DNA of 64,000 nt, taken from positions 19,898 to 83,897 of the forward strand of contig JAUIFJ010000012.1 of assembly GCA_030429345.1 (NCBI GenBank), written 5' to 3'. How positions within the stretch are numbered: position 1 is the first letter of the stretch; each line of letters begins with the position of its first letter. The notes beneath the pieces are model-generated. The model did no database searches. It was given only the letters and a program-made list of their open reading frames with translations, and was not told the origin of the DNA. Below, in pieces: positions 1 through 64,000 of the stretch. The stretch is from a bacterium. Its GTDB lineage: Bacteria; CAIWAD01. Both the position numbers and the translations under genes were made by a program.

Positions 1-291
1 TTGCGCCTGATCGTTTATCTGAGTCTGTTCATTTCAGTCGCCCCGCGAAGGCGGGGGCCTATCTGCTTGGGCATCCCGCTTCGTTTCATAGAGCCAGCAG
101 GCCAGCTGCGTGAACCTGCATTCTCTCCGGCAAGGAATGGTGTCGCGGGAATCTGCCGGCAGGCCCTGCCACCGTGGGCCCCCGCCTTCGCGCGGGCGAC
201 TGAATCGTTCCCGGGCGATGGCGACTGAATCGATGTCGGGCCAACCATTGTATGATCTGCTTTTCTGCGTCTCCGCGTGAGAACACAAAGG

Positions 292-879
292 CTATCGCGC
301 AGCAAGCCACTCGGCCAGGGCCTGCAGGGCGCGGCCGCGGTGGCTGATTTGGTTCTTGGCCGGAAGATCCATCTGGGCGAAGGTCCGTCCCGTGTGCTCC
401 GCCTCGAAGACCGGATCGTAGCCGAAGGTGCCGTTGCCGCGCGGCGCTTCCGTGATCCAGCCTTCGCAGGCTCCGCAGAGGCAGGTTTCGTGCCCCGGCC
501 CCACCACGGCGATCACGGTCTCGAAGCGTGCTCCGCGCTCCTCGCGGGGCCTTTTCCCCAGTTCCCGCAGCAGCTTGTTCACGTTGTCCGAGTAGCTGGC
601 GCCGGGACCGGCATAGCGCGCGCTGTAGACTCCGGGAGCGCCGTCCAGCGCTTCGACCAGCAGGCCGGTATCATCGGAGACGGCTTCGCGTCCCGTATGG
701 CGGAAGAGTGCCCGGGCCTTGAGCAGGGCATTCTCCTGCAGGGTGCTGCCTGTCTCCTCGGCCGGAACGAAGTCGGGCCAGGCGCTCTGGGCCTGCAGGC
801 GGTAGCCCAGCGGCTCCAGGGCGGCGCGGAACTCGAGCAGCTTGTCCGCGTTGCCGCTTGCCAGGCAGATGTCCTTCAT
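292..879 (-). CDS. rdgB: RdgB/HAM1 family non-canonical purine NTP pyrophosphatase (dITP/XTP pyrophosphatase)
   Basis: The ORF 292..1080 was trimmed to Met68 (MKDICLASGNADKLLEF...), which has a GGAGG RBS. The signature motifs of the Ham1 family are present (SGNADK, FGYDP, TFAQMD). The alignment was done by eye. Confidence 0.8.
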   Translation of the reverse strand: MKDICLASGNADKLLEFRAALEPLGYRLQAQSAWPDFVPAEETGSTLQENALLKARALFRHTGREAVSDDTGLLVEALDGAPGVYSARYAGPGASYSDNVNKLLRELGKRPREERGARFETVIAVVGPGHETCLCGACEGWITEAPRGNGTFGYDPVFEAEHTGRTFAQMDLPAKNQISHRGRALQALAEWLAAR

Positions 880-1000
880 CGAAGACCTCCTTCTGTGATC
901 CGGATTCCGCACCAAGTGTAGTACACGAAAAGAAGGGGCGGAATGTTCTTCCCGCCCCTTGCATGCGTTCGTGGATGCCTGCTGAAACCTGGCGGCGGAT

Positions 1001-1351
1001 TCAGTTCCTGCCGCCGGGCAGGCCGTCCAGCAGCGCGCTGTCCTTGTCCACCTGCCGGCGCAGGCAGTCGCAGACCGCATCGCAGATCTGGAAGACGATC
1101 GGATCCTTGATCGAGTAGTAGCTGTTCAACCCTTCGCGGCGCGCCTTGACCAGCCCCGCCTGGCGCAGGACGGCCAGGTGCTTGCTGACATTGGCCTGGC
1201 TGCAGCCGCCGGCCTGTCCGACAAGATCCGTCACACAGCACTCCTCGTTCTTCAGGCAGTGCAGCAGTTTCAGCCTCAAGGGGTCCGACATGGCCTTGAG
1301 CACAATGGTGATCTTGTCGTAGAAGTCGTCGTCGGGCTTGAAATCGTCCAT
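1001..1351 (-). CDS. ArsR/SmtB family metalloregulatory transcriptional regulator
   Basis: It contains a wHTH region LRLKLLHCLKNEECCVTDLVGQAGGCSQANVSKHLAVLRQAGLV with the metal-binding ...CC... motif. The start was trimmed to MDDFK. Confidence 0.7.
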   Translation of the reverse strand: MDDFKPDDDFYDKITIVLKAMSDPLRLKLLHCLKNEECCVTDLVGQAGGCSQANVSKHLAVLRQAGLVKARREGLNSYYSIKDPIVFQICDAVCDCLRRQVDKDSALLDGLPGGRN

Positions 1352-1471
1352 GGATCCTCCCGCGCCGGTACCGTCGGCGCTCCGGGTCGGCACCTTGCTC
1401 GAACCCGGACTGGTTCTTACATTACTAAATAGTTATACATAAAGCAAGCAGAAGACTGCCAAGGAGTGATC

Positions 1472-1882
1472 ATGAGCGAAACCGCCCTTCCCCCTTTCGC
1501 CAAGCGCACAAGCCTCTCCCTGCCCTGGGACGAAGCCCTCGGGCGGGCCGTTGCCTCCCTGAAAGACGAAGGCTTCGGCGTGCTGACGGAGATCGATGTG
1601 CAGGCGACCCTCAAGGAAAAGCTGGACCTGGACCGCCCCCGCTACCGCATTCTGGGGGCCTGCAATCCTCCGCTGGCGCACAAGGTGCTGGAAGCCGAAC
1701 CCCTGGTGGGCGTGCTGCTTCCCTGCAACCTGGTTCTGTGGGAAGAGGGTGACCGGATCGTCGTCGCGGCCATGGAGCCGCGCATCATCGGACAGATGGT
1801 CGACAATCCCGTACTCGCCGAGGCGGCAGGCAAGGTCAGCGAAATGATGGACCGGGTGCTGAAGCGGCTGGAAGAAGCCTAG
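1472..1882 (+). CDS. DUF302 domain protein
   Basis: A 137-aa ORF preceded by AAGGAG 5 nt upstream of the ATG. The sequence pattern is typical of DUF302 (GFGVLTEIDVQATLKEKL...). Confidence 0.5.
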   Translation: MSETALPPFAKRTSLSLPWDEALGRAVASLKDEGFGVLTEIDVQATLKEKLDLDRPRYRILGACNPPLAHKVLEAEPLVGVLLPCNLVLWEEGDRIVVAAMEPRIIGQMVDNPVLAEAAGKVSEMMDRVLKRLEEA

Positions 1883-2517
1883 TCGAACTGCCTGCGGAAG
1901 GCGGCGAAGCTCTCGCGCATTTCCCGCAGTTCCTCCCGAAGCGCCTGCACTTCATGCTTGAGATCCTGCAGAGGATCCTCCTGCTTGGCAATCGCTTGAG
2001 TAGTTGATTCCTCGCTCTCGTCTTCTGCTGTGAGAAGCTGTCGCCAGCGGCGTTCGCTTTGTCCCGGCCTCCGTTCCAGCTGGCGGATCAAGGGGCTTTC
2101 GCCGCCAGCCAGGGCATCCAGCACCTGCTGCAGCTCGTCGATGGATCCCGGTTCCACCATGCGCGCGCAGCGGCTGCGCAGTTCGCCGGGAGTCTGCTCG
2201 CCCCGCAGGAGCAGTTCGCCCAGCAGGGCCAGGGGCAGATCCTTGAGCTCGTGCCGCTGGCCGAGGCGCTCGTGGAACTTGAGGCTGCGCTGGCCCTCGC
2301 CACTCTGCGCCGCCACCAGCTGTCGCGCGCGCAGGCTTTGCAGCGCGGCTTCGACCTGCACCTCCTCCAGTTCGAGCACAGGGTGCCGATTCGTCTTCTG
2401 GTTGCAGGCCGCCAGCAGGGCGTTGAGGGTCAGGGGGTAGGCGGCGGGAGTCGCCAGCTTCTTCTCGATCAGGCAGCCCAGCACGCGGCTTTCGATCCGG
2501 TTGAGGGAATGAGGCAT
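1879..2517 (-). CDS. yceH: YceH/DUF480 (UPF0502) family protein
   Basis: Residue-level similarity to E. coli YceH is visible by eye (LEARVIGCLIEK...TNALLAACNQKTNR...LLLRGEQTPGELRSRCARM). Its stop codon overlaps the stop of the convergent DUF302 gene (CTAG). Confidence 0.75.
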   Translation of the reverse strand: MPHSLNRIESRVLGCLIEKKLATPAAYPLTLNALLAACNQKTNRHPVLELEEVQVEAALQSLRARQLVAAQSGEGQRSLKFHERLGQRHELKDLPLALLGELLLRGEQTPGELRSRCARMVEPGSIDELQQVLDALAGGESPLIRQLERRPGQSERRWRQLLTAEDESEESTTQAIAKQEDPLQDLKHEVQALREELREMRESFAAFRRQFD

Positions 2518-2699
2518 AAGGATGATCTTCCAGATTTCGGAACTGTCTCAAGCTGGATTTGACCTTTGTCAATCTCTGTGCTCAGGCAATGAGTATATAG
2601 GGAAGTGTATGGCCTCTTGCCTGTGGCACTGGGCGCAATCGACCACAACAGCGAGTTCAAAAGCGGCAGCGACCCGCACCGGCGAGGCGTGACGGCAGC

Positions 2700-3110
2700 A
2701 TGAAGAAGAAGACCTGGCGGAACATTCACAAGTACGCCTTCGGCTATTACAAGCTGGTCAGCCTCTTCATCAGCGTGCTGATGCTGATCATCTGTTTGAC
2801 AGGGATCTTGTACAACCATCACCACGACCTGGACTTCCTGCGCAGCTGGCGGGTGCCGACGGTCGTCCTGCCGGATGGCTACCAGGAACGGCTGGATCGC
2901 ACGCGCGCGGCACAAGGCATGACGGAGCTCTTTCCGGAGGAAGCCAGCAGCGTGCCGATCATGTGGCTGGTGATCGACCTGCACAATGGGGTCTTCTTCG
3001 GTGAGACCTTTGGACGATTTTTCTACGATGCCATCGCCTTGAGCCTGGCGGTGCTTTCACTGAGCGGCATCGTGCTCTATTTCCAGATTCGAAGCAAACA
3101 CAGATTCTGA
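2700..3110 (+). CDS. hypothetical membrane protein, PepSY-associated TM helix-like
   Basis: Two predicted TM helices flank a soluble segment. The product assignment is weak. Confidence 0.4.
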   Translation: MKKKTWRNIHKYAFGYYKLVSLFISVLMLIICLTGILYNHHHDLDFLRSWRVPTVVLPDGYQERLDRTRAAQGMTELFPEEASSVPIMWLVIDLHNGVFFGETFGRFFYDAIALSLAVLSLSGIVLYFQIRSKHRF

Positions 3111-3123
3111 AAAGGACAAGATC

Positions 3124-3591
3124 ATGCGCAAGACACGTGTACTGCTGATTCTTCTGCTGGCGGGCCTCTTCTCCACCCTGCAAGCCGCGGACTATACGCT
3201 CAGCCAGCTCAGTTCGAAGATCGACAGGGTGCAGAACCAGGAAATCGTGCTGACCGGCAATGTGCTCGGCTGCTGCAAGAGCGGCTGCAAAATGTGGGTC
3301 GGCGAAGGCGAGTATCACGAAGGCGATCCCTTCATCCTGGTGCGCGCCAAGGACGACGCCTTCAAGTTCGACACCAAGGCCTCCGGCAAGACCGTCCGCG
3401 TCACCGGCTACGCCGTCGGCCAGCTGATCGACGCCTGCGCCAACGAAGGCGAGAAACACGCCGAGAACGGCGAGAAGGACGAATGCGCCACTCCCGCCCA
3501 GCAGGCCGGCGCCAAGACGGAGACCGCCAAGGCCGAGCCGGCAAAGGAAAAGGAAATGACCTTCTTCGCTACCAAGGTCGAATACAACTAG
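3124..3591 (+). CDS. hypothetical secreted protein (signal peptide; GCCKSGCKMW Cys cluster; Lys/Glu/Ala-rich tail)
   Basis: N-terminal signal peptide MRKTRVLLILLLAGLFSTLQA. No family was recognised. Confidence 0.45.
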   Translation: MRKTRVLLILLLAGLFSTLQAADYTLSQLSSKIDRVQNQEIVLTGNVLGCCKSGCKMWVGEGEYHEGDPFILVRAKDDAFKFDTKASGKTVRVTGYAVGQLIDACANEGEKHAENGEKDECATPAQQAGAKTETAKAEPAKEKEMTFFATKVEYN

Positions 3592-3687
3592 CGTATTCCG
3601 ACAGACGACAAACAAGAACGCCCCCGCATCGCGGGGGCGTTCTTGTTTGGAGGTCGTTCCGGGTGCAGCCAGTCCGGGTGCGCAACC

Positions 3688-4275
3688 CTATTTCAATTTC
3701 CGCGCCCCTTCCAGCGCGCTGGGCGTCGTGGCCAGTTTGCGTCCCGGCAGGAAGAGGCCGCCGGAGGCGAAGCGCACGTCCTCGACCGTGTAGAAGGCCT
3801 TCGGATTGTACTCGGCGATCTTGCCGGTCATCCAGGGCAGCTGGCTGCGGTTGATCACGCTGAAAAGGATGTGCACGGGCCCCTGCGCCCCCTCGGCGTC
3901 CACGACCGTGACGCTGAAGCCTTCCCCGCGCAGCACGCCGACCAGGCCCTCCGCCGTGCGCGCCGTGACGATACGCACGACCACCTTCCCCATGGCCAGG
4001 CGGTTCTCGATGACGATGCCCAGGTAGTTGCCCAGGGCGAAACCGAGGGCGTAGGCCGCCATGTGCACCGGATTGTCCAGGTGCTGGAAGACCTGGCGGA
4101 TGGCAAGCAGCCAGACCAGGATCTCGAAAAAGCCCAGCGCCGGGGCCAGCAGCTTCATCCCCCGTGAGACAAGAATGATGCGGATCGTTCCCAGGCTCAC
4201 GTCGATCACGCGGGCCACGATGATCAGCAGGGGCAGGATCCCCCAGGCGTAGAGCGGGCCGTCGAAGAGTTCCAT
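3688..4275 (-). CDS. DUF2179/UPF0316-like membrane protein
   Basis: The ORF was trimmed to MELFDG, which has a GGAGG RBS. Two N-terminal TM helices are followed by a soluble C-terminal domain, the usual DUF2179 architecture. Confidence 0.5.
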   Translation of the reverse strand: MELFDGPLYAWGILPLLIIVARVIDVSLGTIRIILVSRGMKLLAPALGFFEILVWLLAIRQVFQHLDNPVHMAAYALGFALGNYLGIVIENRLAMGKVVVRIVTARTAEGLVGVLRGEGFSVTVVDAEGAQGPVHILFSVINRSQLPWMTGKIAEYNPKAFYTVEDVRFASGGLFLPGRKLATTPSALEGARKLK

Positions 4276-4389
4276 TGCGCCTCCGGTTTGCTGCAGGGCA
4301 AGATAGGCAGGTTTTACGCAGCGGGGCAAAAAGCGAAGGCGGCGATCCCTTGACCGGAGACCGCCGCCTGCTTGGATTTTCCTGAAGGG

Positions 4390-5760
4390 CTAGACCTCCG
4401 CGAAGGTCGCCGTGAAGTGGGGCAGCACGGCGGGCCGATCGACGAACTTGAGGCCGCGGATCTCGTGGCGCATCTCGTAGAGCTCCGTGATCGCCTCGAT
4501 CACGTAGTCCATGTGGCTCTGCGTGTATACGCGCCTGGGAATCGCCAGGCGGACCAGGTCCATCACCGGCCAGCGATCCTCTTCCTTCTCTGCCTCCGGA
4601 TGCCCGAACATCACATTGCCGATCTCGCAGGCGCGCACGCCGGCGTGGCAGTAGAGGGCCACGGAGAGCGACCAGCCCGGGAACTGCTCGTTGGACAAGT
4701 GATCACAGAAGGCCCGGCCGTCCAGGTAGACGGCGTGGCCGCCGAAGGGCGTCAGCAGGGGAACGCCCGCCGCCTCCAGGTGCCAGCCCACGTAGGCCGT
4801 CGAGCGGATGCGGTACTGCAGGTAGTCGGGGTCGAGAATCTCTCGCAGGCCGACGGCCAGGGCGTCCAGGTCGCGGCCGGAGAGGCCGCCGTAGGTCGGG
4901 AATCCTTCGGTCAGGATCAGCAGGTTGCGCACCTGCGAAGCCAACTCGCCGTCATTCAGGGTCAGCACGCCGCCCATGTTGCCGAAGGCGTCCTTCTTCA
5001 TGCTCATCATCGCGCCGTCGGACAGGCTGAAGAGCTCGCGGGCGATTTCTTCCGGCGGATGGCCCTCGTAGCCCGCTTCCCGCTCGCGGATGAACCAGGC
5101 GTTCTCGGCGAAGCGCGCCGCGTCGAGCAGCAGGGGCACATGGTATTTGTCACACAGCGCGCGGGCGCCCTTGAGATTGGCCATGCTGACCGGCTGGCCG
5201 CCGCCGCTGTTGTTGGTCACCGTGACCAGCACGAAAGGCACGCGCCCCGGATGGTGCTTCAGGCACTCTTCCAGGGCTTCCAGGTCGATGTTTCCCTTGA
5301 AGGGGTGCTCGCTCCGGACCTTGCGCGCCTCGGGGATCGGCAGGTCCAGGGCCCGGGCGCCGGTGTGCTCGATGTTGGCCCGCGTGGTGTCGAAATGCGT
5401 GTTTCCCGGCACGATGGAATCCGCCTGCAGGCAGGTGCTGCAGAGCAGCTTCTCCGCCGCGCGCCCCTGGTGCGTCGGGATCACGTGCTTGTGTCCGAAG
5501 ATCGAACGCACCGCTTCCTCGAAGCGGAAGAAGCTGCGCGCCCCGGCATAGCTCTCGTCGCCGCGCATCACGGCAGCCCATTGCTCGCTGCTCATCGCCC
5601 CGGTGCCGGAGTCGGTGAGCAGGTCGATCTGCACATCCTCGGCGTGCAGCCGGAAGGGATTGAATCCCGCCTCGCGAATCAGCTGGCGGCGTTCAGCGGC
5701 GGTCGTCAGCCGGATCGGCTCGACGCTCTTGATGCGAAAGGGTTCGAAGACCGTCTTCAT
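4390..5760 (-). CDS. PLP-dependent beta-eliminating lyase, tryptophanase / tyrosine phenol-lyase family
   Basis: A 456-aa ORF colinear with TnaA/TPL. Recognisable blocks include FEPFRIK, DLLTDSGTGAMS, THQGRAAE, GGQPVSMANL, the SMKKD PLP-lysine block, FPTYGGL and TQSHMD. The two subfamilies cannot be told apart by eye. Confidence 0.85.
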   Translation of the reverse strand: MKTVFEPFRIKSVEPIRLTTAAERRQLIREAGFNPFRLHAEDVQIDLLTDSGTGAMSSEQWAAVMRGDESYAGARSFFRFEEAVRSIFGHKHVIPTHQGRAAEKLLCSTCLQADSIVPGNTHFDTTRANIEHTGARALDLPIPEARKVRSEHPFKGNIDLEALEECLKHHPGRVPFVLVTVTNNSGGGQPVSMANLKGARALCDKYHVPLLLDAARFAENAWFIREREAGYEGHPPEEIARELFSLSDGAMMSMKKDAFGNMGGVLTLNDGELASQVRNLLILTEGFPTYGGLSGRDLDALAVGLREILDPDYLQYRIRSTAYVGWHLEAAGVPLLTPFGGHAVYLDGRAFCDHLSNEQFPGWSLSVALYCHAGVRACEIGNVMFGHPEAEKEEDRWPVMDLVRLAIPRRVYTQSHMDYVIEAITELYEMRHEIRGLKFVDRPAVLPHFTATFAEV

Positions 5761-5815
5761 CCGTGTCCTGCAGCTTCGTGTCCGGAGCCCGTCCCGGGGA
5801 CGGCCTGCGGAAGGT

Positions 5816-6535
5816 TCATGGTTGTCTCTTCAGCCAGCCGCGCCGCTGGAGCAGATGCAGAATCTGCTCCTGGACCTCCGCGGGCGCCAGCCGGGCACAG
5901 TTCAGAATCAGATCGCTGTCCTGGGCCAGGTCGCCGGGGCGATCGAAGTACTGTTCCAGGTACTGCCGACGCTCCCGGTCGCGACGCCGCACGAGAGCGT
6001 GCGCCAATTCACTCTCCAGGCCGTGCAGCTCGCGCACCTGCTCCACACGCCATTCGAAAGGGGCCACGATCCTCAGGTGCAGGCCCATCGGCAACTCGCG
6101 TGTGACAAGATGCGCCCCGCGGCCGACGAGCACGCAGTATCCTCTTTTTGCCAGCCGTCGAATGGCCGAGGTCCAGCGCCGGAAAACGAAGAGCTCTTCC
6201 GGCCTCACACCGAAGGTCGTATAGAGGTAGCCCTTCAGATCGTCCCCGTGATGCCCGACCGTCGCCTCGAAAAGGGAGGCGTCCAGCCCCGGGCTTTCCT
6301 CCATGGCCTCGAAGACGCGCCGGTCGTAGACGCTCCAGTGCTCCTCTTCGGGTCTTCCCGCATTCAACTCTTCTACCAGCTGTAGCCCCAGGCGGATTCC
6401 GGGACAACCGAAATCCCGTGAGACAGTCAGGAAGGGGGCTTGCGGCTCCGGCTCTTCCTGCAGGCGTTCCTGCAGTTGCCGCAGGCGGGCCTGGCGCGCC
6501 AGCAGCTTTTCCAGGTTCAGTTCCCAGTGACTCAT
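5816..6535 (-). CDS. cytidylate kinase-like family protein
   Basis: The ORF was trimmed to MSHWELN. The N-terminal block FLTVSRDFGCPGIRLGLQLVEEL resembles ITISRxYGSGG of the cytidylate-kinase-like family. Confidence 0.5.
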   Translation of the reverse strand: MSHWELNLEKLLARQARLRQLQERLQEEPEPQAPFLTVSRDFGCPGIRLGLQLVEELNAGRPEEEHWSVYDRRVFEAMEESPGLDASLFEATVGHHGDDLKGYLYTTFGVRPEELFVFRRWTSAIRRLAKRGYCVLVGRGAHLVTRELPMGLHLRIVAPFEWRVEQVRELHGLESELAHALVRRRDRERRQYLEQYFDRPGDLAQDSDLILNCARLAPAEVQEQILHLLQRRGWLKRQP

Positions 6536-6652
6536 GCCTCTCTCCTCCGGCCGGCTCGCGGCCAGGCTTTCGGCCCCGTAACGGGCCTCTGGGGATTCGG
6601 CGACAGCCACCAAATGGATCGCAAATTGCGCCTGTTGCCCGCTTGACGCGGA

Positions 6653-7894
6653 TCAAACGAGCGCCTGCGGAACTTGGTCCTCGAGCAGGGTCCCGCTTTC
6701 GGGAAAGGGCGCCAGGACCCGCTCCAGCAGCCCATGAAGGGCCGCGATTACCGTTCCGAAATTGCCCAGCGGAACCCGGGCCTCTTCGCAGATCGCCTGG
6801 CGCCTGCGCAGCTCCGCCGGATTCAGCGTGCAGGCTCCGCAATGGACGGCCAGGGCCAGGCCGGCTGGATCCGCGGGAAAATCGTGTCCGCGGCAATGCT
6901 CGAAGCGCAGGCGGACACCGTTGCACTCCTCGAGCCAGCGGGGGAGTTTGACCCGCGCGATGTCCTCTTCGGTCGGATGGTGGGCGCAGGCTTCGGCGAT
7001 CAGCACCCGGTCGCCTTCCCGCAGTCTGCGGGCAGCCCGTGCTCCGCGGGCAAAGCCGGCCAGGTCCCCCTGCAGCCGGGCAAAGAGCACCGAGAAGGTG
7101 CTCAGGGGAACACCTGCCGGTGTATCACGGGCGACGGAGGCCAGGGCCTGCGAGTCGCAAAGCACCAGCTGTGGGGGCTCCCGCATGCAGTCAAGGGCCG
7201 CCGGCAGGTCGGCCGTGTCCGTCGACAGGGCCAGGGCGCGGCGATCCAGCAGTTCCCGCAGGACCCGCGCCTGGGGCATGATCAGCCGGCCCGCCGGGGC
7301 CGCCGAATCCTGGGGCATGACCAGCACCACACGATCCCCGGCCTGGACCAGGCCCTCCAGCGGACTGAGTTGACGTGGTGCGCGTGCCAGCAGGAAATCG
7401 GCCACTTCCTGCCGCAGCTTCTCCAGTCCTTCCGGACGGCGTGAACTGACAGCCAGCGGCTGCAGACACTGCGCGGCCAGTTCGCCGACCGCCGATGGGT
7501 CCGGGCCTCCCCGGTCCGCCTGGCTGAAGAGCGGCAGGACGGGCAGGCCGCGTCGGCGGCAGGTGGCCAACAGGTCCTGCTCTGCCCGGCCCCAGACGCC
7601 CGGCGGAATCAGCAGCAGCACGAGGTCCGCACTCTCCAGCGCTTTCCAGGTCCTGCCGGCGCGCTTCCCCCCCAGGGGACTGTTGTCTTCCAGGCCGGCC
7701 GTGTCGATCATCAATACCGGACCGAAGGGGCGCCACTCCATTCCGCGGCGCACGGGATCCGTCGTCGTGCCGGGCGTGTCCGCGACCAGGCTTGTCTCAC
7801 GCCTCGTCAGGGCGTTCATCAGGGCGGACTTGCCGGCGTTGCAGCGGCCCGTCAACACGATGTGGGGCCGCATGCTGTTGGGAGTGTGTTGCAT
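6653..7894 (-). CDS. hydF: [FeFe]-hydrogenase H-cluster maturation GTPase HydF
   Basis: An N-terminal P-loop GTPase block (HIVLTGRCNAGKSALMNAL, DTPGTT, DTAGL) is combined with the C-terminal FeS motif CAHH-x45-HCGAC (CxHx44-53HCxxC). The start was chosen at MQHTPNS. Confidence 0.8.
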   Translation of the reverse strand: MQHTPNSMRPHIVLTGRCNAGKSALMNALTRRETSLVADTPGTTTDPVRRGMEWRPFGPVLMIDTAGLEDNSPLGGKRAGRTWKALESADLVLLLIPPGVWGRAEQDLLATCRRRGLPVLPLFSQADRGGPDPSAVGELAAQCLQPLAVSSRRPEGLEKLRQEVADFLLARAPRQLSPLEGLVQAGDRVVLVMPQDSAAPAGRLIMPQARVLRELLDRRALALSTDTADLPAALDCMREPPQLVLCDSQALASVARDTPAGVPLSTFSVLFARLQGDLAGFARGARAARRLREGDRVLIAEACAHHPTEEDIARVKLPRWLEECNGVRLRFEHCRGHDFPADPAGLALAVHCGACTLNPAELRRRQAICEEARVPLGNFGTVIAALHGLLERVLAPFPESGTLLEDQVPQALV

Positions 7895-7964
7895 GGCTCT
7901 TCCGGCGCGTGAAGCATGGCGGCACTCGCGATGCCGACCACCGTGGTCCACCTGCCCGTTCCCT

Positions 7965-9383
7965 CTAGAAGTACAGATCCCGGACTTCCGTCTCACGCAG
8001 TTCCTCCAGCCGCAGGACCAGCTTGCGCTTGAGCGGGCCTTCTTTCATCTCCTTCAGGGAGCGGGCGATGCAGCTCTCGCCGGCCTTGCGCGTCTGGGGG
8101 CCGGCATAGTCCTGCAGGTACTCGCAGAGCGTCAGCAGCCCGTTCGGGGTGCAGTACTGCTCGATGAAGCCGGGAATCGCGTACTCCATGAACTCCTCGC
8201 CGGTGCGGCCCACGCGGTAGCAGGCCGTGCAGAAGCTGGGAATGTGGTCATGGGCCAGCAGGTCGTGGATCACCTCGTCCAGGCTGCGCATGTCGCCCAG
8301 TTCGAACTGCTCGCGGTCCAGGTGCTGCACCGCCCGTTCGCGCGTGTAGCCGCCCAGCTCGATGCAGCTGCCGGCGTCGATCTGTGAGACACCCAGCTCG
8401 AGCGCCTCGCGGCGCACGCGGGCCGATTCGCGCGCGGTGACGATCAACCCGGTGTAGGGGACGGCGCAGCGCAGGATCGCCGTCAGGCGCAGGAAGTCCT
8501 CGTCGCCGACCCGCCAGGGAAAGGCCTCCTTCAGGCCCGAGGCCGGCTGAAGGCGCGGCACGCTGATCGTGTGCGCTCCCACTCCGTAGCGTTCCAGCAG
8601 GTAGCGGCTGTGGGCAACCAGTCCGAGCACCTCGCCCCTCCAGTCGGAAAGGCCGAAGAGTACGCCGATGCCCACGTCCTCGCAGCCCGCCTCGAAGGCG
8701 CGGCTCAGGCTGTCCAGCCTGTACTGGTAGTCCCCCTTGCGGGTCTGCGCCGGATGCACGCGGGCATAGCTTTGCGGGTCGTAGGTCTCCTGAAAGATCT
8801 GCCAGGTTCCGATGCCCGCCTGAACGACTTCGCGGAAACCGTCGTGATCCATGGGAGCCGCGTTGATGTTCACGCGCCGGATCTCGCCCCGGCCTTCACG
8901 GATCCTGTAGACGGATTCCACGGTTTCGGCGATGTAGCGGGCGTCGTAGTCGGGGTGCTCGCCGAAGACCAGGATCAGCCGCTTGTGCCCCTGTCGCTGC
9001 AGCGCGCGCACCTGGGCTTCCAGTTCCTCCGGTTCCAGGCTTTGGCGCTGAGCCTCGCGATTGCTTCGGCGGAAGCCGCAATAGCTGCAGTCGTTGACGC
9101 ACTCGTTGCCGACATAGAGCGGAGCGAAAAGCACGATCCGGTTTCCGTATACGTCGCGCTTCAGTTGCCGCGCCGTGGCGAGAATCCTGTCGATCTGGCG
9201 CGGCTCGGATGCGCGCAGCAGGCAGGCGGTCTGTTCGAGATCCAGGGGGGTCCTGGCAAGACTTTGCTGCAGGATCTCTTCCAGTCGCGCGTCCTCGACC
9301 GCGCCCTGTTCGGCCAGCAGATCCGGGATCCGCGCCTCGGCAATGAAGTCCCGCGAGTTCCGGGACAAACGACCCTTCTGCAT
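7965..9383 (-). CDS. hydG: [FeFe]-hydrogenase maturase HydG, radical SAM tyrosine lyase
   Basis: A radical-SAM CVNDCSYCGF (CX3CX2C) motif is combined with the C-terminal HydG-specific CTACYR...C (CX2CX22C) auxiliary-cluster motif. The start at MQKGRLS has a GGAGG RBS. Confidence 0.85.
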   Translation of the reverse strand: MQKGRLSRNSRDFIAEARIPDLLAEQGAVEDARLEEILQQSLARTPLDLEQTACLLRASEPRQIDRILATARQLKRDVYGNRIVLFAPLYVGNECVNDCSYCGFRRSNREAQRQSLEPEELEAQVRALQRQGHKRLILVFGEHPDYDARYIAETVESVYRIREGRGEIRRVNINAAPMDHDGFREVVQAGIGTWQIFQETYDPQSYARVHPAQTRKGDYQYRLDSLSRAFEAGCEDVGIGVLFGLSDWRGEVLGLVAHSRYLLERYGVGAHTISVPRLQPASGLKEAFPWRVGDEDFLRLTAILRCAVPYTGLIVTARESARVRREALELGVSQIDAGSCIELGGYTRERAVQHLDREQFELGDMRSLDEVIHDLLAHDHIPSFCTACYRVGRTGEEFMEYAIPGFIEQYCTPNGLLTLCEYLQDYAGPQTRKAGESCIARSLKEMKEGPLKRKLVLRLEELRETEVRDLYF

Positions 9384-9622
9384 AGCGCCTCCTGATTTGT
9401 TAATAATTTCACATGAAGCAAGTCCTTCGCCTTGCGTCAGATCAAGCGGGGACGCTTTTTCAGGAGGCATTTTCGGGCACCGCCAAAGGGTCGCCAGAAA
9501 CCGCGGGACGCGAAAGGAAAAAGGGTTCTCCTTCTTTCATCGCCCCGTCACTTGACGAAAGGCAAGAACACGATCCGCGGGCGCTCTAACTTGGGTGCAC
9601 CTTAGCAAGCATGGGAGGAAGC

Positions 9623-10147
9623 ATGGCCGTCAAGGAACTCCACTTCAATTCGGTGGAAGAGATTTTCAAGTACGCCATCACGGTGGAAAACCGCGGATTC
9701 GAGTTCTATCGCAATGCCGCCGAGCGCACGAGCAATGATACCGCGCGCCAGTTCTTCGAGGAGTTTGCCGAGGAAGAGCGCGAGCACAAGCGCGTGCTGG
9801 CCGAACTCTACAAGACCTGGAAGGCCGAAGGGAAGTGGAAGGATGACGTCCTGCGCGAGGAACACAAGCACGGCATGGACATCCACGACCCGATCATCGG
9901 CCAGGCCATCCGCAAGGGACTGGCCAGCGACAGCTACGACACGACCGCCGTGGACATTGCCATCGTGCTGGAGAAAGAGGCCAGCGCCTTCTACAGCACG
10001 GCTGCCGACCGCGTCGAGGACCCGGAACTGCAGCGCATCCTGCGCTGGCTCGCCGAGTGGGAAGACGACCACCTGCGCTACATGGTGGAACTGAACGAGA
10101 GCCTGCGCGAGACCTATTGGAACGACAACAACTTCTGGCCCTTCTAA
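9623..10147 (+). CDS. rubrerythrin/ferritin-like diiron domain protein
   Basis: Paired EExxH-type motifs (EFAEEEREH, WEDDH) sit in a four-helix-like sequence. A GGAGG RBS precedes the ATG. It is divergent from hydG. Confidence 0.55.
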   Translation: MAVKELHFNSVEEIFKYAITVENRGFEFYRNAAERTSNDTARQFFEEFAEEEREHKRVLAELYKTWKAEGKWKDDVLREEHKHGMDIHDPIIGQAIRKGLASDSYDTTAVDIAIVLEKEASAFYSTAADRVEDPELQRILRWLAEWEDDHLRYMVELNESLRETYWNDNNFWPF

Positions 10148-10290
10148 GGGGCGAATCCGCATCTGTGTTTTCCGCGGCCGGCCTTGCCGGCCGCGTCTGC
10201 TCCATCCACTTCTGATCCCTCAACGGTTGATTGCCATTTCAGACAAGCTTTGATTCCTTTGCCCAGTCGCCCAACAAGCCGGAGACCCAG

Positions 10291-11985
10291 ATGAAACCTT
10301 TGCTGCTCGCGCTGCTACTCGCGCAGGCCGGACACCTCCATGCCGAACACGCCATCGGTTCGACCCCGGCGGATTTCAGTGGAACACCGACCCGTCCCCA
10401 GGAATTCGGAAACAACTGGTCGCTGTCGGACCACCAGGGAAAGGTGGTGCTGGTCAATTTCGGCGCCATCTGGTGACCGGGCTGCAATTCGGAGTTTCCG
10501 CATTTACAGAACGACTTTGAAAGCGCCTACCCGGAAGAATTCTTCGAGCTGGTCCACGTGGATGTGGACAATCGCCCGGCCTCCGGCCTGAACAACCACT
10601 GGGCCCATGACAATCCCACCTTTCCCGTGCTGACCGGCGCCGCGGGCATTTTCGGCGCCTGGGGCACGGGCTACATTCCCCATACGACCATCCTGGACCC
10701 CCAGGGCGTGGTTCGCGGCAACTGGGTCGGCTGGAGCAGTTCCGCCGGCAACGCCATGCACTCGGTGATCCAGGCCTGGCTGCCCGCACCCGCGGAGCCG
10801 GAAGTCGCGGCGCTGCATTTTTCCGGCGACGCCAACAATGATGCCCACCCGGATCCCGGCGAGCTCTTGCAGCTGGAACTCGTGCTGGCCAATCCGGCCG
10901 GCCTGCAAGGCGCCCAGAACCTGAGCTGCAACCTTGAAACCGCCGGCCCCTGGCTGACGGTGACCCAGGCCCAGACCTTCGCGGACCAGCTGCCCGGCGG
11001 CGGCCAGACAGCCTGCGCACCGCTGCTGGTACTGCAGGTCGATCCGGCGTCTCCGCGTCACACGGCCCAGCTGCAGTTCAGCTGGAGCGCGACCGGAGCG
11101 CAGGGCGAAGCCCTTTCCGGAAGCTTCAGCGCGCCGCTGGACGTCGCGCGGCACCCGCTGCTCGTCGTCGATCGTGATCCAGCCTACGACGAGGCCGGTC
11201 CCGTGATCGCCGCCCTGGACCAGCTCGGCCTTGCCTACGACCTGTGGACCGGCGGCTGCGCGGACCAGCCGAGTGATTCGCTCAAGTCCTGGAACACGGT
11301 GCTCTGGCTGGGCGGCCGACAGTTCCCCGCCCTGGACGAGGCCGACCTCTTCCAGGCTCGACTTCATGTCTCACAAGGTCGTCGGTTCTTCCTGTCCGCA
11401 CAGCATCTGCCGTCCGCGGCAGCCGACCTGGCGGAGATCTTCGCCATCCAGGAGGGCGCATTCGCCCCGGGACCGATCCTGAGCGGCGTGCCCGGATCGC
11501 CCTTCGAGAACGGCTTCTGCCAGCTCAACACACCCGGCGGCGCGCAGAACAGCATTCATCCCAACGAGCTGCTCCTGCTGGAAGGGGCCGAATCGCTCTT
11601 CGACTGGGCCCCCGGACCGGGAGCCGCGCTTGCCGGAAGACGAGACGCGACGGGACGGGCGCTCTGCGCGGCTTTTCCCCTGGAGGCTGTCGGCACGCAG
11701 ATCGAAGGCTGGGTCACCATTCCGGAGCTGCTTTCGGAATGCCTTGCCTGGCTGGACCAGCCTCAGGAACTGCCTGCGCCGCATCTTGAGATCCAGCGCC
11801 TTGCGGACGGGAGCCTGCGCCTGCAATGGAACAGCATCCCTGGCGCAGCGGGCTATCATGTCTGGACCGGGACGCATCCTTTCCAGGTCGGCTCCTTGCT
11901 CGACACGACGCCGGATACCACGTATACACTCCCCGCGCCTTCTGCCGGCATGGCGGGCTACCGCGTGGAGGCCAGCATCGACTAG
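10291..11985 (+). CDS. TlpA/ResA-like thiol:disulfide oxidoreductase, predicted selenoprotein (W-U-P-G-C; in-frame TGA at 10474-10476), fused to a large unknown domain and a C-terminal FN3-like module
   Basis: The ORFs 10231..10476 and 10558..11985 are in the same frame with no other stop between them. The TGA falls exactly at the first Cys of the thioredoxin motif (VVLVNFGAIW-[TGA]-PGCNSEFPHL). A signal peptide MKPLLLALLLAQAGHLHA and a GGAGA RBS are present. Confidence 0.7.
10486..10504 (+). promoter_or_regulatory. SECIS-like hairpin downstream of the UGA (AAUUCGG-AGUUU-CCGCAUU, loop at +17..+21)
   Basis: The stem-loop was folded by eye. It has the same geometry and loop sequence as the hairpins after the other two in-frame TGAs. 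Confidence 0.4.
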
Positions 11986-12015
11986 CCTGGGTCGCAATTC
12001 ACTTCTGCACCCTTC

Positions 12016-12050
12016 GAAAACCCTTTGCAGCCGCGAAGGGTTTTCTTTCC
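12016..12050 (+). terminator. rho-independent terminator after the first TlpA-like selenoprotein gene
   Basis: The hairpin GAAAACCCTT-tgcagccgcg-AAGGGTTTT is followed by a CTTTCCTTTCC run. Confidence 0.5.
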
Positions 12051-12191
12051 TTTCCCTTCGCCAACCCCTGGCCGGATTCAGCGGCGCCGCCCTCCCCTGT
12101 GCCTGCTGAACCTATCGTGGGCATCGTCCTGCGTGTCCCGACATTCCATGCACACGACGCAAACCCTTGTACACAGCTCAGAGGTTACTTG

Positions 12192-12905
12192 ATGAAAAGC
12201 CTGATTCCGGCCCTGCTGCTGGTTCCCCTGCTGGCAGCCCGGGCCGAGTACCCCGCGGGATCGACCCCGCCCGATTTCACTGGAACGACAACCCAACCAG
12301 GCCTCTACGGCCCGGAGTGGACCCTCTCCGATCAGGCCGGCAAGATCGTGCTGCTGCATTGGGGCGCCTGGTGGTGACCGCCCTGCAATGCGGAGTTTCC
12401 GCAGCTGCAGAACCAGATCCGCGAGTTCTATCCGGAGGACGTGCTGGCCATCGCTCATGTGGAGATCACGACCCAGAGCGCCTCTTTCCTCAATAACCAC
12501 TGGGGGCAGTACGATCCGACCTTTCCGCTGTTGACCGGCCTGGACAATCTCTGGCCGGCCTGGACCGTCAACGGGCTGCGTCCGCTGGTGACGATCCTGG
12601 ATCCGCAGGGCGTGGTCGTCGGCAACTGGACCTCCTACACGGAGAGCCACATTGACGACTTCCGCACTGCCATCGACTCGCTGCTTCCCCTGGAGGCACC
12701 GGTACTGTCCATCGAGCGCATGGCCAATGGCATGCTGCGGCTGCACTGGACGGAAGTGGAAGGAGCCGGCAGCTATCGTCTGCTGCAGGCAGCCACTCCC
12801 TGGCAGGAAGGCATCGAGCTGATCCAGACTCCCCTGTTCGAACATGTGCTTGCCGCGCCCGCGCCCGGCCGCGGCTGGTTCCAGGTGGAAGCCCTGGCCC
12901 CCTGA
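12192..12905 (+). CDS. TlpA/ResA-like thiol:disulfide oxidoreductase paralog, predicted selenoprotein (W-U-P-P-C; in-frame TGA at 12375-12377) with a C-terminal FN3-like module
   Basis: The ORFs 11826..12377 and 12441..12905 are in the same frame and are joined across HWGAWW-[TGA]-PPCNAEFPQL. The start at MKSLIPALLL has a signal peptide and a GAGG RBS. Sec is at residue 62, as in the upstream paralog. Confidence 0.7.
12383..12410 (+). promoter_or_regulatory. SECIS-like hairpin (CUGCA-A-UGCGG-AGUUU-CCGCA-GC-UGCAG, loop at +17..+21 after UGA)
   Basis: The stem-loop was folded by eye and has about 10 bp of stem. Confidence 0.45.
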
Positions 12906-12928
12906 GTCAACACGCATCCAGGCATTCT

Positions 12929-12961
12929 GCCCTGCCCTCCACCTGGAGGGCAGGGCTTTTT
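12929..12961 (+). terminator. rho-independent terminator
   Basis: The hairpin GCCCTGCCCTCC-acct-GGAGGGCAGGGC is followed by TTTTT. Confidence 0.6.
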
Positions 12962-13000
12962 CAATCCGTGAACAAATTCGACTGAATTCTGTAATCACTC

Positions 13001-13029
13001 TTGACGACAACACTTTCAGCTGTTATCAT
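13001..13029 (+). promoter_or_regulatory. sigma70-like promoter for the TrmB-family gene (TTGACG-17 nt-TATCAT)
   Basis: The -35 and -10 hexamers match consensus and the spacer is 17 nt. The site lies about 25 nt upstream of the GAGGAG RBS. Confidence 0.45.
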
Positions 13030-13055
13030 ATCGCCTGACGACAACCGAGGAGAAG

Positions 13056-13955
13056 ATGTCAGACAAAGACATTACAGATGCCCTGATCGCCCTGGGCGCT
13101 CGCGAACAGGAAGCCCGCTTCTACCTGGAACTGGTGCGCCGTCCGGAATTGACCGCCGGCGACCTGCACCGCATCACCGGCGTCAATCGTCAGCGTACCT
13201 ACGCCCTGCTCAATGAAATGGTCGCCCGCGGTTTCTGTCGCGAGCGGACGGGCGAAAAGCATCGCTACTACCGCGCCCATCCTCCGCAGCAGCTGCTGGA
13301 GCGTCTGGAGCGCGAACTCGCTCAGCAGAAGGACCGAGCGCGCCGCACCTATGGCCTGCTCGAGGAGATCTACGCCGACAACCGGGACCCGGAAAGCGGC
13401 GGCGAGCTGGTGCAGGAAATCCGCGATCCGGAGCAGATCAATGCCGCCTTCCTGCGGCTGAATCGCGAAGCCCGGGAAGAGATCCTCAGCTTCAATCGCA
13501 GCCCCTACTCCAGCAATGATCCCGGCTTTCACGAAGAGCAGCTGCGCGTCGGCGAGGAATGCCTGGCCCGCGGCGTGCGCTTCCGCACCCTGAACATGAT
13601 GGAACCCGACCAGCTTCCCTGGCTCTATCCGGCGATCAAGCAGATCGACGAACGGGGGGATCGCGACATCCGCGTTTGCGAATACCTGCCGCTGAAGCTC
13701 TTTCTCTTCGACCGCCAGACCGTGATGCTGGCCCTGCCCGTCGCCTCCAGCGATTCGGGCATGCAATGCCTGATCCTTTCGGAACCGGGAGTGGCCAAGG
13801 CCTTCCTGATGCTCTTCGAAATGGAATGGGCCCGGGCAATGAGCCTGGAGGAATGGGACCGACAGTTCGCCTACCAGCCCCCCGGCGAAAACGGCAAGGA
13901 AAAGAAAGCCACCGCCATCAACCTGGCAAGGCAGGAAGAGGGCGGCGGCTCCTAG
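13056..13955 (+). CDS. TrmB family transcriptional regulator
   Basis: The N-terminal wHTH matches TrmB (ALGAREQEARFYLELVRRPELTAGDLHRITGVNRQRTYALLNEMVARGF). The long C-terminal effector domain is consistent with the family. Confidence 0.7.
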   Translation: MSDKDITDALIALGAREQEARFYLELVRRPELTAGDLHRITGVNRQRTYALLNEMVARGFCRERTGEKHRYYRAHPPQQLLERLERELAQQKDRARRTYGLLEEIYADNRDPESGGELVQEIRDPEQINAAFLRLNREAREEILSFNRSPYSSNDPGFHEEQLRVGEECLARGVRFRTLNMMEPDQLPWLYPAIKQIDERGDRDIRVCEYLPLKLFLFDRQTVMLALPVASSDSGMQCLILSEPGVAKAFLMLFEMEWARAMSLEEWDRQFAYQPPGENGKEKKATAINLARQEEGGGS

Positions 13956-14055
13956 AAATTCGGAAGGGACGGTTCCGATGTTGCGGGACAGGGATCCGGC
14001 CCGAAAAGCAGAAGCTCCCTGCTGAAGGGAGAGCACAGGGAGCTTCCTCGCATTC

Positions 14056-14098
14056 CCCCCCGATGGCAATCGCGATCGGGGGGTTCCGCTTTTTTCGT
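14056..14098 (+). terminator. putative rho-independent terminator (CCCCCGAT-loop-ATCGGGGGG + TTCCGCTTTTTT)
   Basis: The stem-loop followed by a T-run was seen by eye. Confidence 0.35.
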
Positions 14099-14419
14099 GC
14101 CTGATTATAGCAAGGTTCCGCGTGTGAAGCAGGGCGAAAAGACCCAGGCAGGAAACGCCGGCGAGGCAGCAGGTCTTGGCATGTCTTCCGGCGCCGTTGC
14201 CCTGGTGTCGTATACATCCGGCCTGGCAATTTCGAGGGCGATGTGCCCGGCCATCCGCCCGATCGTAGAACGGGCGTATCACCGGCTGTGAAGGGGTCGA
14301 ATACCGTGTGACACCGAAGGTGGAATGGTGGGAGGCGCAGGGGTCGATCGCGATCGACCCTTGCGAGGTGGCGATAAAGGCCGGAAGAGCCGCGTCGCCT
14401 TCGCGACGATGCTTGAAAC

Positions 14420-14450
14420 GGAAAACCCGTCGCGTTCGCGACGGGTTTTC
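14420..14450 (-). terminator. bidirectional rho-independent terminator at the end of the tRNA operon
   Basis: The hairpin AAAACCCGTCGCG-TT-CGCGACGGGTTTT has T-runs on both strands. Confidence 0.55.
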
Positions 14451-14453
14451 CAG

Positions 14454-14525
14454 TGACCCCTAGGGGAATCGAACCCCTGTTGCAAGAATGAAAATCTTGA
14501 GTCCTAACCACTAGACGAAGGGGCC
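14454..14525 (-). tRNA. tRNA-Glu (anticodon TTC)
   Basis: A manual cloverleaf fold on the reverse-complement strand. The acceptor stem is GGCCCCT/AGGGGTC, the anticodon stem is CAAGA/TCTTG with loop TTTTCAT, and the T-arm is GGGGTTCGATTCCCC. Confidence 0.8.
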
Positions 14526-14540
14526 GGGAATACGATCAAG

Positions 14541-14615
14541 GGTGGAAGAAGGGACTTGAACCCTCGACCTCCTGGGCCACAACCAGGCGCTCTAACCAGC
14601 TGAGCTACATCCACC
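14541..14615 (-). tRNA. tRNA-His (anticodon GTG, with an encoded G-1)
   Basis: A manual fold. The anticodon stem is CCTGG/CCAGG with loop TTGTGGC. The D-arm is GCTCAGCTGGTTAGAGC and the T-loop is TTCAAGT. Confidence 0.75.
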
Positions 14616-14629
14616 ATCTGTGAGAACAA

Positions 14630-14703
14630 CGCGCCCGGAAGGACTCGAACCTTCAACCTACGGCTTAGAAGGCCGTTGCTCTATCCGGTTGAGCTACGGG
14701 CGC
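14630..14703 (-). tRNA. tRNA-Arg (anticodon TCT)
   Basis: A manual fold. The acceptor stem GCGCCCG/CGGGCGC pairs perfectly. The anticodon stem is ACGGC/GCCGT with loop CTTCTAA. Confidence 0.8.
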
Positions 14704-14737
14704 CGCACAGGGACTCGGGTAGCTTTCGTGCCCGGAA

Positions 14738-14811
14738 TCGGGGCGATAGGATTTGAACCTACGACCTCCTGCTCCCAAAGCAGGCGCGCTACCGGGCTGC
14801 GCAACGCCCCG
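14738..14811 (-). tRNA. tRNA-Pro (anticodon TGG)
   Basis: A manual fold. The acceptor stem is CGGGGCG/CGCCCCG. The anticodon stem is CCTGC/GCAGG with loop TTTGGGA. The T-arm is GGTTCAAATCC. Confidence 0.8.
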
Positions 14812-14964
14812 TTGCTTGCAAAAGAATCCCGAATGTAGGCAGTTTTCCCCTTCCTGCCAATAAGGGAAGGCATTTTTCTTTCGTGGTCACCGACGCAAAA
14901 AATGCAGGCACACTGCAGGCCGCAATCCCCAGGAAAGCTCGTGTGATGCGTGAAGAAGAGTGGA

Positions 14965-14998
14965 GAAAAAATGGCGCACATTGGTGTGCGCCATTTTC
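14965..14998 (-). terminator. rho-independent terminator downstream of hup
   Basis: The hairpin ATGGCGCACA-ttgg-TGTGCGCCAT has a TTTTTT run on the coding strand of hup. Confidence 0.6.
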
Positions 14999-15019
14999 AG
15001 TTCTGGATAAAGCCGGAGG

Positions 15020-15304
15020 CTACACGCCGTCCTTGTAGGCCTTGCCGGGACGGAACTTCACGGTCTTGCTGGCCTTGATCTTGATCTTCTCGCCCGTGCG
15101 GGGATTGAAGCCATTGCGGGACTTCCGCTTCTGAATGTCGAAGCTGCCGAAGCCCACCAGGCGGACACCGTTCTTGGTGTTCTTCTTGATGCCTTCCAGC
15201 ACGGCTTCCACCGCGTTCTTGGCATCGGTCTTCGTCAGGTCCGTCTTCTTCGCGACGAACTCGATCAGATCACCCTTGTTGAACGGTCCTTTAGCGGCTG
15301 CCAT
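15020..15304 (-). CDS. hup: HU family DNA-binding protein
   Basis: A 94-aa protein with the HU signature GFGSF...RNGFNPRTGEKIKI. Confidence 0.85.
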   Translation of the reverse strand: MAAAKGPFNKGDLIEFVAKKTDLTKTDAKNAVEAVLEGIKKNTKNGVRLVGFGSFDIQKRKSRNGFNPRTGEKIKIKASKTVKFRPGKAYKDGV

Positions 15305-15481
15305 CTTGATCCTCCGGAAGTGGGGTGTTGGTTGACGACCCGCGCCCTTGCGTGTCGTACACCAAATATAGACGCTGCGAAGCCCCTATTGCAAGGGAAA
15401 AACCAACTTTTTTGCAGCGTCTCACGACGGGAAGCGGCTAGGGAAGCGATCCCCCAGCGTGTGTCAGCCCGGAATCCGCTG

Positions 15482-15736
15482 CTAGAGCGAAGCTTCACCT
15501 TCAGAGAGCATCTGGCGTCGGTCGATTCCGCTGCGGCGATCCCGGATTCCCTGCCGACGATCCGCGCCGGAGCGGACACGCTCCAGGCTTTCGCGGTCGA
15601 CCAGGTCCCACTTCCCTTCCTTGAGCACGCCCACCTTGCCGACGAAATTTCCGTTGCCGGAAACGATTTCGCCGCTGACAAGGCGGAAGCGCTTGTCCAG
15701 GGATTCGCAGTCCTTGACCACTTTGTAGGAATACAT
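15482..15736 (-). CDS. hypothetical small protein (84 aa, Arg/Asp-rich C-terminus)
   Basis: A strong GGAGG RBS sits 5 nt before the ATG. No family was recognised. Confidence 0.4.
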   Translation of the reverse strand: MYSYKVVKDCESLDKRFRLVSGEIVSGNGNFVGKVGVLKEGKWDLVDRESLERVRSGADRRQGIRDRRSGIDRRQMLSEGEASL

Positions 15737-15865
15737 AGATCCTCCATGATTCGAACCGGCGCCAGGCCGGGGGGGGGTGTTCAGGTACCGAATGGATGCC
15801 GGCTGAAAGGCATTCCACTAATAAGCGTCGACTTTCCGAGCAATTCAAGCACAAACAGTCGCTTG

Positions 15866-16540
15866 CTAATTCTGTATGAGATACAGGATGTACCCTGTTT
15901 CCCGGCGAAAGCCCAGCTCGTCCTGAAAGCGGGACTTGTCTGCCTGCCGCAGCAGCCGCACGGACTCTGCCCCCTGGCAGGCGTGCCGGAAAAGGATCTT
16001 CCCCAGTCCACGGCCGCGAGCATCCGGGCACATTGTCCAGGCTTCCAGCTGCAGGGTCTGCTCCTTTTCAAAGGCCTGCAGAATGACCCCAAGCAGCTCA
16101 CCACCGGATTCCAGTCCGAGCCAGCTGCCGCATGCCTCCAGAAGCCGGGATTCCGCCTCGCTGAAAAAGCCGCCCGCAGCAATCCGGGAGGAGTTCTCCA
16201 AGGGGCGGACGACAAGACTATCGTCCTGCGACAAATTCGACTTAAGGATAGAACGGGAAAAATCCGCACGAAAGCAATGCCAGGTTTCAAAGCTGTTGCA
16301 AAGCGGAAGGGGAAGGAAGCCGGGATCCAGCTCCTCCGCCAGCAGCAGCTGTCGGATCTCCGAAAGATTCCAGCCCTGCACCACGGGCGCGAGACATGCC
16401 GTATTCCGCCACCAGGCGTGCAGTTGGGCTCCCCAGCGGAACCAGCCCCAGTCGGGCCGTCCGTCGGCGCAACTCCACGACTTTCCCGGGCGCCGTCCGC
16501 GGGCCCAGTCGAGCTTGTGCGCCAGGAGCCGGTCCTTCAA
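15866..16540 (-). CDS. GNAT family N-acetyltransferase with an N-terminal extension
   Basis: The C-terminal GNAT core reads LGVILQAFEKEQTLQLEAWTMCPDARGRGLGKILF. The start ATG overlaps the mazG stop (ATGA). Confidence 0.55.
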   Translation of the reverse strand: MKDRLLAHKLDWARGRRPGKSWSCADGRPDWGWFRWGAQLHAWWRNTACLAPVVQGWNLSEIRQLLLAEELDPGFLPLPLCNSFETWHCFRADFSRSILKSNLSQDDSLVVRPLENSSRIAAGGFFSEAESRLLEACGSWLGLESGGELLGVILQAFEKEQTLQLEAWTMCPDARGRGLGKILFRHACQGAESVRLLRQADKSRFQDELGFRRETGYILYLIQN

Positions 16541-17406
16541 GTCCTTTCCTGGCGCTTGGCCTCGTCCCAGTAGCGATCCATCTCCTGCAGGCTGGCATCG
16601 GAGAGTTCGCGCCCTTCTTCGGCCAGGCGGCGCTCCACATGCTGAAAGCGGCGCTGGAACTTGTCGTTGACCTGGCGCAGTGCGTCTTCCGGGTGGATCT
16701 TCAGGTACCGCGCCACATTCACCAGGCTGAAGAGCACGTCCCCGTATTCCATTGCCGAGGCTTCGCGGTCCCGGCGGTTCAATGCATCACGCAGTTCGCC
16801 GACTTCTTCCTCCAGCTTCTGGATGGCGCCGTCGATTTCTTCCCACTCGAAGCCGACGCCGGCCACTTTCTCCTGCATGCGCTGGGCACGCAGCAGGGAG
16901 GGCAGCTGGGCCGGCACCCCGTCGAGCACGCTTTTCCGCTCGCCGTCATGGTTCTTTTCGCGGGCCTTGATCTGCTCCCAGTTTCGCAGCACCTCTTCTT
17001 CGCCCTCCACCTCCAGGCCGGCGAAGACATGCGGGTGGCGGCGGATCAGCTTGTTCGAGATCTGCTCCATGGGCTCGGCGGCTTCCCAGTCGCCGTCCTC
17101 TTCGCTGATCTCTGCCTGGAAGAGCACATGCAGCAACAGGTCGCCCAGCTCTTCGCGCAGCTCTTCGGGGCGACCGCTGTCTATGGCGGCCAGCACCTCG
17201 TAGCATTCTTCCAGCATGTAGGGCTTCAGGCTCTCGTGGGTCTGTTTGCGGTCCCAGGGACAGCCGCCCGGCTTGCGCAGGATCTTCAGAATGCTGAGCA
17301 GACGGGCGAAAGCGCGTCCGGCGTTTTCCACCTGGCGCTTCTCGCTGTCGTTCAGCCGCTCTTCTAGTTCCTGCAGGCTCGGCAGGCGGCCTCCTTCCCC
17401 ACTCAT
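16537..17406 (-). CDS. mazG: nucleoside triphosphate pyrophosphohydrolase MazG
   Basis: Tandem MazG domains are visible (KLIRRHPHVF, EELGDLLLHVLF, EYGDVLFSLVNVARYL). Confidence 0.85.
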   Translation of the reverse strand: MSGEGGRLPSLQELEERLNDSEKRQVENAGRAFARLLSILKILRKPGGCPWDRKQTHESLKPYMLEECYEVLAAIDSGRPEELREELGDLLLHVLFQAEISEEDGDWEAAEPMEQISNKLIRRHPHVFAGLEVEGEEEVLRNWEQIKAREKNHDGERKSVLDGVPAQLPSLLRAQRMQEKVAGVGFEWEEIDGAIQKLEEEVGELRDALNRRDREASAMEYGDVLFSLVNVARYLKIHPEDALRQVNDKFQRRFQHVERRLAEEGRELSDASLQEMDRYWDEAKRQERT

Positions 17407-18200
17407 GCCTTCGTCCCTTTCTCCGGCCTTGCCAGCCAGTGGTAGATGATGATTCCCGCCGCGACGCTGACATTGAGGCTGTCCACGCGCCCTCGCAGCG
17501 GAATCGCCAGGAATCCGTCCAGCCGTTCCTGGACCCTTTTCGCCAGCCCGCGCCCCTCGCTGCCCAGCACCAGGCAGACCGGCCGCCGCGCTTCCTGTTC
17601 ACTGAACACCTGCCCCAGCTGCGCGTCCAGGCCCAGGCGCTGAATGCCTTTCTTCCCCAGCTGATCCAGGATCCAGGGGCTGTCCGGCACTCGGACCACG
17701 GTCTGCCAGGCCATCGCTCCGGCGCTGCTGCGGTAGACGGCCGCTCCCAGCGGAGCCGACCCTTTCTCCGGCAGGAGCACCGCGTCGACCCCGGCGCCGT
17801 GGGCGCTGCGCAGGATCGCTCCCAGGTTGTGGGGATCCTGCACTCCGTCCAGCAACACGAGGCACAGGTCATCCAGGGCTTTGCCGCTGAGCAGGTGCTG
17901 TTCCAGGAAGCTCTCCCAGTCGGGCATTTCCGGAAGCTCCATGCGCAGGGCGACTCCGCGGTGATCTCCGCTGCCGACCCGGCGATGCATGCGGGATTCG
18001 TCCAGCACTTCGCAGGGCAGGCCGCGGGCTGCGGCCAGGGAACGGATCCGCTCCAGGCCCTTGCCGGAGCTGCCGCGACGCAACAGCAGTTCCCGTGCCG
18101 GGAGATTGGCCTTCAGCGCCTCGAGCACCGGCTGGCGGCCGCTGAGCCAGAAGCTGTCATCCTGTGGTTTCGAGGATTGCTGCGGGGGGTTGTGTTTCAT
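17403..18200 (-). CDS. rlmB: 23S rRNA (guanosine-2'-O)-methyltransferase RlmB, TrmH family
   Basis: SpoU/TrmH motifs are present (LDGVQDPHNLGAILRSA, LVLGSEGRGL, SLNVSVAAGIIIY). Confidence 0.8.
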   Translation of the reverse strand: MKHNPPQQSSKPQDDSFWLSGRQPVLEALKANLPARELLLRRGSSGKGLERIRSLAAARGLPCEVLDESRMHRRVGSGDHRGVALRMELPEMPDWESFLEQHLLSGKALDDLCLVLLDGVQDPHNLGAILRSAHGAGVDAVLLPEKGSAPLGAAVYRSSAGAMAWQTVVRVPDSPWILDQLGKKGIQRLGLDAQLGQVFSEQEARRPVCLVLGSEGRGLAKRVQERLDGFLAIPLRGRVDSLNVSVAAGIIIYHWLARPEKGTKA

Positions 18201-18337
18201 GATCGAAGGTAGTCACTGTGCGGGGGATTGCCATTGCCCGGCTGCCGAATGTCGCGAAATTGCTAGACTCCGAATGCGGTCGTGCGCGGACTGCCGACCG
18301 CTCCTCACTGTTCCCGCCTGCTGGAAGGAGAGCCTGA

Positions 18338-21043
<2,706 letters not shown>

Positions 21044-21121
21044 TTCCAGAACGACACCGCCCAGGGCGCTCTTCCCCGCGGAGAGCGCCTTTTCTTTTTC
21101 CAAGGCATTCCCGGGAGATCC

Positions 21122-22291
21122 ATGGCCGTCTTCGCCCTGATCGTGTCCGTATTCCAGCTGGCGCTGGGCAGCTATTTCTGTGCCCGCCTGCTGCCGCCGC
21201 TGCTGCCGGGCAAGCTTCCGCTGATCGCGGTCTGGCTGGTCTTCCAGCTGCTGCTCTTCCTGCCGCCGGCGGATCTGCTGCTGCGCGGCCAGGGCATTCA
21301 CCTGCCGCTGCTGTTCGAACGGGCCGGCTGGGCCGCCCTGGGCCTGGCCACCATGAGCCTGGGCTTCCTGCTGCCCCGGGACGGCCTGCTGCTGGCGGGC
21401 AAACTGGGCGCATGGATCACTCCCGCGGGCAGCAGCCTGCGCCAGCTGCTGGAGCGCGGGATCCAGCTGCTGGGAAGCGCGGGCGGCACGGCGGCCCTGC
21501 TGGGGTTGATCCTGCTCGCCTTTTTCACCGGAGTCCACACGGCCAGCCGCTTCGACCGCGTCAAGGAGGTCCGCGTTCCGGTGAGCGACCTGCACGAGGA
21601 CCTGCGCGGGCTGCGCATCGTGCAGTTCAGCGACCTGCACATCAATCCCTTCATACGACGCAGGCAGGTGCAGCAGGTGGTCGATCGAATCAACCAGCTG
21701 GAGCCGGACATCATACTCTTCACCGGCGACCTGGCCGACGGCACCGTGGCCGAAATGCGCCCGCACGCGGCTCCCCTGGCCGATCTGGATGCCCCGCTGG
21801 GCGTCTGGGCGGTGACGGGCAACCACGAATACTACCATGACCTGCGCGCCTGGGTCGATGAGTTTCCGCGCCTGGGCATGCCCCTGCTCTTCAACGAGCA
21901 TCGCCGCATCGCGGTCGGCGAGGCGGAACTGGTCATCGCCGGGGTGCCGGATGTGCGCAGCCACCGCGGAGCGCACGATCCCGCCGCGGCACTGGCCGGA
22001 AGCGAGGACGCCGACTATCGCATCCTGCTGGCGCACCAGCCGGCCAGTATTCTGCAGCTTCCCCGCGGCGCTTGCGACCTGGTCCTTTCCGGCCATACCC
22101 ACGGCGGCCAGTACTATCCCTTCCGCGGACTGACCGGCCGCTTCAATCCCTACCTGAAGGGCCTGCATCGCCATCAGGACAGCTGGATCCATGTCAGCAC
22201 GGGAACCGGATTCTGGGGACCGCCGCTGCGCCTGGGCGTCCCCCCGGAAATCACCCTGCTGCAGTTCGAGGAAAAGCCCGCCAGCCCCTGA
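21122..22291 (+). CDS. membrane-anchored metallophosphoesterase (calcineurin-like, YkuE-type)
   Basis: N-terminal TM helices are followed by the GDLHIN, GDLAD, GNHEY and GHTHGGQ motifs. Confidence 0.75.
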   Translation: MAVFALIVSVFQLALGSYFCARLLPPLLPGKLPLIAVWLVFQLLLFLPPADLLLRGQGIHLPLLFERAGWAALGLATMSLGFLLPRDGLLLAGKLGAWITPAGSSLRQLLERGIQLLGSAGGTAALLGLILLAFFTGVHTASRFDRVKEVRVPVSDLHEDLRGLRIVQFSDLHINPFIRRRQVQQVVDRINQLEPDIILFTGDLADGTVAEMRPHAAPLADLDAPLGVWAVTGNHEYYHDLRAWVDEFPRLGMPLLFNEHRRIAVGEAELVIAGVPDVRSHRGAHDPAAALAGSEDADYRILLAHQPASILQLPRGACDLVLSGHTHGGQYYPFRGLTGRFNPYLKGLHRHQDSWIHVSTGTGFWGPPLRLGVPPEITLLQFEEKPASP

Positions 22292-22359
22292 TTGCCCGTT
22301 GGGGCCGCCGTGTGAATTGTTATTCTTTCCTGGTTTACCAGAATTTCCAGGGAGGATTC

Positions 22360-25300
22360 ATGCACCCAGCGCGCTTGCTTTTATGGACGGCGGTTCTGGC
22401 CGGGGCGGCCCGGGCCGAACTGCAGATCGACATTGATCCGGACTCCTTCGTCAACTCGGCGCCGGTCACCATCCGGGCCGATATCGGCCTGACGCCCGGC
22501 ACCTGGTACGAGGCCAACGTGACCGGCCCCAGCGGCTTCCCGCCCATGTATCACGCCGTCTGGGCCAACGACGACGACATTGGCAGTCCCACGCCCGTGA
22601 ATGCCTTCGAGATCGACTACGGCTGCGACACGACCACCTTGACTCTCCAGCCCTTCTCGGTCTTCTATCTTCCCGGCCCCGCAGTGCCTCCCGGCGGTCC
22701 CACCGACTTCGGCACCATGGAATGCGTCGAGCAGAACGAGGCTCCCGGAGCCTTCGCCCTGCTGGCGCCCGCCGACGGATCCACCGGGGTCAACGAACCG
22801 GTGAGTCTCAGCTGGGAAGCCAGCGTCGACCCCGACGAGGACCCGGTGAGCTACAACCTCTACCTGGGAACCACCCCGGATGGTCTGTATGACGAGGCTC
22901 TCGAGACGGGCATCACGGCGACCAGCTACGACTGGAGCGGCGGCAGCCCCGGCGTGACCTACTACTGGGGCATCGGCGCGACGGACGGCGAGCTGGAAAC
23001 CCAGGTCGAGGGCTGGTGGGACTTCACCCTCTTCGATCCCGGCAGTCCTCCCGAACTCGCGCCCCTCGAAGACGATTCCGTCAACGAGGACACCGTATAC
23101 GAACTCTACCTCTGGGCCACCGACCCGGACCAGGACGAACTCAGTTTTTCGGTGGTGAGTGACAATCCCCAGGTGGCGGTCAGCTGGGAAGGTCCGGTGG
23201 AAGGGAACGACATCGACCTGAGCCTGACGCCCGCCGAGGACTATTACGGATCGGCCCTGATCACCGTGACCGTGGAAGATCCCCAGGGCAACTCGGACAG
23301 CGGCAGTTTCACCCTGGCCGTGAACAATGTGAATGATCCGCCGGATCCCTTCGACCTGCTGAGTCCGGACGACATGGCCGTGATTGCCGACGAGGATCTG
23401 GAGGTCACCTTCAGCTGGGAGGAAGGCAGCGATCCGGACCCCGACGAAGGTCCGGCACGCACGACCCAGTTCTGGTACTCGCTCTATGTCAGCGATTCCC
23501 AGGAAACCCTGTGGCAGAGTTCCGTCGCCAGCTGGATCGAGGAAACCAGCTACACCTGGACTCCGCAGGAAGCCGACAGCGGCCCCTGGTACTGGGGCGT
23601 GAAGACCTGGGACCCCTCCGAGGCCGGCACGCAGTCCGACGTGCGCAGCTTCACTCTGGATCCCCCGCCCTCTTTCGGTGAACTGCCCAGCCCCCAGAGC
23701 AGCGAGGACCAGTCATCCACCGAGTACATCTGGGCCAGCGATCCCCTGTTTGATGTGTTGACGCTGGACGCGACGACGACGAATCCCAATGTGAGCCTCC
23801 AGGTCGACACTCCTCTCGAGTGGAATGACATGGAGATCACGCTGACTCCGGACGAGGATTTCTACGGCGATGTGGAGATCCAGGTCACGGCGACCGATCC
23901 CGGGGGCAACGAGGCGGTCGACACCTTCACCTGGACGGTGCTCAATGTCAATGATCCGCCGGACCCCTTCGATCTGCTGGCCCCGGCCGACGAGGCCGTG
24001 CTGAGTGACGAGACGGTGATGCTCAGCTGGGAAGAAGGCAATGACCCGGACCCCACCGAGGAGGAACCCAGCGTCTTCTTTACCTATACCGTATACCTCT
24101 CGAACGATCCGGATGATCTGACAGGAAACGACGGCTATCCCTACGAGTCCGCGATCGTTGCCGAAGACATCGGCACGGCCTTCCATGAAGTCACTGTCGA
24201 GGGCGCGGGCCCGTGGTACTGGCGCATTCGGACCACCGACGACCACCAGACCTATACGATGGGCGCGCAGGTCTGGAGCTTCGGCATCGACTTCCCGCCC
24301 GTCATCGAGCCCATCGAGGATGTCGGCTCGCTGGAGGAAGAGGATGTATACGTCTATGTCCAGGCCTCCGACCCGCTTGACGACCTGCTGAGCTACACGG
24401 TGGAAAGCGACACTCCCCAGGTGCTGGTCGAATACCAGGGGCCCGTCGAGGGAGCCGAGCTTGAGATCCACCTGACGCCGGCCGTGGACTGGAGCGGCCA
24501 GGCCGGGATCACGGTCACCGCCGAGGATCCCGCCGGCGGCACGGACGTGGAGACCTTCACGTATACAGTGACCGATGTCAATGATCCGCCCTACGCCTTC
24601 GACCTGATCAGCCCCGCGGACGAAGCGGTCTTCAACCAGGTGCAGGTGCCGCTGAGCTGGGAAGCCGGCGACGATCCCGACGAGGGCAGCAGCTTCACCT
24701 ACACGGTGCACATCAGCCTGGACCCGGAAACGGTGATGGACAGCGTCTACGTGGAAGGCATCGCCTCTCCGGAACAGGTTTTCACGGCGACGGATTTCGG
24801 GCCCTGGTACTGGACCATCGAAACCTTCGACGACCAGGGAGAGAGCACCTTCGCCAACGAGGTGCGCAGCTTCCTGATCGAGCTGCCGCCTTCGCTGAAC
24901 GCGATCAACGACCTGCAGACCGACGAGGACACACCGCTCAACCACTTCGTCACCGCCAACGATCCCGAGGGCGGCGCCCTTCTCTTCGAGGTGGAGAGTG
25001 ACAATCCCAATGTGACGGCCGCTTTCGCCGATTCCCGTGACACGGAGTTGCTGGTGCTGACTCCAGCCGCGGACTGGTCCGGCATCGCGGAGATCACGGT
25101 TACCGTCACCGACGACCAGGAACTTACGGCGAGCGACAGCTTCCAGCTGACCGTCAACCCGGTCAACGACGCCCCGACCCTGGCCGACCAGGACCTGCTG
25201 ACCGACGAGGACACTCCCCTGGCCCTGTCCTACAACGGCGAGGATCCCGAAGACGATCCGCTGAGCTACAACATTGTCACACCGCCGGTCAACGGCACGG

Positions 25301-27363
25301 TCGACAACGACACCTACACGCCTTTCGCCGAGTTCTTCGGCTTCGACTCGCTGCAGGTGGTCGCCAACGACGGAAGCCTGGATTCCAATCCGGCCTGGTT
25401 CCGCATCACGGTCACCAGCATCAACGACGCCCCGCTGCTCAGTCTTCCGGAGAGCTTCGACTTCAACGAGGACGAAAGCCTGCTCGTCGACCTGGAAAGC
25501 TATGTCAGCGACGTGGACGACAACCAGTGGTCCTATGATGTCAGCTGGAGCAACTTCCAGTTCGACGCCGTCCTGGACGGCTCCGAGGTCACCTTCAGCG
25601 CCAACGCGGACTGGAACGGCAGCGTGGAGGTCGTGGTCAGCGTGGACGACGAACTGAACCGCCTGGTGGCGACGGACACGACCATGGTCAATGTGCTGGC
25701 GGTCAACGACCCGCCGGAAAGCGCGGATTCGGAATGGACAACTTCCGAGGACACCACCGCGGAAGTGCCCTTCCAGGCCGCCGACATCGACAGCGGGGAG
25801 CTGAGCATCGTCCTGGGCCAGGGGCCCTTCAACGGCAGCTACGACGAAGGAATGTATACGCCGGCCGCCGAGTTCAGCGGCATGGACTCCCTGTCCTTCA
25901 CCGCTTTCGACGGCGAGTTCTCCTCCGCCGAGTCCTGGGTCCGGATCACGGTGACGGCCGTCAACGACGCCCCGGGCATCGATCTGCCCGAAAGCATGAG
26001 CTTTGCCGAGGACAGCACGGTGGTGATGGACCTCTCTGCCTTCATCAGCGACGTGGACAACAGCGAGCTGGCCCTGAGTGTCACGGGACAAGGCAGCCTG
26101 GATGTGAGCTTCTCCGGCCTGGAAATGACCATCGTCCCCGAAGCCGACTGGTTCGGCGAGGAGGAGCTGACGATCACCGTCGACGACCAGGTGAACCGCC
26201 TGACGGCCAGTGACGTGATGACCGTGATCTACACCGCGGTCAACGACGCGCCGCAGGCCTTCGACGTGATGCAGGACATTCCCGAAGACACGCCGACGGC
26301 ATTGGCCTTCAACGGCCTGGACATCGAGGAGGATCCCCTGCAGTACGAGATCGGCCTGCAGCCCAGCCACGGCACGGTCGTCGACGGCGTCTACACTCCT
26401 GCCGCCGACTATTTCGGTCCGGACACGCTGAGCTACACGGCCAACGACGGCGCCCTCTCCTCCGCCGAGGCATTCGTCTACATCACGGTGCTGGCCGGAA
26501 ACGACTGCCCCTTCCTCGAGCTGCCGCCCGACGACCTGGAGGGCGTCGAGCAGCCCGAGGACTGGACCTATGTGCTGCCCGGCGAAACAATTGCCGGCTG
26601 GTACACGGATCCCGACGGCGATCCCCTGACGGCCGACTCGGTCTTTGTCGAGGTGTCGGCCTTCTTCAGCGGCGTGCTCACGGTGGACTTCATGGTTACG
26701 GATGGAAGCTGCGAGGTCAACGGGTCCGTCGACCTGGTGATCGATGCCCGCAACGACGCTCCGATCGTCGAACTCTGCGGCCCGCTGGATTGCGGCCCGA
26801 TCGAGGACCTGGAGGCCTTCGCCAACGCCTGGAGCGAGGTCGGCCTGAGCCTGCTCGACCATGACGGCGACGAGATGAATGTCAGCTGGTTCGTCGACGG
26901 CGAGCTTGTCTGCAGCCAGCAGCGCGACAGCCTGGAGACCTGCCTGCCGACCTGCCTGGACCTGGCTCCCTGGTGGACGGAGGATCCGCAGAACATCACC
27001 GTGCACTACGAGGTCAGCGACGACAGCGTGACGATCAACGAAGGCGGCGCGGACTGTTCCTGGTACCTGGACTTCCTCGACGTGGTCGAGGTCCTGCCCA
27101 CGGAATTCTACCTGGCGCAGAACTACCCCAATCCCTTCAACCCGAGCACGATGATCCGCTTCGGCCTGCCCCACCTGCAGCACGTGCGGGCCGCTGTCTA
27201 CAACCTGCAGGGCCGCCGCGTGGATGTCCTGTTGGACGAGACCCTGCCCGCCGGACACCACGAGTTCAGCTGGCAGGCCGGCGACCTGGCCTCCGGCGTC
27301 TACATCCTGGTAATGGACACCGGCCGCGAGGTCAAGCGCCAGAAGATGATGCTGCTGCGCTAG
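22360..27363 (+). CDS. giant secreted cadherin-like/Ig-like repeat adhesin with a T9SS C-terminal sorting domain (1667 aa)
   Basis: A GGAGG RBS and the signal peptide MHPARLLLWTAVLAGAARA are present. There are more than 12 repeats ending VNDPPD / VNDAP. The C-terminus reads NYPNPFNPSTMIRFGLP...GVYILVM...KMMLLR (Por_Secre_tail). Confidence 0.8.
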   Translation: MHPARLLLWTAVLAGAARAELQIDIDPDSFVNSAPVTIRADIGLTPGTWYEANVTGPSGFPPMYHAVWANDDDIGSPTPVNAFEIDYGCDTTTLTLQPFSVFYLPGPAVPPGGPTDFGTMECVEQNEAPGAFALLAPADGSTGVNEPVSLSWEASVDPDEDPVSYNLYLGTTPDGLYDEALETGITATSYDWSGGSPGVTYYWGIGATDGELETQVEGWWDFTLFDPGSPPELAPLEDDSVNEDTVYELYLWATDPDQDELSFSVVSDNPQVAVSWEGPVEGNDIDLSLTPAEDYYGSALITVTVEDPQGNSDSGSFTLAVNNVNDPPDPFDLLSPDDMAVIADEDLEVTFSWEEGSDPDPDEGPARTTQFWYSLYVSDSQETLWQSSVASWIEETSYTWTPQEADSGPWYWGVKTWDPSEAGTQSDVRSFTLDPPPSFGELPSPQSSEDQSSTEYIWASDPLFDVLTLDATTTNPNVSLQVDTPLEWNDMEITLTPDEDFYGDVEIQVTATDPGGNEAVDTFTWTVLNVNDPPDPFDLLAPADEAVLSDETVMLSWEEGNDPDPTEEEPSVFFTYTVYLSNDPDDLTGNDGYPYESAIVAEDIGTAFHEVTVEGAGPWYWRIRTTDDHQTYTMGAQVWSFGIDFPPVIEPIEDVGSLEEEDVYVYVQASDPLDDLLSYTVESDTPQVLVEYQGPVEGAELEIHLTPAVDWSGQAGITVTAEDPAGGTDVETFTYTVTDVNDPPYAFDLISPADEAVFNQVQVPLSWEAGDDPDEGSSFTYTVHISLDPETVMDSVYVEGIASPEQVFTATDFGPWYWTIETFDDQGESTFANEVRSFLIELPPSLNAINDLQTDEDTPLNHFVTANDPEGGALLFEVESDNPNVTAAFADSRDTELLVLTPAADWSGIAEITVTVTDDQELTASDSFQLTVNPVNDAPTLADQDLLTDEDTPLALSYNGEDPEDDPLSYNIVTPPVNGTVDNDTYTPFAEFFGFDSLQVVANDGSLDSNPAWFRITVTSINDAPLLSLPESFDFNEDESLLVDLESYVSDVDDNQWSYDVSWSNFQFDAVLDGSEVTFSANADWNGSVEVVVSVDDELNRLVATDTTMVNVLAVNDPPESADSEWTTSEDTTAEVPFQAADIDSGELSIVLGQGPFNGSYDEGMYTPAAEFSGMDSLSFTAFDGEFSSAESWVRITVTAVNDAPGIDLPESMSFAEDSTVVMDLSAFISDVDNSELALSVTGQGSLDVSFSGLEMTIVPEADWFGEEELTITVDDQVNRLTASDVMTVIYTAVNDAPQAFDVMQDIPEDTPTALAFNGLDIEEDPLQYEIGLQPSHGTVVDGVYTPAADYFGPDTLSYTANDGALSSAEAFVYITVLAGNDCPFLELPPDDLEGVEQPEDWTYVLPGETIAGWYTDPDGDPLTADSVFVEVSAFFSGVLTVDFMVTDGSCEVNGSVDLVIDARNDAPIVELCGPLDCGPIEDLEAFANAWSEVGLSLLDHDGDEMNVSWFVDGELVCSQQRDSLETCLPTCLDLAPWWTEDPQNITVHYEVSDDSVTINEGGADCSWYLDFLDVVEVLPTEFYLAQNYPNPFNPSTMIRFGLPHLQHVRAAVYNLQGRRVDVLLDETLPAGHHEFSWQAGDLASGVYILVMDTGREVKRQKMMLLR

Positions 27364-27391
27364 CCGCGACACGCATCCTGCGAAAACGAAA

Positions 27392-27424
27392 GCCCCCGGT
27401 CCTGTGGACCGGGGGCTTTTTATT
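27392..27424 (+). terminator. rho-independent terminator after the adhesin gene
   Basis: The hairpin GCCCCCGGTCC-tgtg-GGACCGGGGGC is followed by TTTTTATT. Confidence 0.7.
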
Positions 27425-27444
27425 CAAGAGTCCGCCGCATCCTG

Positions 27445-27535
27445 CGGCGGCTCTATGCAGCGACCCCTACGGGGTCGTTGCACCGACCGCGTAGCGGTCG
27501 CTGCATAAAACCGTCGCTGAATGCGACGGATCACA
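27445..27535 (+). repeat. intergenic structured repeat unit 1 (three hairpins)
   Basis: Each unit folds into three hairpins: GCAGCGACCCC-tac-GGGGTCGTTGC, GACCGC-gta-GCGGTC and CCGTCGC-tgaat-GCGACGG. Confidence 0.6.
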
Positions 27536-27544
27536 CAAACACAA

Positions 27545-27635
27545 CAGCGGCTCCATGCTGCGACCCCTACGGGGTCGTTGCACCGACCGCGTAGCGGTCG
27601 CTGCCTAGAACCGTCGCTGAATGCGACGGATCACA
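27545..27635 (+). repeat. intergenic structured repeat unit 2 (about 94% identical to unit 1, period 100 nt)
   Basis: This is a direct tandem copy of unit 1 and folds into the same three hairpins. Confidence 0.6.
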
Positions 27636-27649
27636 CCACTCCACTCCCC

Positions 27650-28780
27650 CTACAGCGCGAAGCTGATGCCCGTGCTGAAGGCGTTGTACTTGGCGAAGCT
27701 GTAGTCGAAGTTCCAGTTGACCAGCGCCAGGCGAATGTTGGCGCCAATGGAGAAGCGCGTCGTGTTCTCGCTTTCCAGTTCCAAAGAGATCGACTCGGTG
27801 TAGATGCCGTCCGGTGCGGCGGCGCTGACCGGCACGGGAACCTGCAGGGTGTAGCCTACATCCATGCTGGCATCCTCGATCAGGAAGCCGGCGTAGGGAG
27901 TCAGGTTCAGGAAGCGCCAGCCGAACTGCTTGCTTGCCGTCAGACCATAGGCCGTGGCCTTGCTCTTGAAGAGCGTGCCGACTTCCATGGTCTGGGTGAA
28001 GAAGCTCAGGGCCAGGTCGACCGGCAGCTCCTTCTTCATCCACACCGCCGGATTGTGCTGAATGCCGAAGCCCGTATACGAGTATTCTCCCAGATCCTCG
28101 TTCAGCTCGACGGCGGGCAGCATGCGCAGCGTGAACTGCGTGCCGAACACGGTGCCCAGGGAGATCTGCGGCACGGTCAGCGGCAGCACGTTGACTTCCG
28201 CCAGGTCGCCGAAGCCGCCGAAAGGAAGCTTCACATCCATTTCGTCTACATAGAAAGTGGTGTCCAAGCCAGCCACATTCACGTCAAATCCTTGACCACC
28301 AAAATTGACTGTTATGGAATCTTCCATCGCGCCGACTACCGTAGCACCACTAATTCCGACTGAGTGTTCCTGTGCTGTAATAGCATCGATGAGTTGATCT
28401 TCGATGAGGGGCCATAGAGCGGGATATGGGCTTTCACTTTCCAACGGCTCAACCAAGAATGCTGCCTCAGATTCACTGAATCGGAAGTCACCGGTCACGG
28501 AAAAGTGATCCGCGTCCGTCGGAAAGAAGGACCCCATGATGACCAAGCCGGCCTCGAAATTGAAGCCGACTTTCTTCGCCTGGGGCGCGCGACGGAACCA
28601 GCCCGAGTTGAGGTTGGCGCCGAAGGCGCTCGAGATCGGCGCCACATAGGCTGCCGCGGCGTCGCCGGTCAGGGTTTCCAGGGTTTCTTCCAGGGTCCGC
28701 TCCTCGGCGGAAAGCCCCACCGCCATGCCCAGCAGCAGGCCCAGGCACGCAATGCCGCGCCCTGCCATCTTCTGTACCAT
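27650..28780 (-). CDS. putative outer-membrane beta-barrel protein
   Basis: A signal peptide MVQKMAGRGIACLGLLLGMAVGLSA is present. Alternating hydrophobic/aromatic beta-strand patterns run to the C-terminus (...FDYSFAKYNAFSTGISFAL). Confidence 0.45.
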   Translation of the reverse strand: MVQKMAGRGIACLGLLLGMAVGLSAEERTLEETLETLTGDAAAAYVAPISSAFGANLNSGWFRRAPQAKKVGFNFEAGLVIMGSFFPTDADHFSVTGDFRFSESEAAFLVEPLESESPYPALWPLIEDQLIDAITAQEHSVGISGATVVGAMEDSITVNFGGQGFDVNVAGLDTTFYVDEMDVKLPFGGFGDLAEVNVLPLTVPQISLGTVFGTQFTLRMLPAVELNEDLGEYSYTGFGIQHNPAVWMKKELPVDLALSFFTQTMEVGTLFKSKATAYGLTASKQFGWRFLNLTPYAGFLIEDASMDVGYTLQVPVPVSAAAPDGIYTESISLELESENTTRFSIGANIRLALVNWNFDYSFAKYNAFSTGISFAL

Positions 28781-28986
28781 TTCTTGCCTCTTCCGTTGGT
28801 GAGTGCCGCTTCCCGCGGCAGAACCTGACACTTATCGACCGCCTGGCCGTCCATGTCCAGAAGGTAGGGCATCGGGATCATGCTCAAATACGAGGATCTT
28901 CGTATGGCAGGCCCGTCGTGCAAGCTCCTACTTGGGGCGCATCATGGAAACCAGCACGGTTTCCTCGCAACAGAATGGAATGCCCC

Positions 28987-30219
28987 ATGAAAACTGCACT
29001 CGGACTGCTTTGGCTGGGCTTCTGCCTGCCTGCCGCCCATGCCGACTGGGAGGCCGTGCACGATGGTCTGGAGAATCTGGAACTGCGCGCCCTGGTTGCG
29101 TATGCGGACACGGTGATGGCGGGAACGGCCGACGGCATCTTCCGCAGCCAGGACGGCAGCAGCTGGACGGACATCAGCGGCAACCTGGCCATGCGCGATG
29201 TCCAGGGCTTGTGGGGCGGCGGCGCACCCCGCGTGCTTTGGGTCGCCACTTTCGATGGCGTTTACCAGACCGTCAACCACGACCACTACGACAACAACAC
29301 CGGCAGCGGCCTGGGTACGGCGGATGCCCACTACTACTGGTTCGGCGACACATCGGAGGAAGCCACCGAATGCGCCGTCGGAACCAATGGCGCAGGTCTC
29401 TATGTTGGCGCGGACTGGGGCGGCCCCTGGACGGCGCGCAACAACGGCCTGACCGGCGATGCCCTGGTGGTCAACAACATGAGCGGCTACTCGGACGACG
29501 ACTTCGACGGAGCTTACCTCTGCACCGAAGGCGGCCTCTTTCTCTCGACGGACAACCTGGCCAGCTGGAGCTCCCTGAACCGCAACCTGAGCGGCGACCA
29601 GCTGCATGTCAATGCCGTGCTCGGTTTCGGCACGGTCGAGATGATCGCCACGGACGCAGGCTTTCTCTACAGCCTGGAAGGTGCGGACTGGGCGCCCCTC
29701 GTCGAGGATGACGGGGTCTTCAATGTCTTCGCCCTGTACCCCATGCAGGGAATCGGCCTGGCCTTCGGCACGAACGGCTATGTGACCTTCGACAACTTCA
29801 GCTACATCCCCGTCGACATGGGCGGCGTCAGCGGCGGCCTGGTGACCTGCGCCACGGTTACTTCCACGCATATCTATGTCGGTACGGAAACCGGCGGCGT
29901 CTTCCGCACGCCGATCGACGCGGTCTCGGTCGGCGAACAGGCTCCCCGCCCCGAAGGCTTCCGCCTGGCGCAGAACACGCCCAATCCCTTCAACCCTGTG
30001 ACACGGATTCCCTACGAGCTGGCCCATCCCGCCCGTATACGGCTCCAGGTCCACGACCTGCTCGGCCGCCGGGTGGCCCTCCTCGACCAGGGCCTGCGCG
30101 AAGGCGGCCGGCACCAGCTGAATTTCGACGGCAGCGGCCTGGCCAGCGGGATCTACTTCTATTCCCTGGAAGTGGATCACGAGATCCGCGCCACGCGGCG
30201 CATGCTGCTCAGCAAATAG
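28987..30219 (+). CDS. secreted beta-propeller (BNR/sialidase-like repeat) protein with a T9SS C-terminal domain
   Basis: A signal peptide MKTALGLLWLGFCLPAAHA is present. Repeated S-x-D-x-G-x-x-W motifs are visible. The C-terminus reads NTPNPFNPVTRIPYEL...GIYFYSL...RMLLSK. Confidence 0.6.
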   Translation: MKTALGLLWLGFCLPAAHADWEAVHDGLENLELRALVAYADTVMAGTADGIFRSQDGSSWTDISGNLAMRDVQGLWGGGAPRVLWVATFDGVYQTVNHDHYDNNTGSGLGTADAHYYWFGDTSEEATECAVGTNGAGLYVGADWGGPWTARNNGLTGDALVVNNMSGYSDDDFDGAYLCTEGGLFLSTDNLASWSSLNRNLSGDQLHVNAVLGFGTVEMIATDAGFLYSLEGADWAPLVEDDGVFNVFALYPMQGIGLAFGTNGYVTFDNFSYIPVDMGGVSGGLVTCATVTSTHIYVGTETGGVFRTPIDAVSVGEQAPRPEGFRLAQNTPNPFNPVTRIPYELAHPARIRLQVHDLLGRRVALLDQGLREGGRHQLNFDGSGLASGIYFYSLEVDHEIRATRRMLLSK

Positions 30220-30394
30220 TCCCGCCCTCTCATGGGCGGCAACCGGCGGCGGGAATGGTCTACATTCCTTGCGGGGAAACAGTCGGTTGCCGCCCTCTTC
30301 CAGGCCACTACAGTCTGTTTTTCGAAAACGAGAACGGGGCCCCGCAAGGGGCCCCGTTCGTGTTGGAAGAGGTGGTCCAGCACCTGTGGCAGGG

Positions 30395-31981
30395 TTACTT
30401 GACCAGTGTCAGGGACTGAATGCTGCGCTGGCGATTGCTCTCCAGCAGGGCGATGTAGCGGCCGCTGGCCAGTCCGGAAGCGTTCCAGACCAGGCTGTGG
30501 CTGCCGGCCTGCAGGCCGCCTTCATACAACACGCTGACCAGCTGGCCCTGCAGGTTGTATACGGCCAGGCGTGCATCGCCGGACTGCGCCAGCTCGAACC
30601 TGAGGCTGGTGGTCGGGTTGAAGGGGTTGGGATAGGCCGGGTTGATGTGGACGCCGTCCGGACGGCTCAGCTCCTGGCCGACCGACGTCAGCTGGCCCAG
30701 CTCGATCGCGACATCGCCGGCTCCCGGCGCGTCCACGGTGGCCCAGGCGCCCAGGGTGCTGTTGGCCAGCGTTCCCGTGGCCCAGACCGTGTAGGTGGTA
30801 CCGGCCATCAGCTCGACCGGCTCGAAGGCAAGCACCACGTCCTGGGTGCCCGCCAGGCGGACTTCCAGGTCGTAGGCCATCGGCATCACCGGCGTATACA
30901 TGGCGGATTCGTTGAATTCGATGTCGCCGAAGAGCACGGTGCCGTCGGCCAGAGTGATGTCGACTGCCGGGGCATCGGCACCGGTGTGCACGAAACGGAC
31001 CCAGGCTTCGTCAGGGTCGGTGAGGCGCGTGTCGCTCAGGACCACGGGGCCGAAGCTCTCGTCGGCCAGCAGGCCGGTGGCGGCCACGGTGGTGGCGCTG
31101 CCCGCGGCGAAGTCGAGGGTGGCGTCGATCACGGGATCGGTGGTCGTGCCGGCGACGAAGACCTGCACGTTGCGGCTGCCGGCCATGATGTCCAGGTAGG
31201 GACTGAAAGCGGGATAGCTCACGTCGCTGAGCACTTCCGCGCCGTCCAGCCAGACATCGACGGCGGGAGCGTCCTCGCTCAGGTGCGCCACGCGCAGGCT
31301 GGTGCCCAGCACGCTCAACTCCTGCGCCTCATCCCCCGGGCCCGGGGCGTCTACGGTCGCCCAGGCGCCCAGTGTGCCGTCGGCAAGCGTCCCTTTGGCC
31401 AGAACGGAATAAGTCGTGCCCTGGTCCAGGGAAACCGGCTCGAAGGAAAGTACGACGTCCTCTGTCCCCGCAATGCGGACCTGCAGGCTGTAGCTGCCGG
31501 GGTGCACGGGGGTATAGTCGATAAACTCGTTGAACTCGACATCCTCGAAAAGCACCGTGCCATCCGCAAGGGTGATGTCTACGGCGGGGGCGTCCGCCGC
31601 CGTGTGGACAAAGCGGACCCAGGCCATTGAAGGATCGGTGTCGCGCGTATCACTCAGGACCAGAGGACCGAAGCTGTCGTCGGACAGCAGCCCGGTAGCG
31701 GCCACAGTCGTTGCGCTGCCTTCAGCGAAATCGAGGGTGGCGTCGATCACAGGATCCATCGAAGTACCCGTGGCGAAAACCTGCACCTGGTGCATGCCGG
31801 CATCGATATCCTGATAGCCGCTGAAAGCGCCGTAGGGCACATTGTTCAGGACAACGGAACCATCCAGCCACACATCCACGTTCGGGGCGTCCGGGCTTAC
31901 ATGAGCAACGCGCAGATCCGCACCCTGGGCCGCCAGAGGCAATGCCAGACCTGCTACAAGAAATGCTTTCCAGTTCATCAT
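30395..31981 (-). CDS. tandem DUF4397-domain secreted protein with a T9SS C-terminal domain
   Basis: Two nearly identical halves are present (LRVAHxSxDAPxVDVWLDG...ATLDFAxGSATTVAATGLL). The C-terminus reads AYPNPFNPTTSLRFEL...GRYIALL. Confidence 0.7.
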   Translation of the reverse strand: MMNWKAFLVAGLALPLAAQGADLRVAHVSPDAPNVDVWLDGSVVLNNVPYGAFSGYQDIDAGMHQVQVFATGTSMDPVIDATLDFAEGSATTVAATGLLSDDSFGPLVLSDTRDTDPSMAWVRFVHTAADAPAVDITLADGTVLFEDVEFNEFIDYTPVHPGSYSLQVRIAGTEDVVLSFEPVSLDQGTTYSVLAKGTLADGTLGAWATVDAPGPGDEAQELSVLGTSLRVAHLSEDAPAVDVWLDGAEVLSDVSYPAFSPYLDIMAGSRNVQVFVAGTTTDPVIDATLDFAAGSATTVAATGLLADESFGPVVLSDTRLTDPDEAWVRFVHTGADAPAVDITLADGTVLFGDIEFNESAMYTPVMPMAYDLEVRLAGTQDVVLAFEPVELMAGTTYTVWATGTLANSTLGAWATVDAPGAGDVAIELGQLTSVGQELSRPDGVHINPAYPNPFNPTTSLRFELAQSGDARLAVYNLQGQLVSVLYEGGLQAGSHSLVWNASGLASGRYIALLESNRQRSIQSLTLVK

Positions 31982-32336
31982 CTACTCCTGCGAATTGGGT
32001 TTGACCTTCGATCTGCGAACAGAATATGAACATGAAATCTATCTGTCAAGGTTTCGTCTAAATTAATTCTGGACAGACTGTCATCATTTCCGATAATTCT
32101 TCCCATGAAGGAAGATTTTAATAACTAGTTCGCGCGCTTCTAAACTTATAGTATGGGATCCGCGCTGTGCATCAGGGCAATCAATCGATTTGTTCATCTT
32201 TTGTCGCATTTATGGAGGAGTAGGCCGGAGGGCTGCATTGGCCTGTTTGCCATGGTGGGCAGCTATGTCGCAATGCTGCAGACAGCGACAGTCTTGACCG
32301 ATACAAGGGGCATCAACTCAATTCGGAGGATGGATC

Positions 32337-34268
32337 ATGTCTGCTGCATTCCGGGGAATCGCCGGACGAGTGCGCTTCTTTGCCCTTGCCATGTCCGCGC
32401 TGATCCTGCTGCTGATCGTCGGTGGCGGCGCGACCTGGAAGAACCAGAACAGCACCACGTCCATGCTGCAGGAGCACCTGAACCGCTTACTGGGGGCGGA
32501 CCTGGAAACCCTCGAGCTGGTTTCCGACCTGCAGCTTCATGTATCACGCCTGGCGCAGGACTTCCTGGTCCTGGGCGCGACAGCGGATGCCGAGGTGGAA
32601 AGGTCCCTGCAGGGGCAGCAGGCGGCCTTCGAAGACAAGCTGGGCCAGCTGGGTGTGTACGCGAAGGCCCACGGACAGAAGGATCTGCTGACGCTCCTGG
32701 ATCAGGTGGAGCACAAGTTCGCCTCCTTCCTGGCGCTTGGAGCACAAGGCGGCTCACAGGTTGAGGACCAGGCTTCCGTCATCGATGCCGCACATATCCG
32801 CGCGATCCAGCAGAACACGCAGGGGATCCAGTCGACACTCCAGCAGATGGAGCAGGTGGCGCACACGGAACTCCAGCGGGGCGGCGCGGAGCTGGGAGAT
32901 GTCTTCCAGTCCATGTTGCAGGGCAGGCTGATCCTGGTCGGGATCATCCTGCTGAGCGGCGTGGGCGCCTTCGGGGCGATCTGGCTCTGCACGATCCTGC
33001 TCTCGCGCTTCCTGGTCACACCGGTTACAGCCCTGACCGAAACGGTGCTGGCCTTCAGCCGCCAGGAGTACGACCACGAAATCCCCTGTCTCACGCGCAA
33101 GGACGAGATCGGCGAGATCGCCCGCGAACTGGGCGTACTCGGCAAGCGCTCGGAAGAAGCGCAGCGCCTGCAGCAGCAGACCCTGGAGGAGCAGGAACGG
33201 CGCCTGGAGCAGGAACGGCTGCAGCGCAAGGCCCTGGAGGAAGTGGAGAACCAGAAGAACCTGGTGCAGGAGGAACAGCGCAAGCGCGAGGAAGAGGAAG
33301 CCGCCGCCCTTCGCTTCAAGCAGGAAGTGCATCACATTCTGGAATGCCTGGAAAGCATCCGCTCGGGGAACCTGCAGACCGTGCTCGACCTGAGTGTGGA
33401 AGGCGACCTCGGGAAGATTGCCGAGGGCATCGATCAGTTGCAGCAGACGCTGAAGGACAGCATGGGCCTGATCTCCGGCAACTCTCTGAGCCTGTCCGGA
33501 GCCAGCAGCCAGATGAAAGTCGTCTGCGAAAGCCTCGACACCCAGGCCGGGCAGAATACCCATCGCGCGGAAGAGGTCAACCAGCGCTATGGCGAAGTCA
33601 GCAGCCGCATTCGCAGCGTCTCCGGATCCACGGCCGAGCTGGCGAACAGCATTCGGGAAATCGCGCGCAATGCCGCGAACGGACAGTCTGTCGCACAGGA
33701 CGCCGTCCGCTCGACACAGACAGCCAACCAGACCATCAGCAGCCTGCACAACTCCAGCGCCGAAATCGAGTCGGTGATCAAGACGATCACGGCGATCGCC
33801 GAGCAGACGAACCTGCTGGCATTGAACGCGACCATCGAGGCGGCGCGGGCCGGAGAGGCGGGCAAGGGATTTGCCGTCGTGGCCAACGAGGTGAAGGAAC
33901 TGGCCAAGGAGACGGCGATTGCCACCGAGGACATCGGACGGAAGATCATCGCCATCCAGACCGACACGGCGCAGGCGGTCAAGGCCATCGGCTCGACGAC
34001 GGAGACCATCGAGGGCATCCACGCCATCCAGACCAGCATCGCCGCCGCGGTCGAGGAGCAGAGCGCGACCACCGCCGAGATCAACAACCAGATCGAGGAC
34101 GTCAACCGGCTCGGAGATGAGATCCTGGATCACACGAAGAACGTGGTCGAGGCCGCGCGCCAGACCCAGGGCCAGGTGCACACCATCGTCGATGCCACCG
34201 ATTCCCTGGAAGGGATCAGCATCGAGTTCGGCACGCTTGTCTCACGGTTCCGCTTCGAGAACCGCTAG
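32337..34268 (+). CDS. methyl-accepting chemotaxis protein
   Basis: A GGAGGA RBS and an N-terminal TM helix with a sensor region are present. A HAMP/coiled-coil segment is followed by the MCP signalling domain ([31 protein letters not shown]). Confidence 0.85.
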
Positions 34269-34274
34269 CCTGGG

Positions 34275-36056
34275 CTACTTGAGAAGCAGAAGGCTGCGCG
34301 TCCGGCGTTCTCCGCCCGCGCGCAGCTCGATCCAGTAGCGTCCGCTGGATAGCCCGTCCAGCTCAATCGGCTGCTCATGGAATCCGGCGGGCAGCTGCCC
34401 CAGGTCGAGCTGCAGGCGCATCGCCCCGCGCAGGTCGAAGAGTCGGAGCTGCACCGGCAGCGCGCGCACCAGCGTGAAAGGCAGCTGCACGCGCCCGTTG
34501 AAGGGATTGGGATAGGGCGCGGCAAGACTCAGCAGCGCCGGCCGGGTCGGCCTGTCGTCCCCGCCTTCGACCCCCGTCTCGACGGGGGTGAAAACGACCT
34601 CGAACACGCCGCCGCTTCCCGCGGGCAGGTCCACCAAAAGGGTCTCGGCGTCAAAGGCGCTCCAGGGCTCGCCCTCGTGCATCACGGACAGGATCTCCAG
34701 GCTGCCCGCCTCGTGCGCGATCGGCGAGAGGCGCACGACCCGCGGCTCGTCGGAGTGCTCGAAGCGATAGAAAAGGCGCGCCTCTTCCCCGTGCAGCAGC
34801 AGGCTGCTGTAGAGATAGGTGTAGTAGCCCAGCTCCATGGAATGGTAGCCCGCCTTGTAGCCGTTGCCCTTCGTGGTTCCCCAGGTCTCCTCGCCACGCC
34901 GTGTGCGGTCCGCGTAGACCTCGCCGTAGACGTGATCCACGAAGTGCTCCATGAAGAAGGCGCTGCTGCCCTGGGCCATCTCCAGGTAGTCCGGCGAAGG
35001 ATCCAGCCCCTGCAGCATCAGCCCGGCCATGACTCCCTGCTCCATCTGCCACCAGGCCTTGGTGGTGTCCGGATTTCCCCACATCAGCATCTCGCCGCTC
35101 AGGCGGTTGTAGTCCTTGTAGGGACCGCCGTAGTCATGGTCATAGCCGTTGTCCCACACCTCATCGAAGAGGGTCCGCGCCGCGTCCAGGTACTCCGGAT
35201 TGCCGGTCAGCCGGTAGACGCGGCCCAGGCACCAGGAGGTCTTGAGCACGTGTCCCATGATGGTCATGGTCTCGCCGTTGTCCACGTTCCAGTCCGCGTC
35301 GAAGACCTCGGCGAAACCGATCGCCTGTCCGGGCATGGAGCCGACCAGGTGGTCGATCATCTGCCCGCAGAGCTCCTCCAGGCGCTCGAGGCTCCCGGGA
35401 TCCAGCCCCATCAGCTGGCTGAGCAGGACATGGGTCGTGACCGCGTCCACTGTGGCGTTGAAGCTCTTGCCGACGGGGTTCAGGCCCGTGCGTGAGACAT
35501 TGTCGTAGTAGCCTTCAAGGCCGGGACGATCATCCCAGAAATGCTCTTCGAGCCAGGCGGATCCTTCTTCCACGGCCTCCAGCCAGAGTTCGCCCGCCGT
35601 GGCCTCGATGGCGGCGGCATAGCCCAGCAGGGCATAGTGCTGGTCGAAGGCGTTCTTCCCGGCCCAGGGATTGACGGGTTCTCCCTGGCTGTCGAGCTGG
35701 GAAAACCAGCCACCGTATTCCTCGTCCCAGCCGTGTTCGGCGAGCCAGGCCAGGCCCTGCTCCGCGCGGTCCAGCCAGGCCTCGTTCCCCGTGAGCATGA
35801 AGGCCCGCACATAGCCGTAGGCGTTGCGGGCCTGGGTCAGCATGTTCTTGGCGCTGCCCGTCGGCTGCCCCTGGCGGTTGACGTCCGTATACCAGCCGCC
35901 TCCCTGGGCGTCCCAGGAATCCTCCCAGAACACGGCGCAGCTGTCTACATAGCCGATGTTGAGTTCCGGATTCGTGATGTAGGGACTGCTGAACTGGGCC
36001 CGCGCAGGCAGGACGCCGCTTGCGGCCAGCAACAGGAAAAGAAGGATGCGATGCAT
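34275..36056 (-). CDS. N-acylglucosamine 2-epimerase (AGE) superfamily (alpha/alpha)6-barrel protein with a T9SS C-terminal domain
   Basis: A signal peptide is present and the aromatic-rich six-hairpin repeats are typical of the AGE/cellobiose-epimerase fold. The C-terminus reads PYPNPFNGRVQLPFTL...GRYWIEL...LLLLK. Confidence 0.65.
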   Translation of the reverse strand: MHRILLFLLLAASGVLPARAQFSSPYITNPELNIGYVDSCAVFWEDSWDAQGGGWYTDVNRQGQPTGSAKNMLTQARNAYGYVRAFMLTGNEAWLDRAEQGLAWLAEHGWDEEYGGWFSQLDSQGEPVNPWAGKNAFDQHYALLGYAAAIEATAGELWLEAVEEGSAWLEEHFWDDRPGLEGYYDNVSRTGLNPVGKSFNATVDAVTTHVLLSQLMGLDPGSLERLEELCGQMIDHLVGSMPGQAIGFAEVFDADWNVDNGETMTIMGHVLKTSWCLGRVYRLTGNPEYLDAARTLFDEVWDNGYDHDYGGPYKDYNRLSGEMLMWGNPDTTKAWWQMEQGVMAGLMLQGLDPSPDYLEMAQGSSAFFMEHFVDHVYGEVYADRTRRGEETWGTTKGNGYKAGYHSMELGYYTYLYSSLLLHGEEARLFYRFEHSDEPRVVRLSPIAHEAGSLEILSVMHEGEPWSAFDAETLLVDLPAGSGGVFEVVFTPVETGVEGGDDRPTRPALLSLAAPYPNPFNGRVQLPFTLVRALPVQLRLFDLRGAMRLQLDLGQLPAGFHEQPIELDGLSSGRYWIELRAGGERRTRSLLLLK

Positions 36057-36112
36057 GTGAACCTCGAAGTGGGAAGCGCTTGCCTCAGTCTGCGCCTTGT
36101 CCAGGCGGCCCG

Positions 36113-36787
36113 TTATTCCTCGGCCCCGGCGGCGATCATGCTGCGGGCAGCCTGCAGCAGCAGTTCCGGCTGCAGGCGGACCCGGTAGTCCGGATTGGCG
36201 TAGACGAAATGAAGGACCCCCTCGCGATCCACCAGGAACACGGCCGGTACTGGCAACTGGTGATGATCACGCCCCGAATCGGCCTCCAGGTCGATGTCGA
36301 AGGACTCCTTGTACTTTCGAACCAGGCTCTCCTCCACCTGGAAGGCAATGCCCATGGCGCGCGCCGCACGCATGTCGCTGTCGGAACACAGCAGGTAGCC
36401 CACACCCTCCTCGACTGCTGTATCACGCTGTTTCCCGGGGCGATCCGGGCTGACGGCGATCACCTGGCAACCCAGGGCAAGCAGTTCGTCCTCGATCTCC
36501 TGCAGCTCTCCCAACTGGAGAGTGCAGTAGGGTCACCAGCCGCCGCGGAAGAAGACGAGCACGGTCGGCTTCTTCGCCCACAGGCTGTCCAGGAGTACCT
36601 CCGAGCCATCGGCGAGCCGCAGCTGCAGAGCAGGGATCTGCGTACCGACCAGGCGCGGGCAGATCTGCTCCGCCGAATCGGCGACGGGGTGCTGCCCAGT
36701 ACTCAGTGCCCTTGCCGCGAAGGGCATGAGCAGGAATCCCAGGGCGACAAGAAGTCGAATGGAACCCAGCGACACCTTCATCTTCAT
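36113..36787 (-). CDS. periplasmic peroxiredoxin-like (AhpC/TSA, PRX-like) protein, predicted selenoprotein (W-U-P-Y-C; in-frame TGA at 36533-36535)
   Basis: The ORFs 36533..36823 and 36113..36514 are in the same frame with no other stop. The TGA falls at the peroxidatic Cys position of FFRGGW-[TGA]-PYCTLQLGEL. The signal peptide MKMKVSLGSIRLLVALGFLLMPFAARA has an AAGGAA RBS. Confidence 0.7.
36502..36525 (-). promoter_or_regulatory. SECIS-like hairpin (GCA-CUCUCC-AGUUG-GGAGAG-C-UGC, loop at +17..+21 after UGA)
   Basis: The stem-loop was folded by eye on the mRNA strand. Confidence 0.45.
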
Positions 36788-36899
36788 TTCATTCCTTTCG
36801 TCCGAAGGCAGGTACTGCGGCATCCGCGCCTATCTGGGCCATCGATGCCCGGCCAGTCGGAATACTGTATCACCGTGGCCCGGGCTGCCCCTCGGCAGG

Positions 36900-39599
36900 C
36901 TAGTTCACGATGAGCAGCTTGCTGCGGGCCACGGCGCCTTTCTGGCGCGCCTCCAGAAAGTAGGGTCCGCTGGGCAGGGAGTCCAATCGCAGACGCAGGT
37001 GCGTTTCTCCCGCTCCCGCGGCCACTCCTTGTTCCAGCACGCGGCGGCCGGCAAGGTCATAGAGGCGAATGCCGATCGGCGCGTCGCTTGCGTGATACAG
37101 AGTCACCTCCAGCTGGCCATTCGCGGGATTGGGCCGCGGTTGTCCCAGGCGGAAGTCCCCGGGAGCCTTTGCAAGCCTCCCTACGGGGACCTCCAGGGCC
37201 GTGGCTCGCAGCTCCAGGGCTTGCCCGGCAGGAGCCGGAAACTGCACCCACAGCTCCTCCTCCGCCGGGAGATAGCACCAGCCGGATGGCAGCTGGAACA
37301 GGGTCTCCAGGTCCTCGACGGCCTCGAGCGGCGCACCCTCCAGGCTGGGCAGCGAAGGAGCGCTGCGAATGCCCCGCGTCCGCAGCCGGATCATCCGCGT
37401 CTCCGGCTGGCCGGCGAAACTTCCCTGGCGCGCCTCGGCACGAAAGACCAGGTTCCCTTCGGCGTCGGTCTCCTGCCGGAAGAGCCGTTCGCTGAAGGCG
37501 CCGTCCAGGTAGGCCCGGCTCAGGCCGTCGTCCTCGTAGAGCCGGAATTCGCCGCTGCTGCCGCGCGCGGGGAAGCACTCGACCACCAGGGTGTCGGGCA
37601 GGCGGTCCGGACGCAGCTGGGATGCCGTCTGCGACACAAGCAGGGCGCCCGCCCGCAGCAGGTGGGGCAGCCGATCGAGCGGCGCCTCCAGCTGGGCCAG
37701 CTGGCGCCCCTGGTGGAACTGGCCCGTTTCGCGATCGAACCACTGCCCCTCCGGCAGCCAGCAGCTTCGTGTGACAGCTCCCGGATCAACCACCGGCGCC
37801 GCCAGCAGGTCTTCGCCGAGCAGCCAGGCGTTCTCTTCCCCGTGCAGGGGGTCGAAGTCCGGGTCGCTCCACCACAGCGGCCGGACCGGCGGCGCTCCGC
37901 TGTGCTGCGCCTCGCGGGCCAGCGTATACAAGGTCGGCAGCAGCTCCTGGCGCAGGCGGATCGCCTTCGAGACCGCCGCCTCCGCCATGGCCCCGAAGCC
38001 CCAGGGCTCGGTGGGCAGGTCGTCGACGCCGTGGGCGCGCATCACGGGCGAGAGCGCGCCGGCCTGCAGCCAACGCGTATACAGCTCCGCGTCCGCGCCT
38101 CCGCAGCAGAAGCCGCCCAGGTCGCTGCCGTGCCAGGAAAAGCCGGAGAGCCCCATGGCCAGCAGCAGCGGCCCCTGGGCCTGCAGGCCGCCCCAGCTGC
38201 GCGCCACGTCTCCCGACCAGGTGAAGGTGCCGTAGCGCTGGCTGCCGGCCCAGCCGGAGCGGCTCAGGCTTAGGAAGCGACTGTCGGCCTGCTCCTCGTG
38301 ATGCTCGGCCAGGGCCCGTGTCCAGAGCAGGTTGTAGACATTGTGCACCTGCGCCGCGCTGCCGCCGGCGTGCACCATTCCGGCAGGATGCCGTTCCGGC
38401 TCGCCCAGGTCGGTCCAGAAGCCGGCGATGCCCTGGTCGCGCAGACTCGTGTGACGCTGGGCCCACCAGGTGGCGGCGTCTGGCAGGCTGAAGTCCATCA
38501 GCACCGCGTCACAGCCGCAGGACCACCAGTTCTCCAGCCGCCAGGGATCGCCTTCCGGCGTCTGCGCCAGGTAGTGCGGGGCGCTGCCGGCGAGCACCGG
38601 GAAGAGCTGGCTGTTCTGTGTGACATAGGGCTCCGTGATCAGCATGGTGCGCACGCCCAGCTCGAGGAAGTCGGCGATCATCGTCTGCGGGTCGGGAAAG
38701 GCGGCGGGATTCCAGGCCAGGTCGCCCATCTGCTGGAACCAGTAGAGGTCCAGGATGATCGCGCCCAGCGGCAGCTCGCGCTCGAGAAAGCCGTCCACCA
38801 GCTCGCGGGCCTGGTCCTCGTTACGGTAGCCGTACTTGGACTGCAGGAAGCCCAGCGCCCAGCGAGGCGGCAAGGGCGGCCTGCCCGTTGCCCAGGTCCA
38901 GGCTTCCAGCTGTTCGGGCACCTGCGGATCGCAGAGCAGCAGCAGACGCATGGGGCCTTCGGGAAGGGCAAGCCGGAAGAGGTCCTCGCTGGAGGCGGCG
39001 CAATCCACCTGGCTGCGGGCCGGATTGTCCAGGGCCAGGGCGCCGAGCCCCGGCAGCAGGAAGAGCGGGACATTGATGTTCATGGGGTCGGGCGCCTGGG
39101 ACCAGCCGCCGGCCTGGGTGTTCCACAGCTCGAAAGCTCGGCCGCGCAGGTCGCCCCCCCTTTCGCCGCTTCCGTAGACACGCTGCCCCGGCGGCAGGCG
39201 GAAGCCGATGCTGCCGGCCCCGCCCTCCTCGAATGCGAAGCGTTCCTCCACTGGCTGCTCGAGGCTGCCCGTGTTTCCCAACCATTCCAGGCGCAGCGGC
39301 TCCTTGTGCACGATCACTTCGCCCTCGGCCCCGACCAGGCGCAGGCGCTCCTCCTCGACGATCAGGCTCCAGCCGCCGGGCTGGGGATCCTGCAGCAGCA
39401 CATGGCTGCTTTCGGCCGGCTGGGACTCGCCGGGAAAACACTCCACCAGCAGCAGGTCCTCGCGCAGGCTCTGCAGGCGCAGGGCGCCGGGATCCGCCTG
39501 GATCTCGACTCCGGCCGGCAGTTCCTGGTGCAAGATGTAGGAGCCCCACTGTTCCGCCTGCAGGGAGGCGGTCAGCAGGAGCAGCAGGATCAGGGGCAT
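36900..39599 (-). CDS. glycoside hydrolase family 31 (alpha-glucosidase/alpha-xylosidase-like) with a T9SS C-terminal domain
   Basis: The ORF was trimmed to the signal peptide MPLILLLLLTASLQA. The GH31 catalytic blocks are present (GAIILDLYWF, WTDLGEPE, the HNVYNLLW region). The C-terminus reads PRPNPANGQLEVTLYH...GPYFLEA...KLLIVN. Confidence 0.8.
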   Translation of the reverse strand: MPLILLLLLTASLQAEQWGSYILHQELPAGVEIQADPGALRLQSLREDLLLVECFPGESQPAESSHVLLQDPQPGGWSLIVEEERLRLVGAEGEVIVHKEPLRLEWLGNTGSLEQPVEERFAFEEGGAGSIGFRLPPGQRVYGSGERGGDLRGRAFELWNTQAGGWSQAPDPMNINVPLFLLPGLGALALDNPARSQVDCAASSEDLFRLALPEGPMRLLLLCDPQVPEQLEAWTWATGRPPLPPRWALGFLQSKYGYRNEDQARELVDGFLERELPLGAIILDLYWFQQMGDLAWNPAAFPDPQTMIADFLELGVRTMLITEPYVTQNSQLFPVLAGSAPHYLAQTPEGDPWRLENWWSCGCDAVLMDFSLPDAATWWAQRHTSLRDQGIAGFWTDLGEPERHPAGMVHAGGSAAQVHNVYNLLWTRALAEHHEEQADSRFLSLSRSGWAGSQRYGTFTWSGDVARSWGGLQAQGPLLLAMGLSGFSWHGSDLGGFCCGGADAELYTRWLQAGALSPVMRAHGVDDLPTEPWGFGAMAEAAVSKAIRLRQELLPTLYTLAREAQHSGAPPVRPLWWSDPDFDPLHGEENAWLLGEDLLAAPVVDPGAVTRSCWLPEGQWFDRETGQFHQGRQLAQLEAPLDRLPHLLRAGALLVSQTASQLRPDRLPDTLVVECFPARGSSGEFRLYEDDGLSRAYLDGAFSERLFRQETDAEGNLVFRAEARQGSFAGQPETRMIRLRTRGIRSAPSLPSLEGAPLEAVEDLETLFQLPSGWCYLPAEEELWVQFPAPAGQALELRATALEVPVGRLAKAPGDFRLGQPRPNPANGQLEVTLYHASDAPIGIRLYDLAGRRVLEQGVAAGAGETHLRLRLDSLPSGPYFLEARQKGAVARSKLLIVN

Positions 39600-39728
39600 G
39601 AGCGACTCCGGATTTGCTGCCCAAGAAGGCATTTCCGCATCAGGCTCTGCGTGCTTGACATGATTGACGGAAACCACCTTATATACAACCCCGGCAACCC
39701 CACGAAAACCGACTGGAAGACTCAGACC

Positions 39729-41813
39729 ATGAAGACATGGATTCCGCTGCTCTGCGCCCTGGCTGGCCTGCTGCAGGCCCAGGACAGCCATCTGACCCTG
39801 GCCGGCGCCTGGGAGAAGGGCGCCTGCCAGGCGGCCAGCGCCCGCAACGACAGCCTGCTCTATGCGGGCAACGGGCACTTCATCGAGCTGGTGGATGTGC
39901 GCGACTGGTCGGTGCTGCAGCGTTTCTCAACGCCCTCTTTCATCCAGAGCCTGCTCTTCGAGGATGGCCGGCTGCTGTTGTGGCAGGAGGACAGCCTGAT
40001 CACCTACGACGCCGCCTTGCCCGGAAGCCTGGATCGCCTTGCGGCATGGCCCGAGCCCTGTTCCAACAGTGGACTCGCCGACCTGGAGGGCAGCCTGTTC
40101 AGTGCGATCCACGAAGACACGCTGCGAGTGTGGGACATGTCGGATCCAGGCGCTCCCGACCTGCTCAGCACGACCCTGCTGCAGCAAGCCAGTACGCGGA
40201 TCCTTGGCCAGGACAGCCTGCTCTGCGTACTCCACGACAACAGCCTGGATCTGTGGAGCCTGGCGGATCCGGCTTCGCCCGCCCTGCTGGGGGAAGTGCC
40301 GGGGCTGGCCACCTATCCCGCCATTGCCCGGGACGGCGATCGTCTGCTGGTCGAGAGCGAGGACAGCCTGAAGATCTATGACCTGGCCGACCCGGAGAAT
40401 CCGCAGCTCGAAGGCGCTTTCGAGCTTCCTGGATTTGTGATACACAGCTGCCTGTCGGGAAACCGGGCCGCCGTGTCGACTCCCTACACGCAATACCTGT
40501 ACAGCCTGATCGATCCGACCGCTCCCGGCCTTGTGGACAGCCTGGACCAGCCGAGTGGCGGACTGCTGCATTTCGTCGGGAACCGCCTGTGTCTGGTCTA
40601 CCAGACGAAACAGCAGAGTTGGCGCACCAGCCTGCAGGACGGGCTGGTCGAGCCGGCGACACGCTGGATGGGAGGCAATGCCGCCGGGCTGCATCTGGCC
40701 GGTGACCGGGCATTCGCCGGCTTCAACCAGGCCGGCTTCGCGATTCTCAGCCTGATCGCGCCCGGCGAGCTGAGCGAGCTCTTCGAGCGCCAGGACCCGG
40801 AAACCGGCGTCCGCGCGCTCGACGGATGGAGCACGCGCCTCGTCACCATTGACGGCAATGCCCGGTTCCGACTCCTGGACGCAAGCGGGCCCGGAGTGCC
40901 CGTGGAGCTCGGCGCCATGGATCTGCCGGCAGTCCCCGAGCTCTTCGTGGACGGGATCAACGCCTGGTGCATGGATGACGACAGCCTGCGCATGATCCGG
41001 CTGCTCGGGCCCTTCGCGCCGAGCCAGGCCGTCGTACTGCCTCACGGCTTGAGTGGCAGTTTTCAATATCCGACCAGCCTCTTCGGCGATTCGGGCAGGC
41101 TGATCCTGACCAGCTCGGGCTTTCCGGACGAATTGCTGAGCCTCTACGATACGAGCGATCCCGCCAACCCGCAATTCCTCGGGGACTGGATCGTGCCCAA
41201 TGAGGTGGGCCACCTCTTCAGGGGCGACCTGGAAGGATCGATGGGCGTGCTGCTGGGCACTTCCGGCATCCTGCTCTTCGAGTGGGACGAAGGCGCGCCC
41301 CAGACCCGCGCGCTGATCGATGTGAGCGTCGGCGACCTGCCCGACTGCGCCCGCCTCGACGGGGAGCGGTTGTGGCTGGGCAGCTACAGCGGCCTGCGCC
41401 TCTACTCCATCGCCGATCCGGAAGAGCCGATCCTGGCCGGCTACTGGCCCACCCCCGGGTCCCTGGTCAACCTAGAGGTGCAGGCGGACCGCGTCGTCGG
41501 GCTCGGCCCGACGGGATTGTATCACTGGGGCCGCATCGACACGGATCTCGACCTGGCTATTGCGCCCGTGCTCTCTCCGCAGGCGACGATCGAACTGAGC
41601 TGGAATCCGCTCTCCTTCGCCAGCGGCTACGCCATCTACAGCCGGTCGCCGCTGGAGGGCGCCTGGATCGCCCGGGCGCTTGTGATACAGGACCACTGGA
41701 TGGAGACTCCCTTCGGCAGCGCGCCGGCGAAGCGCGAATACCGGGTGGTTCCTCTCGCTCAGGCCCCGAACGAAATGCAACACACGAACTCCCGAACCAG
41801 GAGTGCCCGATGA
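39729..41813 (+). CDS. secreted LVIVD-repeat beta-propeller protein with a C-terminal FN3-like module
   Basis: A signal peptide MKTWIPLLCALAGLLQA is present. Repeated L-x-[IV]-x-D-[LIV]-[SA]-DP-x-x-P motifs are visible (LRVWDMSDPGAP, LKIYDLADPENP...). Confidence 0.6.
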   Translation: MKTWIPLLCALAGLLQAQDSHLTLAGAWEKGACQAASARNDSLLYAGNGHFIELVDVRDWSVLQRFSTPSFIQSLLFEDGRLLLWQEDSLITYDAALPGSLDRLAAWPEPCSNSGLADLEGSLFSAIHEDTLRVWDMSDPGAPDLLSTTLLQQASTRILGQDSLLCVLHDNSLDLWSLADPASPALLGEVPGLATYPAIARDGDRLLVESEDSLKIYDLADPENPQLEGAFELPGFVIHSCLSGNRAAVSTPYTQYLYSLIDPTAPGLVDSLDQPSGGLLHFVGNRLCLVYQTKQQSWRTSLQDGLVEPATRWMGGNAAGLHLAGDRAFAGFNQAGFAILSLIAPGELSELFERQDPETGVRALDGWSTRLVTIDGNARFRLLDASGPGVPVELGAMDLPAVPELFVDGINAWCMDDDSLRMIRLLGPFAPSQAVVLPHGLSGSFQYPTSLFGDSGRLILTSSGFPDELLSLYDTSDPANPQFLGDWIVPNEVGHLFRGDLEGSMGVLLGTSGILLFEWDEGAPQTRALIDVSVGDLPDCARLDGERLWLGSYSGLRLYSIADPEEPILAGYWPTPGSLVNLEVQADRVVGLGPTGLYHWGRIDTDLDLAIAPVLSPQATIELSWNPLSFASGYAIYSRSPLEGAWIARALVIQDHWMETPFGSAPAKREYRVVPLAQAPNEMQHTNSRTRSAR

Positions 41814-43837
41814 TCACGAAATGGATGCTTCTGCTGCTGGCCTCGGCGGCCCTGGCACAGGACACGCAACTGACCGGCGCGGGCGCCTGGGAGCACGGGG
41901 ACTGCCACAGCTTCGAATTCCGCGACGACAGCCTGGCCTACATGGGCAACGGCCACATGATCGACCTGGTCAACACGGCCAGCGGCCTGGTCCTGGAACG
42001 CTTCCGCACTCCCGAAGAGGTGGGCGCCCTGCGCTACGAGGACGGCCTGCTGCTGAGCTGGGGCCACGACAGCCTGCGCTTCTGGGACGCCACCCTGCCG
42101 GGCACGCTGGACTGGCTCGCCTCCTGGGAGGATCCAACCTCGACCAGCGCGCACACGGCGCAGGAGGGACGTCTCTTCTGCATGAGTCGCGAGGATTCGC
42201 TCTATGTGCTCGACATTGCCGACCCGGCCCTGCCGGTTCCATTCTGGCGGGGCGAGCTGCAGGAAGGCAGCTACTGGATCGACCTGGAGGACAGCCTGCT
42301 CAGCGTGCAGCGCACGGACGCGGCCCTGGACCTGATCGACCTCTCCGACCCTTTCAATCCCGCGTTTCAGAGCACGATCACGGGACTGCACGAATACCTG
42401 CCGCAGCCGGCCCGTCGCGGCCAGTACCTGCTGGCGCTGATGGACAGCCTGCGGCTCTACTCGCTGGCCGACCCGGCCTCTCCCCTGCCCCTGAGCGCCC
42501 TGCCGCTTCCCGACTCGCTGGCCATCGATGGCCTGGACATGGGGGGCGGCAAGGCGGCCTGCACCGATTTCGACGGCTTCCTGGTCTTTGACCTGTCGAA
42601 TCCGCTGGATCCGCAGCTCAGCCATTTCCAGGAAGTCTACGCCGGTTTCGAGCTGCCGCGCCTGCGGGCGGACCGCCTGGTCGTCGCCGGGCGCAACAAG
42701 TGCCGGATGCTCGACCTGGATTCGGCCGGCCTGCCGCTGGACGAGCGGCTAGTATACACCGGCTCCAGCGCTCCGCAGGGTCTGCACACGGTCGGTTCGC
42801 ATGCCCTGCTGGGCCTCAACATCGCCGGCATGGTCACGGTCGACCTGAATGCCCCGGGCGGGCCCCAGGAAGTGGGCGACCGCGGCAGCTGGCCCGTCGT
42901 GCGCGCCCTGGACGGGCAGGGAAACTGGCTCGCCATCGCCAGCGACGGGGACGGCCTGCAGATCCTCGACGCCAGCGATCCGCTGAATCTGCAGACCGTC
43001 TGGACCGCTCCCTCCTCCCCCTTCGACGACTTCCGGGTCGACAATGGACTGCTCTTCGGCTGGAACACGGATTCGCTCTTCGTGCTCGATCCCTCGCCGC
43101 CGAACTCCCCCGTGCTGCGGGATGCCCTGCCCCACTCAGGCTACTACATCTCGGACATCGCTTTGGGCGACGGCGTACTCATTGCCAGCTACGTCTTCGA
43201 CGACGAGGTCGAGTTCTTCGACATCAGCGATCCGGAGGCGGTCACCTCGCTGGGCCCCTGGACGCCGGCAGGCCTGGATGGACCGCGCGGGGGCGACATA
43301 GATGGCGGGCACGGGGTTCTGGCAAGCTATGACAGCCTCCTGCTGTTCAGCCTGGCGAGCGGCCAGCCCGAGCTGCGCAGCGCCCTTCCTGCAGAGGAGT
43401 TCGTCTTCCTGGAGGCCGTCTGGGACGGCGAGCGCCTCTTCGCAGCCTCCAGCGCCGGCCTGCACGTATACGCCGTGCCACGGTTGACGACTCCCATCGA
43501 GCTCGCCTTCTTCCCGACGCCGGAAGGCCTGCGGCAGCTGCACGTGGAAGAGGACCGCGTCCTGGCCCTGGGCACCACGGGGCTCTTCAGCTGGAGCCGC
43601 GCGGACACGGACCTGGACCTGCGCATCACGCCGGTCCTCGACGGGGCGGACACCATCGAGCTGAGCTGGAACCTGCAGTCCTTCGCCGCCGGCTATGCCG
43701 TCTACAGCCGCCTGCCCTACACGGGCCCCTGGGTCGAAGTGGCCCAGGTGACACAGGACCGCTGGACGGAAGCGCCCTTCGGCCCGACGCCGACGCTGCG
43801 CGAATACCGCGTCCTGCCGCTCGGCGAGCTGGACTGA
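41810..43837 (+). CDS. secreted LVIVD-repeat beta-propeller protein, paralog
   Basis: An AGGAG RBS is present and the ATG overlaps the upstream stop (ATGA). The protein is colinear with the upstream paralog and has the same C-terminal module. Confidence 0.6.
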   Translation: MITKWMLLLLASAALAQDTQLTGAGAWEHGDCHSFEFRDDSLAYMGNGHMIDLVNTASGLVLERFRTPEEVGALRYEDGLLLSWGHDSLRFWDATLPGTLDWLASWEDPTSTSAHTAQEGRLFCMSREDSLYVLDIADPALPVPFWRGELQEGSYWIDLEDSLLSVQRTDAALDLIDLSDPFNPAFQSTITGLHEYLPQPARRGQYLLALMDSLRLYSLADPASPLPLSALPLPDSLAIDGLDMGGGKAACTDFDGFLVFDLSNPLDPQLSHFQEVYAGFELPRLRADRLVVAGRNKCRMLDLDSAGLPLDERLVYTGSSAPQGLHTVGSHALLGLNIAGMVTVDLNAPGGPQEVGDRGSWPVVRALDGQGNWLAIASDGDGLQILDASDPLNLQTVWTAPSSPFDDFRVDNGLLFGWNTDSLFVLDPSPPNSPVLRDALPHSGYYISDIALGDGVLIASYVFDDEVEFFDISDPEAVTSLGPWTPAGLDGPRGGDIDGGHGVLASYDSLLLFSLASGQPELRSALPAEEFVFLEAVWDGERLFAASSAGLHVYAVPRLTTPIELAFFPTPEGLRQLHVEEDRVLALGTTGLFSWSRADTDLDLRITPVLDGADTIELSWNLQSFAAGYAVYSRLPYTGPWVEVAQVTQDRWTEAPFGPTPTLREYRVLPLGELD

Positions 43838-43932
43838 ACACGAGGACTCCTGTGAGACACCTTCTTCCCCCGCTGGCGCTCGCGCCCGGAATGGGCTAGT
43901 TCCAGGCCGGGGCGGAATAGCCTCCGGGAACC

Positions 43933-46290
43933 TCAGGGCGCCGTGCGGCAGGGACGGAAGCCGATCCCGGAAAATGCGCCGCTCGATCCCGGCAGGTTGT
44001 GATTGCGCTTGGCGCAGTTCACGTACAAAGCGCTGCTGTTAAAGCCACCACCACGATGCACACGGTGTGAGCCGGCCATCGCCCCGTGTGGATTGATTTC
44101 CGGCCCTGCAGGATAATCGTCATAGCGATCCCCGGTCCACTCGGAAACATTCCCCGCCATGTCGAACATGCCCAGGGAGTTCGCCCCGGCGGCATAGCTT
44201 CCACCCGGAGTCTTCCAGCCGACGAAATTGCCGGCATTGACCAGCGTCGCACTCGGGTAGGTGCTGCCCCAGGGGTAGGGCCTGCCGTCGGCCAGGCGCG
44301 CGGCGTACTCCCATTCGGCCTCCGTCGGCAGTCGATAGCCTTCGGCCGTGTAGGGATCGTGTCCGGCTTCCTGGTCCCAGTTGCCGTTGTAGTACGGAGC
44401 AAGCCCCTCCATGAGGCTTCGCAGGTCGCAGTAGACGGCGGCGCCGTACCAGGTGACCCTGGATGTCGGCAGGAACCAGGGATCGTAGCCCTCCGGATAG
44501 GCCGCCGAAGCTCCCGGGTGCGTCGAAGGGGTCACGCTGAAAAGGCCGTCCGCGAAAAGGATTTCCGAATCGTCGTAGTTCAGCCGGCAGAGACACTCTT
44601 CCCAGGCCCAGGCGCAACTGCCATACACCTCCACCATTCCATTGTCGACGCCCCACTGAAGTACCTCGAGGAACTCGGCATGTGTCACTTCCCGCGTGCC
44701 AAGCAGGAAGTCCTGCTGCAACGTCACTTCATGTTCGGGGGTTTCGATGCCGTCCAGTCCCATGGTGAAGGTGCCGGCCGGCACCAGGGTCATCTCGCCA
44801 GGCCAGGTCGGCGCTGTCGTGGTCGAGAAGCGCCAGACGGGGCCTGCCGTCTCGTAGCCTTCCGGATCGCGGGACACGATCTGCCAGTAGTAGATCGTGC
44901 TGTCGGCCAACGCGCCGGGATCGATGCTGAAGGCCGCCAGATCCACGGCGAGCGGGGCCCCGTCCATCGGCGAAGGATCCGTGCCGAAGTAGACATCGAA
45001 GACCAGCGGATCCTCATCCGTATCCGTGCCGCTCCAGGAAAGCAGGGAAACCTCTGCCACGCCGTACTCGTGCATGGCGGGAGAAGGGGCAGCAGGTGCG
45101 TCCGGCGCGTGATTGGCCGATATCCCATTGGTACGGCAGACGCGGAAGCCGATATAGCGGTTCGTCGTCACATGGCCCTGGCCAGACTTGCGCACCAGGC
45201 GCAGGGACCAGGCGCTGGCGGAAAAGCTGCCGCCTCGTGTCACGCCAACGCCGATCGACTGCGGTCCCAGGGGATCCACCAGGTCCCCGCTTTGAAGACC
45301 ATTGATATCTCCCGTCCACTCGGCCATGCTGCCGGCCATGTCCAGCAGACCGAGCGAACTCGCGCCTTCGGGGAGGCTGCCCACGGGAAGGGTCCAGCCA
45401 ACGCAGCCCGCGCTGTTGTTGTAGTTGACACGATCGCAGCTGACGGCTTCATCCCCCCAGGGATACTGCCGCATGTCGTCGAAGCGGGCGGCTCGTTCCC
45501 ATTCGGCGTCCGTGGGCAGACGGTAGCCGGGATGCTCATAGGGCGAATGCTCAGGAGTCTGGTTCCACTCCCCTTCATAGTAGGGGGGAATGCCGCTGCG
45601 AATGCTAAGCCAGTCGCAATAGCAGGCAGCGCCGAAGAAGCTGACTTCGCGCACCGGGTGATTGCCCGGATCGTAGCCAAGCGGATAGGCCTGGAAGGAG
45701 CTGGAATAGGAAGTCGGTGCCAACCGGAACTGCCCATCCTCGAAGAAGATCTCGCCCGTGTCCTCCAGGTCCAGGAGCAACATGCCGTAGGCATGAACTC
45801 CTCCGTCTTCTACTGTCACACGCCCCGTGTCATAGGCCCACTGCAGCTGTTCCATGTACTGGCGATTGGTGACCTCGAAGGTGCCCAGGAAATAGTCCTT
45901 CGACAAGGTGACCTGCTGCTCCGGGTAGCCCGCCAGATCATCGCCCTTGGTGAAAGTGCCCGCCGGCACCAGGGTCATGTCCGGCTCGTGAGGCAGGCCA
46001 ACGCTGTCGGCGACCACGCGGAAGAAACGGCGCTGAATGATTTCCCCGTAGCCGTCGCGCTCCGGGATCCAATGGCTGGTCTTTGCCGTCGTGAACAGCA
46101 GGCTCTCCTGCTGGAACAGTGTATCTCGAAGGACGACGGAATAGCGGTTGGCGCCGGCAACGGCGTCCCATTCCAGGGTGAAGCCATCTACACCATGCAG
46201 GGGCAAGGTCTGAATCGTCAATTGGGGTGTTTCAATTGCCTGGGCAATCGACACACAAAAGGATACAGCGATCAGGATCGAGGGGCGCAT
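43933..46290 (-). CDS. secreted double FGE-sulfatase (SUMF1)-fold domain protein
   Basis: The ORF was trimmed to the signal peptide MRPSILIAVSFCVSIAQA, which has a GGAGA RBS. Two FGE-like domains are present (MTLVPAGTFTxG ... YRLPTxAEWExAAR ... GNVSEWT). Confidence 0.75.
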   Translation of the reverse strand: MRPSILIAVSFCVSIAQAIETPQLTIQTLPLHGVDGFTLEWDAVAGANRYSVVLRDTLFQQESLLFTTAKTSHWIPERDGYGEIIQRRFFRVVADSVGLPHEPDMTLVPAGTFTKGDDLAGYPEQQVTLSKDYFLGTFEVTNRQYMEQLQWAYDTGRVTVEDGGVHAYGMLLLDLEDTGEIFFEDGQFRLAPTSYSSSFQAYPLGYDPGNHPVREVSFFGAACYCDWLSIRSGIPPYYEGEWNQTPEHSPYEHPGYRLPTDAEWERAARFDDMRQYPWGDEAVSCDRVNYNNSAGCVGWTLPVGSLPEGASSLGLLDMAGSMAEWTGDINGLQSGDLVDPLGPQSIGVGVTRGGSFSASAWSLRLVRKSGQGHVTTNRYIGFRVCRTNGISANHAPDAPAAPSPAMHEYGVAEVSLLSWSGTDTDEDPLVFDVYFGTDPSPMDGAPLAVDLAAFSIDPGALADSTIYYWQIVSRDPEGYETAGPVWRFSTTTAPTWPGEMTLVPAGTFTMGLDGIETPEHEVTLQQDFLLGTREVTHAEFLEVLQWGVDNGMVEVYGSCAWAWEECLCRLNYDDSEILFADGLFSVTPSTHPGASAAYPEGYDPWFLPTSRVTWYGAAVYCDLRSLMEGLAPYYNGNWDQEAGHDPYTAEGYRLPTEAEWEYAARLADGRPYPWGSTYPSATLVNAGNFVGWKTPGGSYAAGANSLGMFDMAGNVSEWTGDRYDDYPAGPEINPHGAMAGSHRVHRGGGFNSSALYVNCAKRNHNLPGSSGAFSGIGFRPCRTAP

Positions 46291-46348
46291 ATGGGTCTCC
46301 GGTGAATTCTTTCGTCCGAGATTTCTCTGTTTGCGTATGCATGCAGCC

Positions 46349-48700
46349 TCAAGGCGCGGTCCGGCAGAGACGGAAGCCTGTAATGGAAGTTGCATGATTC
46401 CATGTAGGCAATGCGCGCAGCCGCTTCGCCGTATGCAAGAGGTCTGCGGATCCCGCGAAGCCGCCTCCGCGCAGGACCCGCCGCGTGCCGCTGCCAGGAC
46501 CATAGGGATTGGAAACCGCAGCGGCTGAGTAGTCTCCGTGGCGATCGCCGGTCCATTCGGACACGTTTCCCGCCAGGTCCTGGATCCCCAATCCGCTGCT
46601 GCCTGCAGGATAGGATCCGGGCAAGACCGTCCAGCCGACGAAGTTCCCGGCATTGACGAGGGTCGCGTTGGGATAGGTCGCTCCCCAGGGATAGTCGCGC
46701 CCGTCACTGTAGCGAGCGGCATACTCCCATTCGGCCTCCGTGGGCAGGCGATAGCCCGCGGCCGTGTAGGGGTCGTGGGCAGCATTCTGATCCCAGTTCC
46801 CGTTGTAGTACGGAGGCAGTCCCTCCATCATGCTGCGAAAGTCGCAATAGGCGGCGGCTCCATACCAGGTGATGTGTGCGGCAGGAAGAAACCAGGGATC
46901 ATAGCCCAGCGGGTATGCGGCGTTGGCGGCTTCGTCGGGGGCGACACTGAAGTGTCCGTCCGCGAAGGTGATCTGGCTCCACTCCGTACCGAGCCGGCAC
47001 AGGTCCTGTCCCCAGGCCATGGCCGCGTCGTCCACCAGCTCCACATGGCCGTTGTCAAGCCCCCACTGCAAAGCGGTGAGAAACTCGGCGTGTGTTACTT
47101 CCTGCCTGCCGAGCAGGTAGTCCTGCTGCAAGGTCACAGTGTGCTCCGGCGTGGCAACCCCATTCTTTCCCATCATAAAGGTTCCCGCCGGCACCAGGGT
47201 CATTTCGCCCAGCCAGGATGGTGGCGTCGAGGTCGAAAAGCGCCACACCGGCCCAGGGGTCTCCAGCCCCTCCGGATCACGGGCGAGCACACGCCAGTAG
47301 TAGGCCGTACTGTCCGCCAGCATGCCCGGCGAATAGCTGGTTGCAGCCAGATCCGTGATGATCGGCGCCGCATCCAGTTGCGCCGGATCCGTATTCAGGT
47401 AGACATCGAAGACCAGCGGATCCTCGTCCAGGTCCGCGCAACTCCATGCCAGAGCGGCACCGTTGGCAACGCCATACTCCTGCCGCATGGGAGAGGGATC
47501 TGCCGGTTTCTCCGGGGCGTGATTCGTCGACACTCCATCCGTACGACAAATGCGGAAGCCGTGGTGCCTGGCGGCGACGCTTGGCCCGATCGTTCCCTTG
47601 CGCATCATGCGCAGATTCCAGACGGACTCCTCGAAACTGCCGCCCCGGCTGGTCATCGGACCAGAAACCTGTGACCCAAGGGGATCCACGGCGTTCGCGC
47701 TCTCGATGCTGTAGCGATCGCCCGTGAATTCTCGGATGTTCCCGGCCATATCGAGTACACCCAGTTCGCTTGCTCCAGCAGGCAAGCTGCCGACGGGCAA
47801 GGTCCAGCCCTCGCAGTTGCTGCCATCATGGTTGGCCAGGCTGCAGGTGGGGGCAGCCTCGCCCCATGGATAGTTCCGCAAGTCATTGGACCGGGCGCTG
47901 TATTCCCATTCCGCGTCCGTAGGCAATCGGTAGCCGGCACTCTCGTAGGGATTGTGATCCGGGCGCTGGCTCCAGTCGCCATTGTAGTACGGCGGCAAGC
48001 CGTTGCGCATGCTGAGCCAATCGCAGTAACAGGCAGCGCCGAAGAAGGTCACATCCTTCACTGGATGCTCGCCCGGGTCATAGCCATCCGGATAAGCGCT
48101 TGCCCCCAGGGCACTGGTTGTCGGCTCCAGGTAGAAGAGCCCGTCGTTGAAGCGGATCTCGCCGTCTTCTTCCAGATCCAGCAGGTTCAGGTCGTAGGCC
48201 TTGACCTGAGTGTTCTCGACGCTGACCAGCCCGTTGTCATAGGCCCACTGCAGCTGTTCCATGTACTGCCGGTTGCTGACTTCCAGGGTGCCCAGGTGGA
48301 AGGCCTTGCTCAGGGTGACCGTGTGTTCCGGATAGCCGGCCACATCGTCCCCCATGGTGAAGGTCCCCGCAGGCACCAGGGTCATGGCCGGTTCGTGTGG
48401 CAAGGCCACGCTGTCGGCGACCACGCGGAAGAAGCGGCGTGAGACAAGTACTCCTGTGCCGTCGCGCTCCGGAAGCCAGTGGGCAGTCTTTGCCGTCGTG
48501 AACAGCAGGCTCTCCTGCTGGAACAGTGTATCACGTAGCAGTACGGAATAGCGGTTGGCGCCGGCGACGGCGTCCCATTCCAGGGAAAATCCGGACTGGC
48601 CCTGAAAGGTGGATCTGTGGATCGACACCTGGGGTTCATCCAGGGCCTGCACGGTGGACAGGCCGACGAAAAGGAAACTGATCAGTAGGTGCGATTTCAT
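46349..48700 (-). CDS. secreted double FGE-sulfatase (SUMF1)-fold domain protein, paralog
   Basis: A signal peptide MKSHLLISFLFVGLSTVQA and an AGGAGA RBS are present. The protein is roughly 60-70% identical to the upstream paralog over its full length. Confidence 0.75.
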   Translation of the reverse strand: MKSHLLISFLFVGLSTVQALDEPQVSIHRSTFQGQSGFSLEWDAVAGANRYSVLLRDTLFQQESLLFTTAKTAHWLPERDGTGVLVSRRFFRVVADSVALPHEPAMTLVPAGTFTMGDDVAGYPEHTVTLSKAFHLGTLEVSNRQYMEQLQWAYDNGLVSVENTQVKAYDLNLLDLEEDGEIRFNDGLFYLEPTTSALGASAYPDGYDPGEHPVKDVTFFGAACYCDWLSMRNGLPPYYNGDWSQRPDHNPYESAGYRLPTDAEWEYSARSNDLRNYPWGEAAPTCSLANHDGSNCEGWTLPVGSLPAGASELGVLDMAGNIREFTGDRYSIESANAVDPLGSQVSGPMTSRGGSFEESVWNLRMMRKGTIGPSVAARHHGFRICRTDGVSTNHAPEKPADPSPMRQEYGVANGAALAWSCADLDEDPLVFDVYLNTDPAQLDAAPIITDLAATSYSPGMLADSTAYYWRVLARDPEGLETPGPVWRFSTSTPPSWLGEMTLVPAGTFMMGKNGVATPEHTVTLQQDYLLGRQEVTHAEFLTALQWGLDNGHVELVDDAAMAWGQDLCRLGTEWSQITFADGHFSVAPDEAANAAYPLGYDPWFLPAAHITWYGAAAYCDFRSMMEGLPPYYNGNWDQNAAHDPYTAAGYRLPTEAEWEYAARYSDGRDYPWGATYPNATLVNAGNFVGWTVLPGSYPAGSSGLGIQDLAGNVSEWTGDRHGDYSAAAVSNPYGPGSGTRRVLRGGGFAGSADLLHTAKRLRALPTWNHATSITGFRLCRTAP

Positions 48701-48947
48701 GAGGTTCTCCTGCGCTGTGTCCCTTTTTGCAAAGGTTGCTGTGTTCTTGAGGATGAGGAAGAGCAGACAGAACCGCAAGGACTGATCCGGACAACCGAAA
48801 ACAGCGTCGCGATCGATCGCCGGCTCACCCGGCTACGCCTTCACTGGATTTCCGGTATTGGTCGAAGGCGATGCGTGGTCGATTTTCCCTGTAGGCGAAT
48901 TGACATGCCTCATGGCGAATCCGGATCCCTTTCGTCTGCTTGACCGG

Positions 48948-49910
48948 ATGAAACTCTTTCCCTTGATGCTCTTGAGCCTCTGCTTCCTCCACCTGGCGGG
49001 CTGCGAGGACGATTCTCCTGCACCTCCAGACCTCGGCGAATGGGTCTTCGTTCCCGCCGGAAGCTTCCGCATGGGGGAAACGGGAACTGCCCGCGCCGAG
49101 CCGGAGCATGAGGTCACCCTGACCCGGCACTACTATCTGAGTCGCTACGAGACCACCAACCTGCAATTCGCCTCCATGCTTCAGTGGGCCTGGGAGAACG
49201 GACGCGTGCTCGCCGACAGCTCGGAAGTGCGCTATCCCTACGGGCAGCATCTGATCCAGCTGATGGACCTCTCGAATCCGGCCTGCGAGATCGCTTTCGA
49301 CAGTACGGGTTTCCGGGTACGGGCGTCACGGGATCCAAGGGCACTGGCTGCCTATCCCCAGGGCTACGAGGCGGAGCTGCATCCGGTCAAGCTGCTCTCC
49401 TGGCGGGCCGCGGCGCTCTACTGCGACTGGCGCAGCATCCGCAACGGCCTGGCCCCGTACTACAATGATGAATGGGAACAGGGCGCTGGCCATGATCCCT
49501 ACCTGGCGGAGGGCTTCCGCCTGCCGACGGAAGCCGAATGGGAACACGCCGCGCGCTACCCGGACTCCCGGGTCTTTCCCTGGGGCAACCAGCCCCTGAC
49601 GCCGCAGCGCGCGGCGTTCCGGCAGTCCTGGTCCAGTCCCGTCGGTTCGAGGCCTTCCGGGGAAAGCGCGCTGGGCCTGGCCGACATGGCGGGCAATGTC
49701 TGGGAATGGACCGACGACGGCTACGGCGAGTATCCCTCTGCCGCAGAGCGCCAGAACCCCCTGGGCCGCTCCGGCGGCTGGCCGCACACCATACGGGGCG
49801 GCTACTGGGACAACGGCGAATCCCTGTTGCGCACGACGGCGCGCACGAGCTTCGGAGTCGACTACCCGCATGCGGGCATCGGCTTCCGCGTCTGCCGGCT
49901 GCTTCCCTGA
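48948..49910 (+). CDS. FGE-sulfatase-fold lipoprotein (single domain)
   Basis: A lipoprotein signal MKLFPLMLLSLCFLHLAGC is present, together with the FGE blocks FRLPTEAEWEHAAR and GNVWEWT. The start is uncertain. An alternative TTG/ATG lies upstream. Confidence 0.65.
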   Translation: MKLFPLMLLSLCFLHLAGCEDDSPAPPDLGEWVFVPAGSFRMGETGTARAEPEHEVTLTRHYYLSRYETTNLQFASMLQWAWENGRVLADSSEVRYPYGQHLIQLMDLSNPACEIAFDSTGFRVRASRDPRALAAYPQGYEAELHPVKLLSWRAAALYCDWRSIRNGLAPYYNDEWEQGAGHDPYLAEGFRLPTEAEWEHAARYPDSRVFPWGNQPLTPQRAAFRQSWSSPVGSRPSGESALGLADMAGNVWEWTDDGYGEYPSAAERQNPLGRSGGWPHTIRGGYWDNGESLLRTTARTSFGVDYPHAGIGFRVCRLLP

Positions 49911-49947
49911 AGGCAAGAGCGCGTTTCGAAGAAGAGGAGTTCCCGGC

Positions 49948-50919
49948 ATGAAACACAAGGCACGCAGGGTTCTACAGTGGTTCCCTTTCCTGAGTGTCGC
50001 ACTGCTTCTCGCGTGTGATGGAATCCACGACGCGCCCGCCCCCCTGGCCGGGGACCTGGAGATGATCCCGGTGCCGGAGGGCAGCTTCGTGATGGGCAGG
50101 GAGGCATGGCCCGAGGCGGAACCGGAGCATGGGGTCACCCTGAGCCGTTCCTTCGAGCTGAGCCGATTCGAGATCACCAATGCCCAGTACATCGACATGC
50201 TGAACTGGGCCTGGGAGCAGGGCCGGCTGGCGGTCCATGCGGGCAGTGTCTACCTTCTGCCGGGCTACGCGCATCCGCTGTACCTGCTGAATGCCGACGG
50301 CAGCGAGATCTTCTTCATTGGATCACGCTTCCTGCCGCGTCGTCACGACCTGGTTGTCCTGCCGGAGGACTATGACCCGGACCCGCACCCCGTCAAGTGC
50401 GTGACCTGGTACGGCGCGGCCTTCTACTGCGACTATTTGAGCCTGCTGGAAGGGCTGCAGCCCGTCTACAGTCCCAGGCGGTTCCTGCTGGATGACCTCT
50501 CCCCCTACGAGCAAGAAGGCTACCGCCTGCCGACGGAAGCCGAATGGGAACGGGCCGCCCGCTTCGACGACGGCCGGCTCTACCCCTGGGGAAACCAGGG
50601 GGCTTCCCAAGAACGGGTCGTATACGGCAACGCCTGGTCCGAAGCCGTCGGCTCCAGGCCGCTGGGCCGCAGCCGGCTGGGGCTCGAGGATCTATCCGGC
50701 AATGTCTGGGAATGGGTGCACGATCGCTACGGCATGTATACGGCGGAGTCCCGCACGGACCCCTTCGACAACGGCGGGGAGGACCGTCGGGCCATGCGCG
50801 GCGGCTATTGGGCAACGCCGCCTCTTCTGCTGAGCACGGTCACGCGGAGCTTCGGGGACCCGGACAAGGGACACAAGGCGAACGGCTTCCGGGTCTGTCG
50901 TACAGCGCCGGAGCAGTAG
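49948..50919 (+). CDS. FGE-sulfatase-fold lipoprotein (single domain), paralog
   Basis: A lipoprotein signal MKHKARRVLQWFPFLSVALLLAC is present, together with the blocks YRLPTEAEWERAAR and GNVWEWV. Confidence 0.7.
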   Translation: MKHKARRVLQWFPFLSVALLLACDGIHDAPAPLAGDLEMIPVPEGSFVMGREAWPEAEPEHGVTLSRSFELSRFEITNAQYIDMLNWAWEQGRLAVHAGSVYLLPGYAHPLYLLNADGSEIFFIGSRFLPRRHDLVVLPEDYDPDPHPVKCVTWYGAAFYCDYLSLLEGLQPVYSPRRFLLDDLSPYEQEGYRLPTEAEWERAARFDDGRLYPWGNQGASQERVVYGNAWSEAVGSRPLGRSRLGLEDLSGNVWEWVHDRYGMYTAESRTDPFDNGGEDRRAMRGGYWATPPLLLSTVTRSFGDPDKGHKANGFRVCRTAPEQ

Positions 50920-50971
50920 TCGCACCTGCCTGGCGACGGGCCTGCAGGCGTTTCTCCCGCGCGCTCCCGCG

Positions 50972-51433
50972 CTACTCCCCCTGCACGAGCTTCCGCAGGG
51001 CTTCCACGCGCTTGCGGTTCGCGCCCAGGTCGCTCTTCCCCACGCGGGAGGCCGAGCGCAGGTGGATCACTTTCCGTGTAGTGTCCAGGCGCGCTTCCAG
51101 GTCGTCGACGAAGCCGAACCAGGAACTGCGGAAAGTCGCCGCCAGGTAGGACTCCTCTGCCGTCTGGATCACGCCGCCCTCCCGTGACACAGCCTCGCCC
51201 AGGCGACGCCACGTCTTCCGCGGATCCTGTCCCTTCAGGGCCAGCGGCATGACGTAGGACGCCGCCCCTTTTGCCCCCTCGCTGCAGACGCAGTTGCCGG
51301 CAGATTCGCAGGGCGCCAGCGTACCCCCGTTGCGCGCCGGGGAATCCATCCTGCGTGATACGAAACCCAGCCACATGCCGCCCAGCTGCGCGATCAGCGC
51401 CAGCACCAGCAGCGCCGGCAGAATGCCTTTCAT
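50972..51433 (-). CDS. DUF1499 domain protein with an N-terminal TM anchor
   Basis: The ORF was trimmed to MKGILPALLVLALIAQ, which has an AAGGAGG RBS. The start overlaps the upstream stop (ATGA). Confidence 0.5.
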   Translation of the reverse strand: MKGILPALLVLALIAQLGGMWLGFVSRRMDSPARNGGTLAPCESAGNCVCSEGAKGAASYVMPLALKGQDPRKTWRRLGEAVSREGGVIQTAEESYLAATFRSSWFGFVDDLEARLDTTRKVIHLRSASRVGKSDLGANRKRVEALRKLVQGE

Positions 51434-52413
51434 CCCTGCCTCCTTCGAAGGATCTCCGCCAGCCGTTGGCCGGCATCCCAGCCGGCGAGGACGGCGTCTT
51501 CCACCCGCCCCCCGCGAAAGCCGTCGCCGGAAACCAGCAGCGGCGGATCCGACTGCAGCAACCGGCTCTCCACCTGCGGCACGCGGATCGGCCTGCTGTA
51601 GCGCCAACGGTGCACCTGGACCTCCACGGGATTCGACGGCAGCCAGGGGCGGGCCGCGGCCAGCATCGGCTCGGCCGCTTCGGCCGGATCGCGATCCAGC
51701 CACTTGTCGGCGAACTCCGCCGTGGAATGCAGGGTCAGGGCCGGCAGCGGGGAGATTCCCTTCTGCTGGTTGTCGGCGATCCAGCCCAGCGGCCCCTCCG
51801 CGAGCTCCAGGAAGCCGGGAGCGGGCACCCTGCTCGGGGCATCCAGCACGGCCAGCAGGGCCAGGCAGGTCTCGTAGCCCGTGGCCGGCAGCCCTTTCGG
51901 GGAGTGCAGGCCGCTTTCGGCCAGCAGGCTTTCGACCTGCGGCAAGGGAAAGGTCAGCAGGACGGCATTGGCCTGCAGCATTTCGCCCCCTTCGAGCTCG
52001 GCCCGCCAGCCGCGCCCGCTCGCTTCCAGGCGCAGCAGGCGCTTTGGGCAGCGCAGATCCAGCCCTTCCGCCAGGGCCTTTGGCAGGGCGCTGAAAGACG
52101 GATCTCCGCGCCAGCGGATTTCGCCCGCCTGGCTATCCTGGCGTGCGGGCCAGGGGCGCAGAGTACCCTGCTCCGCCAGGCGCGCCACCAATCCCTGGAA
52201 GCGTCCCTCGCGGGCGGTCAGGAACTGGGCGCCATGGTCGAAGACCGCCTTCCCGATGCGGCGGCTGCAGGCCCGTCCTCCCGGCCCGCGCCCCTTGTCG
52301 ATCACCACGACCCGCTGCCCTGCCCGCTGCAGCTCGCCGGCGGCAGCCAGACCGCAGAGGCCAGCACCCGCCACCAGGATTCCTCCGGGCGACTCCTTCG
52401 CGGTCCGCTCCAT
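51430..52413 (-). CDS. NAD(P)/FAD-dependent oxidoreductase (renalase/amine-oxidase-like)
   Basis: The ORF was trimmed to MERTAKES, which has an AAGGAGGGG RBS. A Rossmann GxGxxG motif is present (ILVAGAGLCGLAAAGEL...VVVIDKGRGPGGR). Confidence 0.65.
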   Translation of the reverse strand: MERTAKESPGGILVAGAGLCGLAAAGELQRAGQRVVVIDKGRGPGGRACSRRIGKAVFDHGAQFLTAREGRFQGLVARLAEQGTLRPWPARQDSQAGEIRWRGDPSFSALPKALAEGLDLRCPKRLLRLEASGRGWRAELEGGEMLQANAVLLTFPLPQVESLLAESGLHSPKGLPATGYETCLALLAVLDAPSRVPAPGFLELAEGPLGWIADNQQKGISPLPALTLHSTAEFADKWLDRDPAEAAEPMLAAARPWLPSNPVEVQVHRWRYSRPIRVPQVESRLLQSDPPLLVSGDGFRGGRVEDAVLAGWDAGQRLAEILRRRQG

Positions 52414-52555
52414 GCGCCCCTCCTTTCGAAACAGTGTTTTCTGGAAACCCTCCCGGGACCCGCCAGGTTCCTTCCGCGCGAAGGTGCTCGCGCGCACTCC
52501 GGATCCTCTGCGAATCCGTATACTGGCGACAGAATCACACAGCAAGGATCACCGC

Positions 52556-54796
52556 ATGAACACAAGACGAATGGGCCTGCTGCAGGCAGGAGCCCTGGCG
52601 ACCCTGGTCGCCCTGCTGGGCTGTACGGACGAAGAGAACGATCCCGCCGGCGAAAGCGGCTGGAGCGGCACATTCAGCGCCATGATCAACGGCGTCGCCG
52701 TCTCTTTCAACGAAGGCATCTGGATGGAAGAGATCAACGGAGGCGACGCCTGGGTGATCGCCAACTCAGGAGACCGGCAGCTGCAGTTCTACGTGCCGAA
52801 CAAGGCTGTCGGCATTTTCCTGACCGACGGCGGCGCCATGGGCCGCTATGTCCCAGACACTTCCGACCCGGACTACGACTACGCCAATCCGACGGACGCC
52901 TACGAGAGCCGCCCCGGCATCATCGGCGGCAGCATCACCCTGACCGAGGCGGGAGCGAACAGCCTGGGCGGCAGTTTCGCCTTCGACCTGCTCAACGCGG
53001 CCGGAACGGATACGGTCCGTGTGACAAACGGCAGCTTCGCCATGGAATACGGCGTCTCGGCGAATCCGACGACACCGGTCGGTGCGAGCTGGCAGGCCAA
53101 CGAAACCGGCGTGCTGGAGCACAGCTTTCACCTGGCCGACGACGGCAGCATGGAAAGCGTGCTCGCGCTCTTCGAGCTGGAAAGCTGCATTTCCTTCGAC
53201 GGCAGCTATTCCATCACCGGAGACAGCCTGCACCTGGTCGAGGACGGTGTCACAAGCTCCTTCGCCTGGAGCCTGAGCGGGGAGGTGCTGCTGCTGCGGG
53301 ACGCCACCAATCCGGCCGGCTTCAGCTACCAGCGGATCACGGCCCTGCCGGAGTGCTCGGACTACGGCTTCGGCGCGGCCAGCGATTGGCAGGGAACCCT
53401 GATGGCCCGCATCGACGGGCAGGAGGTCTCCTTCACGGACCGGATCCGCGTCGAGACGATCTTCGGCGACGACCTGTGGGTGATCGCCGACGCGGGAGAT
53501 ACGCAGCTGCAGTTCTACCTGGAAAGCGCCGAGGTCCGCACGCACAACACCGGTGACGACGCCATGGGACGCTATGTGCCCGACACCAGCCTGCCCGGCT
53601 ACGACTATGCCAACCCGGCCGGGGCCTTCGAGAGCATTCCCGGCGTGATCGGGGGCGGCATCGTGATCAGCGAGCTCAGCGAGTCCCGCATCGTCGGCAG
53701 TTTCGCCTTCGACCTGGCCAACGCCGGGCAGACCGAGTTCACCAGCGTGACACATGGCCAGATCGACATCCACCTGGGCGAACCTGCCCTGGATCCCGCG
53801 GGAGTCTGGCAGCGCACGGAAGGCGGCCTGATCGAGGAAAGCTGGGAGTTCCTTTCCGAAGGCAGCTATACGCGTGTTACAGCCTACCTGGACCAGGAAT
53901 ACTGCGAGAGCGAGAACGGCAGCTGGAGCCTGGACGGCGACCTGCTGAGCCTGATGCCCCTGAGCGGCGGCACGCGGGTCTACACCCTGGCCCGCTCCTC
54001 ATCCCTGTTGAGCCTGTCGGCCGGCGGGGAAACGATGCTCTTCAATGAGATCCTCAGCCTGCCCGACTGCGAGCACTACGGCTTTGATCCCTTCGCCGCC
54101 TTCTACGGTTCCTGGCAACATGGCGTCGCCGGCGACTTCGAGGAGACCTACACCTTCCGCGAGGACGGCCGGGTCGACATCCTCGTGGCCCTCTTCCAGG
54201 ACGACTATTGCTTCGTCGTCGAGGGCCTGTGGACGGCGACCCTGGCCGAGATCACCATCGAGTACCTCTTCAACAACGGGCCGCCGCTCTTCGCCTGGAG
54301 CCGCAGCGGGAACACCCTGACCCTCGACAGCCCGCTCTATTCGCCCTTCGTGCTCGAGCGTGTCGAGACCGCCCCCACCTGCGACGACTACGACTTCGTC
54401 TCCGGCACCCCCCAGGGCACCTGGCAGCAGGGAGTGCCCGGGACCTGGGAGTTCTCCGTGGAGTACGCGGCCGACTTCGGCTACAGCCAGACCTATGCCA
54501 TTTTCACCGACGCCAACTGCTTCGAGGAAGCCGGCAGCTGGAATGCCGACAGCGACTCCGTCTACACCAACGTGGACGGCAATCTCAACGCCCTGGCCTA
54601 CGAACGCCAGGGCACCCTGCTGACGCTGACCTATTCCGACGGCAACCGCACCAACCAGTTCACCATCGATCCCGCGGACATGCCCGCCTGTTCCGACTAC
54701 GGCCTGGGCGGCGCGGCGGCGGGAGGCAGTTCGCCGCACGCGCTTCGCGGCGGATCGGGCCTCTTCCGGGTGGAAGGCCCGCGGCCCCTGGACTAG
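52556..54796 (+). CDS. repeat-containing lipoprotein (hypothetical)
   Basis: A lipobox MNTRRMGLLQAGALATLVALLGC is present. There are four to five internal repeats of about 150 aa, each carrying a [LP]-P-x-C-x-[DH]-Y-[GD]-[FL] motif. Confidence 0.5.
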   Translation: MNTRRMGLLQAGALATLVALLGCTDEENDPAGESGWSGTFSAMINGVAVSFNEGIWMEEINGGDAWVIANSGDRQLQFYVPNKAVGIFLTDGGAMGRYVPDTSDPDYDYANPTDAYESRPGIIGGSITLTEAGANSLGGSFAFDLLNAAGTDTVRVTNGSFAMEYGVSANPTTPVGASWQANETGVLEHSFHLADDGSMESVLALFELESCISFDGSYSITGDSLHLVEDGVTSSFAWSLSGEVLLLRDATNPAGFSYQRITALPECSDYGFGAASDWQGTLMARIDGQEVSFTDRIRVETIFGDDLWVIADAGDTQLQFYLESAEVRTHNTGDDAMGRYVPDTSLPGYDYANPAGAFESIPGVIGGGIVISELSESRIVGSFAFDLANAGQTEFTSVTHGQIDIHLGEPALDPAGVWQRTEGGLIEESWEFLSEGSYTRVTAYLDQEYCESENGSWSLDGDLLSLMPLSGGTRVYTLARSSSLLSLSAGGETMLFNEILSLPDCEHYGFDPFAAFYGSWQHGVAGDFEETYTFREDGRVDILVALFQDDYCFVVEGLWTATLAEITIEYLFNNGPPLFAWSRSGNTLTLDSPLYSPFVLERVETAPTCDDYDFVSGTPQGTWQQGVPGTWEFSVEYAADFGYSQTYAIFTDANCFEEAGSWNADSDSVYTNVDGNLNALAYERQGTLLTLTYSDGNRTNQFTIDPADMPACSDYGLGGAAAGGSSPHALRGGSGLFRVEGPRPLD

Positions 54797-54959
54797 TCTT
54801 CTGGCCTTGGCACACGAAAAGCCCCGCCGGGACACGCCCGGCGGGCTTTTCTTTTTCCGGCTCGCGGGAACTGGCCGGCCGCCAGGAACGGACTGAGCCC
54901 CCGCCGGCATCGCCGAACGGGGGCTCCATGGTGTTGCAGGATTCGTGGCTGCTCGCGCC

Positions 54960-55778
54960 CTAGCGCACCAGCAGCATCTTTCGTGTCGCCTTCAGCTCGC
55001 CCGCCTCCAGGCGCAGCAGGTAGGCGCCGCTGGGCAGGGAACCGGCCTCGAAGTGCAGACTGTGCTTGCCCCGGCTCAAGACCTCCTCGACCAGCGTGCG
55101 CACAAGCGCACCGGTCAGGTCATGCACCGCCAGGCGCGCGAAGGAGGTTTCGGGCAAGGTGAACTCCAGGCGCGTCGCCGGATTGAAGGGGTTGGGGTAA
55201 TTCTGCTGAAGCGCGAAACCGCCCGGCTGCTCCGCCGCCGAAGCCGTGTCTCCCCCTTCCGGTCCGAGCACGAAACAGAGCTCGAAAGGCGCGTCCTCGC
55301 AGCGCTGGACGCAGCTCTGCGGATCGAAGGAGCTGTAGACCTTCACCTGGAGGATGTAGTCCCCGGCCTCCAGGCACTCGTCTCCCCAGGCCGTGCCGAT
55401 GGCCGCGGGCGTATAGCTGATGCAGGCCAGCTCGTCGACGCAGTTGTAGTCGTCGTTGCGGGCGACCCGGTCATCGTCGTGATACAGCCAGAAGGCCGTG
55501 TCCGCCGACAGGTCGCCGCAGGAGGAGATCGACCAGTCGCAGAGGGTCTCGTCCAGGCTGAAGGTCAGGTAGGTGCAGGTGCTGCCGCTGCAGCCGCCCC
55601 ACTGGGTCGCCTCCACGGTGAAGGTATCACAGAAGACCCCGGCGCCGATGTCCAGCTCGATCGCGTCCCAGGTGCGGGAGTCGGGGTTGAAGGGATCCGG
55701 CCGGTCCGACTTGTCCGCGCGCACACTGCCCGCCGCAAGCAGCAGCGCCAGGGGGGCAATCCAGAATTCTTTTTGCAT
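54960..55778 (-). CDS. Cys-rich secreted protein with a T9SS C-terminal domain
   Basis: A signal peptide MQKEFWIAPLALLLAAGSVRA is present. The C-terminus reads NYPNPFNPATRLEFTL...GAYLLRL...KMLLVR. Confidence 0.6.
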   Translation of the reverse strand: MQKEFWIAPLALLLAAGSVRADKSDRPDPFNPDSRTWDAIELDIGAGVFCDTFTVEATQWGGCSGSTCTYLTFSLDETLCDWSISSCGDLSADTAFWLYHDDDRVARNDDYNCVDELACISYTPAAIGTAWGDECLEAGDYILQVKVYSSFDPQSCVQRCEDAPFELCFVLGPEGGDTASAAEQPGGFALQQNYPNPFNPATRLEFTLPETSFARLAVHDLTGALVRTLVEEVLSRGKHSLHFEAGSLPSGAYLLRLEAGELKATRKMLLVR

Positions 55779-56008
55779 GGGGGGCCTTTCCTCTGGTCCT
55801 GTTGTGCTCCGCCGTGGCGGAACCCTTTCGACGCCTTCCTTGGCAATCGCGGGGCCAGTCTGTGCCCATCGTCCGCGTTACCGGACCTTCGGGGCGAATT
55901 CAAAGCGAAGGTAAAGGCCAACTGCCCGGCTGGTCCCGGCGCGGCGGCCGAGGGGCAGCGGATGCAGGCTGGTGGAAATGGGCCACTCTGGGGCAGGCGA
56001 AGGGGGGA

Positions 56009-57079
56009 TCAGCCACCCTGCTCGACCTGCTGCAGTAGCAGCAAGGTCTGCTTCCAGACCGCCTCGACGGAAATCCCGGCCAGGCTCTCGGCTTCTTCGC
56101 AGGGACCGTCCGTGGGCAGGCTGCGCATATGGGAGGCGGTTGCGATCCATTGCTGGAAAGGGTCCCGCGGGTCGGTCCAGGCCTGGGGATGCACACGTCC
56201 GAAGAGGGCCAGGCAGGGAACCCCGACGGAAGCCGCCAGGTGTTTGGGCCCGCCGTCGTTGCCCACGAAGAGCGCGCAGGAGCCCAGGACTTCCTTGAGC
56301 TGGGCGAAATTCAGCATGGGCAGGTCGCGCCAGGCGGCGGGACCGATGGCTGACGCCAGCTCCCCGGCGGCCTGCTCTTCCCCGGGACCATGCACCAGGA
56401 AGAGGCGGTAGCCGCGTTCGGCCAGCCGGCGGCCGATCTCGGCCAGCTTCTCCGGCGGCCAGACCTTGTAGGCCTGGCGGCTGACCCCGAAAAGGGCGGC
56501 GACTTTCCAGCGCCGGCGGCCCTTGCGGTCGGGAAGCGACTCGGCCTCGGCGAAGTGCCGCGCGCAGAAGGCACTTGCCGTCCTGCGGTCGGCCTCGCCG
56601 ACTGGAAAGTCGATGTCCAGGTCCAGGGGATCCGCCTCGAAGCCGGGCAGGCAGGCCGCCAGGCGAAGCTTGTCCAGGGCGCTGTAGTCCGCGTTGCGGC
56701 GCGTGTAGCGCCTGCCGTAGCACAAGCGCCGCCAGCTCTTACCGCCGAAGCCGCAGGTCCTGGCCCCCGACAGACGCGCCAGCAGGCCGGTCTTGGGCAG
56801 GCCCTGGGCATCGATCACAAGATCGTAGCGTCGTGCGCGGACAGCGCGCAGGCAGGCCAGCAGCGCGCCGGCGCCTTCGCCGCGCTTCAGGTGCAGCAGC
56901 TGTGATACATGGCGATTGTGCTCCAGCAGCTGCCGGCCGATCGGCTCGCAGAGCACGTCGATCTCCGCCTGCGGCCAGGTCTTCCGCAGCTGGCGCAGCA
57001 GGGGGGTGATCATCAGGATATCGCCCAGCTGGCGCAGCTGGATCACGAGAACGCGGCTGGTTGGGGTTCCGGTGGACAT
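56009..57079 (-). CDS. glycosyltransferase family 9 (LPS heptosyltransferase-like)
   Basis: The ORF was trimmed to MSTGTPTSRVLVIQLRQLGDILMITPLL. A GT9 C-terminal block is present (LFVGNDGGPKHLAASVGVPCLALFG). Confidence 0.75.
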   Translation of the reverse strand: MSTGTPTSRVLVIQLRQLGDILMITPLLRQLRKTWPQAEIDVLCEPIGRQLLEHNRHVSQLLHLKRGEGAGALLACLRAVRARRYDLVIDAQGLPKTGLLARLSGARTCGFGGKSWRRLCYGRRYTRRNADYSALDKLRLAACLPGFEADPLDLDIDFPVGEADRRTASAFCARHFAEAESLPDRKGRRRWKVAALFGVSRQAYKVWPPEKLAEIGRRLAERGYRLFLVHGPGEEQAAGELASAIGPAAWRDLPMLNFAQLKEVLGSCALFVGNDGGPKHLAASVGVPCLALFGRVHPQAWTDPRDPFQQWIATASHMRSLPTDGPCEEAESLAGISVEAVWKQTLLLLQQVEQGG

Positions 57080-57350
57080 GGGCCCAAGATAGGAATCCGG
57101 CGCACAGACGCTCCTCCTTCGGCTTCCACGCGATCGGCTTCGCCGGGCGCGGGGAAGTCGGGGGCTGTACCCTCTCGCGACGGATGGCAGAATTCTTCCG
57201 AGCACGCCTGTCTCCTGCTGACAACCGCCCTCCTGCGGGATCTTCCGGAAACCCGGCCAGTGCAGCTTGCAGACGCGCACTGGCGCAGGAGCCTCTGCGC
57301 AATGAACCCGGGGACCGGCAGGATTTCAGGAGATGCCGGCTGGCGCTTGT

Positions 57351-58601
57351 TCAGGTCGTATACTCGGAATTGATCTCCACGTAGCGGCGGCTCAGGTCGG
57401 TGGTCGCCATCCAGGCATTGCCCGGACCCTTCCCCAGGCGCAGGCGGATCTCCACCTGTTCTGCCGCGAAAGTCTGCGACAGGGACTTCGTGTCGACTGC
57501 CTGCGGGGCACCTCGGGTGTATACCGTGTGATCCCCCAGCTCCAGATGCAGCGAGTCCTCTTGCAGCGCGACGCCGGCATTGGCCGCCGCGGCCAGAATG
57601 CGCCCCCAGTTGGGATCGCCTCCGGCCAAAGCCGTCTTCACGAGGCTGGAGGTGGCAATCGCCAGCGCCACCTGCCGCGCTTCCGCATGGCTTTCCGCCC
57701 CTTCGACGGCGATCCGCGCCATGCGCGCGGCCCCTTCCCCGTCCCGGACGATCTGCAGGGCCAGCTCGCGGGCCACCCGCCGCAGCCCCCGGGCGAAGAG
57801 CGCCTCGCGCGCCCCTTCGGGCCGCAGGGCGGGCATGGCGGCTCCTCCGGCGAGGAGCAGCACGCTATCATTGGTGCTGGTGTCCCCGTCCACGGTGATA
57901 CAATGAAAGGAGCGGTCCACCGCCGCTCCCAGCAGCGCGTCCGCCCTCCCCTCCGCCAGCACGGCCTCGCTGCCGATGACGGCCAGCATGGTTCCCATGC
58001 GGGGGTGGATCATACCCGAGCCTTTGGCCGCGCCGCCGATGGTCACACGCCTGGCGGGATCGCCGTCTTCCTCCGGCAGCTCCAGTTCCAGGGCGCACTG
58101 CTTGGTGCAGGTATCCGTGGTCAGCATGGCCGCGGGCACCTCCCGCAGGGCCTCGGAACCCAGGCGGCCCTTCAACCGGTCGAGCCCCGCCTCGACCTTG
58201 CCGATCGGCAGGGGCACGCCGATCACGCCCGTGCTCAAGACGAGCGCCGGCCCGCCGAAATGTGCTTCGCTGCGTGTCCGCATGCGCTCGGCGTGTTCCA
58301 GCCCCTTCCTGCCGGTCAGCGCGTTGGCGTTTCCGCTGTTGATCACGACACAGGAGGCCCTGGCCGAGTCGGCGAGCATGCGGCGGCAGAGCTGCACCGG
58401 CGCGGCCGGCAAGCGGTTGAGCGTGAAGCGGCCGGCTGCCTGCAGCGGTTCTTCCGCCGCGATCACGGCCAGGTCCGGATTTCCGCTGTCCTTGAGTCCG
58501 ACCCCAAGCGCGCCTCCGCGCATCCCGGGCACCGAATGCAAGCCGCCCCCATCGAGAAAGCGGCCCTCGCCGGGCTCAGGCGCTGCAGGTGAGAGAGCCA
58601 C
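57351..58601 (-). CDS. argJ: bifunctional glutamate N-acetyltransferase / amino-acid acetyltransferase ArgJ
   Basis: ArgJ blocks are present, including the autoproteolytic ATML-like site (GTMLAV) and VINSGNANA. Confidence 0.85.
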   Translation of the reverse strand: MALSPAAPEPGEGRFLDGGGLHSVPGMRGGALGVGLKDSGNPDLAVIAAEEPLQAAGRFTLNRLPAAPVQLCRRMLADSARASCVVINSGNANALTGRKGLEHAERMRTRSEAHFGGPALVLSTGVIGVPLPIGKVEAGLDRLKGRLGSEALREVPAAMLTTDTCTKQCALELELPEEDGDPARRVTIGGAAKGSGMIHPRMGTMLAVIGSEAVLAEGRADALLGAAVDRSFHCITVDGDTSTNDSVLLLAGGAAMPALRPEGAREALFARGLRRVARELALQIVRDGEGAARMARIAVEGAESHAEARQVALAIATSSLVKTALAGGDPNWGRILAAAANAGVALQEDSLHLELGDHTVYTRGAPQAVDTKSLSQTFAAEQVEIRLRLGKGPGNAWMATTDLSRRYVEINSEYTT

Positions 58602-59064
58602 GCCTCTGCTCCTTTCCGCTGAAATGGACCCGTCGCCGCATCACATGGCGCCGGGCGCTGAGCGGCAGCTCCTTCCTGGCATCCTTTTCCGGAAGCCGGG
58701 AATCCTCCGCCCTTTCGAATCCCTGCAGCTGGAAGAAGGCCGGAGTCGTTGTCACACATAGCAATTCGCGTCCGCGCCTCTGCGCCTCGATACAGGCTGC
58801 GCGCACGACCCTTGCCCCCAGGCCATCCCCCTGCCACTCCGGATCAACGGCCACGCTGCGCAGCTCCAGATCCCCTTCCGGCAGGGATTCCAGGCTGGCG
58901 GCGGCTCGCGGACTGCCCGGCGGGCCAATGACGAACCAGTTTCCGATGCCGTCGGCAACCTCCTTCGCCGTGACCGGCAGGCAGCGTGGCACACAGCGTC
59001 CGACCAGGCGCGCAATGGCACCCGCCTCGGCCGGAAGCGCCTGACGGGGAATTCGCGGATTCAT
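58576..59064 (-). CDS. GNAT family N-acetyltransferase embedded in the arg operon
   Basis: The ORF was trimmed to MNPRIPRQ. A GNAT core is present (LRSVAVDPEWQGDGLGARVV). It overlaps both argJ and argD. Confidence 0.55.
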   Translation of the reverse strand: MNPRIPRQALPAEAGAIARLVGRCVPRCLPVTAKEVADGIGNWFVIGPPGSPRAAASLESLPEGDLELRSVAVDPEWQGDGLGARVVRAACIEAQRRGRELLCVTTTPAFFQLQGFERAEDSRLPEKDARKELPLSARRHVMRRRVHFSGKEQRRGSLTCSA

Positions 59065-60263
59065 GCGAGCTTCTCCAGGGTCTTGGCGAGGCGCCGTGCT
59101 CCTTCGTCCAGCTCCTCGTCGGTGATACATAGCGGCGGGTAGAGACGGACCACCGGATCCTCGCTGGGGATCACCAGCAGTCCTTCCTCCAGGGCGGCCT
59201 TCATCACGGCGGCAGCGGATGCGCCCCGCACCTCCAGGCCCAGCATCAGGCCGCGGCCGCGCAGGCCGACGGCAGGCCCCTCCGCCGACAACAGGGGCTC
59301 CAGTGCCTTGCGCAGGCGCTTCCCGGCTCGCTCCACATGCGCCAGGGCCTCCGGCGAGGACAGTTCGTCGAAGACCGCTGCTGCCACATGGGTTACGAAG
59401 GGGCCGCCTCCGAAGGTGCTGCCGTGCATGCCGGGACGCAGCCGGGCGGCAAGGGCCCCGCTCATCAGCACGGCTCCGATCGGGAGGCCGCCGGCCAGGG
59501 GCTTGGCGAGCGTCATCATGTCCGGCCGCAGGCCCGCGTGCTCGTGCGCCCAGAGCGTGCCGCTGCGCGACAGGCCGCTCTGGATCTCGTCGACGCAGAA
59601 CAGGGTTCCTGTCTCACGACAGCGCTCCTCGAGACGTCGGAGCCAGGCCGCATCCGCCTCGCGCACTCCGCGTTCCCCCTGGATCGGTTCGACGATCGCC
59701 AGGGCCGTGTCCCTGCCGATCTCCTCCAGGGCGGCGGCATCGTTGAAAGGCAGGCGCTTGTAGCCGGCGGGCAGGGGTTCGAAGGGACGACGATAGTCCG
59801 GCCGGTCCGTGGCCGCCAGCGCGCCCATGCTGCGCCCGTGAAAGGAACCGCTGAAGTAGACGATCTCGCGTGCGTCCCCGCCGGCGACCCGGGCGAACTT
59901 GATCGCCGCCTCGACAGCCTCCGTGCCCGAGTTGCAGAAGAAGGCCCGGTCGGCGAACGAGCGCTCGCAAAGGCTTTCCGCCAGGCGAACCTGGGGCTCG
60001 CTGTGCAACAGGTTGGAGACATGCAGCGGCAGCTCCGCCGCTTCGCGAAGCGCGCGCAGCACCGCAGGGTGTCCGTGCCCCAGCGAACTCACGGCGATGC
60101 CGCAGGAGAAATCAAGGACATCCCTTCCCCCGCTGTCGAAGAGGCGCGCGCCCTCGCCCTTCGCGAAGAGTGCATCCGCCCGCGCGTAGGTCGGGGCCAG
60201 CACGTGCTCCGCGCGTGCCACAAGCTCATTGTCGAGATGTGTCGCATCGCCATTCATATGCAC
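59061..60263 (-). CDS. argD: acetylornithine aminotransferase ArgD
   Basis: A class-III aminotransferase. The PLP-lysine block reads DMMTLAKPLAGGLPIGA. The start may instead be Met3 at 60257. Confidence 0.85.
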   Translation of the reverse strand: MHMNGDATHLDNELVARAEHVLAPTYARADALFAKGEGARLFDSGGRDVLDFSCGIAVSSLGHGHPAVLRALREAAELPLHVSNLLHSEPQVRLAESLCERSFADRAFFCNSGTEAVEAAIKFARVAGGDAREIVYFSGSFHGRSMGALAATDRPDYRRPFEPLPAGYKRLPFNDAAALEEIGRDTALAIVEPIQGERGVREADAAWLRRLEERCRETGTLFCVDEIQSGLSRSGTLWAHEHAGLRPDMMTLAKPLAGGLPIGAVLMSGALAARLRPGMHGSTFGGGPFVTHVAAAVFDELSSPEALAHVERAGKRLRKALEPLLSAEGPAVGLRGRGLMLGLEVRGASAAAVMKAALEEGLLVIPSEDPVVRLYPPLCITDEELDEGARRLAKTLEKLA

Positions 60264-61024
60264 ACCGCCGTTCCGCCGAAGGCGCGCATGGCCGCCAGGT
60301 CACCGATGCGCACGCGGCTCACGCCGGCGCGGATCGCTTCCGCGGCCGCGCGGATCTTGGGCCGCATGCCCCCGTGAATCACGCGCTTCTCGATCAGTCG
60401 CCGCGCCTCCGAAAGGCGCAGGAGCGGCAGCACCTCGCCCTGCTCGTCCTTGACTCCGGGGATGTCGGACACGAAGGCCAGTTCCTCGGCGGCCAGCGAG
60501 ACGGCCAGGGCGTGGGCGGCGTCGTCGGCATTGACATTGACCATGCCGCCGTCCTCCGCCAGCGCCACGGGCGCGATCACCGGCATGCGCCCGGCCTGCA
60601 GCTGCTCGCGGACCAGGTCCGGCCGCACGCATGGCGGCAGGCCCACGCGGCCCAGGCGATCCTCGTCCCGCAGCGCGGAGCGCAGCACTCCGCCATCCAC
60701 TCCCGAGAAGCCGACGGCAGGCAGGCCCTGCGCCAGGCAGGCCGCCGTGAGACGCTTGTTGACCAGGCCGCAGAGGGCCATCAGCACCACTTCCAGGTCC
60801 TTCTCCTCCGTCACACGCAGGCCCTCGACGCGCCGGGGCTCCATTCCCAGGACGCCCTGCAGCCGGTCGATGTCCGGCCCGCCGCCGTGTACGACAACGG
60901 CCCGGCGTCCCTTGCGGCGCAGCGCCTTGAGGTAGCCGCAGAAGGCCTTCAGGTCCTTGTCGGCGACCAGGTTCGCTCCGCCGACCTTGACCAGGGTCAC
61001 CGTGTCGGATGTGTGGTTCTTCAT
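60254..61024 (-). CDS. argB: acetylglutamate kinase ArgB
   Basis: The amino-acid-kinase fold is recognisable (LVKVGGA, VVVHGGGP, VNVNADDAA). Confidence 0.85.
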   Translation of the reverse strand: MKNHTSDTVTLVKVGGANLVADKDLKAFCGYLKALRRKGRRAVVVHGGGPDIDRLQGVLGMEPRRVEGLRVTEEKDLEVVLMALCGLVNKRLTAACLAQGLPAVGFSGVDGGVLRSALRDEDRLGRVGLPPCVRPDLVREQLQAGRMPVIAPVALAEDGGMVNVNADDAAHALAVSLAAEELAFVSDIPGVKDEQGEVLPLLRLSEARRLIEKRVIHGGMRPKIRAAAEAIRAGVSRVRIGDLAAMRAFGGTAVCI

Positions 61025-61054
61025 CGAATCGTCCTTGCCTTGTGTTCGGGGTTC

Positions 61055-62101
61055 TCAAAGGCGCAGCCCGAGAGTCTCGGGCCAGCCCTGCATCACGTTC
61101 ATGTTCTGCACTGCCGCTCCGGCAGCGCCCTTTCCCAGGTTGTCGATGGCGCAGCTCACCAGCAGCCAGCCGGTCGCCTCGTCGTGCGTCAGGCTGATCA
61201 CCGCCTTGTCGCGTCGCGCCACACAGCGTATGCGGCTCTCCTTTCCGGGGGGCAGCACTTCGACCAGCTTCTCCTGCGCGAAGTGCCGTCGGTAGAGCCG
61301 CTGAGCGCCTTCCCCGTCGAGTCCGCTGTCCTGCACCAGGCAGTTGGCCAGGATCCCCCGTTCGAGCGGCACCAGCTGCGGCACGAAGAAGAGAGGCGGG
61401 CATTCGCCGCCCTCCCCGTGATCCAGGGCCGCCTGCGCCAGGACCTGCTCCATCTCCGGCACATGGCGGTGTGCCCGCCCGGGCTTGTAGGGCCGCACAT
61501 CGTCGTGCGCCGAGCAGAAATGGGTCAGCGGAGTGGCGGCCCGCCCCGCTCCGCTCAGGCCGGATTTCGCATCCACGTAGACGGGGTTGCGCAGCAGGCC
61601 GCTCCGGGCCAGGGGCAGGAGGGCCAGTTCCACGGAGGTGGCGTAGCATCCCGGATTGGCCACGAAGCGGGAAGCGCGCAGTTTCCGGCGATTGCTCTCC
61701 GGCAGTCCGTAAACGGCCTTTTCGGCGAGGGCCTGGTTGCGCTGGGATCCGTATACACGCTGGTGAAGGGATTCCGCGCGCAGGCGATGGTCCCCTGAAA
61801 GGTCGATCAGCGCGCAGCCGCGGGCATGCAGCTTTTCAGCCGTCTCCGCCGAGCGCCCGTGGGGCAGGCACAGAAAGGCCAGGTCGATCTCTTCTTCCAG
61901 GGCCTGCTCCGGAAGAAGCAGGGACAGGTCGGGAGCGGCGGGGTCCACATCCGGCAATCGGATGTCCTTCGCTTCTCGAGTGCTGCCGAAGAGCAGCTCG
62001 ACGCCCGGATGCGCCTGCAGGCGCTCCGCCAGTTCGATGCCAGTGGTTCCGGTTACGCCGAAGATCCCGGCCCGCAGGGAGGGGGTGGTTGCAGCCTGCA
62101 C
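61055..62101 (-). CDS. argC: N-acetyl-gamma-glutamyl-phosphate reductase ArgC
   Basis: A GTG start with an AGGAAG RBS gives (M)QAATTPSLRAGIFGVTGTTG. The catalytic Cys block ANPGCYAT is present. The listed ORF begins at an upstream ATG (62218), which lacks an RBS. Confidence 0.8.
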   Translation of the reverse strand: MQAATTPSLRAGIFGVTGTTGIELAERLQAHPGVELLFGSTREAKDIRLPDVDPAAPDLSLLLPEQALEEEIDLAFLCLPHGRSAETAEKLHARGCALIDLSGDHRLRAESLHQRVYGSQRNQALAEKAVYGLPESNRRKLRASRFVANPGCYATSVELALLPLARSGLLRNPVYVDAKSGLSGAGRAATPLTHFCSAHDDVRPYKPGRAHRHVPEMEQVLAQAALDHGEGGECPPLFFVPQLVPLERGILANCLVQDSGLDGEGAQRLYRRHFAQEKLVEVLPPGKESRIRCVARRDKAVISLTHDEATGWLLVSCAIDNLGKGAAGAAVQNMNVMQGWPETLGLRL

Positions 62102-62272
62102 GCGGCTTCCTTGTTTTTCCTGGACGATGCTTTCGCAGTCCAACTGGCAGGAAGCGTGCCAGATTGTATCTCTTTTCAAATCATGAGCTTGTATTTTGAC
62201 CTTGACATTATCGGACAACTATGGCCTATTTGATGGGACAATGAAGACACATTGCATGGAAACAGGTCAAGG

Positions 62273-63697
62273 ATGTCCGAAACCCGCAAACAATTGTTGC
62301 TCCTGGGGGCTCGACCACTGCAGGAGCGCCTCGAATCCTGGGGCTATTCGACCCTGCACTATGCCGGCACGAAAGAGCTGCTGGCCGAAGCGCCCGAGGT
62401 CGGCGCCCGCGCCTGCATCGCTTCGCTGGAGCTGGTACCGGCAGAGGAACTGCCGCAGTTCATCCGCCGACTGCGCTCCGTGATTCCCTTCATGGACGTG
62501 GTCGGCTGGGCGCCCGGGGCGACACCGGAAAAGGTCCGCAGCGCCTTGCAGGCGGGCTTGAAGGACATTGTGCTACACGTGGATTCGCAGGATCTGCGCG
62601 AGCGGCTGCAGCGCGTGATCGCCCGGCAGCAGTTCCTGCCCCGCCTGCTGGAGCACCGCGGCCGCGCGGAAACCTGGCGCTTCGAGGGACTGCTCAGCCG
62701 GGACAGCGCCATGCACAGCATCTTCGATACAGTCGTGCGCACGGCTCCCACGGACGCCACGGTGCTCGTGATGGGCGAGACGGGAACGGGCAAGGAGCTC
62801 CTGGCGCGCGCGTTTCACAATCGTTCGGAAAGGGAGGGGCCGATGGTGGCGCTCAACTGCGCCGCCGTGCCGGAGAACCTGATCGATTCGGAACTCTTCG
62901 GCAACGAGAAGGGTGCCTTCACCGGCGCCACCAGTCCGCGGGACGGGCTCTTTCGCCACGCCGAAGGCGGCACGCTGCTGCTGGATGAGATCGGCAGCAT
63001 TCCCGAACCTGTGCAGAACCGCCTGCTCCGCGTGCTGCAGGAGGGCGCGGTGCGTCCGGTAGGCGGACAACGGGAGGTGCCGGTGGATGTGCGCATCATT
63101 GCCGCCACCAGCCAGCACCTGGACACCCTCGTCGGCGAAGGCCGCTTCCGCGAGGACCTGCTCTACCGGCTGGATGTGATACGCATCCAGATTCCGCCAT
63201 TGCGCGAACGGCCCATGGACGTGATCTACCTTTTCAGCGTCTTCATGAGCAACCTCTCGTCGAGCTACAAGCTGCAGAGGCACGAGGTCTCCGACAGCTT
63301 TCTCGACGCCCTGCAGACCTACGACTGGCCGGGAAACGTGCGCCAGCTGGAGAACTTCGCCGAGCGCGTGCTGTTGACCGTGCCCTCCTCCGAGCGCCTG
63401 AAGGCCGAGCACTTCCGCAAATACGTCATGCCGATGAGCGAACACGAAAACGCGACGGATTCCGCGCCGCGCACTCCCGCCAGCAATTTCCCGCAGCCGG
63501 ATCCGAAGCTTCCGCTTCCCCGGGCCCTGCAGATGGCCCAGGCGTCGCTGGAGAAGTCCTTTCTGCACCAGGCGCTCAAGGCCAACCGCGGCGCTATCGG
63601 CGAAAGCGCGCTCCAGCTCGGCATCAGCCGTCGCACGCTGCAACGCAAGATGCAGCGCTACGGCCTGCAGCGGCAGGCCTATCGCCCGGACCGTTGA
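62273..63697 (+). CDS. sigma-54-dependent Fis-family transcriptional activator (NtrC-like, degenerate receiver domain)
   Basis: An AAA+ sigma54-interaction domain is present (VLVMGETGTGKELLARAFH, GAFTGA, ESELFGNEKGAFTGA). A C-terminal Fis HTH follows. The start was trimmed to MSETRKQ. Confidence 0.8.
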   Translation: MSETRKQLLLLGARPLQERLESWGYSTLHYAGTKELLAEAPEVGARACIASLELVPAEELPQFIRRLRSVIPFMDVVGWAPGATPEKVRSALQAGLKDIVLHVDSQDLRERLQRVIARQQFLPRLLEHRGRAETWRFEGLLSRDSAMHSIFDTVVRTAPTDATVLVMGETGTGKELLARAFHNRSEREGPMVALNCAAVPENLIDSELFGNEKGAFTGATSPRDGLFRHAEGGTLLLDEIGSIPEPVQNRLLRVLQEGAVRPVGGQREVPVDVRIIAATSQHLDTLVGEGRFREDLLYRLDVIRIQIPPLRERPMDVIYLFSVFMSNLSSSYKLQRHEVSDSFLDALQTYDWPGNVRQLENFAERVLLTVPSSERLKAEHFRKYVMPMSEHENATDSAPRTPASNFPQPDPKLPLPRALQMAQASLEKSFLHQALKANRGAIGESALQLGISRRTLQRKMQRYGLQRQAYRPDR

Positions 63698-63971
63698 GCC
63701 AGGCCCTTATCGCCGAGCGGCCTTCCCGGGGTCCGGGACCGGCCCTTCGTGATACACGATCCCCTTCAGGATAACACCGCTCTTGCCTTTGTGACCCCAT
63801 GAGTGCTAGTATGCCTCGCGCACGCAGGGTCTCCGGGAACACGCTTTCCTTGTGTATCACATCATGAATATCCGGATCCTGCGGAACACGGCACGCACGC
63901 CCGCGGTACAAGCGCGGGCCGGCCCGATGCACGGCCGAACACTGCATCACGGAACCTGAAAGGAGCACGGA

Positions 63972-64000
63972 ATGCCTTCCCCACGACGCCGCAAGATCGC
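63972..64000 (+). CDS. 5' end of an unidentified CDS running off the window
   Basis: AAAGGAGC is followed by an ATG (MPSPRRRKI...). Only 9 codons are visible. Confidence 0.2.

What the first reader, a model, noticed from the sequence alone, without database searches (positions are those of the whole stretch)
39729..43837. LVIVD-repeat paralog pair sharing a C-terminal FN3-like module with both TlpA-like selenoproteins
The two overlapping (ATGA) genes encode colinear secreted proteins full of L-x-[IVL]-x-D-[LIVM]-[SA]-D-P-x-x-P repeats (LVIVD-type beta-propeller). Their last about 70 residues are ...IELSWNxxSFAxGYA[IV]YSR.P..G.W......V.QD.W.E.PFG..P..REYRV.PL. This tail is recognisably the same module that ends both selenoproteins (...LRLQWNSIPGAAGYHVWTG...GYRVEASID and ...LRLHWTEVEGAGSYRLLQA...WFQVEAL). 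A common extreme-C-terminal domain on four otherwise unrelated exported proteins, which is distinct from the T9SS CTD used by six other proteins in the window, could be a lineage-specific sorting or anchoring module.
Basis: inference. Interest (0 to 1): 0.55.

Follow-up and report, generated by a model that had tools for sequence, protein, structure and literature searches.

The report
Truncated FN3 tail on secreted proteins
Two neighbouring secreted beta-propeller proteins end in a small fibronectin-type domain that lacks its last strand, and the same tail closes dozens of unrelated secreted proteins in two little-known bacterial phyla, so it looks like an undescribed address or anchor tag rather than an ordinary domain.

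Summary
Genes A (39729-41813) and B (41810-43837) overlap by ATGA. They are 39% identical, Sec-exported LVIVD-type propeller proteins. Their last ~73 residues are homologous to the tails of both TlpA-like selenoproteins. Pairwise similarity is weak, but family profiles give hhalign 94%, E 9e-8.

Outside the window I found 37 distinct strictly terminal copies on 23 contigs, from Delongbacteria, Cloacimonadota and unnamed metagenome bins. They sit on peptidases, beta-helix, FG-GAP, BNR and other passengers.

They share contigs with T9SS type A tails but never share a protein with one. Homologous passengers carry either tail. No Pfam or NCBIfam model covers the module.

Best reading (about 0.5): a dedicated terminal targeting or docking module. 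Main rival (about 0.35): an ordinary accessory FN3 domain. Nothing is shown experimentally.

The parts
39729..41813 (+). Gene A: Sec-exported LVIVD-type beta-propeller protein, 694 aa, with a C-terminal truncated FN3 module and a 16-aa extension
   Evidence: ORF and translation; 39% identical to B; Pfam Beta_propel weak hit; distant homologues carry PF08309/PF09826
39729..39782 (+). Signal peptide of A (MKTWIPLLCALAGLLQAQ)
   Evidence: Read directly from the translation. The database gene call starts 23 codons further upstream.
41544..41762 (+). Tail module of A (aa 606-678), followed by the extension APNEMQHTNSRTRSAR, which overlaps the start region of B
   Evidence: scores 85 bits with the family HMM
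41810..43837 (+). Gene B: paralogue of A, 675 aa; its ATG overlaps A's stop codon (ATGA)
   Evidence: Pfam LVIVD 19.6 bits
43610..43834 (+). Tail module of B (aa 601-675). The protein ends 7 residues after the YRV of strand F.
11770..11982 (+). Same module as the last 71 aa of TlpA-like selenoprotein 1 (gene 10291..11985, in-frame TGA at 10474-10476)
12690..12902 (+). Same module as the last 71 aa of TlpA-like selenoprotein 2 (gene 12192..12905, in-frame TGA at 12375-12377)
46003..46236 (-). Same module at the N-terminus (aa 19-96, directly after the signal peptide) of the double-FGE-sulfatase protein FGE1 (gene 46290..43933)
   Evidence: Regex and HMM hits. The Sel1+Sel2 HMM finds it at E 8e-5. 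The Pfam FGE-sulfatase match starts at aa 102.
48410..48643 (-). Same module at the N-terminus (aa 20-97) of FGE2 (gene 48700..46349)

Best explanation
A and B are a co-transcribed, translationally coupled pair of Sec-exported LVIVD-type beta-propeller proteins. Each ends in a ~70-residue FN3-type beta-sandwich that lacks the seventh (G) strand.

This truncated module is a distinct family. Members of Delongbacteria and Cloacimonadota-like bacteria place it at a free end of many unrelated secreted proteins. That end is nearly always the extreme C-terminus. The consensus is ..P.NV.I...G..V.LSWDAV.GATSYKVYSSDDPY...........SW.......KKFYRV.A.N-COOH.

I think it most likely works as a terminal address or docking tag. 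After Sec export, the module would direct or tether its passenger at the cell envelope. The unpaired edge of strand F would be the probable contact, by beta-strand addition from a partner. In that role it would be an alternative to the T9SS type A C-terminal domain used by neighbouring genes.

Shown here:
- homology of the tails;
- FN3 fold;
- absence of a G strand;
- terminal bias;
- coexistence with T9SS tails on the same contigs but never on the same protein;
- alternation of the two tails on homologous passengers.

Inferred:
- any targeting or anchoring function;
- the strand-addition contact;
- the identity of a partner.

Within this reading I put surface docking or anchoring at about 0.3 and a true secretion signal at about 0.2.
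For: 1. Homology. hhalign of A/B-type tails against Sel/FGE modules gives 94.4%, E 8.8e-8.

3. Truncation. The model has strands B, C, C', E and F only. The alignment to 3mpc stops at residue 75 of 96-103. The proteins end 0-12 residues after strand F.

4. Positional bias. There are 221 distinct modules whose F strand aligns. Their positions split three ways:
- 37 end within 12 residues of strand F, so there is no room for a G strand;
- 36 lie 13-35 residues from the end; most of these are canonical terminal FN3 domains that keep the FG loop and G strand;
- 145 are internal; those inspected are canonical.

5. Score ranking. In the unbiased motif scan of species genomes, the four best-scoring hits are all terminal truncated copies.

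6. Diverse passengers. These include M1 and S8 peptidases, beta-helix/NosD, FG-GAP, BNR, PETase-like, GEVED/DUF7901 and Chlam_PMP proteins, LVIVD propellers and TlpA-like selenoproteins. Up to four carriers sit on one 15-18 kb locus.

7. Relation to T9SS type A tails. They occur on the same contigs: six in the window, plus L132, L134, L155 and L157. Among the confirmed carriers and T9SS-tailed proteins examined, none carries both. In contrast, canonical FN3 domains do co-occur with T9SS tails within one protein.

8. Alternative tails on homologous passengers. L145 and L157:176-3115 are 32% identical over 363 aa. The S8 peptidases of L132 and L055 match L109. Relatives of A/B mostly end in PF18962 or PF13860.

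9. One protein holds both kinds. The L132 S8 peptidase has three canonical internal FN3-like domains and the truncated one last.

10. No curated model covers the module. Pfam fn3 reaches only 13.8-14.1 bits against a cut-off of 25 on some copies. NCBIfam finds nothing meaningful.
Against: - There is no experimental datum of any kind.
- The module is a genuine FN3 relative, and FN3 domains commonly serve as spacers or binding modules.
- Three to four independent copies are N-terminal: FGE1/FGE2 in this window, a Fib_succ_major protein in L131, and possibly L081. A C-terminal translocation signal would not work there, although a docking module could.
- No conserved partner gene recurs next to carriers; no family appears in more than 2 of 25 loci.
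- A itself carries a 16-residue extension after the module, and about five other family members have 17-25 residue extensions.
- The five A/B-type proteins are colinear relatives, so their shared terminal position is inherited rather than independent.
- The sample of carriers was gathered by motif-based and HMM-based scans, not by whole-genome census.
- The first ~20 residues of the structural model (the strand A region) have low confidence.
- Absence of a G strand rests on chain length and one model, not on a solved structure.
Confidence: 0.5

Rival explanations
1. Ordinary accessory FN3 domain. The tail is a lineage-popular spacer, stabilising or ligand-binding module with no role in sorting. 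Its terminal position reflects how domains are shuffled onto the ends of secreted proteins, and common descent within families.
For: - Significant FN3 homology and fold.
- N-terminal copies exist.
- No conserved partner gene lies nearby.
- Secreted bacterial enzymes often end in accessory beta-sandwich domains (established knowledge).
- The A/B-type tails are inherited together with the propeller.
Against: - It does not explain why this subfamily always lacks strand G. Canonical FN3 domains at protein ends keep it: 19-20 residues follow strand F in the Myxococcota and human-gut examples.
- It does not explain why the module was not seen inside a protein or in tandem among 221 modules.
- It does not explain why the module is never followed by a T9SS tail although canonical FN3 domains are.
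- It does not explain why homologous passengers swap it for a T9SS tail.
Confidence: 0.35
2. New class of T9SS C-terminal secretion signal. The truncated FN3 tail is recognised by the type IX machinery, as type A and type B domains are, and drives outer-membrane translocation.
For: - It lies at the extreme C-terminus of dozens of Sec-exported proteins.
- It occurs in genomes that clearly use T9SS type A tails, often in adjacent genes.
- It is mutually exclusive with, and interchangeable for, type A tails on homologous passengers.
- T9SS genes are reported for FCB phyla including Cloacimonadota (PMC11285876, introduction).
Against: - There is no sequence match to PF18962, PF13585/TIGR04131 or any NCBIfam sorting model.
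- N-terminal copies cannot act as C-terminal signals.
- Some copies carry 16-25 residue extensions.
- No porP/sprF-like neighbour recurs, unlike many type B cargo genes (the type B pairing is from my own knowledge).
Confidence: 0.2
3. Chance resemblance. The A/B tails and the selenoprotein tails only share the common L-x-W...GA..Y-x-V motif and are not the same domain.
For: Pairwise BLAST E values are 0.002-0.1. Cross-detection with two-sequence HMMs fails. hhalign with only A+B gives 23.7% probability.
Against: - With three outside relatives added, hhalign gives 94.4%, E 8.8e-8, over the whole module.
- The outside-only HMM ranks both Sel tails at the top among 809 ORFs.
- Both groups hit the same solved FN3 (3mpc) in register.
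- Both groups end at the same point after strand F.
Confidence: 0.02

Closest known systems
Fibronectin type III domains of bacterial secreted enzymes, e.g. the Fn3-like protein of Clostridium thermocellum (PDB 3mpc) and the Fn3 module of CtXyl5A (PDB 5g56)
   Same: - Same fold, and the same signature residues: Trp in strand B, Tyr in strand C, Tyr/Phe-x-Val in strand F.
- Profile E 3e-6 to 3mpc.
   Different: - The module here stops right after strand F; about 20 residues, the FG loop and strand G, are missing.
- It is single-copy and sits at a chain end. The known examples are complete seven-strand domains, often internal or in tandem.
- The Pfam fn3 model does not reach its threshold.
T9SS type A C-terminal domain (PF18962 / TIGR04183, Por_Secre_tail)
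   Same: - About 70-85 residue beta-sandwich at the extreme C-terminus of many unrelated Sec-exported proteins.
- Present in the same genomes and on the same contigs.
- Interchangeable with it on homologous passengers.
   Different: - No sequence similarity, and different conserved motifs. The T9SS tails in the window start with PNPFNP and end with K/R-x-hydrophobic residues; this module has LSW..V.GA.SY and KKFYRV.A.
- This module occasionally occurs at the N-terminus.
- Dependence on T9SS is untested.
Terminal docking modules such as dockerins or SLH domains
   Same: Small modules placed at a free end of many different secreted passengers, usually C-terminal and sometimes N-terminal. They tether the passenger to a cell-surface partner. 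The distribution pattern is from my own knowledge; the placement seen here is.
   Different: The fold is unrelated. No partner (the cohesin equivalent) has been identified, and binding has not been shown.
Incomplete Ig-like folds completed by a donor strand (chaperone-usher pilins, Bacteroidota type V pili)
   Same: A beta-sandwich that lacks its last strand, leaving an edge that another chain could fill (analogy from my own knowledge; the missing strand is shown).
   Different: There is no evidence of polymerisation or of a donor strand here. The passengers are enzymes and propellers, not pilins.
LVIVD-repeat cell-surface proteins (PF08309; Adindla et al. 2004, PMC2447325)
   Same: The bodies of A and B belong to this superfamily. 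The full HMMER search finds 25,598 relatives at E<=0.001, and the distant homologues carry PF08309/PF09826.
   Different: A and B belong to a small colinear subfamily of five known members. These end in the truncated FN3 tail instead of the PF18962 or PF13860 tails of most relatives.

Membership tests
Fibronectin type III (FN3) fold | Significant sequence-profile similarity to solved FN3 domains | tested here: met
   The A/B-type tail profile hits 3mpc_A at E 3.1e-6, 5g56_A FN3 at 2.2e-4 and FN3con at 5.7e-4. The six-module window profile hits 3mpc at E 6.9e-4.
Fibronectin type III (FN3) fold | Beta-sandwich that superposes on FN3 structures | tested here: met
Fibronectin type III (FN3) fold | Complete seven-strand topology (A, B, C, C', E, F, G) | tested here: not met
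   The model has strands B, C, C', E and F, with strand A at low confidence. The chain ends 0-12 residues after strand F in 37 distinct family members, whereas canonical terminal FN3 domains keep 19-20 further residues.
Fibronectin type III (FN3) fold | Pfam PF00041 match at the gathering score | tested here: not met
   No hit on the six window modules even at E<=10. Some relatives reach 13.8-14.1 bits against a cut-off of 25.
T9SS type A C-terminal domain (PF18962 / TIGR04183) | Match to the family model | tested here: not met
   No PF18962 hit in A, B, Sel1 or Sel2 or in ten further carriers, and no NCBIfam hit. The same scans detect PF18962 in six other window proteins, four at or above the cut-off.
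T9SS type A C-terminal domain (PF18962 / TIGR04183) | Located at the extreme C-terminus of Sec-exported cargo | tested here: met
   37 strictly terminal copies; signal peptides read directly. Exceptions: N-terminal copies in FGE1, FGE2 and L131.
T9SS type A C-terminal domain (PF18962 / TIGR04183) | Secretion depends on the T9SS, and the tail is removed by PorU | not testable with these tools
   Needs genetics or proteomics in uncultured lineages.
T9SS type B C-terminal domain (TIGR04131 / PF13585) | Match to the family model | tested here: not met
   No hit in Pfam or NCBIfam scans of full proteins and isolated tails.
T9SS type B C-terminal domain (TIGR04131 / PF13585) | Cargo gene frequently next to a porP/sprF-like gene | tested here: inconclusive
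   All-against-all comparison of non-carrier ORFs from 25 carrier loci found no neighbour family in more than 2 loci. The loci are short, and the feature is recalled from my own knowledge.
Transmembrane-helix sorting signals (PEP-CTERM, LPXTG, GlyGly-CTERM and similar) | Signature motif, then a C-terminal hydrophobic helix and a basic tail | tested here: not met
   The proteins end ...REYRVLPLGELD...GYRVEASID...WFQVEALAP...KKFYYVKAVQ, with no hydrophobic helix. There is no NCBIfam hit.
LVIVD repeat beta-propeller (PF08309) | Match to PF08309 at the gathering score | tested here: inconclusive
   B scores 19.6 bits against a cut-off of 20.2. A has no LVIVD hit but a weak PF09826 Beta_propel hit.
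LVIVD repeat beta-propeller (PF08309) | Tandem ~42-residue repeats with the hydrophobic-D-x-S-D-P motif, and homology to annotated members | tested here: met
   A has 6 and B has 7 relaxed motif copies outside the signal peptide, about 41-43 residues apart in the N-terminal half. The strict motif occurs 3 and 5 times against 0.13-0.16 in shuffles. All 31 distant homologues carry PF08309. The full search finds 25,598 relatives.

The most novel reading that the evidence does not exclude
The truncated FN3 tail is a previously undescribed class of C-terminal sorting or anchoring domain of FCB-group bacteria (Delongbacteria, Cloacimonadota and relatives). It would work in parallel with the T9SS type A tail. 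It could be a new cargo signal for the type IX system. Alternatively, it could be a docking tag whose missing seventh strand is supplied by an envelope partner, which would be donor-strand-style anchoring of enzymes on the cell surface.
Probability: 0.4. Interest if true: 0.8.

Novelty: new variant of a known kind. Interest (0 to 1): 0.62.

Why it matters
Protein sorting in the uncultured FCB phyla is inferred almost entirely from the Bacteroidota type A and type B tails.

If this module is a second, structurally different terminal tag, three things follow:
- The predicted secretomes and surface proteomes of Cloacimonadota and Delongbacteria are currently mis-sorted. Cloacimonadota are common in anaerobic digesters and anoxic sediments.
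- It would give a simple sequence handle for listing their exported enzymes. That handle is an HMM plus the rule 'ends within 12 residues of strand F'.
- It would point to an unknown receptor or machinery component, which could be found by phylogenetic profiling.

The missing strand also gives a concrete structural hypothesis that co-folding and binding assays can test.

If the module turns out to be an ordinary domain, the result is still a clean definition of a new FN3 subfamily that current libraries do not cover.

Tried and rejected
1. Two-sequence tests of the A/B-to-Sel relationship (BLAST, small HMMs, hhalign A2 against A3) were inconclusive. The question was resolved only after outside relatives were found.

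2. Word-index protein searches with the short tail alignments found nothing and did not even recover A and B. The search with full-length A missed B.

3. Scans of genome contigs and metagenome contigs with the A+B alignment found no relatives. The five-sequence full-length alignment was too divergent for pattern search.

4. The first AlphaFold run, with two sequences, gave pLDDT 50 and was discarded.

5. The afdb50 fold library was unavailable.

6. PDB sequence search with full-length B found nothing.

7. The search for a conserved neighbouring partner gene was negative. The one family recurring next to small carriers in L129/L130 has only a weak Lcl_C hit.

8. The promoter and terminator scan around A/B found nothing useful.

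9. Literature searches for a prior description returned nothing relevant. The terms combined Delongbacteria, Cloacimonadota or Cloacimonas with T9SS, C-terminal domain or fibronectin.

10. Considered and rejected:
- A divergent T9SS type A or type B tail: no model match, and different motifs.
- A PEP-CTERM or LPXTG-type signal: no hydrophobic helix.
- An outer-membrane beta-signal: no terminal aromatic residue.

Full report
**What is at the coordinates**

- Gene A runs 39729..41813 and gene B runs 41810..43837, both on the plus strand. B's ATG overlaps A's TGA as ATGA.
- A has 694 aa and B has 675 aa. They are colinear from end to end: 39% identity over 667 aa, E 5e-109.
- Both begin with a typical Sec signal peptide, read directly: MKTWIPLLCALAGLLQAQ and MITKWMLLLLASAALAQ. 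The public gene call for A starts 23 codons upstream of that Met.
- The pair is transcribed divergently from a GH31 gene that ends in a T9SS tail. It is convergent with an FGE-sulfatase gene.

**The propeller body**

- The hydrophobic-D-x-[SA]-D-P-x-x-P motif recurs about every 41-43 residues in the N-terminal half. The strict form occurs 3 times in A and 5 times in B. Shuffles give 0.13-0.16.
- Pfam LVIVD scores 19.6 bits in B, just under the 20.2 cut-off. A gives a weak Beta_propel hit.
- All 31 distant homologues from the word-index search (21-30% identity) carry PF08309. Eighteen of them end in PF18962 (Por_Secre_tail) or PF13860 (FlgD_ig).
- A full HMMER search of 1.84 billion representatives with the A+B profile finds 25,598 relatives at E<=0.001.
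- LVIVD repeats were defined in archaeal and bacterial cell-surface proteins (PMC2447325).

**The tail inside the window**

A simple pattern finds six copies in the 64 kb:
- the C-termini of A, B and the two TlpA-like selenoproteins;
- the N-termini, directly after the signal peptide, of two adjacent double-FGE-sulfatase proteins.

The selenoproteins are Sel1 (10291..11985, TGA at 10474-10476) and Sel2 (12192..12905, TGA at 12375-12377). With U read as C, both match AhpC-TSA/Redoxin. The FGE copies lie at 46003-46236 (FGE1) and 48410-48643 (FGE2), minus strand.

Similarity is uneven:
- A and B tails are about 60% identical.
- Sel1 and Sel2 tails are 38% identical (E 6e-17).
- Sel tails against FGE modules are 29-38% identical (E 1e-7 to 1e-3).
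- A/B tails against Sel tails reach only about 20 bits.

Small HMMs confirm the pattern. Sel1+Sel2 finds the FGE modules (E 4e-6 and 8e-5) but not A or B. A+B does not find the Sel tails.

**Outside relatives settle the homology**

The full HMMER search returned three proteins colinear with A/B along the whole length, tail included. P0037 and P0042 come from one MAG labelled Delongbacteria_CAIWAD01, at two separate loci. P0100 comes from GCA_964345075.1.

With these added:
- The five-sequence tail alignment matches the Sel/FGE alignment by hhalign at 94.4% probability, E 8.8e-8, over 64 columns.
- An HMM built from the three outside tails alone ranks the Sel1 and Sel2 tails as its best non-self hits among 809 window ORFs.

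The four tails and the two N-terminal modules are one domain family.

**The fold**

- The tail profile hits solved FN3 domains by sequence: 3mpc_A at E 3.1e-6, the Fn3 module of 5g56_A at 2.2e-4, and FN3con at 5.7e-4.
- An AlphaFold model of B's tail made with two sequences was useless (pLDDT 50). With five sequences it reached pLDDT 79, above 90 for residues 21-60.
- Foldseek against the PDB returns only FN3 domains at the top, TMq 0.57-0.67.
- Pfam's fn3 model does not reach threshold on any copy. No Pfam or NCBIfam model covers the module.

**The unexpected feature: no seventh strand**

- The model contains strands B, C, C', E and F. Strand A has low confidence.
- The alignment to 3mpc ends at residue 75 of a 96-103 residue domain.
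- B ends seven residues after the YRV of strand F.
- Sel1 ends ...GYRVEASID and Sel2 ends ...WFQVEALAP.
- In FGE1 only eight residues separate strand F from the start of the FGE-sulfatase match.

There is no room for the FG loop and G strand that canonical FN3 domains have.

**More carriers appear in the flanks of the relatives**

I scanned the roughly 55 kb of flanking DNA of the three outside relatives with the module HMMs. Four further proteins end in the module:
- an M1 peptidase (L005);
- a BNR-like protein (L007);
- a beta-helix/NosD protein (L007);
- a PETase-like hydrolase (L007).

All have signal-peptide-like N-termini and end 0-5 residues after the aligned module.

**Wider sampling**

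- A motif scan of one genome per species (LxWxxxxGAxxYR[VL]E) gave 119 loci from many phyla.
- Scored with the 13-sequence family HMM, the four best hits are all terminal truncated copies. Three are in MAGs labelled Cloacimonadota, on proteins of about 1400 aa. One is in a high-GC MAG labelled Acetofilamentum sp., on an S8 peptidase.
- A further 3.2-kb contig of the CAIWAD01 genome carries two more copies.
- Every hit scoring below the family-like copies was a canonical FN3 with the FG loop and G strand present.
- A metagenome scan seeded with four of these tails returned 79 loci.

**Position statistics**

Pooling everything gives 221 distinct modules whose F strand aligns. They fall into three groups.

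| Residues after strand F | Count | What they are |
|---|---|---|
| 0-12 | 37 | Truncated terminal copies, on 23 loci of 33-73% GC |
| 13-35 | 36 | Mostly canonical terminal FN3 that keep the G strand (19-20 residues; Myxococcota and human-gut families), plus A and about five relatives with non-FN3 extensions |
| More than 35 | 145 | Internal; those inspected are canonical, apart from the N-terminal copies below |

- Three further modules lie at open contig ends and could not be classed.
- Truncated copies that are not C-terminal are FGE1, FGE2, a Fib_succ_major protein in L131 and possibly L081. All of these are N-terminal.
- I saw no truncated copy in the middle of a protein or in a tandem array.
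- The 37-sequence consensus is ..L..P.NV.I...G..V.LSWDAV.GATSYKVYSSDDPY..FTE.GT...TSWS......KKFYRV.A.N-COOH.

**Relation to the T9SS tail**

- Carriers span S8 and M1 peptidases, beta-helix/NosD, GEVED/DUF7901, FG-GAP, Chlam_PMP, BNR and PETase-like proteins, LVIVD propellers and TlpA-like selenoproteins.
- None of ten carriers scanned has any Pfam hit on the tail or a PF18962 domain.
- Up to four carriers sit on one 15-18 kb locus (L007, L130, L131).
- An HMM built from the window's six T9SS tails finds such tails on the same contigs as carriers: L132, L134, L155 and three on L157. Among the confirmed carriers and T9SS-tailed proteins examined, none carries both. Canonical FN3 domains, by contrast, do precede T9SS tails within one protein, for example in L082, L070 and L109.
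- Homologous passengers carry either tail. L145 and L157:176-3115 are 32% identical over 363 aa. The S8 peptidases of L132 and L055 match L109. A/B match the PF18962-tailed LVIVD proteins.
- One S8 peptidase (L132) has three canonical internal FN3-like domains and the truncated one as its last domain.

**Interpretation**

These are the same kinds of sequence evidence from which sorting domains have been proposed before:
- one short domain on many unrelated exported proteins;
- a fixed terminal position;
- several carriers per genome region;
- exchange with a known sorting tail on homologous passengers.

My best-supported reading is a dedicated terminal targeting or docking module (confidence about 0.5). 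The N-terminal copies argue against a pure C-terminal translocation signal. They fit a docking module that only needs a free end, as with dockerins or SLH domains (analogy from my own knowledge). The unpaired edge of strand F suggests contact by strand addition from a partner; this step is inferred, not shown. The narrower idea of a new T9SS cargo signal stays open at about 0.2.

The main rival, at about 0.35, is an ordinary accessory FN3 domain. In its favour:
- the FN3 ancestry is real;
- no partner gene recurs next to carriers;
- some copies carry extensions;
- the A/B-type tails are inherited along with the propeller;
- my sample comes from motif-seeded and HMM-seeded scans, not from a whole-genome census.

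Chance resemblance is essentially excluded.

**Prior knowledge**

- Full-text searches combining Delongbacteria, Cloacimonadota or Cloacimonas with T9SS, C-terminal domain or fibronectin found no description of such a tail.
- A 2024 structural paper on T9SS C-terminal domains mentions Cloacimonadota only as a phylum that may possess a T9SS (PMC11285876).
- Absence from this library, from Pfam (2025) and from NCBIfam (June 2026) is not proof of novelty. Generic FN3 or Ig-fold annotation by other resources is likely.

**Verdict**

- The module is a new, truncated, end-restricted variant of the FN3 domain, with the distribution of a sorting or anchoring tag.
- Function is inferred only.

Noticed in passing
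window 36787..36113 (-), in-frame TGA at 36533-36535: A third UGA-interrupted thioredoxin-fold gene. It is a signal-peptide-bearing AhpC/TSA (peroxiredoxin-like) protein with the motif GGW-U-PYC. With U read as C it scores 83.5 bits to PF00578. It has no FN3 tail. Public gene calls split it into 84-aa and 133-aa pieces.
   Followed up: partly
window 10474-10476 and 12375-12377: The in-frame TGA codons of the two TlpA-like selenoproteins sit in W-U-PGC and W-U-PPC redox motifs. Both proteins match AhpC-TSA/Redoxin when U is read as C. SECIS elements were not examined.
   Followed up: partly
window 43933-50919: A cluster of four FGE-sulfatase-domain genes. FGE1 and FGE2 each have two FGE domains, an internal FN3-like segment and the truncated module at the N-terminus. 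Their best NCBIfam similarity is to the T9SS ring lipoprotein GldK/PorK, but far below the cut-off (150 bits against 350), and they have Sec rather than lipoprotein signal peptides.
   Followed up: partly
window 14454-14811 (-): Four tandem tRNA genes. These are the only Rfam matches at gathering score in the window.
   Followed up: no
L020, L024, L041, L043, L044, L057, L063, L086, L087 (Myxococcota genomes): A separate family of proteins ends in a complete FN3 domain with the G strand present and the conserved ending GKWFWRVxAVDxDGFxGxxSKxYxFxV. It shows that canonical FN3 domains at protein ends keep strand G.
   Followed up: no
L129 2764-4961 and L130 10341-12340: A repeated gene pair: an unknown ~510-575-aa protein (weak Lcl_C hit in one copy) followed by a ~155-aa tail carrier with SENY-type short repeats. 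It is the only recurring neighbour pattern seen near carriers.
   Followed up: partly
L132 6749-10207: An S8 peptidase has three canonical internal FN3-like domains with G strands, and the truncated module as its last domain. Both kinds therefore occur in one protein.
   Followed up: yes
L119 (contig CAIWAD010000017.1, 3.2 kb): Two convergent genes both carry the module. One is an S8 peptidase that ends 2 residues after it. In the other, the module is followed by a 20-residue non-FN3 extension.
   Followed up: partly
window 39660-39728: The public gene call for A (717 aa) starts 23 codons upstream of the Met that begins the signal peptide. The 39729 start is more plausible.
   Followed up: no

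Follow-up and report, generated by a model that had tools for sequence, protein, structure and literature searches.

Four adjacent genes (A to D) in the 64-kb window, the whole stretch of bacterial DNA analysed here, encode six domains with the C-type-lectin-like fold of formylglycine-generating enzymes (FGEs), all of which lack the catalytic cysteine pair of these enzymes. We consider it probable (at about 0.6) that these domains are extracytoplasmic binding modules, secreted or surface-anchored, for a putative ligand. The cluster joins an already known, very large family.

The open reading frames, the export signals and the PF03781 matches agree with the initial annotation in delineating a four-gene cluster of two double-domain proteins and two lipoproteins (Table 1). 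Genes A and B share a strand, with B 58 bp upstream, B and C are divergent with a 247-bp spacer, and D starts 37 bp downstream of C. Proteins A and B, which carry ordinary signal peptides, are paralogues with 64% identity and the same layout (63% for A1/B1 and 67% for A2/B2 in the domain alignment that includes human FGE). Proteins C and D, which carry lipoboxes, contain one FGE-like domain each and share 46% identity. AlphaFold2 models A (pLDDT 87.5) as two FGE folds plus a pair of all-beta domains, of which the middle one backs the Ig/FN3-like linker previously proposed between the tandem FGE domains. Gene A has no T9SS C-terminal sorting domain. A sigma-54 promoter between the divergent genes B and C was considered and rejected, the pattern being rarer than chance in the window.

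Table 1. Coordinates of the FGE-like genes, their domains and neighbouring genes in the window.
Feature	Position	Strand	Description	Basis
U1	39729-41813	+	694 aa, secreted; divergent LVIVD-type beta-propeller, FN3-like C-terminus	homologues
U2	41810-43837	+	675 aa, U1 paralogue, 38.5% identity	blastp E 5e-109
Gene A	43933-46290	-	785 aa; Sec signal peptide, end ...SIAQA	
A, N-terminal beta-sandwich	mature residues 1-77			AlphaFold2
A, FGE-like domain 1 (A1)	45130-45999	-		
A, Ig/FN3-like middle domain	44815-45129	-	residues about 375-475	
A, FGE-like domain 2 (A2)	43936-44814	-		
Gene B	46349-48700	-	783 aa; signal peptide, end ...STVQA	
B, FGE-like domain 1 (B1)	47540-48406	-		
B, middle domain	47225-47539	-		
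B, FGE-like domain 2 (B2)	46352-47224	-		
Gene C	48948-49910	+	320 aa; lipoprotein, lipobox LAG/C, then E-D-D-S	
Gene D	49948-50919	+	323 aa; lipoprotein, lipobox LLA/C	
Repetitive lipoprotein	52556-54796	+	746 aa; DUF6252, DUF5640, lipocalin-like repeats	Pfam

The Pfam family PF03781 (FGE-sulfatase; the SUMF1/EgtB/PvdO superfamily, gathering cut-off 23.3 bits) matches two stretches in A (E 7e-74) and in B (E 1e-70) and a single one in C (E 3e-44) and in D (E 6e-43). The scores over the six domain stretches range from 148 to 249 bits, far beyond chance. The domains of A-D have the FGE-type C-type-lectin-like fold, and the AlphaFold2 model counted for fold and family has a pLDDT of 94.5. They share Pfam family and fold with human SUMF1 and with the FGEs of Streptomyces and Thermomonospora, and are 28-33% identical to human FGE. 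The structural disulfide equivalent to human C218/C365 (YC[DT]W ... GFRxC) is retained in all six domains. The D...GNxxEW segment, which corresponds to a Ca2+ site in human FGE, is conserved as well. The family blocks depart a little from the wording given in the initial annotation: A1 and B1 read PTDAEWE, A1 has GSMAEW, B1 has GNIREF and YSAR, and D has GNVWEWV.

Unlike FGEs, none of the six domains has a C-x4-C motif after RGG. In the alignment to human FGE (whose sequence was checked against HMMER fragments), the positions of Cys336 and Cys341 are occupied by gaps or by residues other than cysteine in 6/6 domains, and the phmmer alignment to PDB 2aft concurs. The HMM search and SUMF1 alignment suggested as a check on the missing active-site cysteines thus bear out their loss. 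The window domains further differ from human FGE by the deletion of the segment corresponding to residues about 259-275 and by the gain of a 26-residue GLxPYYNGxWDQ insert. The FGE-like genes also lack adjacent sulfatase genes, and the earlier statement that none occurs nearby holds for the GC3-supported candidate genes of at least 400 aa in the 64-kb window, among which no sulfatase (PF00884) was detected. Since the Cys336/Cys341 pair is absent, these data support the view that A-D consist of FGE-fold modules incapable of Cys-dependent formylglycine generation.

At E<=1e-30, the subfamily of the A-D domains comprises 1,138 clusters. The C-x4-C motif is found in 0 of 364 homologous segments, and loss of the cysteine pair is the norm within the subfamily. 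Members occur in metagenome genomes of Eisenbacteria, Delongbacteria and Calditrichaeota type. Fusions of the homologous domains are frequent, the partners being PKD, FN3, Laminin_G, C-type lectin, peptidase S8/C10 and lipase domains, and also to beta-helix, LVIVD and T9SS sorting modules, fusion positions that are typical for targeting or binding modules. At least two YRLPTEAEWE-type motifs occur in 63 of the 248 retrieved homologues, library proteins are seen with 2-18 matched stretches, and a target of a diversity-generating retroelement (DGR) with three tandem FGE-sulfatase domains has been published previously (PMC5758913). As arrays of 2-18 domains in tandem are frequently seen, the double-domain architecture of A and B is not unusual, contrary to what had been proposed. 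Paralogue clusters of FGE-like genes recur in other genomes and, the family being very large, the cluster described here is real but ordinary. The only feature common to four homologue neighbourhoods is the presence of further FGE-like paralogues; no conserved partner genes were found in these four, of which one has an LVIVD gene nearby and one a DUF6252 lipoprotein.

The stretch following RGG is the most variable of the domain, with a mean entropy of 2.6 versus about 1.6 bits (Mann-Whitney p 2e-8) in a 50-sequence subfamily alignment in which possible DGR targets among the aligned homologues would inflate the values. Between A and B, the identity of this loop is modestly lower than the overall one (about 45-50% counted by eye, versus 63-67%). 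This stretch, from RGG to GFR, is also the place of the variable region in DGR targets. Among the closest known counterparts is TvpA (Treponema denticola variable protein 1, PDB 2y3c), presumably a lipoprotein like C and D, although its identity to the window domains is only 25%. It has an FGE motif but lacks FGE activity, and ligand binding is its presumed role; FGE-sulfatase domains ending in a variable region form the largest class of DGR targets (PMC5758913).

A same-subfamily relative adjoins a DGR cassette in a Delongbacteria locus (L014), which includes a bAvd gene, a gene for a reverse transcriptase (RT) and a template copy, rich in Asn codons, of precisely the post-RGG stretch. The FGE-like paralogues of this locus share 38-46% identity with the window domains, and the 12 Asn positions of the template coincide with columns of 3.47 bits entropy, versus 1.74 bits at the other 22 positions. 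This cassette is only partly usable as clean proof of a DGR, since the mismatches between the template and two candidate variable regions are not adenine-specific (27/52 and 42/63 are non-adenine). Its RT gene is short (231 aa), and the element may be decayed or aimed at another gene.

In the mechanism that we favour, C and D would be outer-membrane lipoproteins, and C might be surface-exposed because of the acidic E-D-D cluster that follows its lipidated cysteine; this motif resembles the lipoprotein export signal of Bacteroidota, which is defined only for that phylum (PMC5080379). Proteins A and B would be exported by Sec and carry two binding modules each on Ig/FN3-like spacers. The conserved core (YRLPTEAEWE, GNxxEW, RGG and GFRxC, together with the structural disulfide) would act as a scaffold for the RGG-GFR stretch of roughly 26 residues, the candidate ligand-contact surface, which differs among the six paralogous domains and occupies the site of both the copper-binding cysteine pair of FGEs and DGR hypermutation. 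Tandem duplication, with divergent B-A and C-D pairs, may have given rise to six fixed specificities, possibly directed at a glycan, a protein or a particle surface.

The neighbouring genes invite a more specific and speculative version of this scheme. The U1 homologues (database-wide E 5e-27 to 7e-6) include PF08309 (LVIVD) in 26/26 proteins from outside the contig of the window, PF09826 in most and T9SS sorting domains in many; the Pfam matches of U1 itself are subthreshold, and its functional link to the neighbouring A-D is only possible. The start of U2 overlaps the stop of U1 by 4 bp, and U2 is convergent with gene A. Its LVIVD score is 19.6 bits against a cut-off of 20.2, and it matches the LVIVD part of an LVIVD-FN3-FGE fusion protein (P0038). 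The N-terminal domain of A/B shows no significant homology to the C-terminal one of U1/U2 (E 0.05 or worse). On the other side of the cluster, the 746-aa lipoprotein is 40% identical over 708 aa to a DUF6252 lipoprotein encoded at positions 6052-8310 of the L014 locus; such a lipoprotein therefore adjoins FGE-like genes in a Delongbacteria genome too. At locus L015, a sigma-54 two-component pair adjoins an FGE-like gene. One could imagine, although we regard it as doubtful, that the window contains an island devoted to recognition at the cell surface, in an FCB bacterium akin to Delongbacteria/Eisenbacteria. It would unite the pair of LVIVD beta-propellers, the four proteins with their six FGE/C-type-lectin-fold modules and the repetitive DUF6252 lipoprotein, and its six fixed, germ-line binding specificities would take the place of the DGR hypermutation seen for this subfamily in relatives. 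Propellers and FGE modules would then cooperate, as the LVIVD-FN3-FGE fusion suggests.

Cysteine-less FGE folds are also found in PvdO, ToxD and CalU17, tailoring proteins of secondary metabolism, and PvdO is a periplasmic protein without the cysteine pair. Among PDB sequences, C matches ToxD best (E 6e-14), and a gene for a flavin amine oxidase is located 0.5 kb downstream of the A-D cluster on the opposite strand. A-D could thus be enzymes performing a chemistry other than formylglycine formation on an extracellular or periplasmic small molecule. We consider this unlikely: A-D score only 46-71 bits with the PvdO model (NF051459, cut-off 500) and 20-70 bits with those of EgtB, SenA and OvoA (cut-offs 360-420), whose match is limited to the C-terminal FGE-like part, and they lack the DinB-like iron-binding domain. 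Biosynthetic genes are absent from the cluster, and A-D are multi-domain secreted proteins or lipoproteins. Furthermore, within the domain, the would-be active-site region is conserved least of all, the opposite of what is predicted for a conserved catalytic site, and the position of FGE Trp299 varies among the six domains (S, A, R, W).

The initial annotation likened A-D to the gliding and T9SS lipoproteins GldK/PorK and GldJ. As structural parts of this machinery, they would be periplasmic lipoproteins of a ring or track. The fold of PorK/GldK (PDB 9mzu, 9ots) is also FGE-like, PorK likewise lacks the catalytic cysteines, and its fold has been repurposed for protein-protein contacts (PMC12421860). 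Like C and D, PorK/GldK are lipoproteins, both sets come from T9SS-bearing lineages, and the GldK model TIGR03525 is the best NCBIfam match for all four proteins. Their scores with this model nevertheless reach only 74-150 bits, against an equivalog cut-off of 350, and the matches are confined to model positions about 219-408, in the C-terminal half; those with the GldJ models (TIGR03524 and TIGR03530) are 15-39 bits, against cut-offs of 458 and 383 (23-39 bits where the cut-off is 458). In PorK, a large helical insertion of about 150 residues (InsH, R81-P230) builds the ring via PorK-PorK contacts (PMC12421860), and Cys343 of GldK forms a disulfide with PorG or SprF (PMC12635249). No equivalent of InsH is present in the domains of about 290 residues of A-D; in the model, the H-helix is followed only by a four-strand beta unit of some 45 residues. 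The location of porL/M/N (gldL/M/N) relative to the cluster had been proposed as a check, and none of these genes was found among those scanned in the 64-kb window.

Proteins A and B, moreover, are two-domain proteins and not lipoproteins, and in C the acidic motif after the cysteine indicates an outward-facing and not a periplasmic position. The family is also hugely expanded: 132,316 library clusters match, far above one machine component per genome. The organism does possess T9SS cargo, with Por_Secre_tail matches in five window proteins (three above and two just below the Pfam cut-off), so that the earlier emphasis on this system was justified in this respect. Many relatives of A-D themselves carry FlgD_ig or Por_Secre_tail sorting domains, which makes them cargo and not machinery. 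Altogether, a PorK-, GldK- or GldJ-like role of A-D appears improbable, and the proposed analogy is not borne out.

A DGR within the window was rejected, as it contains no RT or Avd (no tblastn match with the RT or Avd of L014, and no Pfam RVT match among the candidate genes scanned), no template/variable repeat pair, no extra copy of the six C-terminal (3') segments and no AAC-rich stretch (at most 5 AAC per 40 codons in any frame). That A-D are instead hypervariable receptors targeted by a DGR located outside the window is very improbable: DGRs can reach remote targets (PMC5758913), the window covers 64 kb of a 132.5-kb source contig and A-D belong to the subfamily of the genes flanking the L014 cassette, but these searches argue against it, as does the lack of a common template-like backbone in the six loops. 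In contrast to DGR variable proteins, the diversity of the A-D binding modules would thus be fixed in six paralogous domains and not generated.

These results bear on annotation, as homologues of A-D are named by pipelines 'formylglycine-generating enzyme required for sulfatase activity' or 'nonheme iron enzyme'. For the subfamily of A-D, it is almost certain that both names are mistaken, and its members should be counted neither as sulfatase maturases nor as T9SS core components in metagenome reconstructions of the FCB superphylum. Given the very large size of the subfamily and its fusions to many extracellular enzymes, the ligand of a single member would be informative for thousands of proteins, and the natural variation hotspot, which overlaps the DGR template, offers a concrete place to seek the binding site.

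The region 43933-50919 contains four genes arranged as two divergent pairs, which encode the two-domain secreted proteins A and B and the one-domain lipoproteins C and D. The six FGE-like domains recognised in these genes by the initial annotation were recovered by a profile search with Pfam PF03781 (FGE-sulfatase), with two matches in each of A and B and a single one in each of C and D (E-values 6e-43 to 7e-74). In an alignment of the six domains, the first domains of A and B (A1/B1) share 63% identity, the second ones (A2/B2) 67% and those of C and D 46%, with 38-47% for non-orthologous domain pairs, a pattern that points to an older domain duplication and a later tandem gene duplication.

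Coordinates of the FGE-like cluster, its surroundings in the window and the DGR-like cassette of a related locus
Feature	Position	Strand or orientation	Description
A	43933-46290	minus	785 aa; ordinary signal peptide, end ...SIAQA; 58 bp after B
B	46349-48700	minus	783 aa; ordinary signal peptide, end ...STVQA
C	48948-49910	plus	320 aa; lipobox LAG/C (cleavage at slash); 247-bp spacer from B
D	49948-50919	plus	323 aa; lipobox LLA/C; 37 bp after C
U1	39729-41813	upstream, convergent with A	secreted; LVIVD-type beta-propeller, FN3-like C-terminus
U2	41810-43837	upstream, convergent with A	U1 paralogue, 38.5% identity; stop/start overlap with U1
Repetitive lipoprotein	52556-54796		746 aa; DUF6252, DUF5640, Lipocalin_4 matches; repeats e.g. 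52823-52998, 53549-53724
Por_Secre_tail proteins (five)	22072-27363, 28918-30219, 30395-31981, 34275-36056, 54960-55778		
HydF and radical-SAM/BATS protein (HydG/HydE-like)	6653-9536		adjacent
Arginine-biosynthesis row	57351-62218	minus	ArgJ, acetylornithine aminotransferase-like, amino-acid kinase, semialdehyde dehydrogenase
Sigma-54 activator gene	62252-63697		after arginine-biosynthesis row
L014 DGR-like cassette	2837-4311 of locus		Candidatus Delongbacteria GCA_020634015.1, JACKCN010000002.1; bAvd, RVT_1 gene, template; four FGE-like genes around
L014 AAC-rich template	about 4168-4311 of locus		translation RGGNWNNSATNLRCANRNNNTPSNTNNNIGVRLC

The six domains were aligned with human FGE (28-33% identity), whose sequence was checked against PDB fragments. 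The positions of Cys336 and Cys341 correspond to gaps or non-Cys residues in all six domains, and both equivalents are likewise missing in a phmmer alignment of C with PDB 2aft. The counterpart of the human C218-C365 structural disulfide is kept in 6/6 domains, which fits a predicted oxidising extracytoplasmic location. The family motif blocks are present overall, as previously described, with small deviations in A1 (PTDAEWE, GSMAEW) and B1 (PTDAEWE, GNIREF), and the reported absence of nearby sulfatases was borne out among the GC3-supported candidate genes of at least 400 aa in the window. That A-D are PvdO/ToxD-like enzymes seems improbable.

With mature C as query, phmmer was run over 1.84 billion cluster representatives and yielded 132,316 matching clusters at E<=1e-3, of which 46,544 remained at E<=1e-10 and 1,138 at E<=1e-30. 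None of the 364 RGG...GFR segments from 248 retrieved homologues contains C-x4-C, and Cys loss is not unusual. The tandem architecture, formerly called unusual, is widespread: 63 of the 248 carry at least two YRLPTEAEWE-type motifs, and many matched proteins show 2-18 matched stretches (six in the metagenomic protein P0150, at 45% identity). The metagenomic giants P0150, P0151 and P0153 (1866-4448 aa) carry 6-18 stretches of the Cys-less domain, arrays far exceeding two-domain A and B in length. Named relatives come from MAGs of Candidatus Eisenbacteria, Delongbacteria and Calditrichaeota, and fused domains include PKD, FN3, Laminin_G_3, Lectin_C, peptidases S8 and C10, lipases, beta-helix and LVIVD. 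Each of four loci in other genomes (L001, L012, L014 and L015) shows 2-4 clustered FGE-like paralogues.

AlphaFold2 modelled mature C with high confidence (pLDDT 94.5, pTM 0.92), and Foldseek against the PDB matched all FGE-fold proteins about equally well (TM-scores 0.60-0.67). For mature A, the model (pLDDT 87.5) displays two FGE folds and two further all-beta domains, one N-terminal (residues 1-77) and one in the middle (about 375-475). The latter bears out the Ig/FN3-like linker already proposed, and is homologous to a repeat occurring in tandem in T9SS-cargo proteins, e.g., P0019 and P0035.

The initial annotation had likened these proteins to PorK, GldK and GldJ, an analogy that we do not retain. 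Scores with the NCBIfam GldK equivalog model reach 74-150 bits, where 350 would be required, the alignment being limited to the C-terminal half of the model, and the GldJ models give 15-39 bits (cut-offs 383 and 458). PorK is defined by two insertions in the FGE fold, InsH (~150 residues), which makes ring contacts, and InsV (PMC12421860), whereas the window domains total ~290 residues with only a small predicted four-strand unit at the InsH site. No porL/M/N was found among the genes scanned in the window. Moreover, the C-terminus of many relatives is a FlgD_ig or Por_Secre_tail sorting domain, which argues for a T9SS connection of the family as cargo rather than machinery. A role for A-D as PorK/GldK-like machinery is even less probable than an enzymatic one.

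The neighbours U1 and U2 are highly divergent and fall under Pfam cut-offs, their LVIVD family being visible only through database homologues: LVIVD occurs in 26/26 U1 homologues outside its own contig, most with Beta_propel and often with T9SS sorting domains. The two domain types are linked by the metagenomic protein P0038, in which an FGE-like domain is joined to LVIVD repeats and FN3. Downstream lie a DUF1499 gene, a flavin amine oxidase gene and the repetitive lipoprotein gene, whose product shares 40% identity over 708 aa with a lipoprotein of the Delongbacteria locus L014, also located amid FGE-like genes. No partner gene is common to all FGE-like neighbourhoods examined. In C, E-D-D immediately follows the lipidated Cys, as in an L014 lipoprotein, resembling the acidic export signal that leads to lipoprotein surface exposure in Bacteroidota (PMC5080379); the likeness is only suggestive, since this signal was studied in Bacteroidota alone.

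Elsewhere in the window, three Por_Secre_tail matches lie above and two just below the Pfam cut-off, in a set including 1763-aa Big_9/cadherin-like, DUF4397 and GlcNAc 2-epimerase-like proteins. The source organism clearly exports T9SS cargo; no T9SS core gene is present in the window. The HydF and radical-SAM/BATS pair suggests [FeFe]-hydrogenase maturation and an anaerobic or fermentative lifestyle. In the neighbourhood of one homologue, L015 (5596-12688), genes for a HisKA sensor kinase and a response regulator of the sigma-54 type directly precede a Laminin_G_3-FGE-like gene, but the FGE-like cluster of the window showed no sigma-54 promoter motif.

Variability within the domain peaks in the RGG-GFR stretch, site of the catalytic loop in FGE (mean entropy 2.6 bits versus about 1.6 in a 50-sequence subfamily alignment). 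At L014, whose FGE-like genes share 38-46% identity with all six window domains, exactly this stretch is present as an AAC-rich non-coding copy, alongside bAvd and RVT_1 genes, the hallmarks of a DGR template. Its 12 Asn positions have a mean subfamily column entropy of 3.47 bits, the remaining 22 positions 1.74. This link is supported by published data: the largest DGR target class corresponds to FGE-sulfatase domains with C-terminal variable regions, and TvpA, inactive as an FGE, is presumed to be a ligand-binding protein (PMC5758913). The L014 element may be decayed, given the many non-adenine mismatches between the template and each of the two candidate variable regions close by (1898-2041 and 5708-5849) and the short RVT_1 (RT) gene (231 aa), or it may really act on a target at some other site. 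The window itself contains no DGR, and A-D being targets of a remote one is very improbable.

The best-supported reading, to which we give a probability of roughly 60%, is that A-D are tandemly duplicated putative extracytoplasmic binding proteins on an FGE/C-type-lectin scaffold, the RGG-GFR loop likely forming their putative specificity-determining surface. A-D add members to a kind of protein already known, and the main value of the finding is a correction of annotation, because they are not sulfatase maturases and do not belong to the T9SS core.
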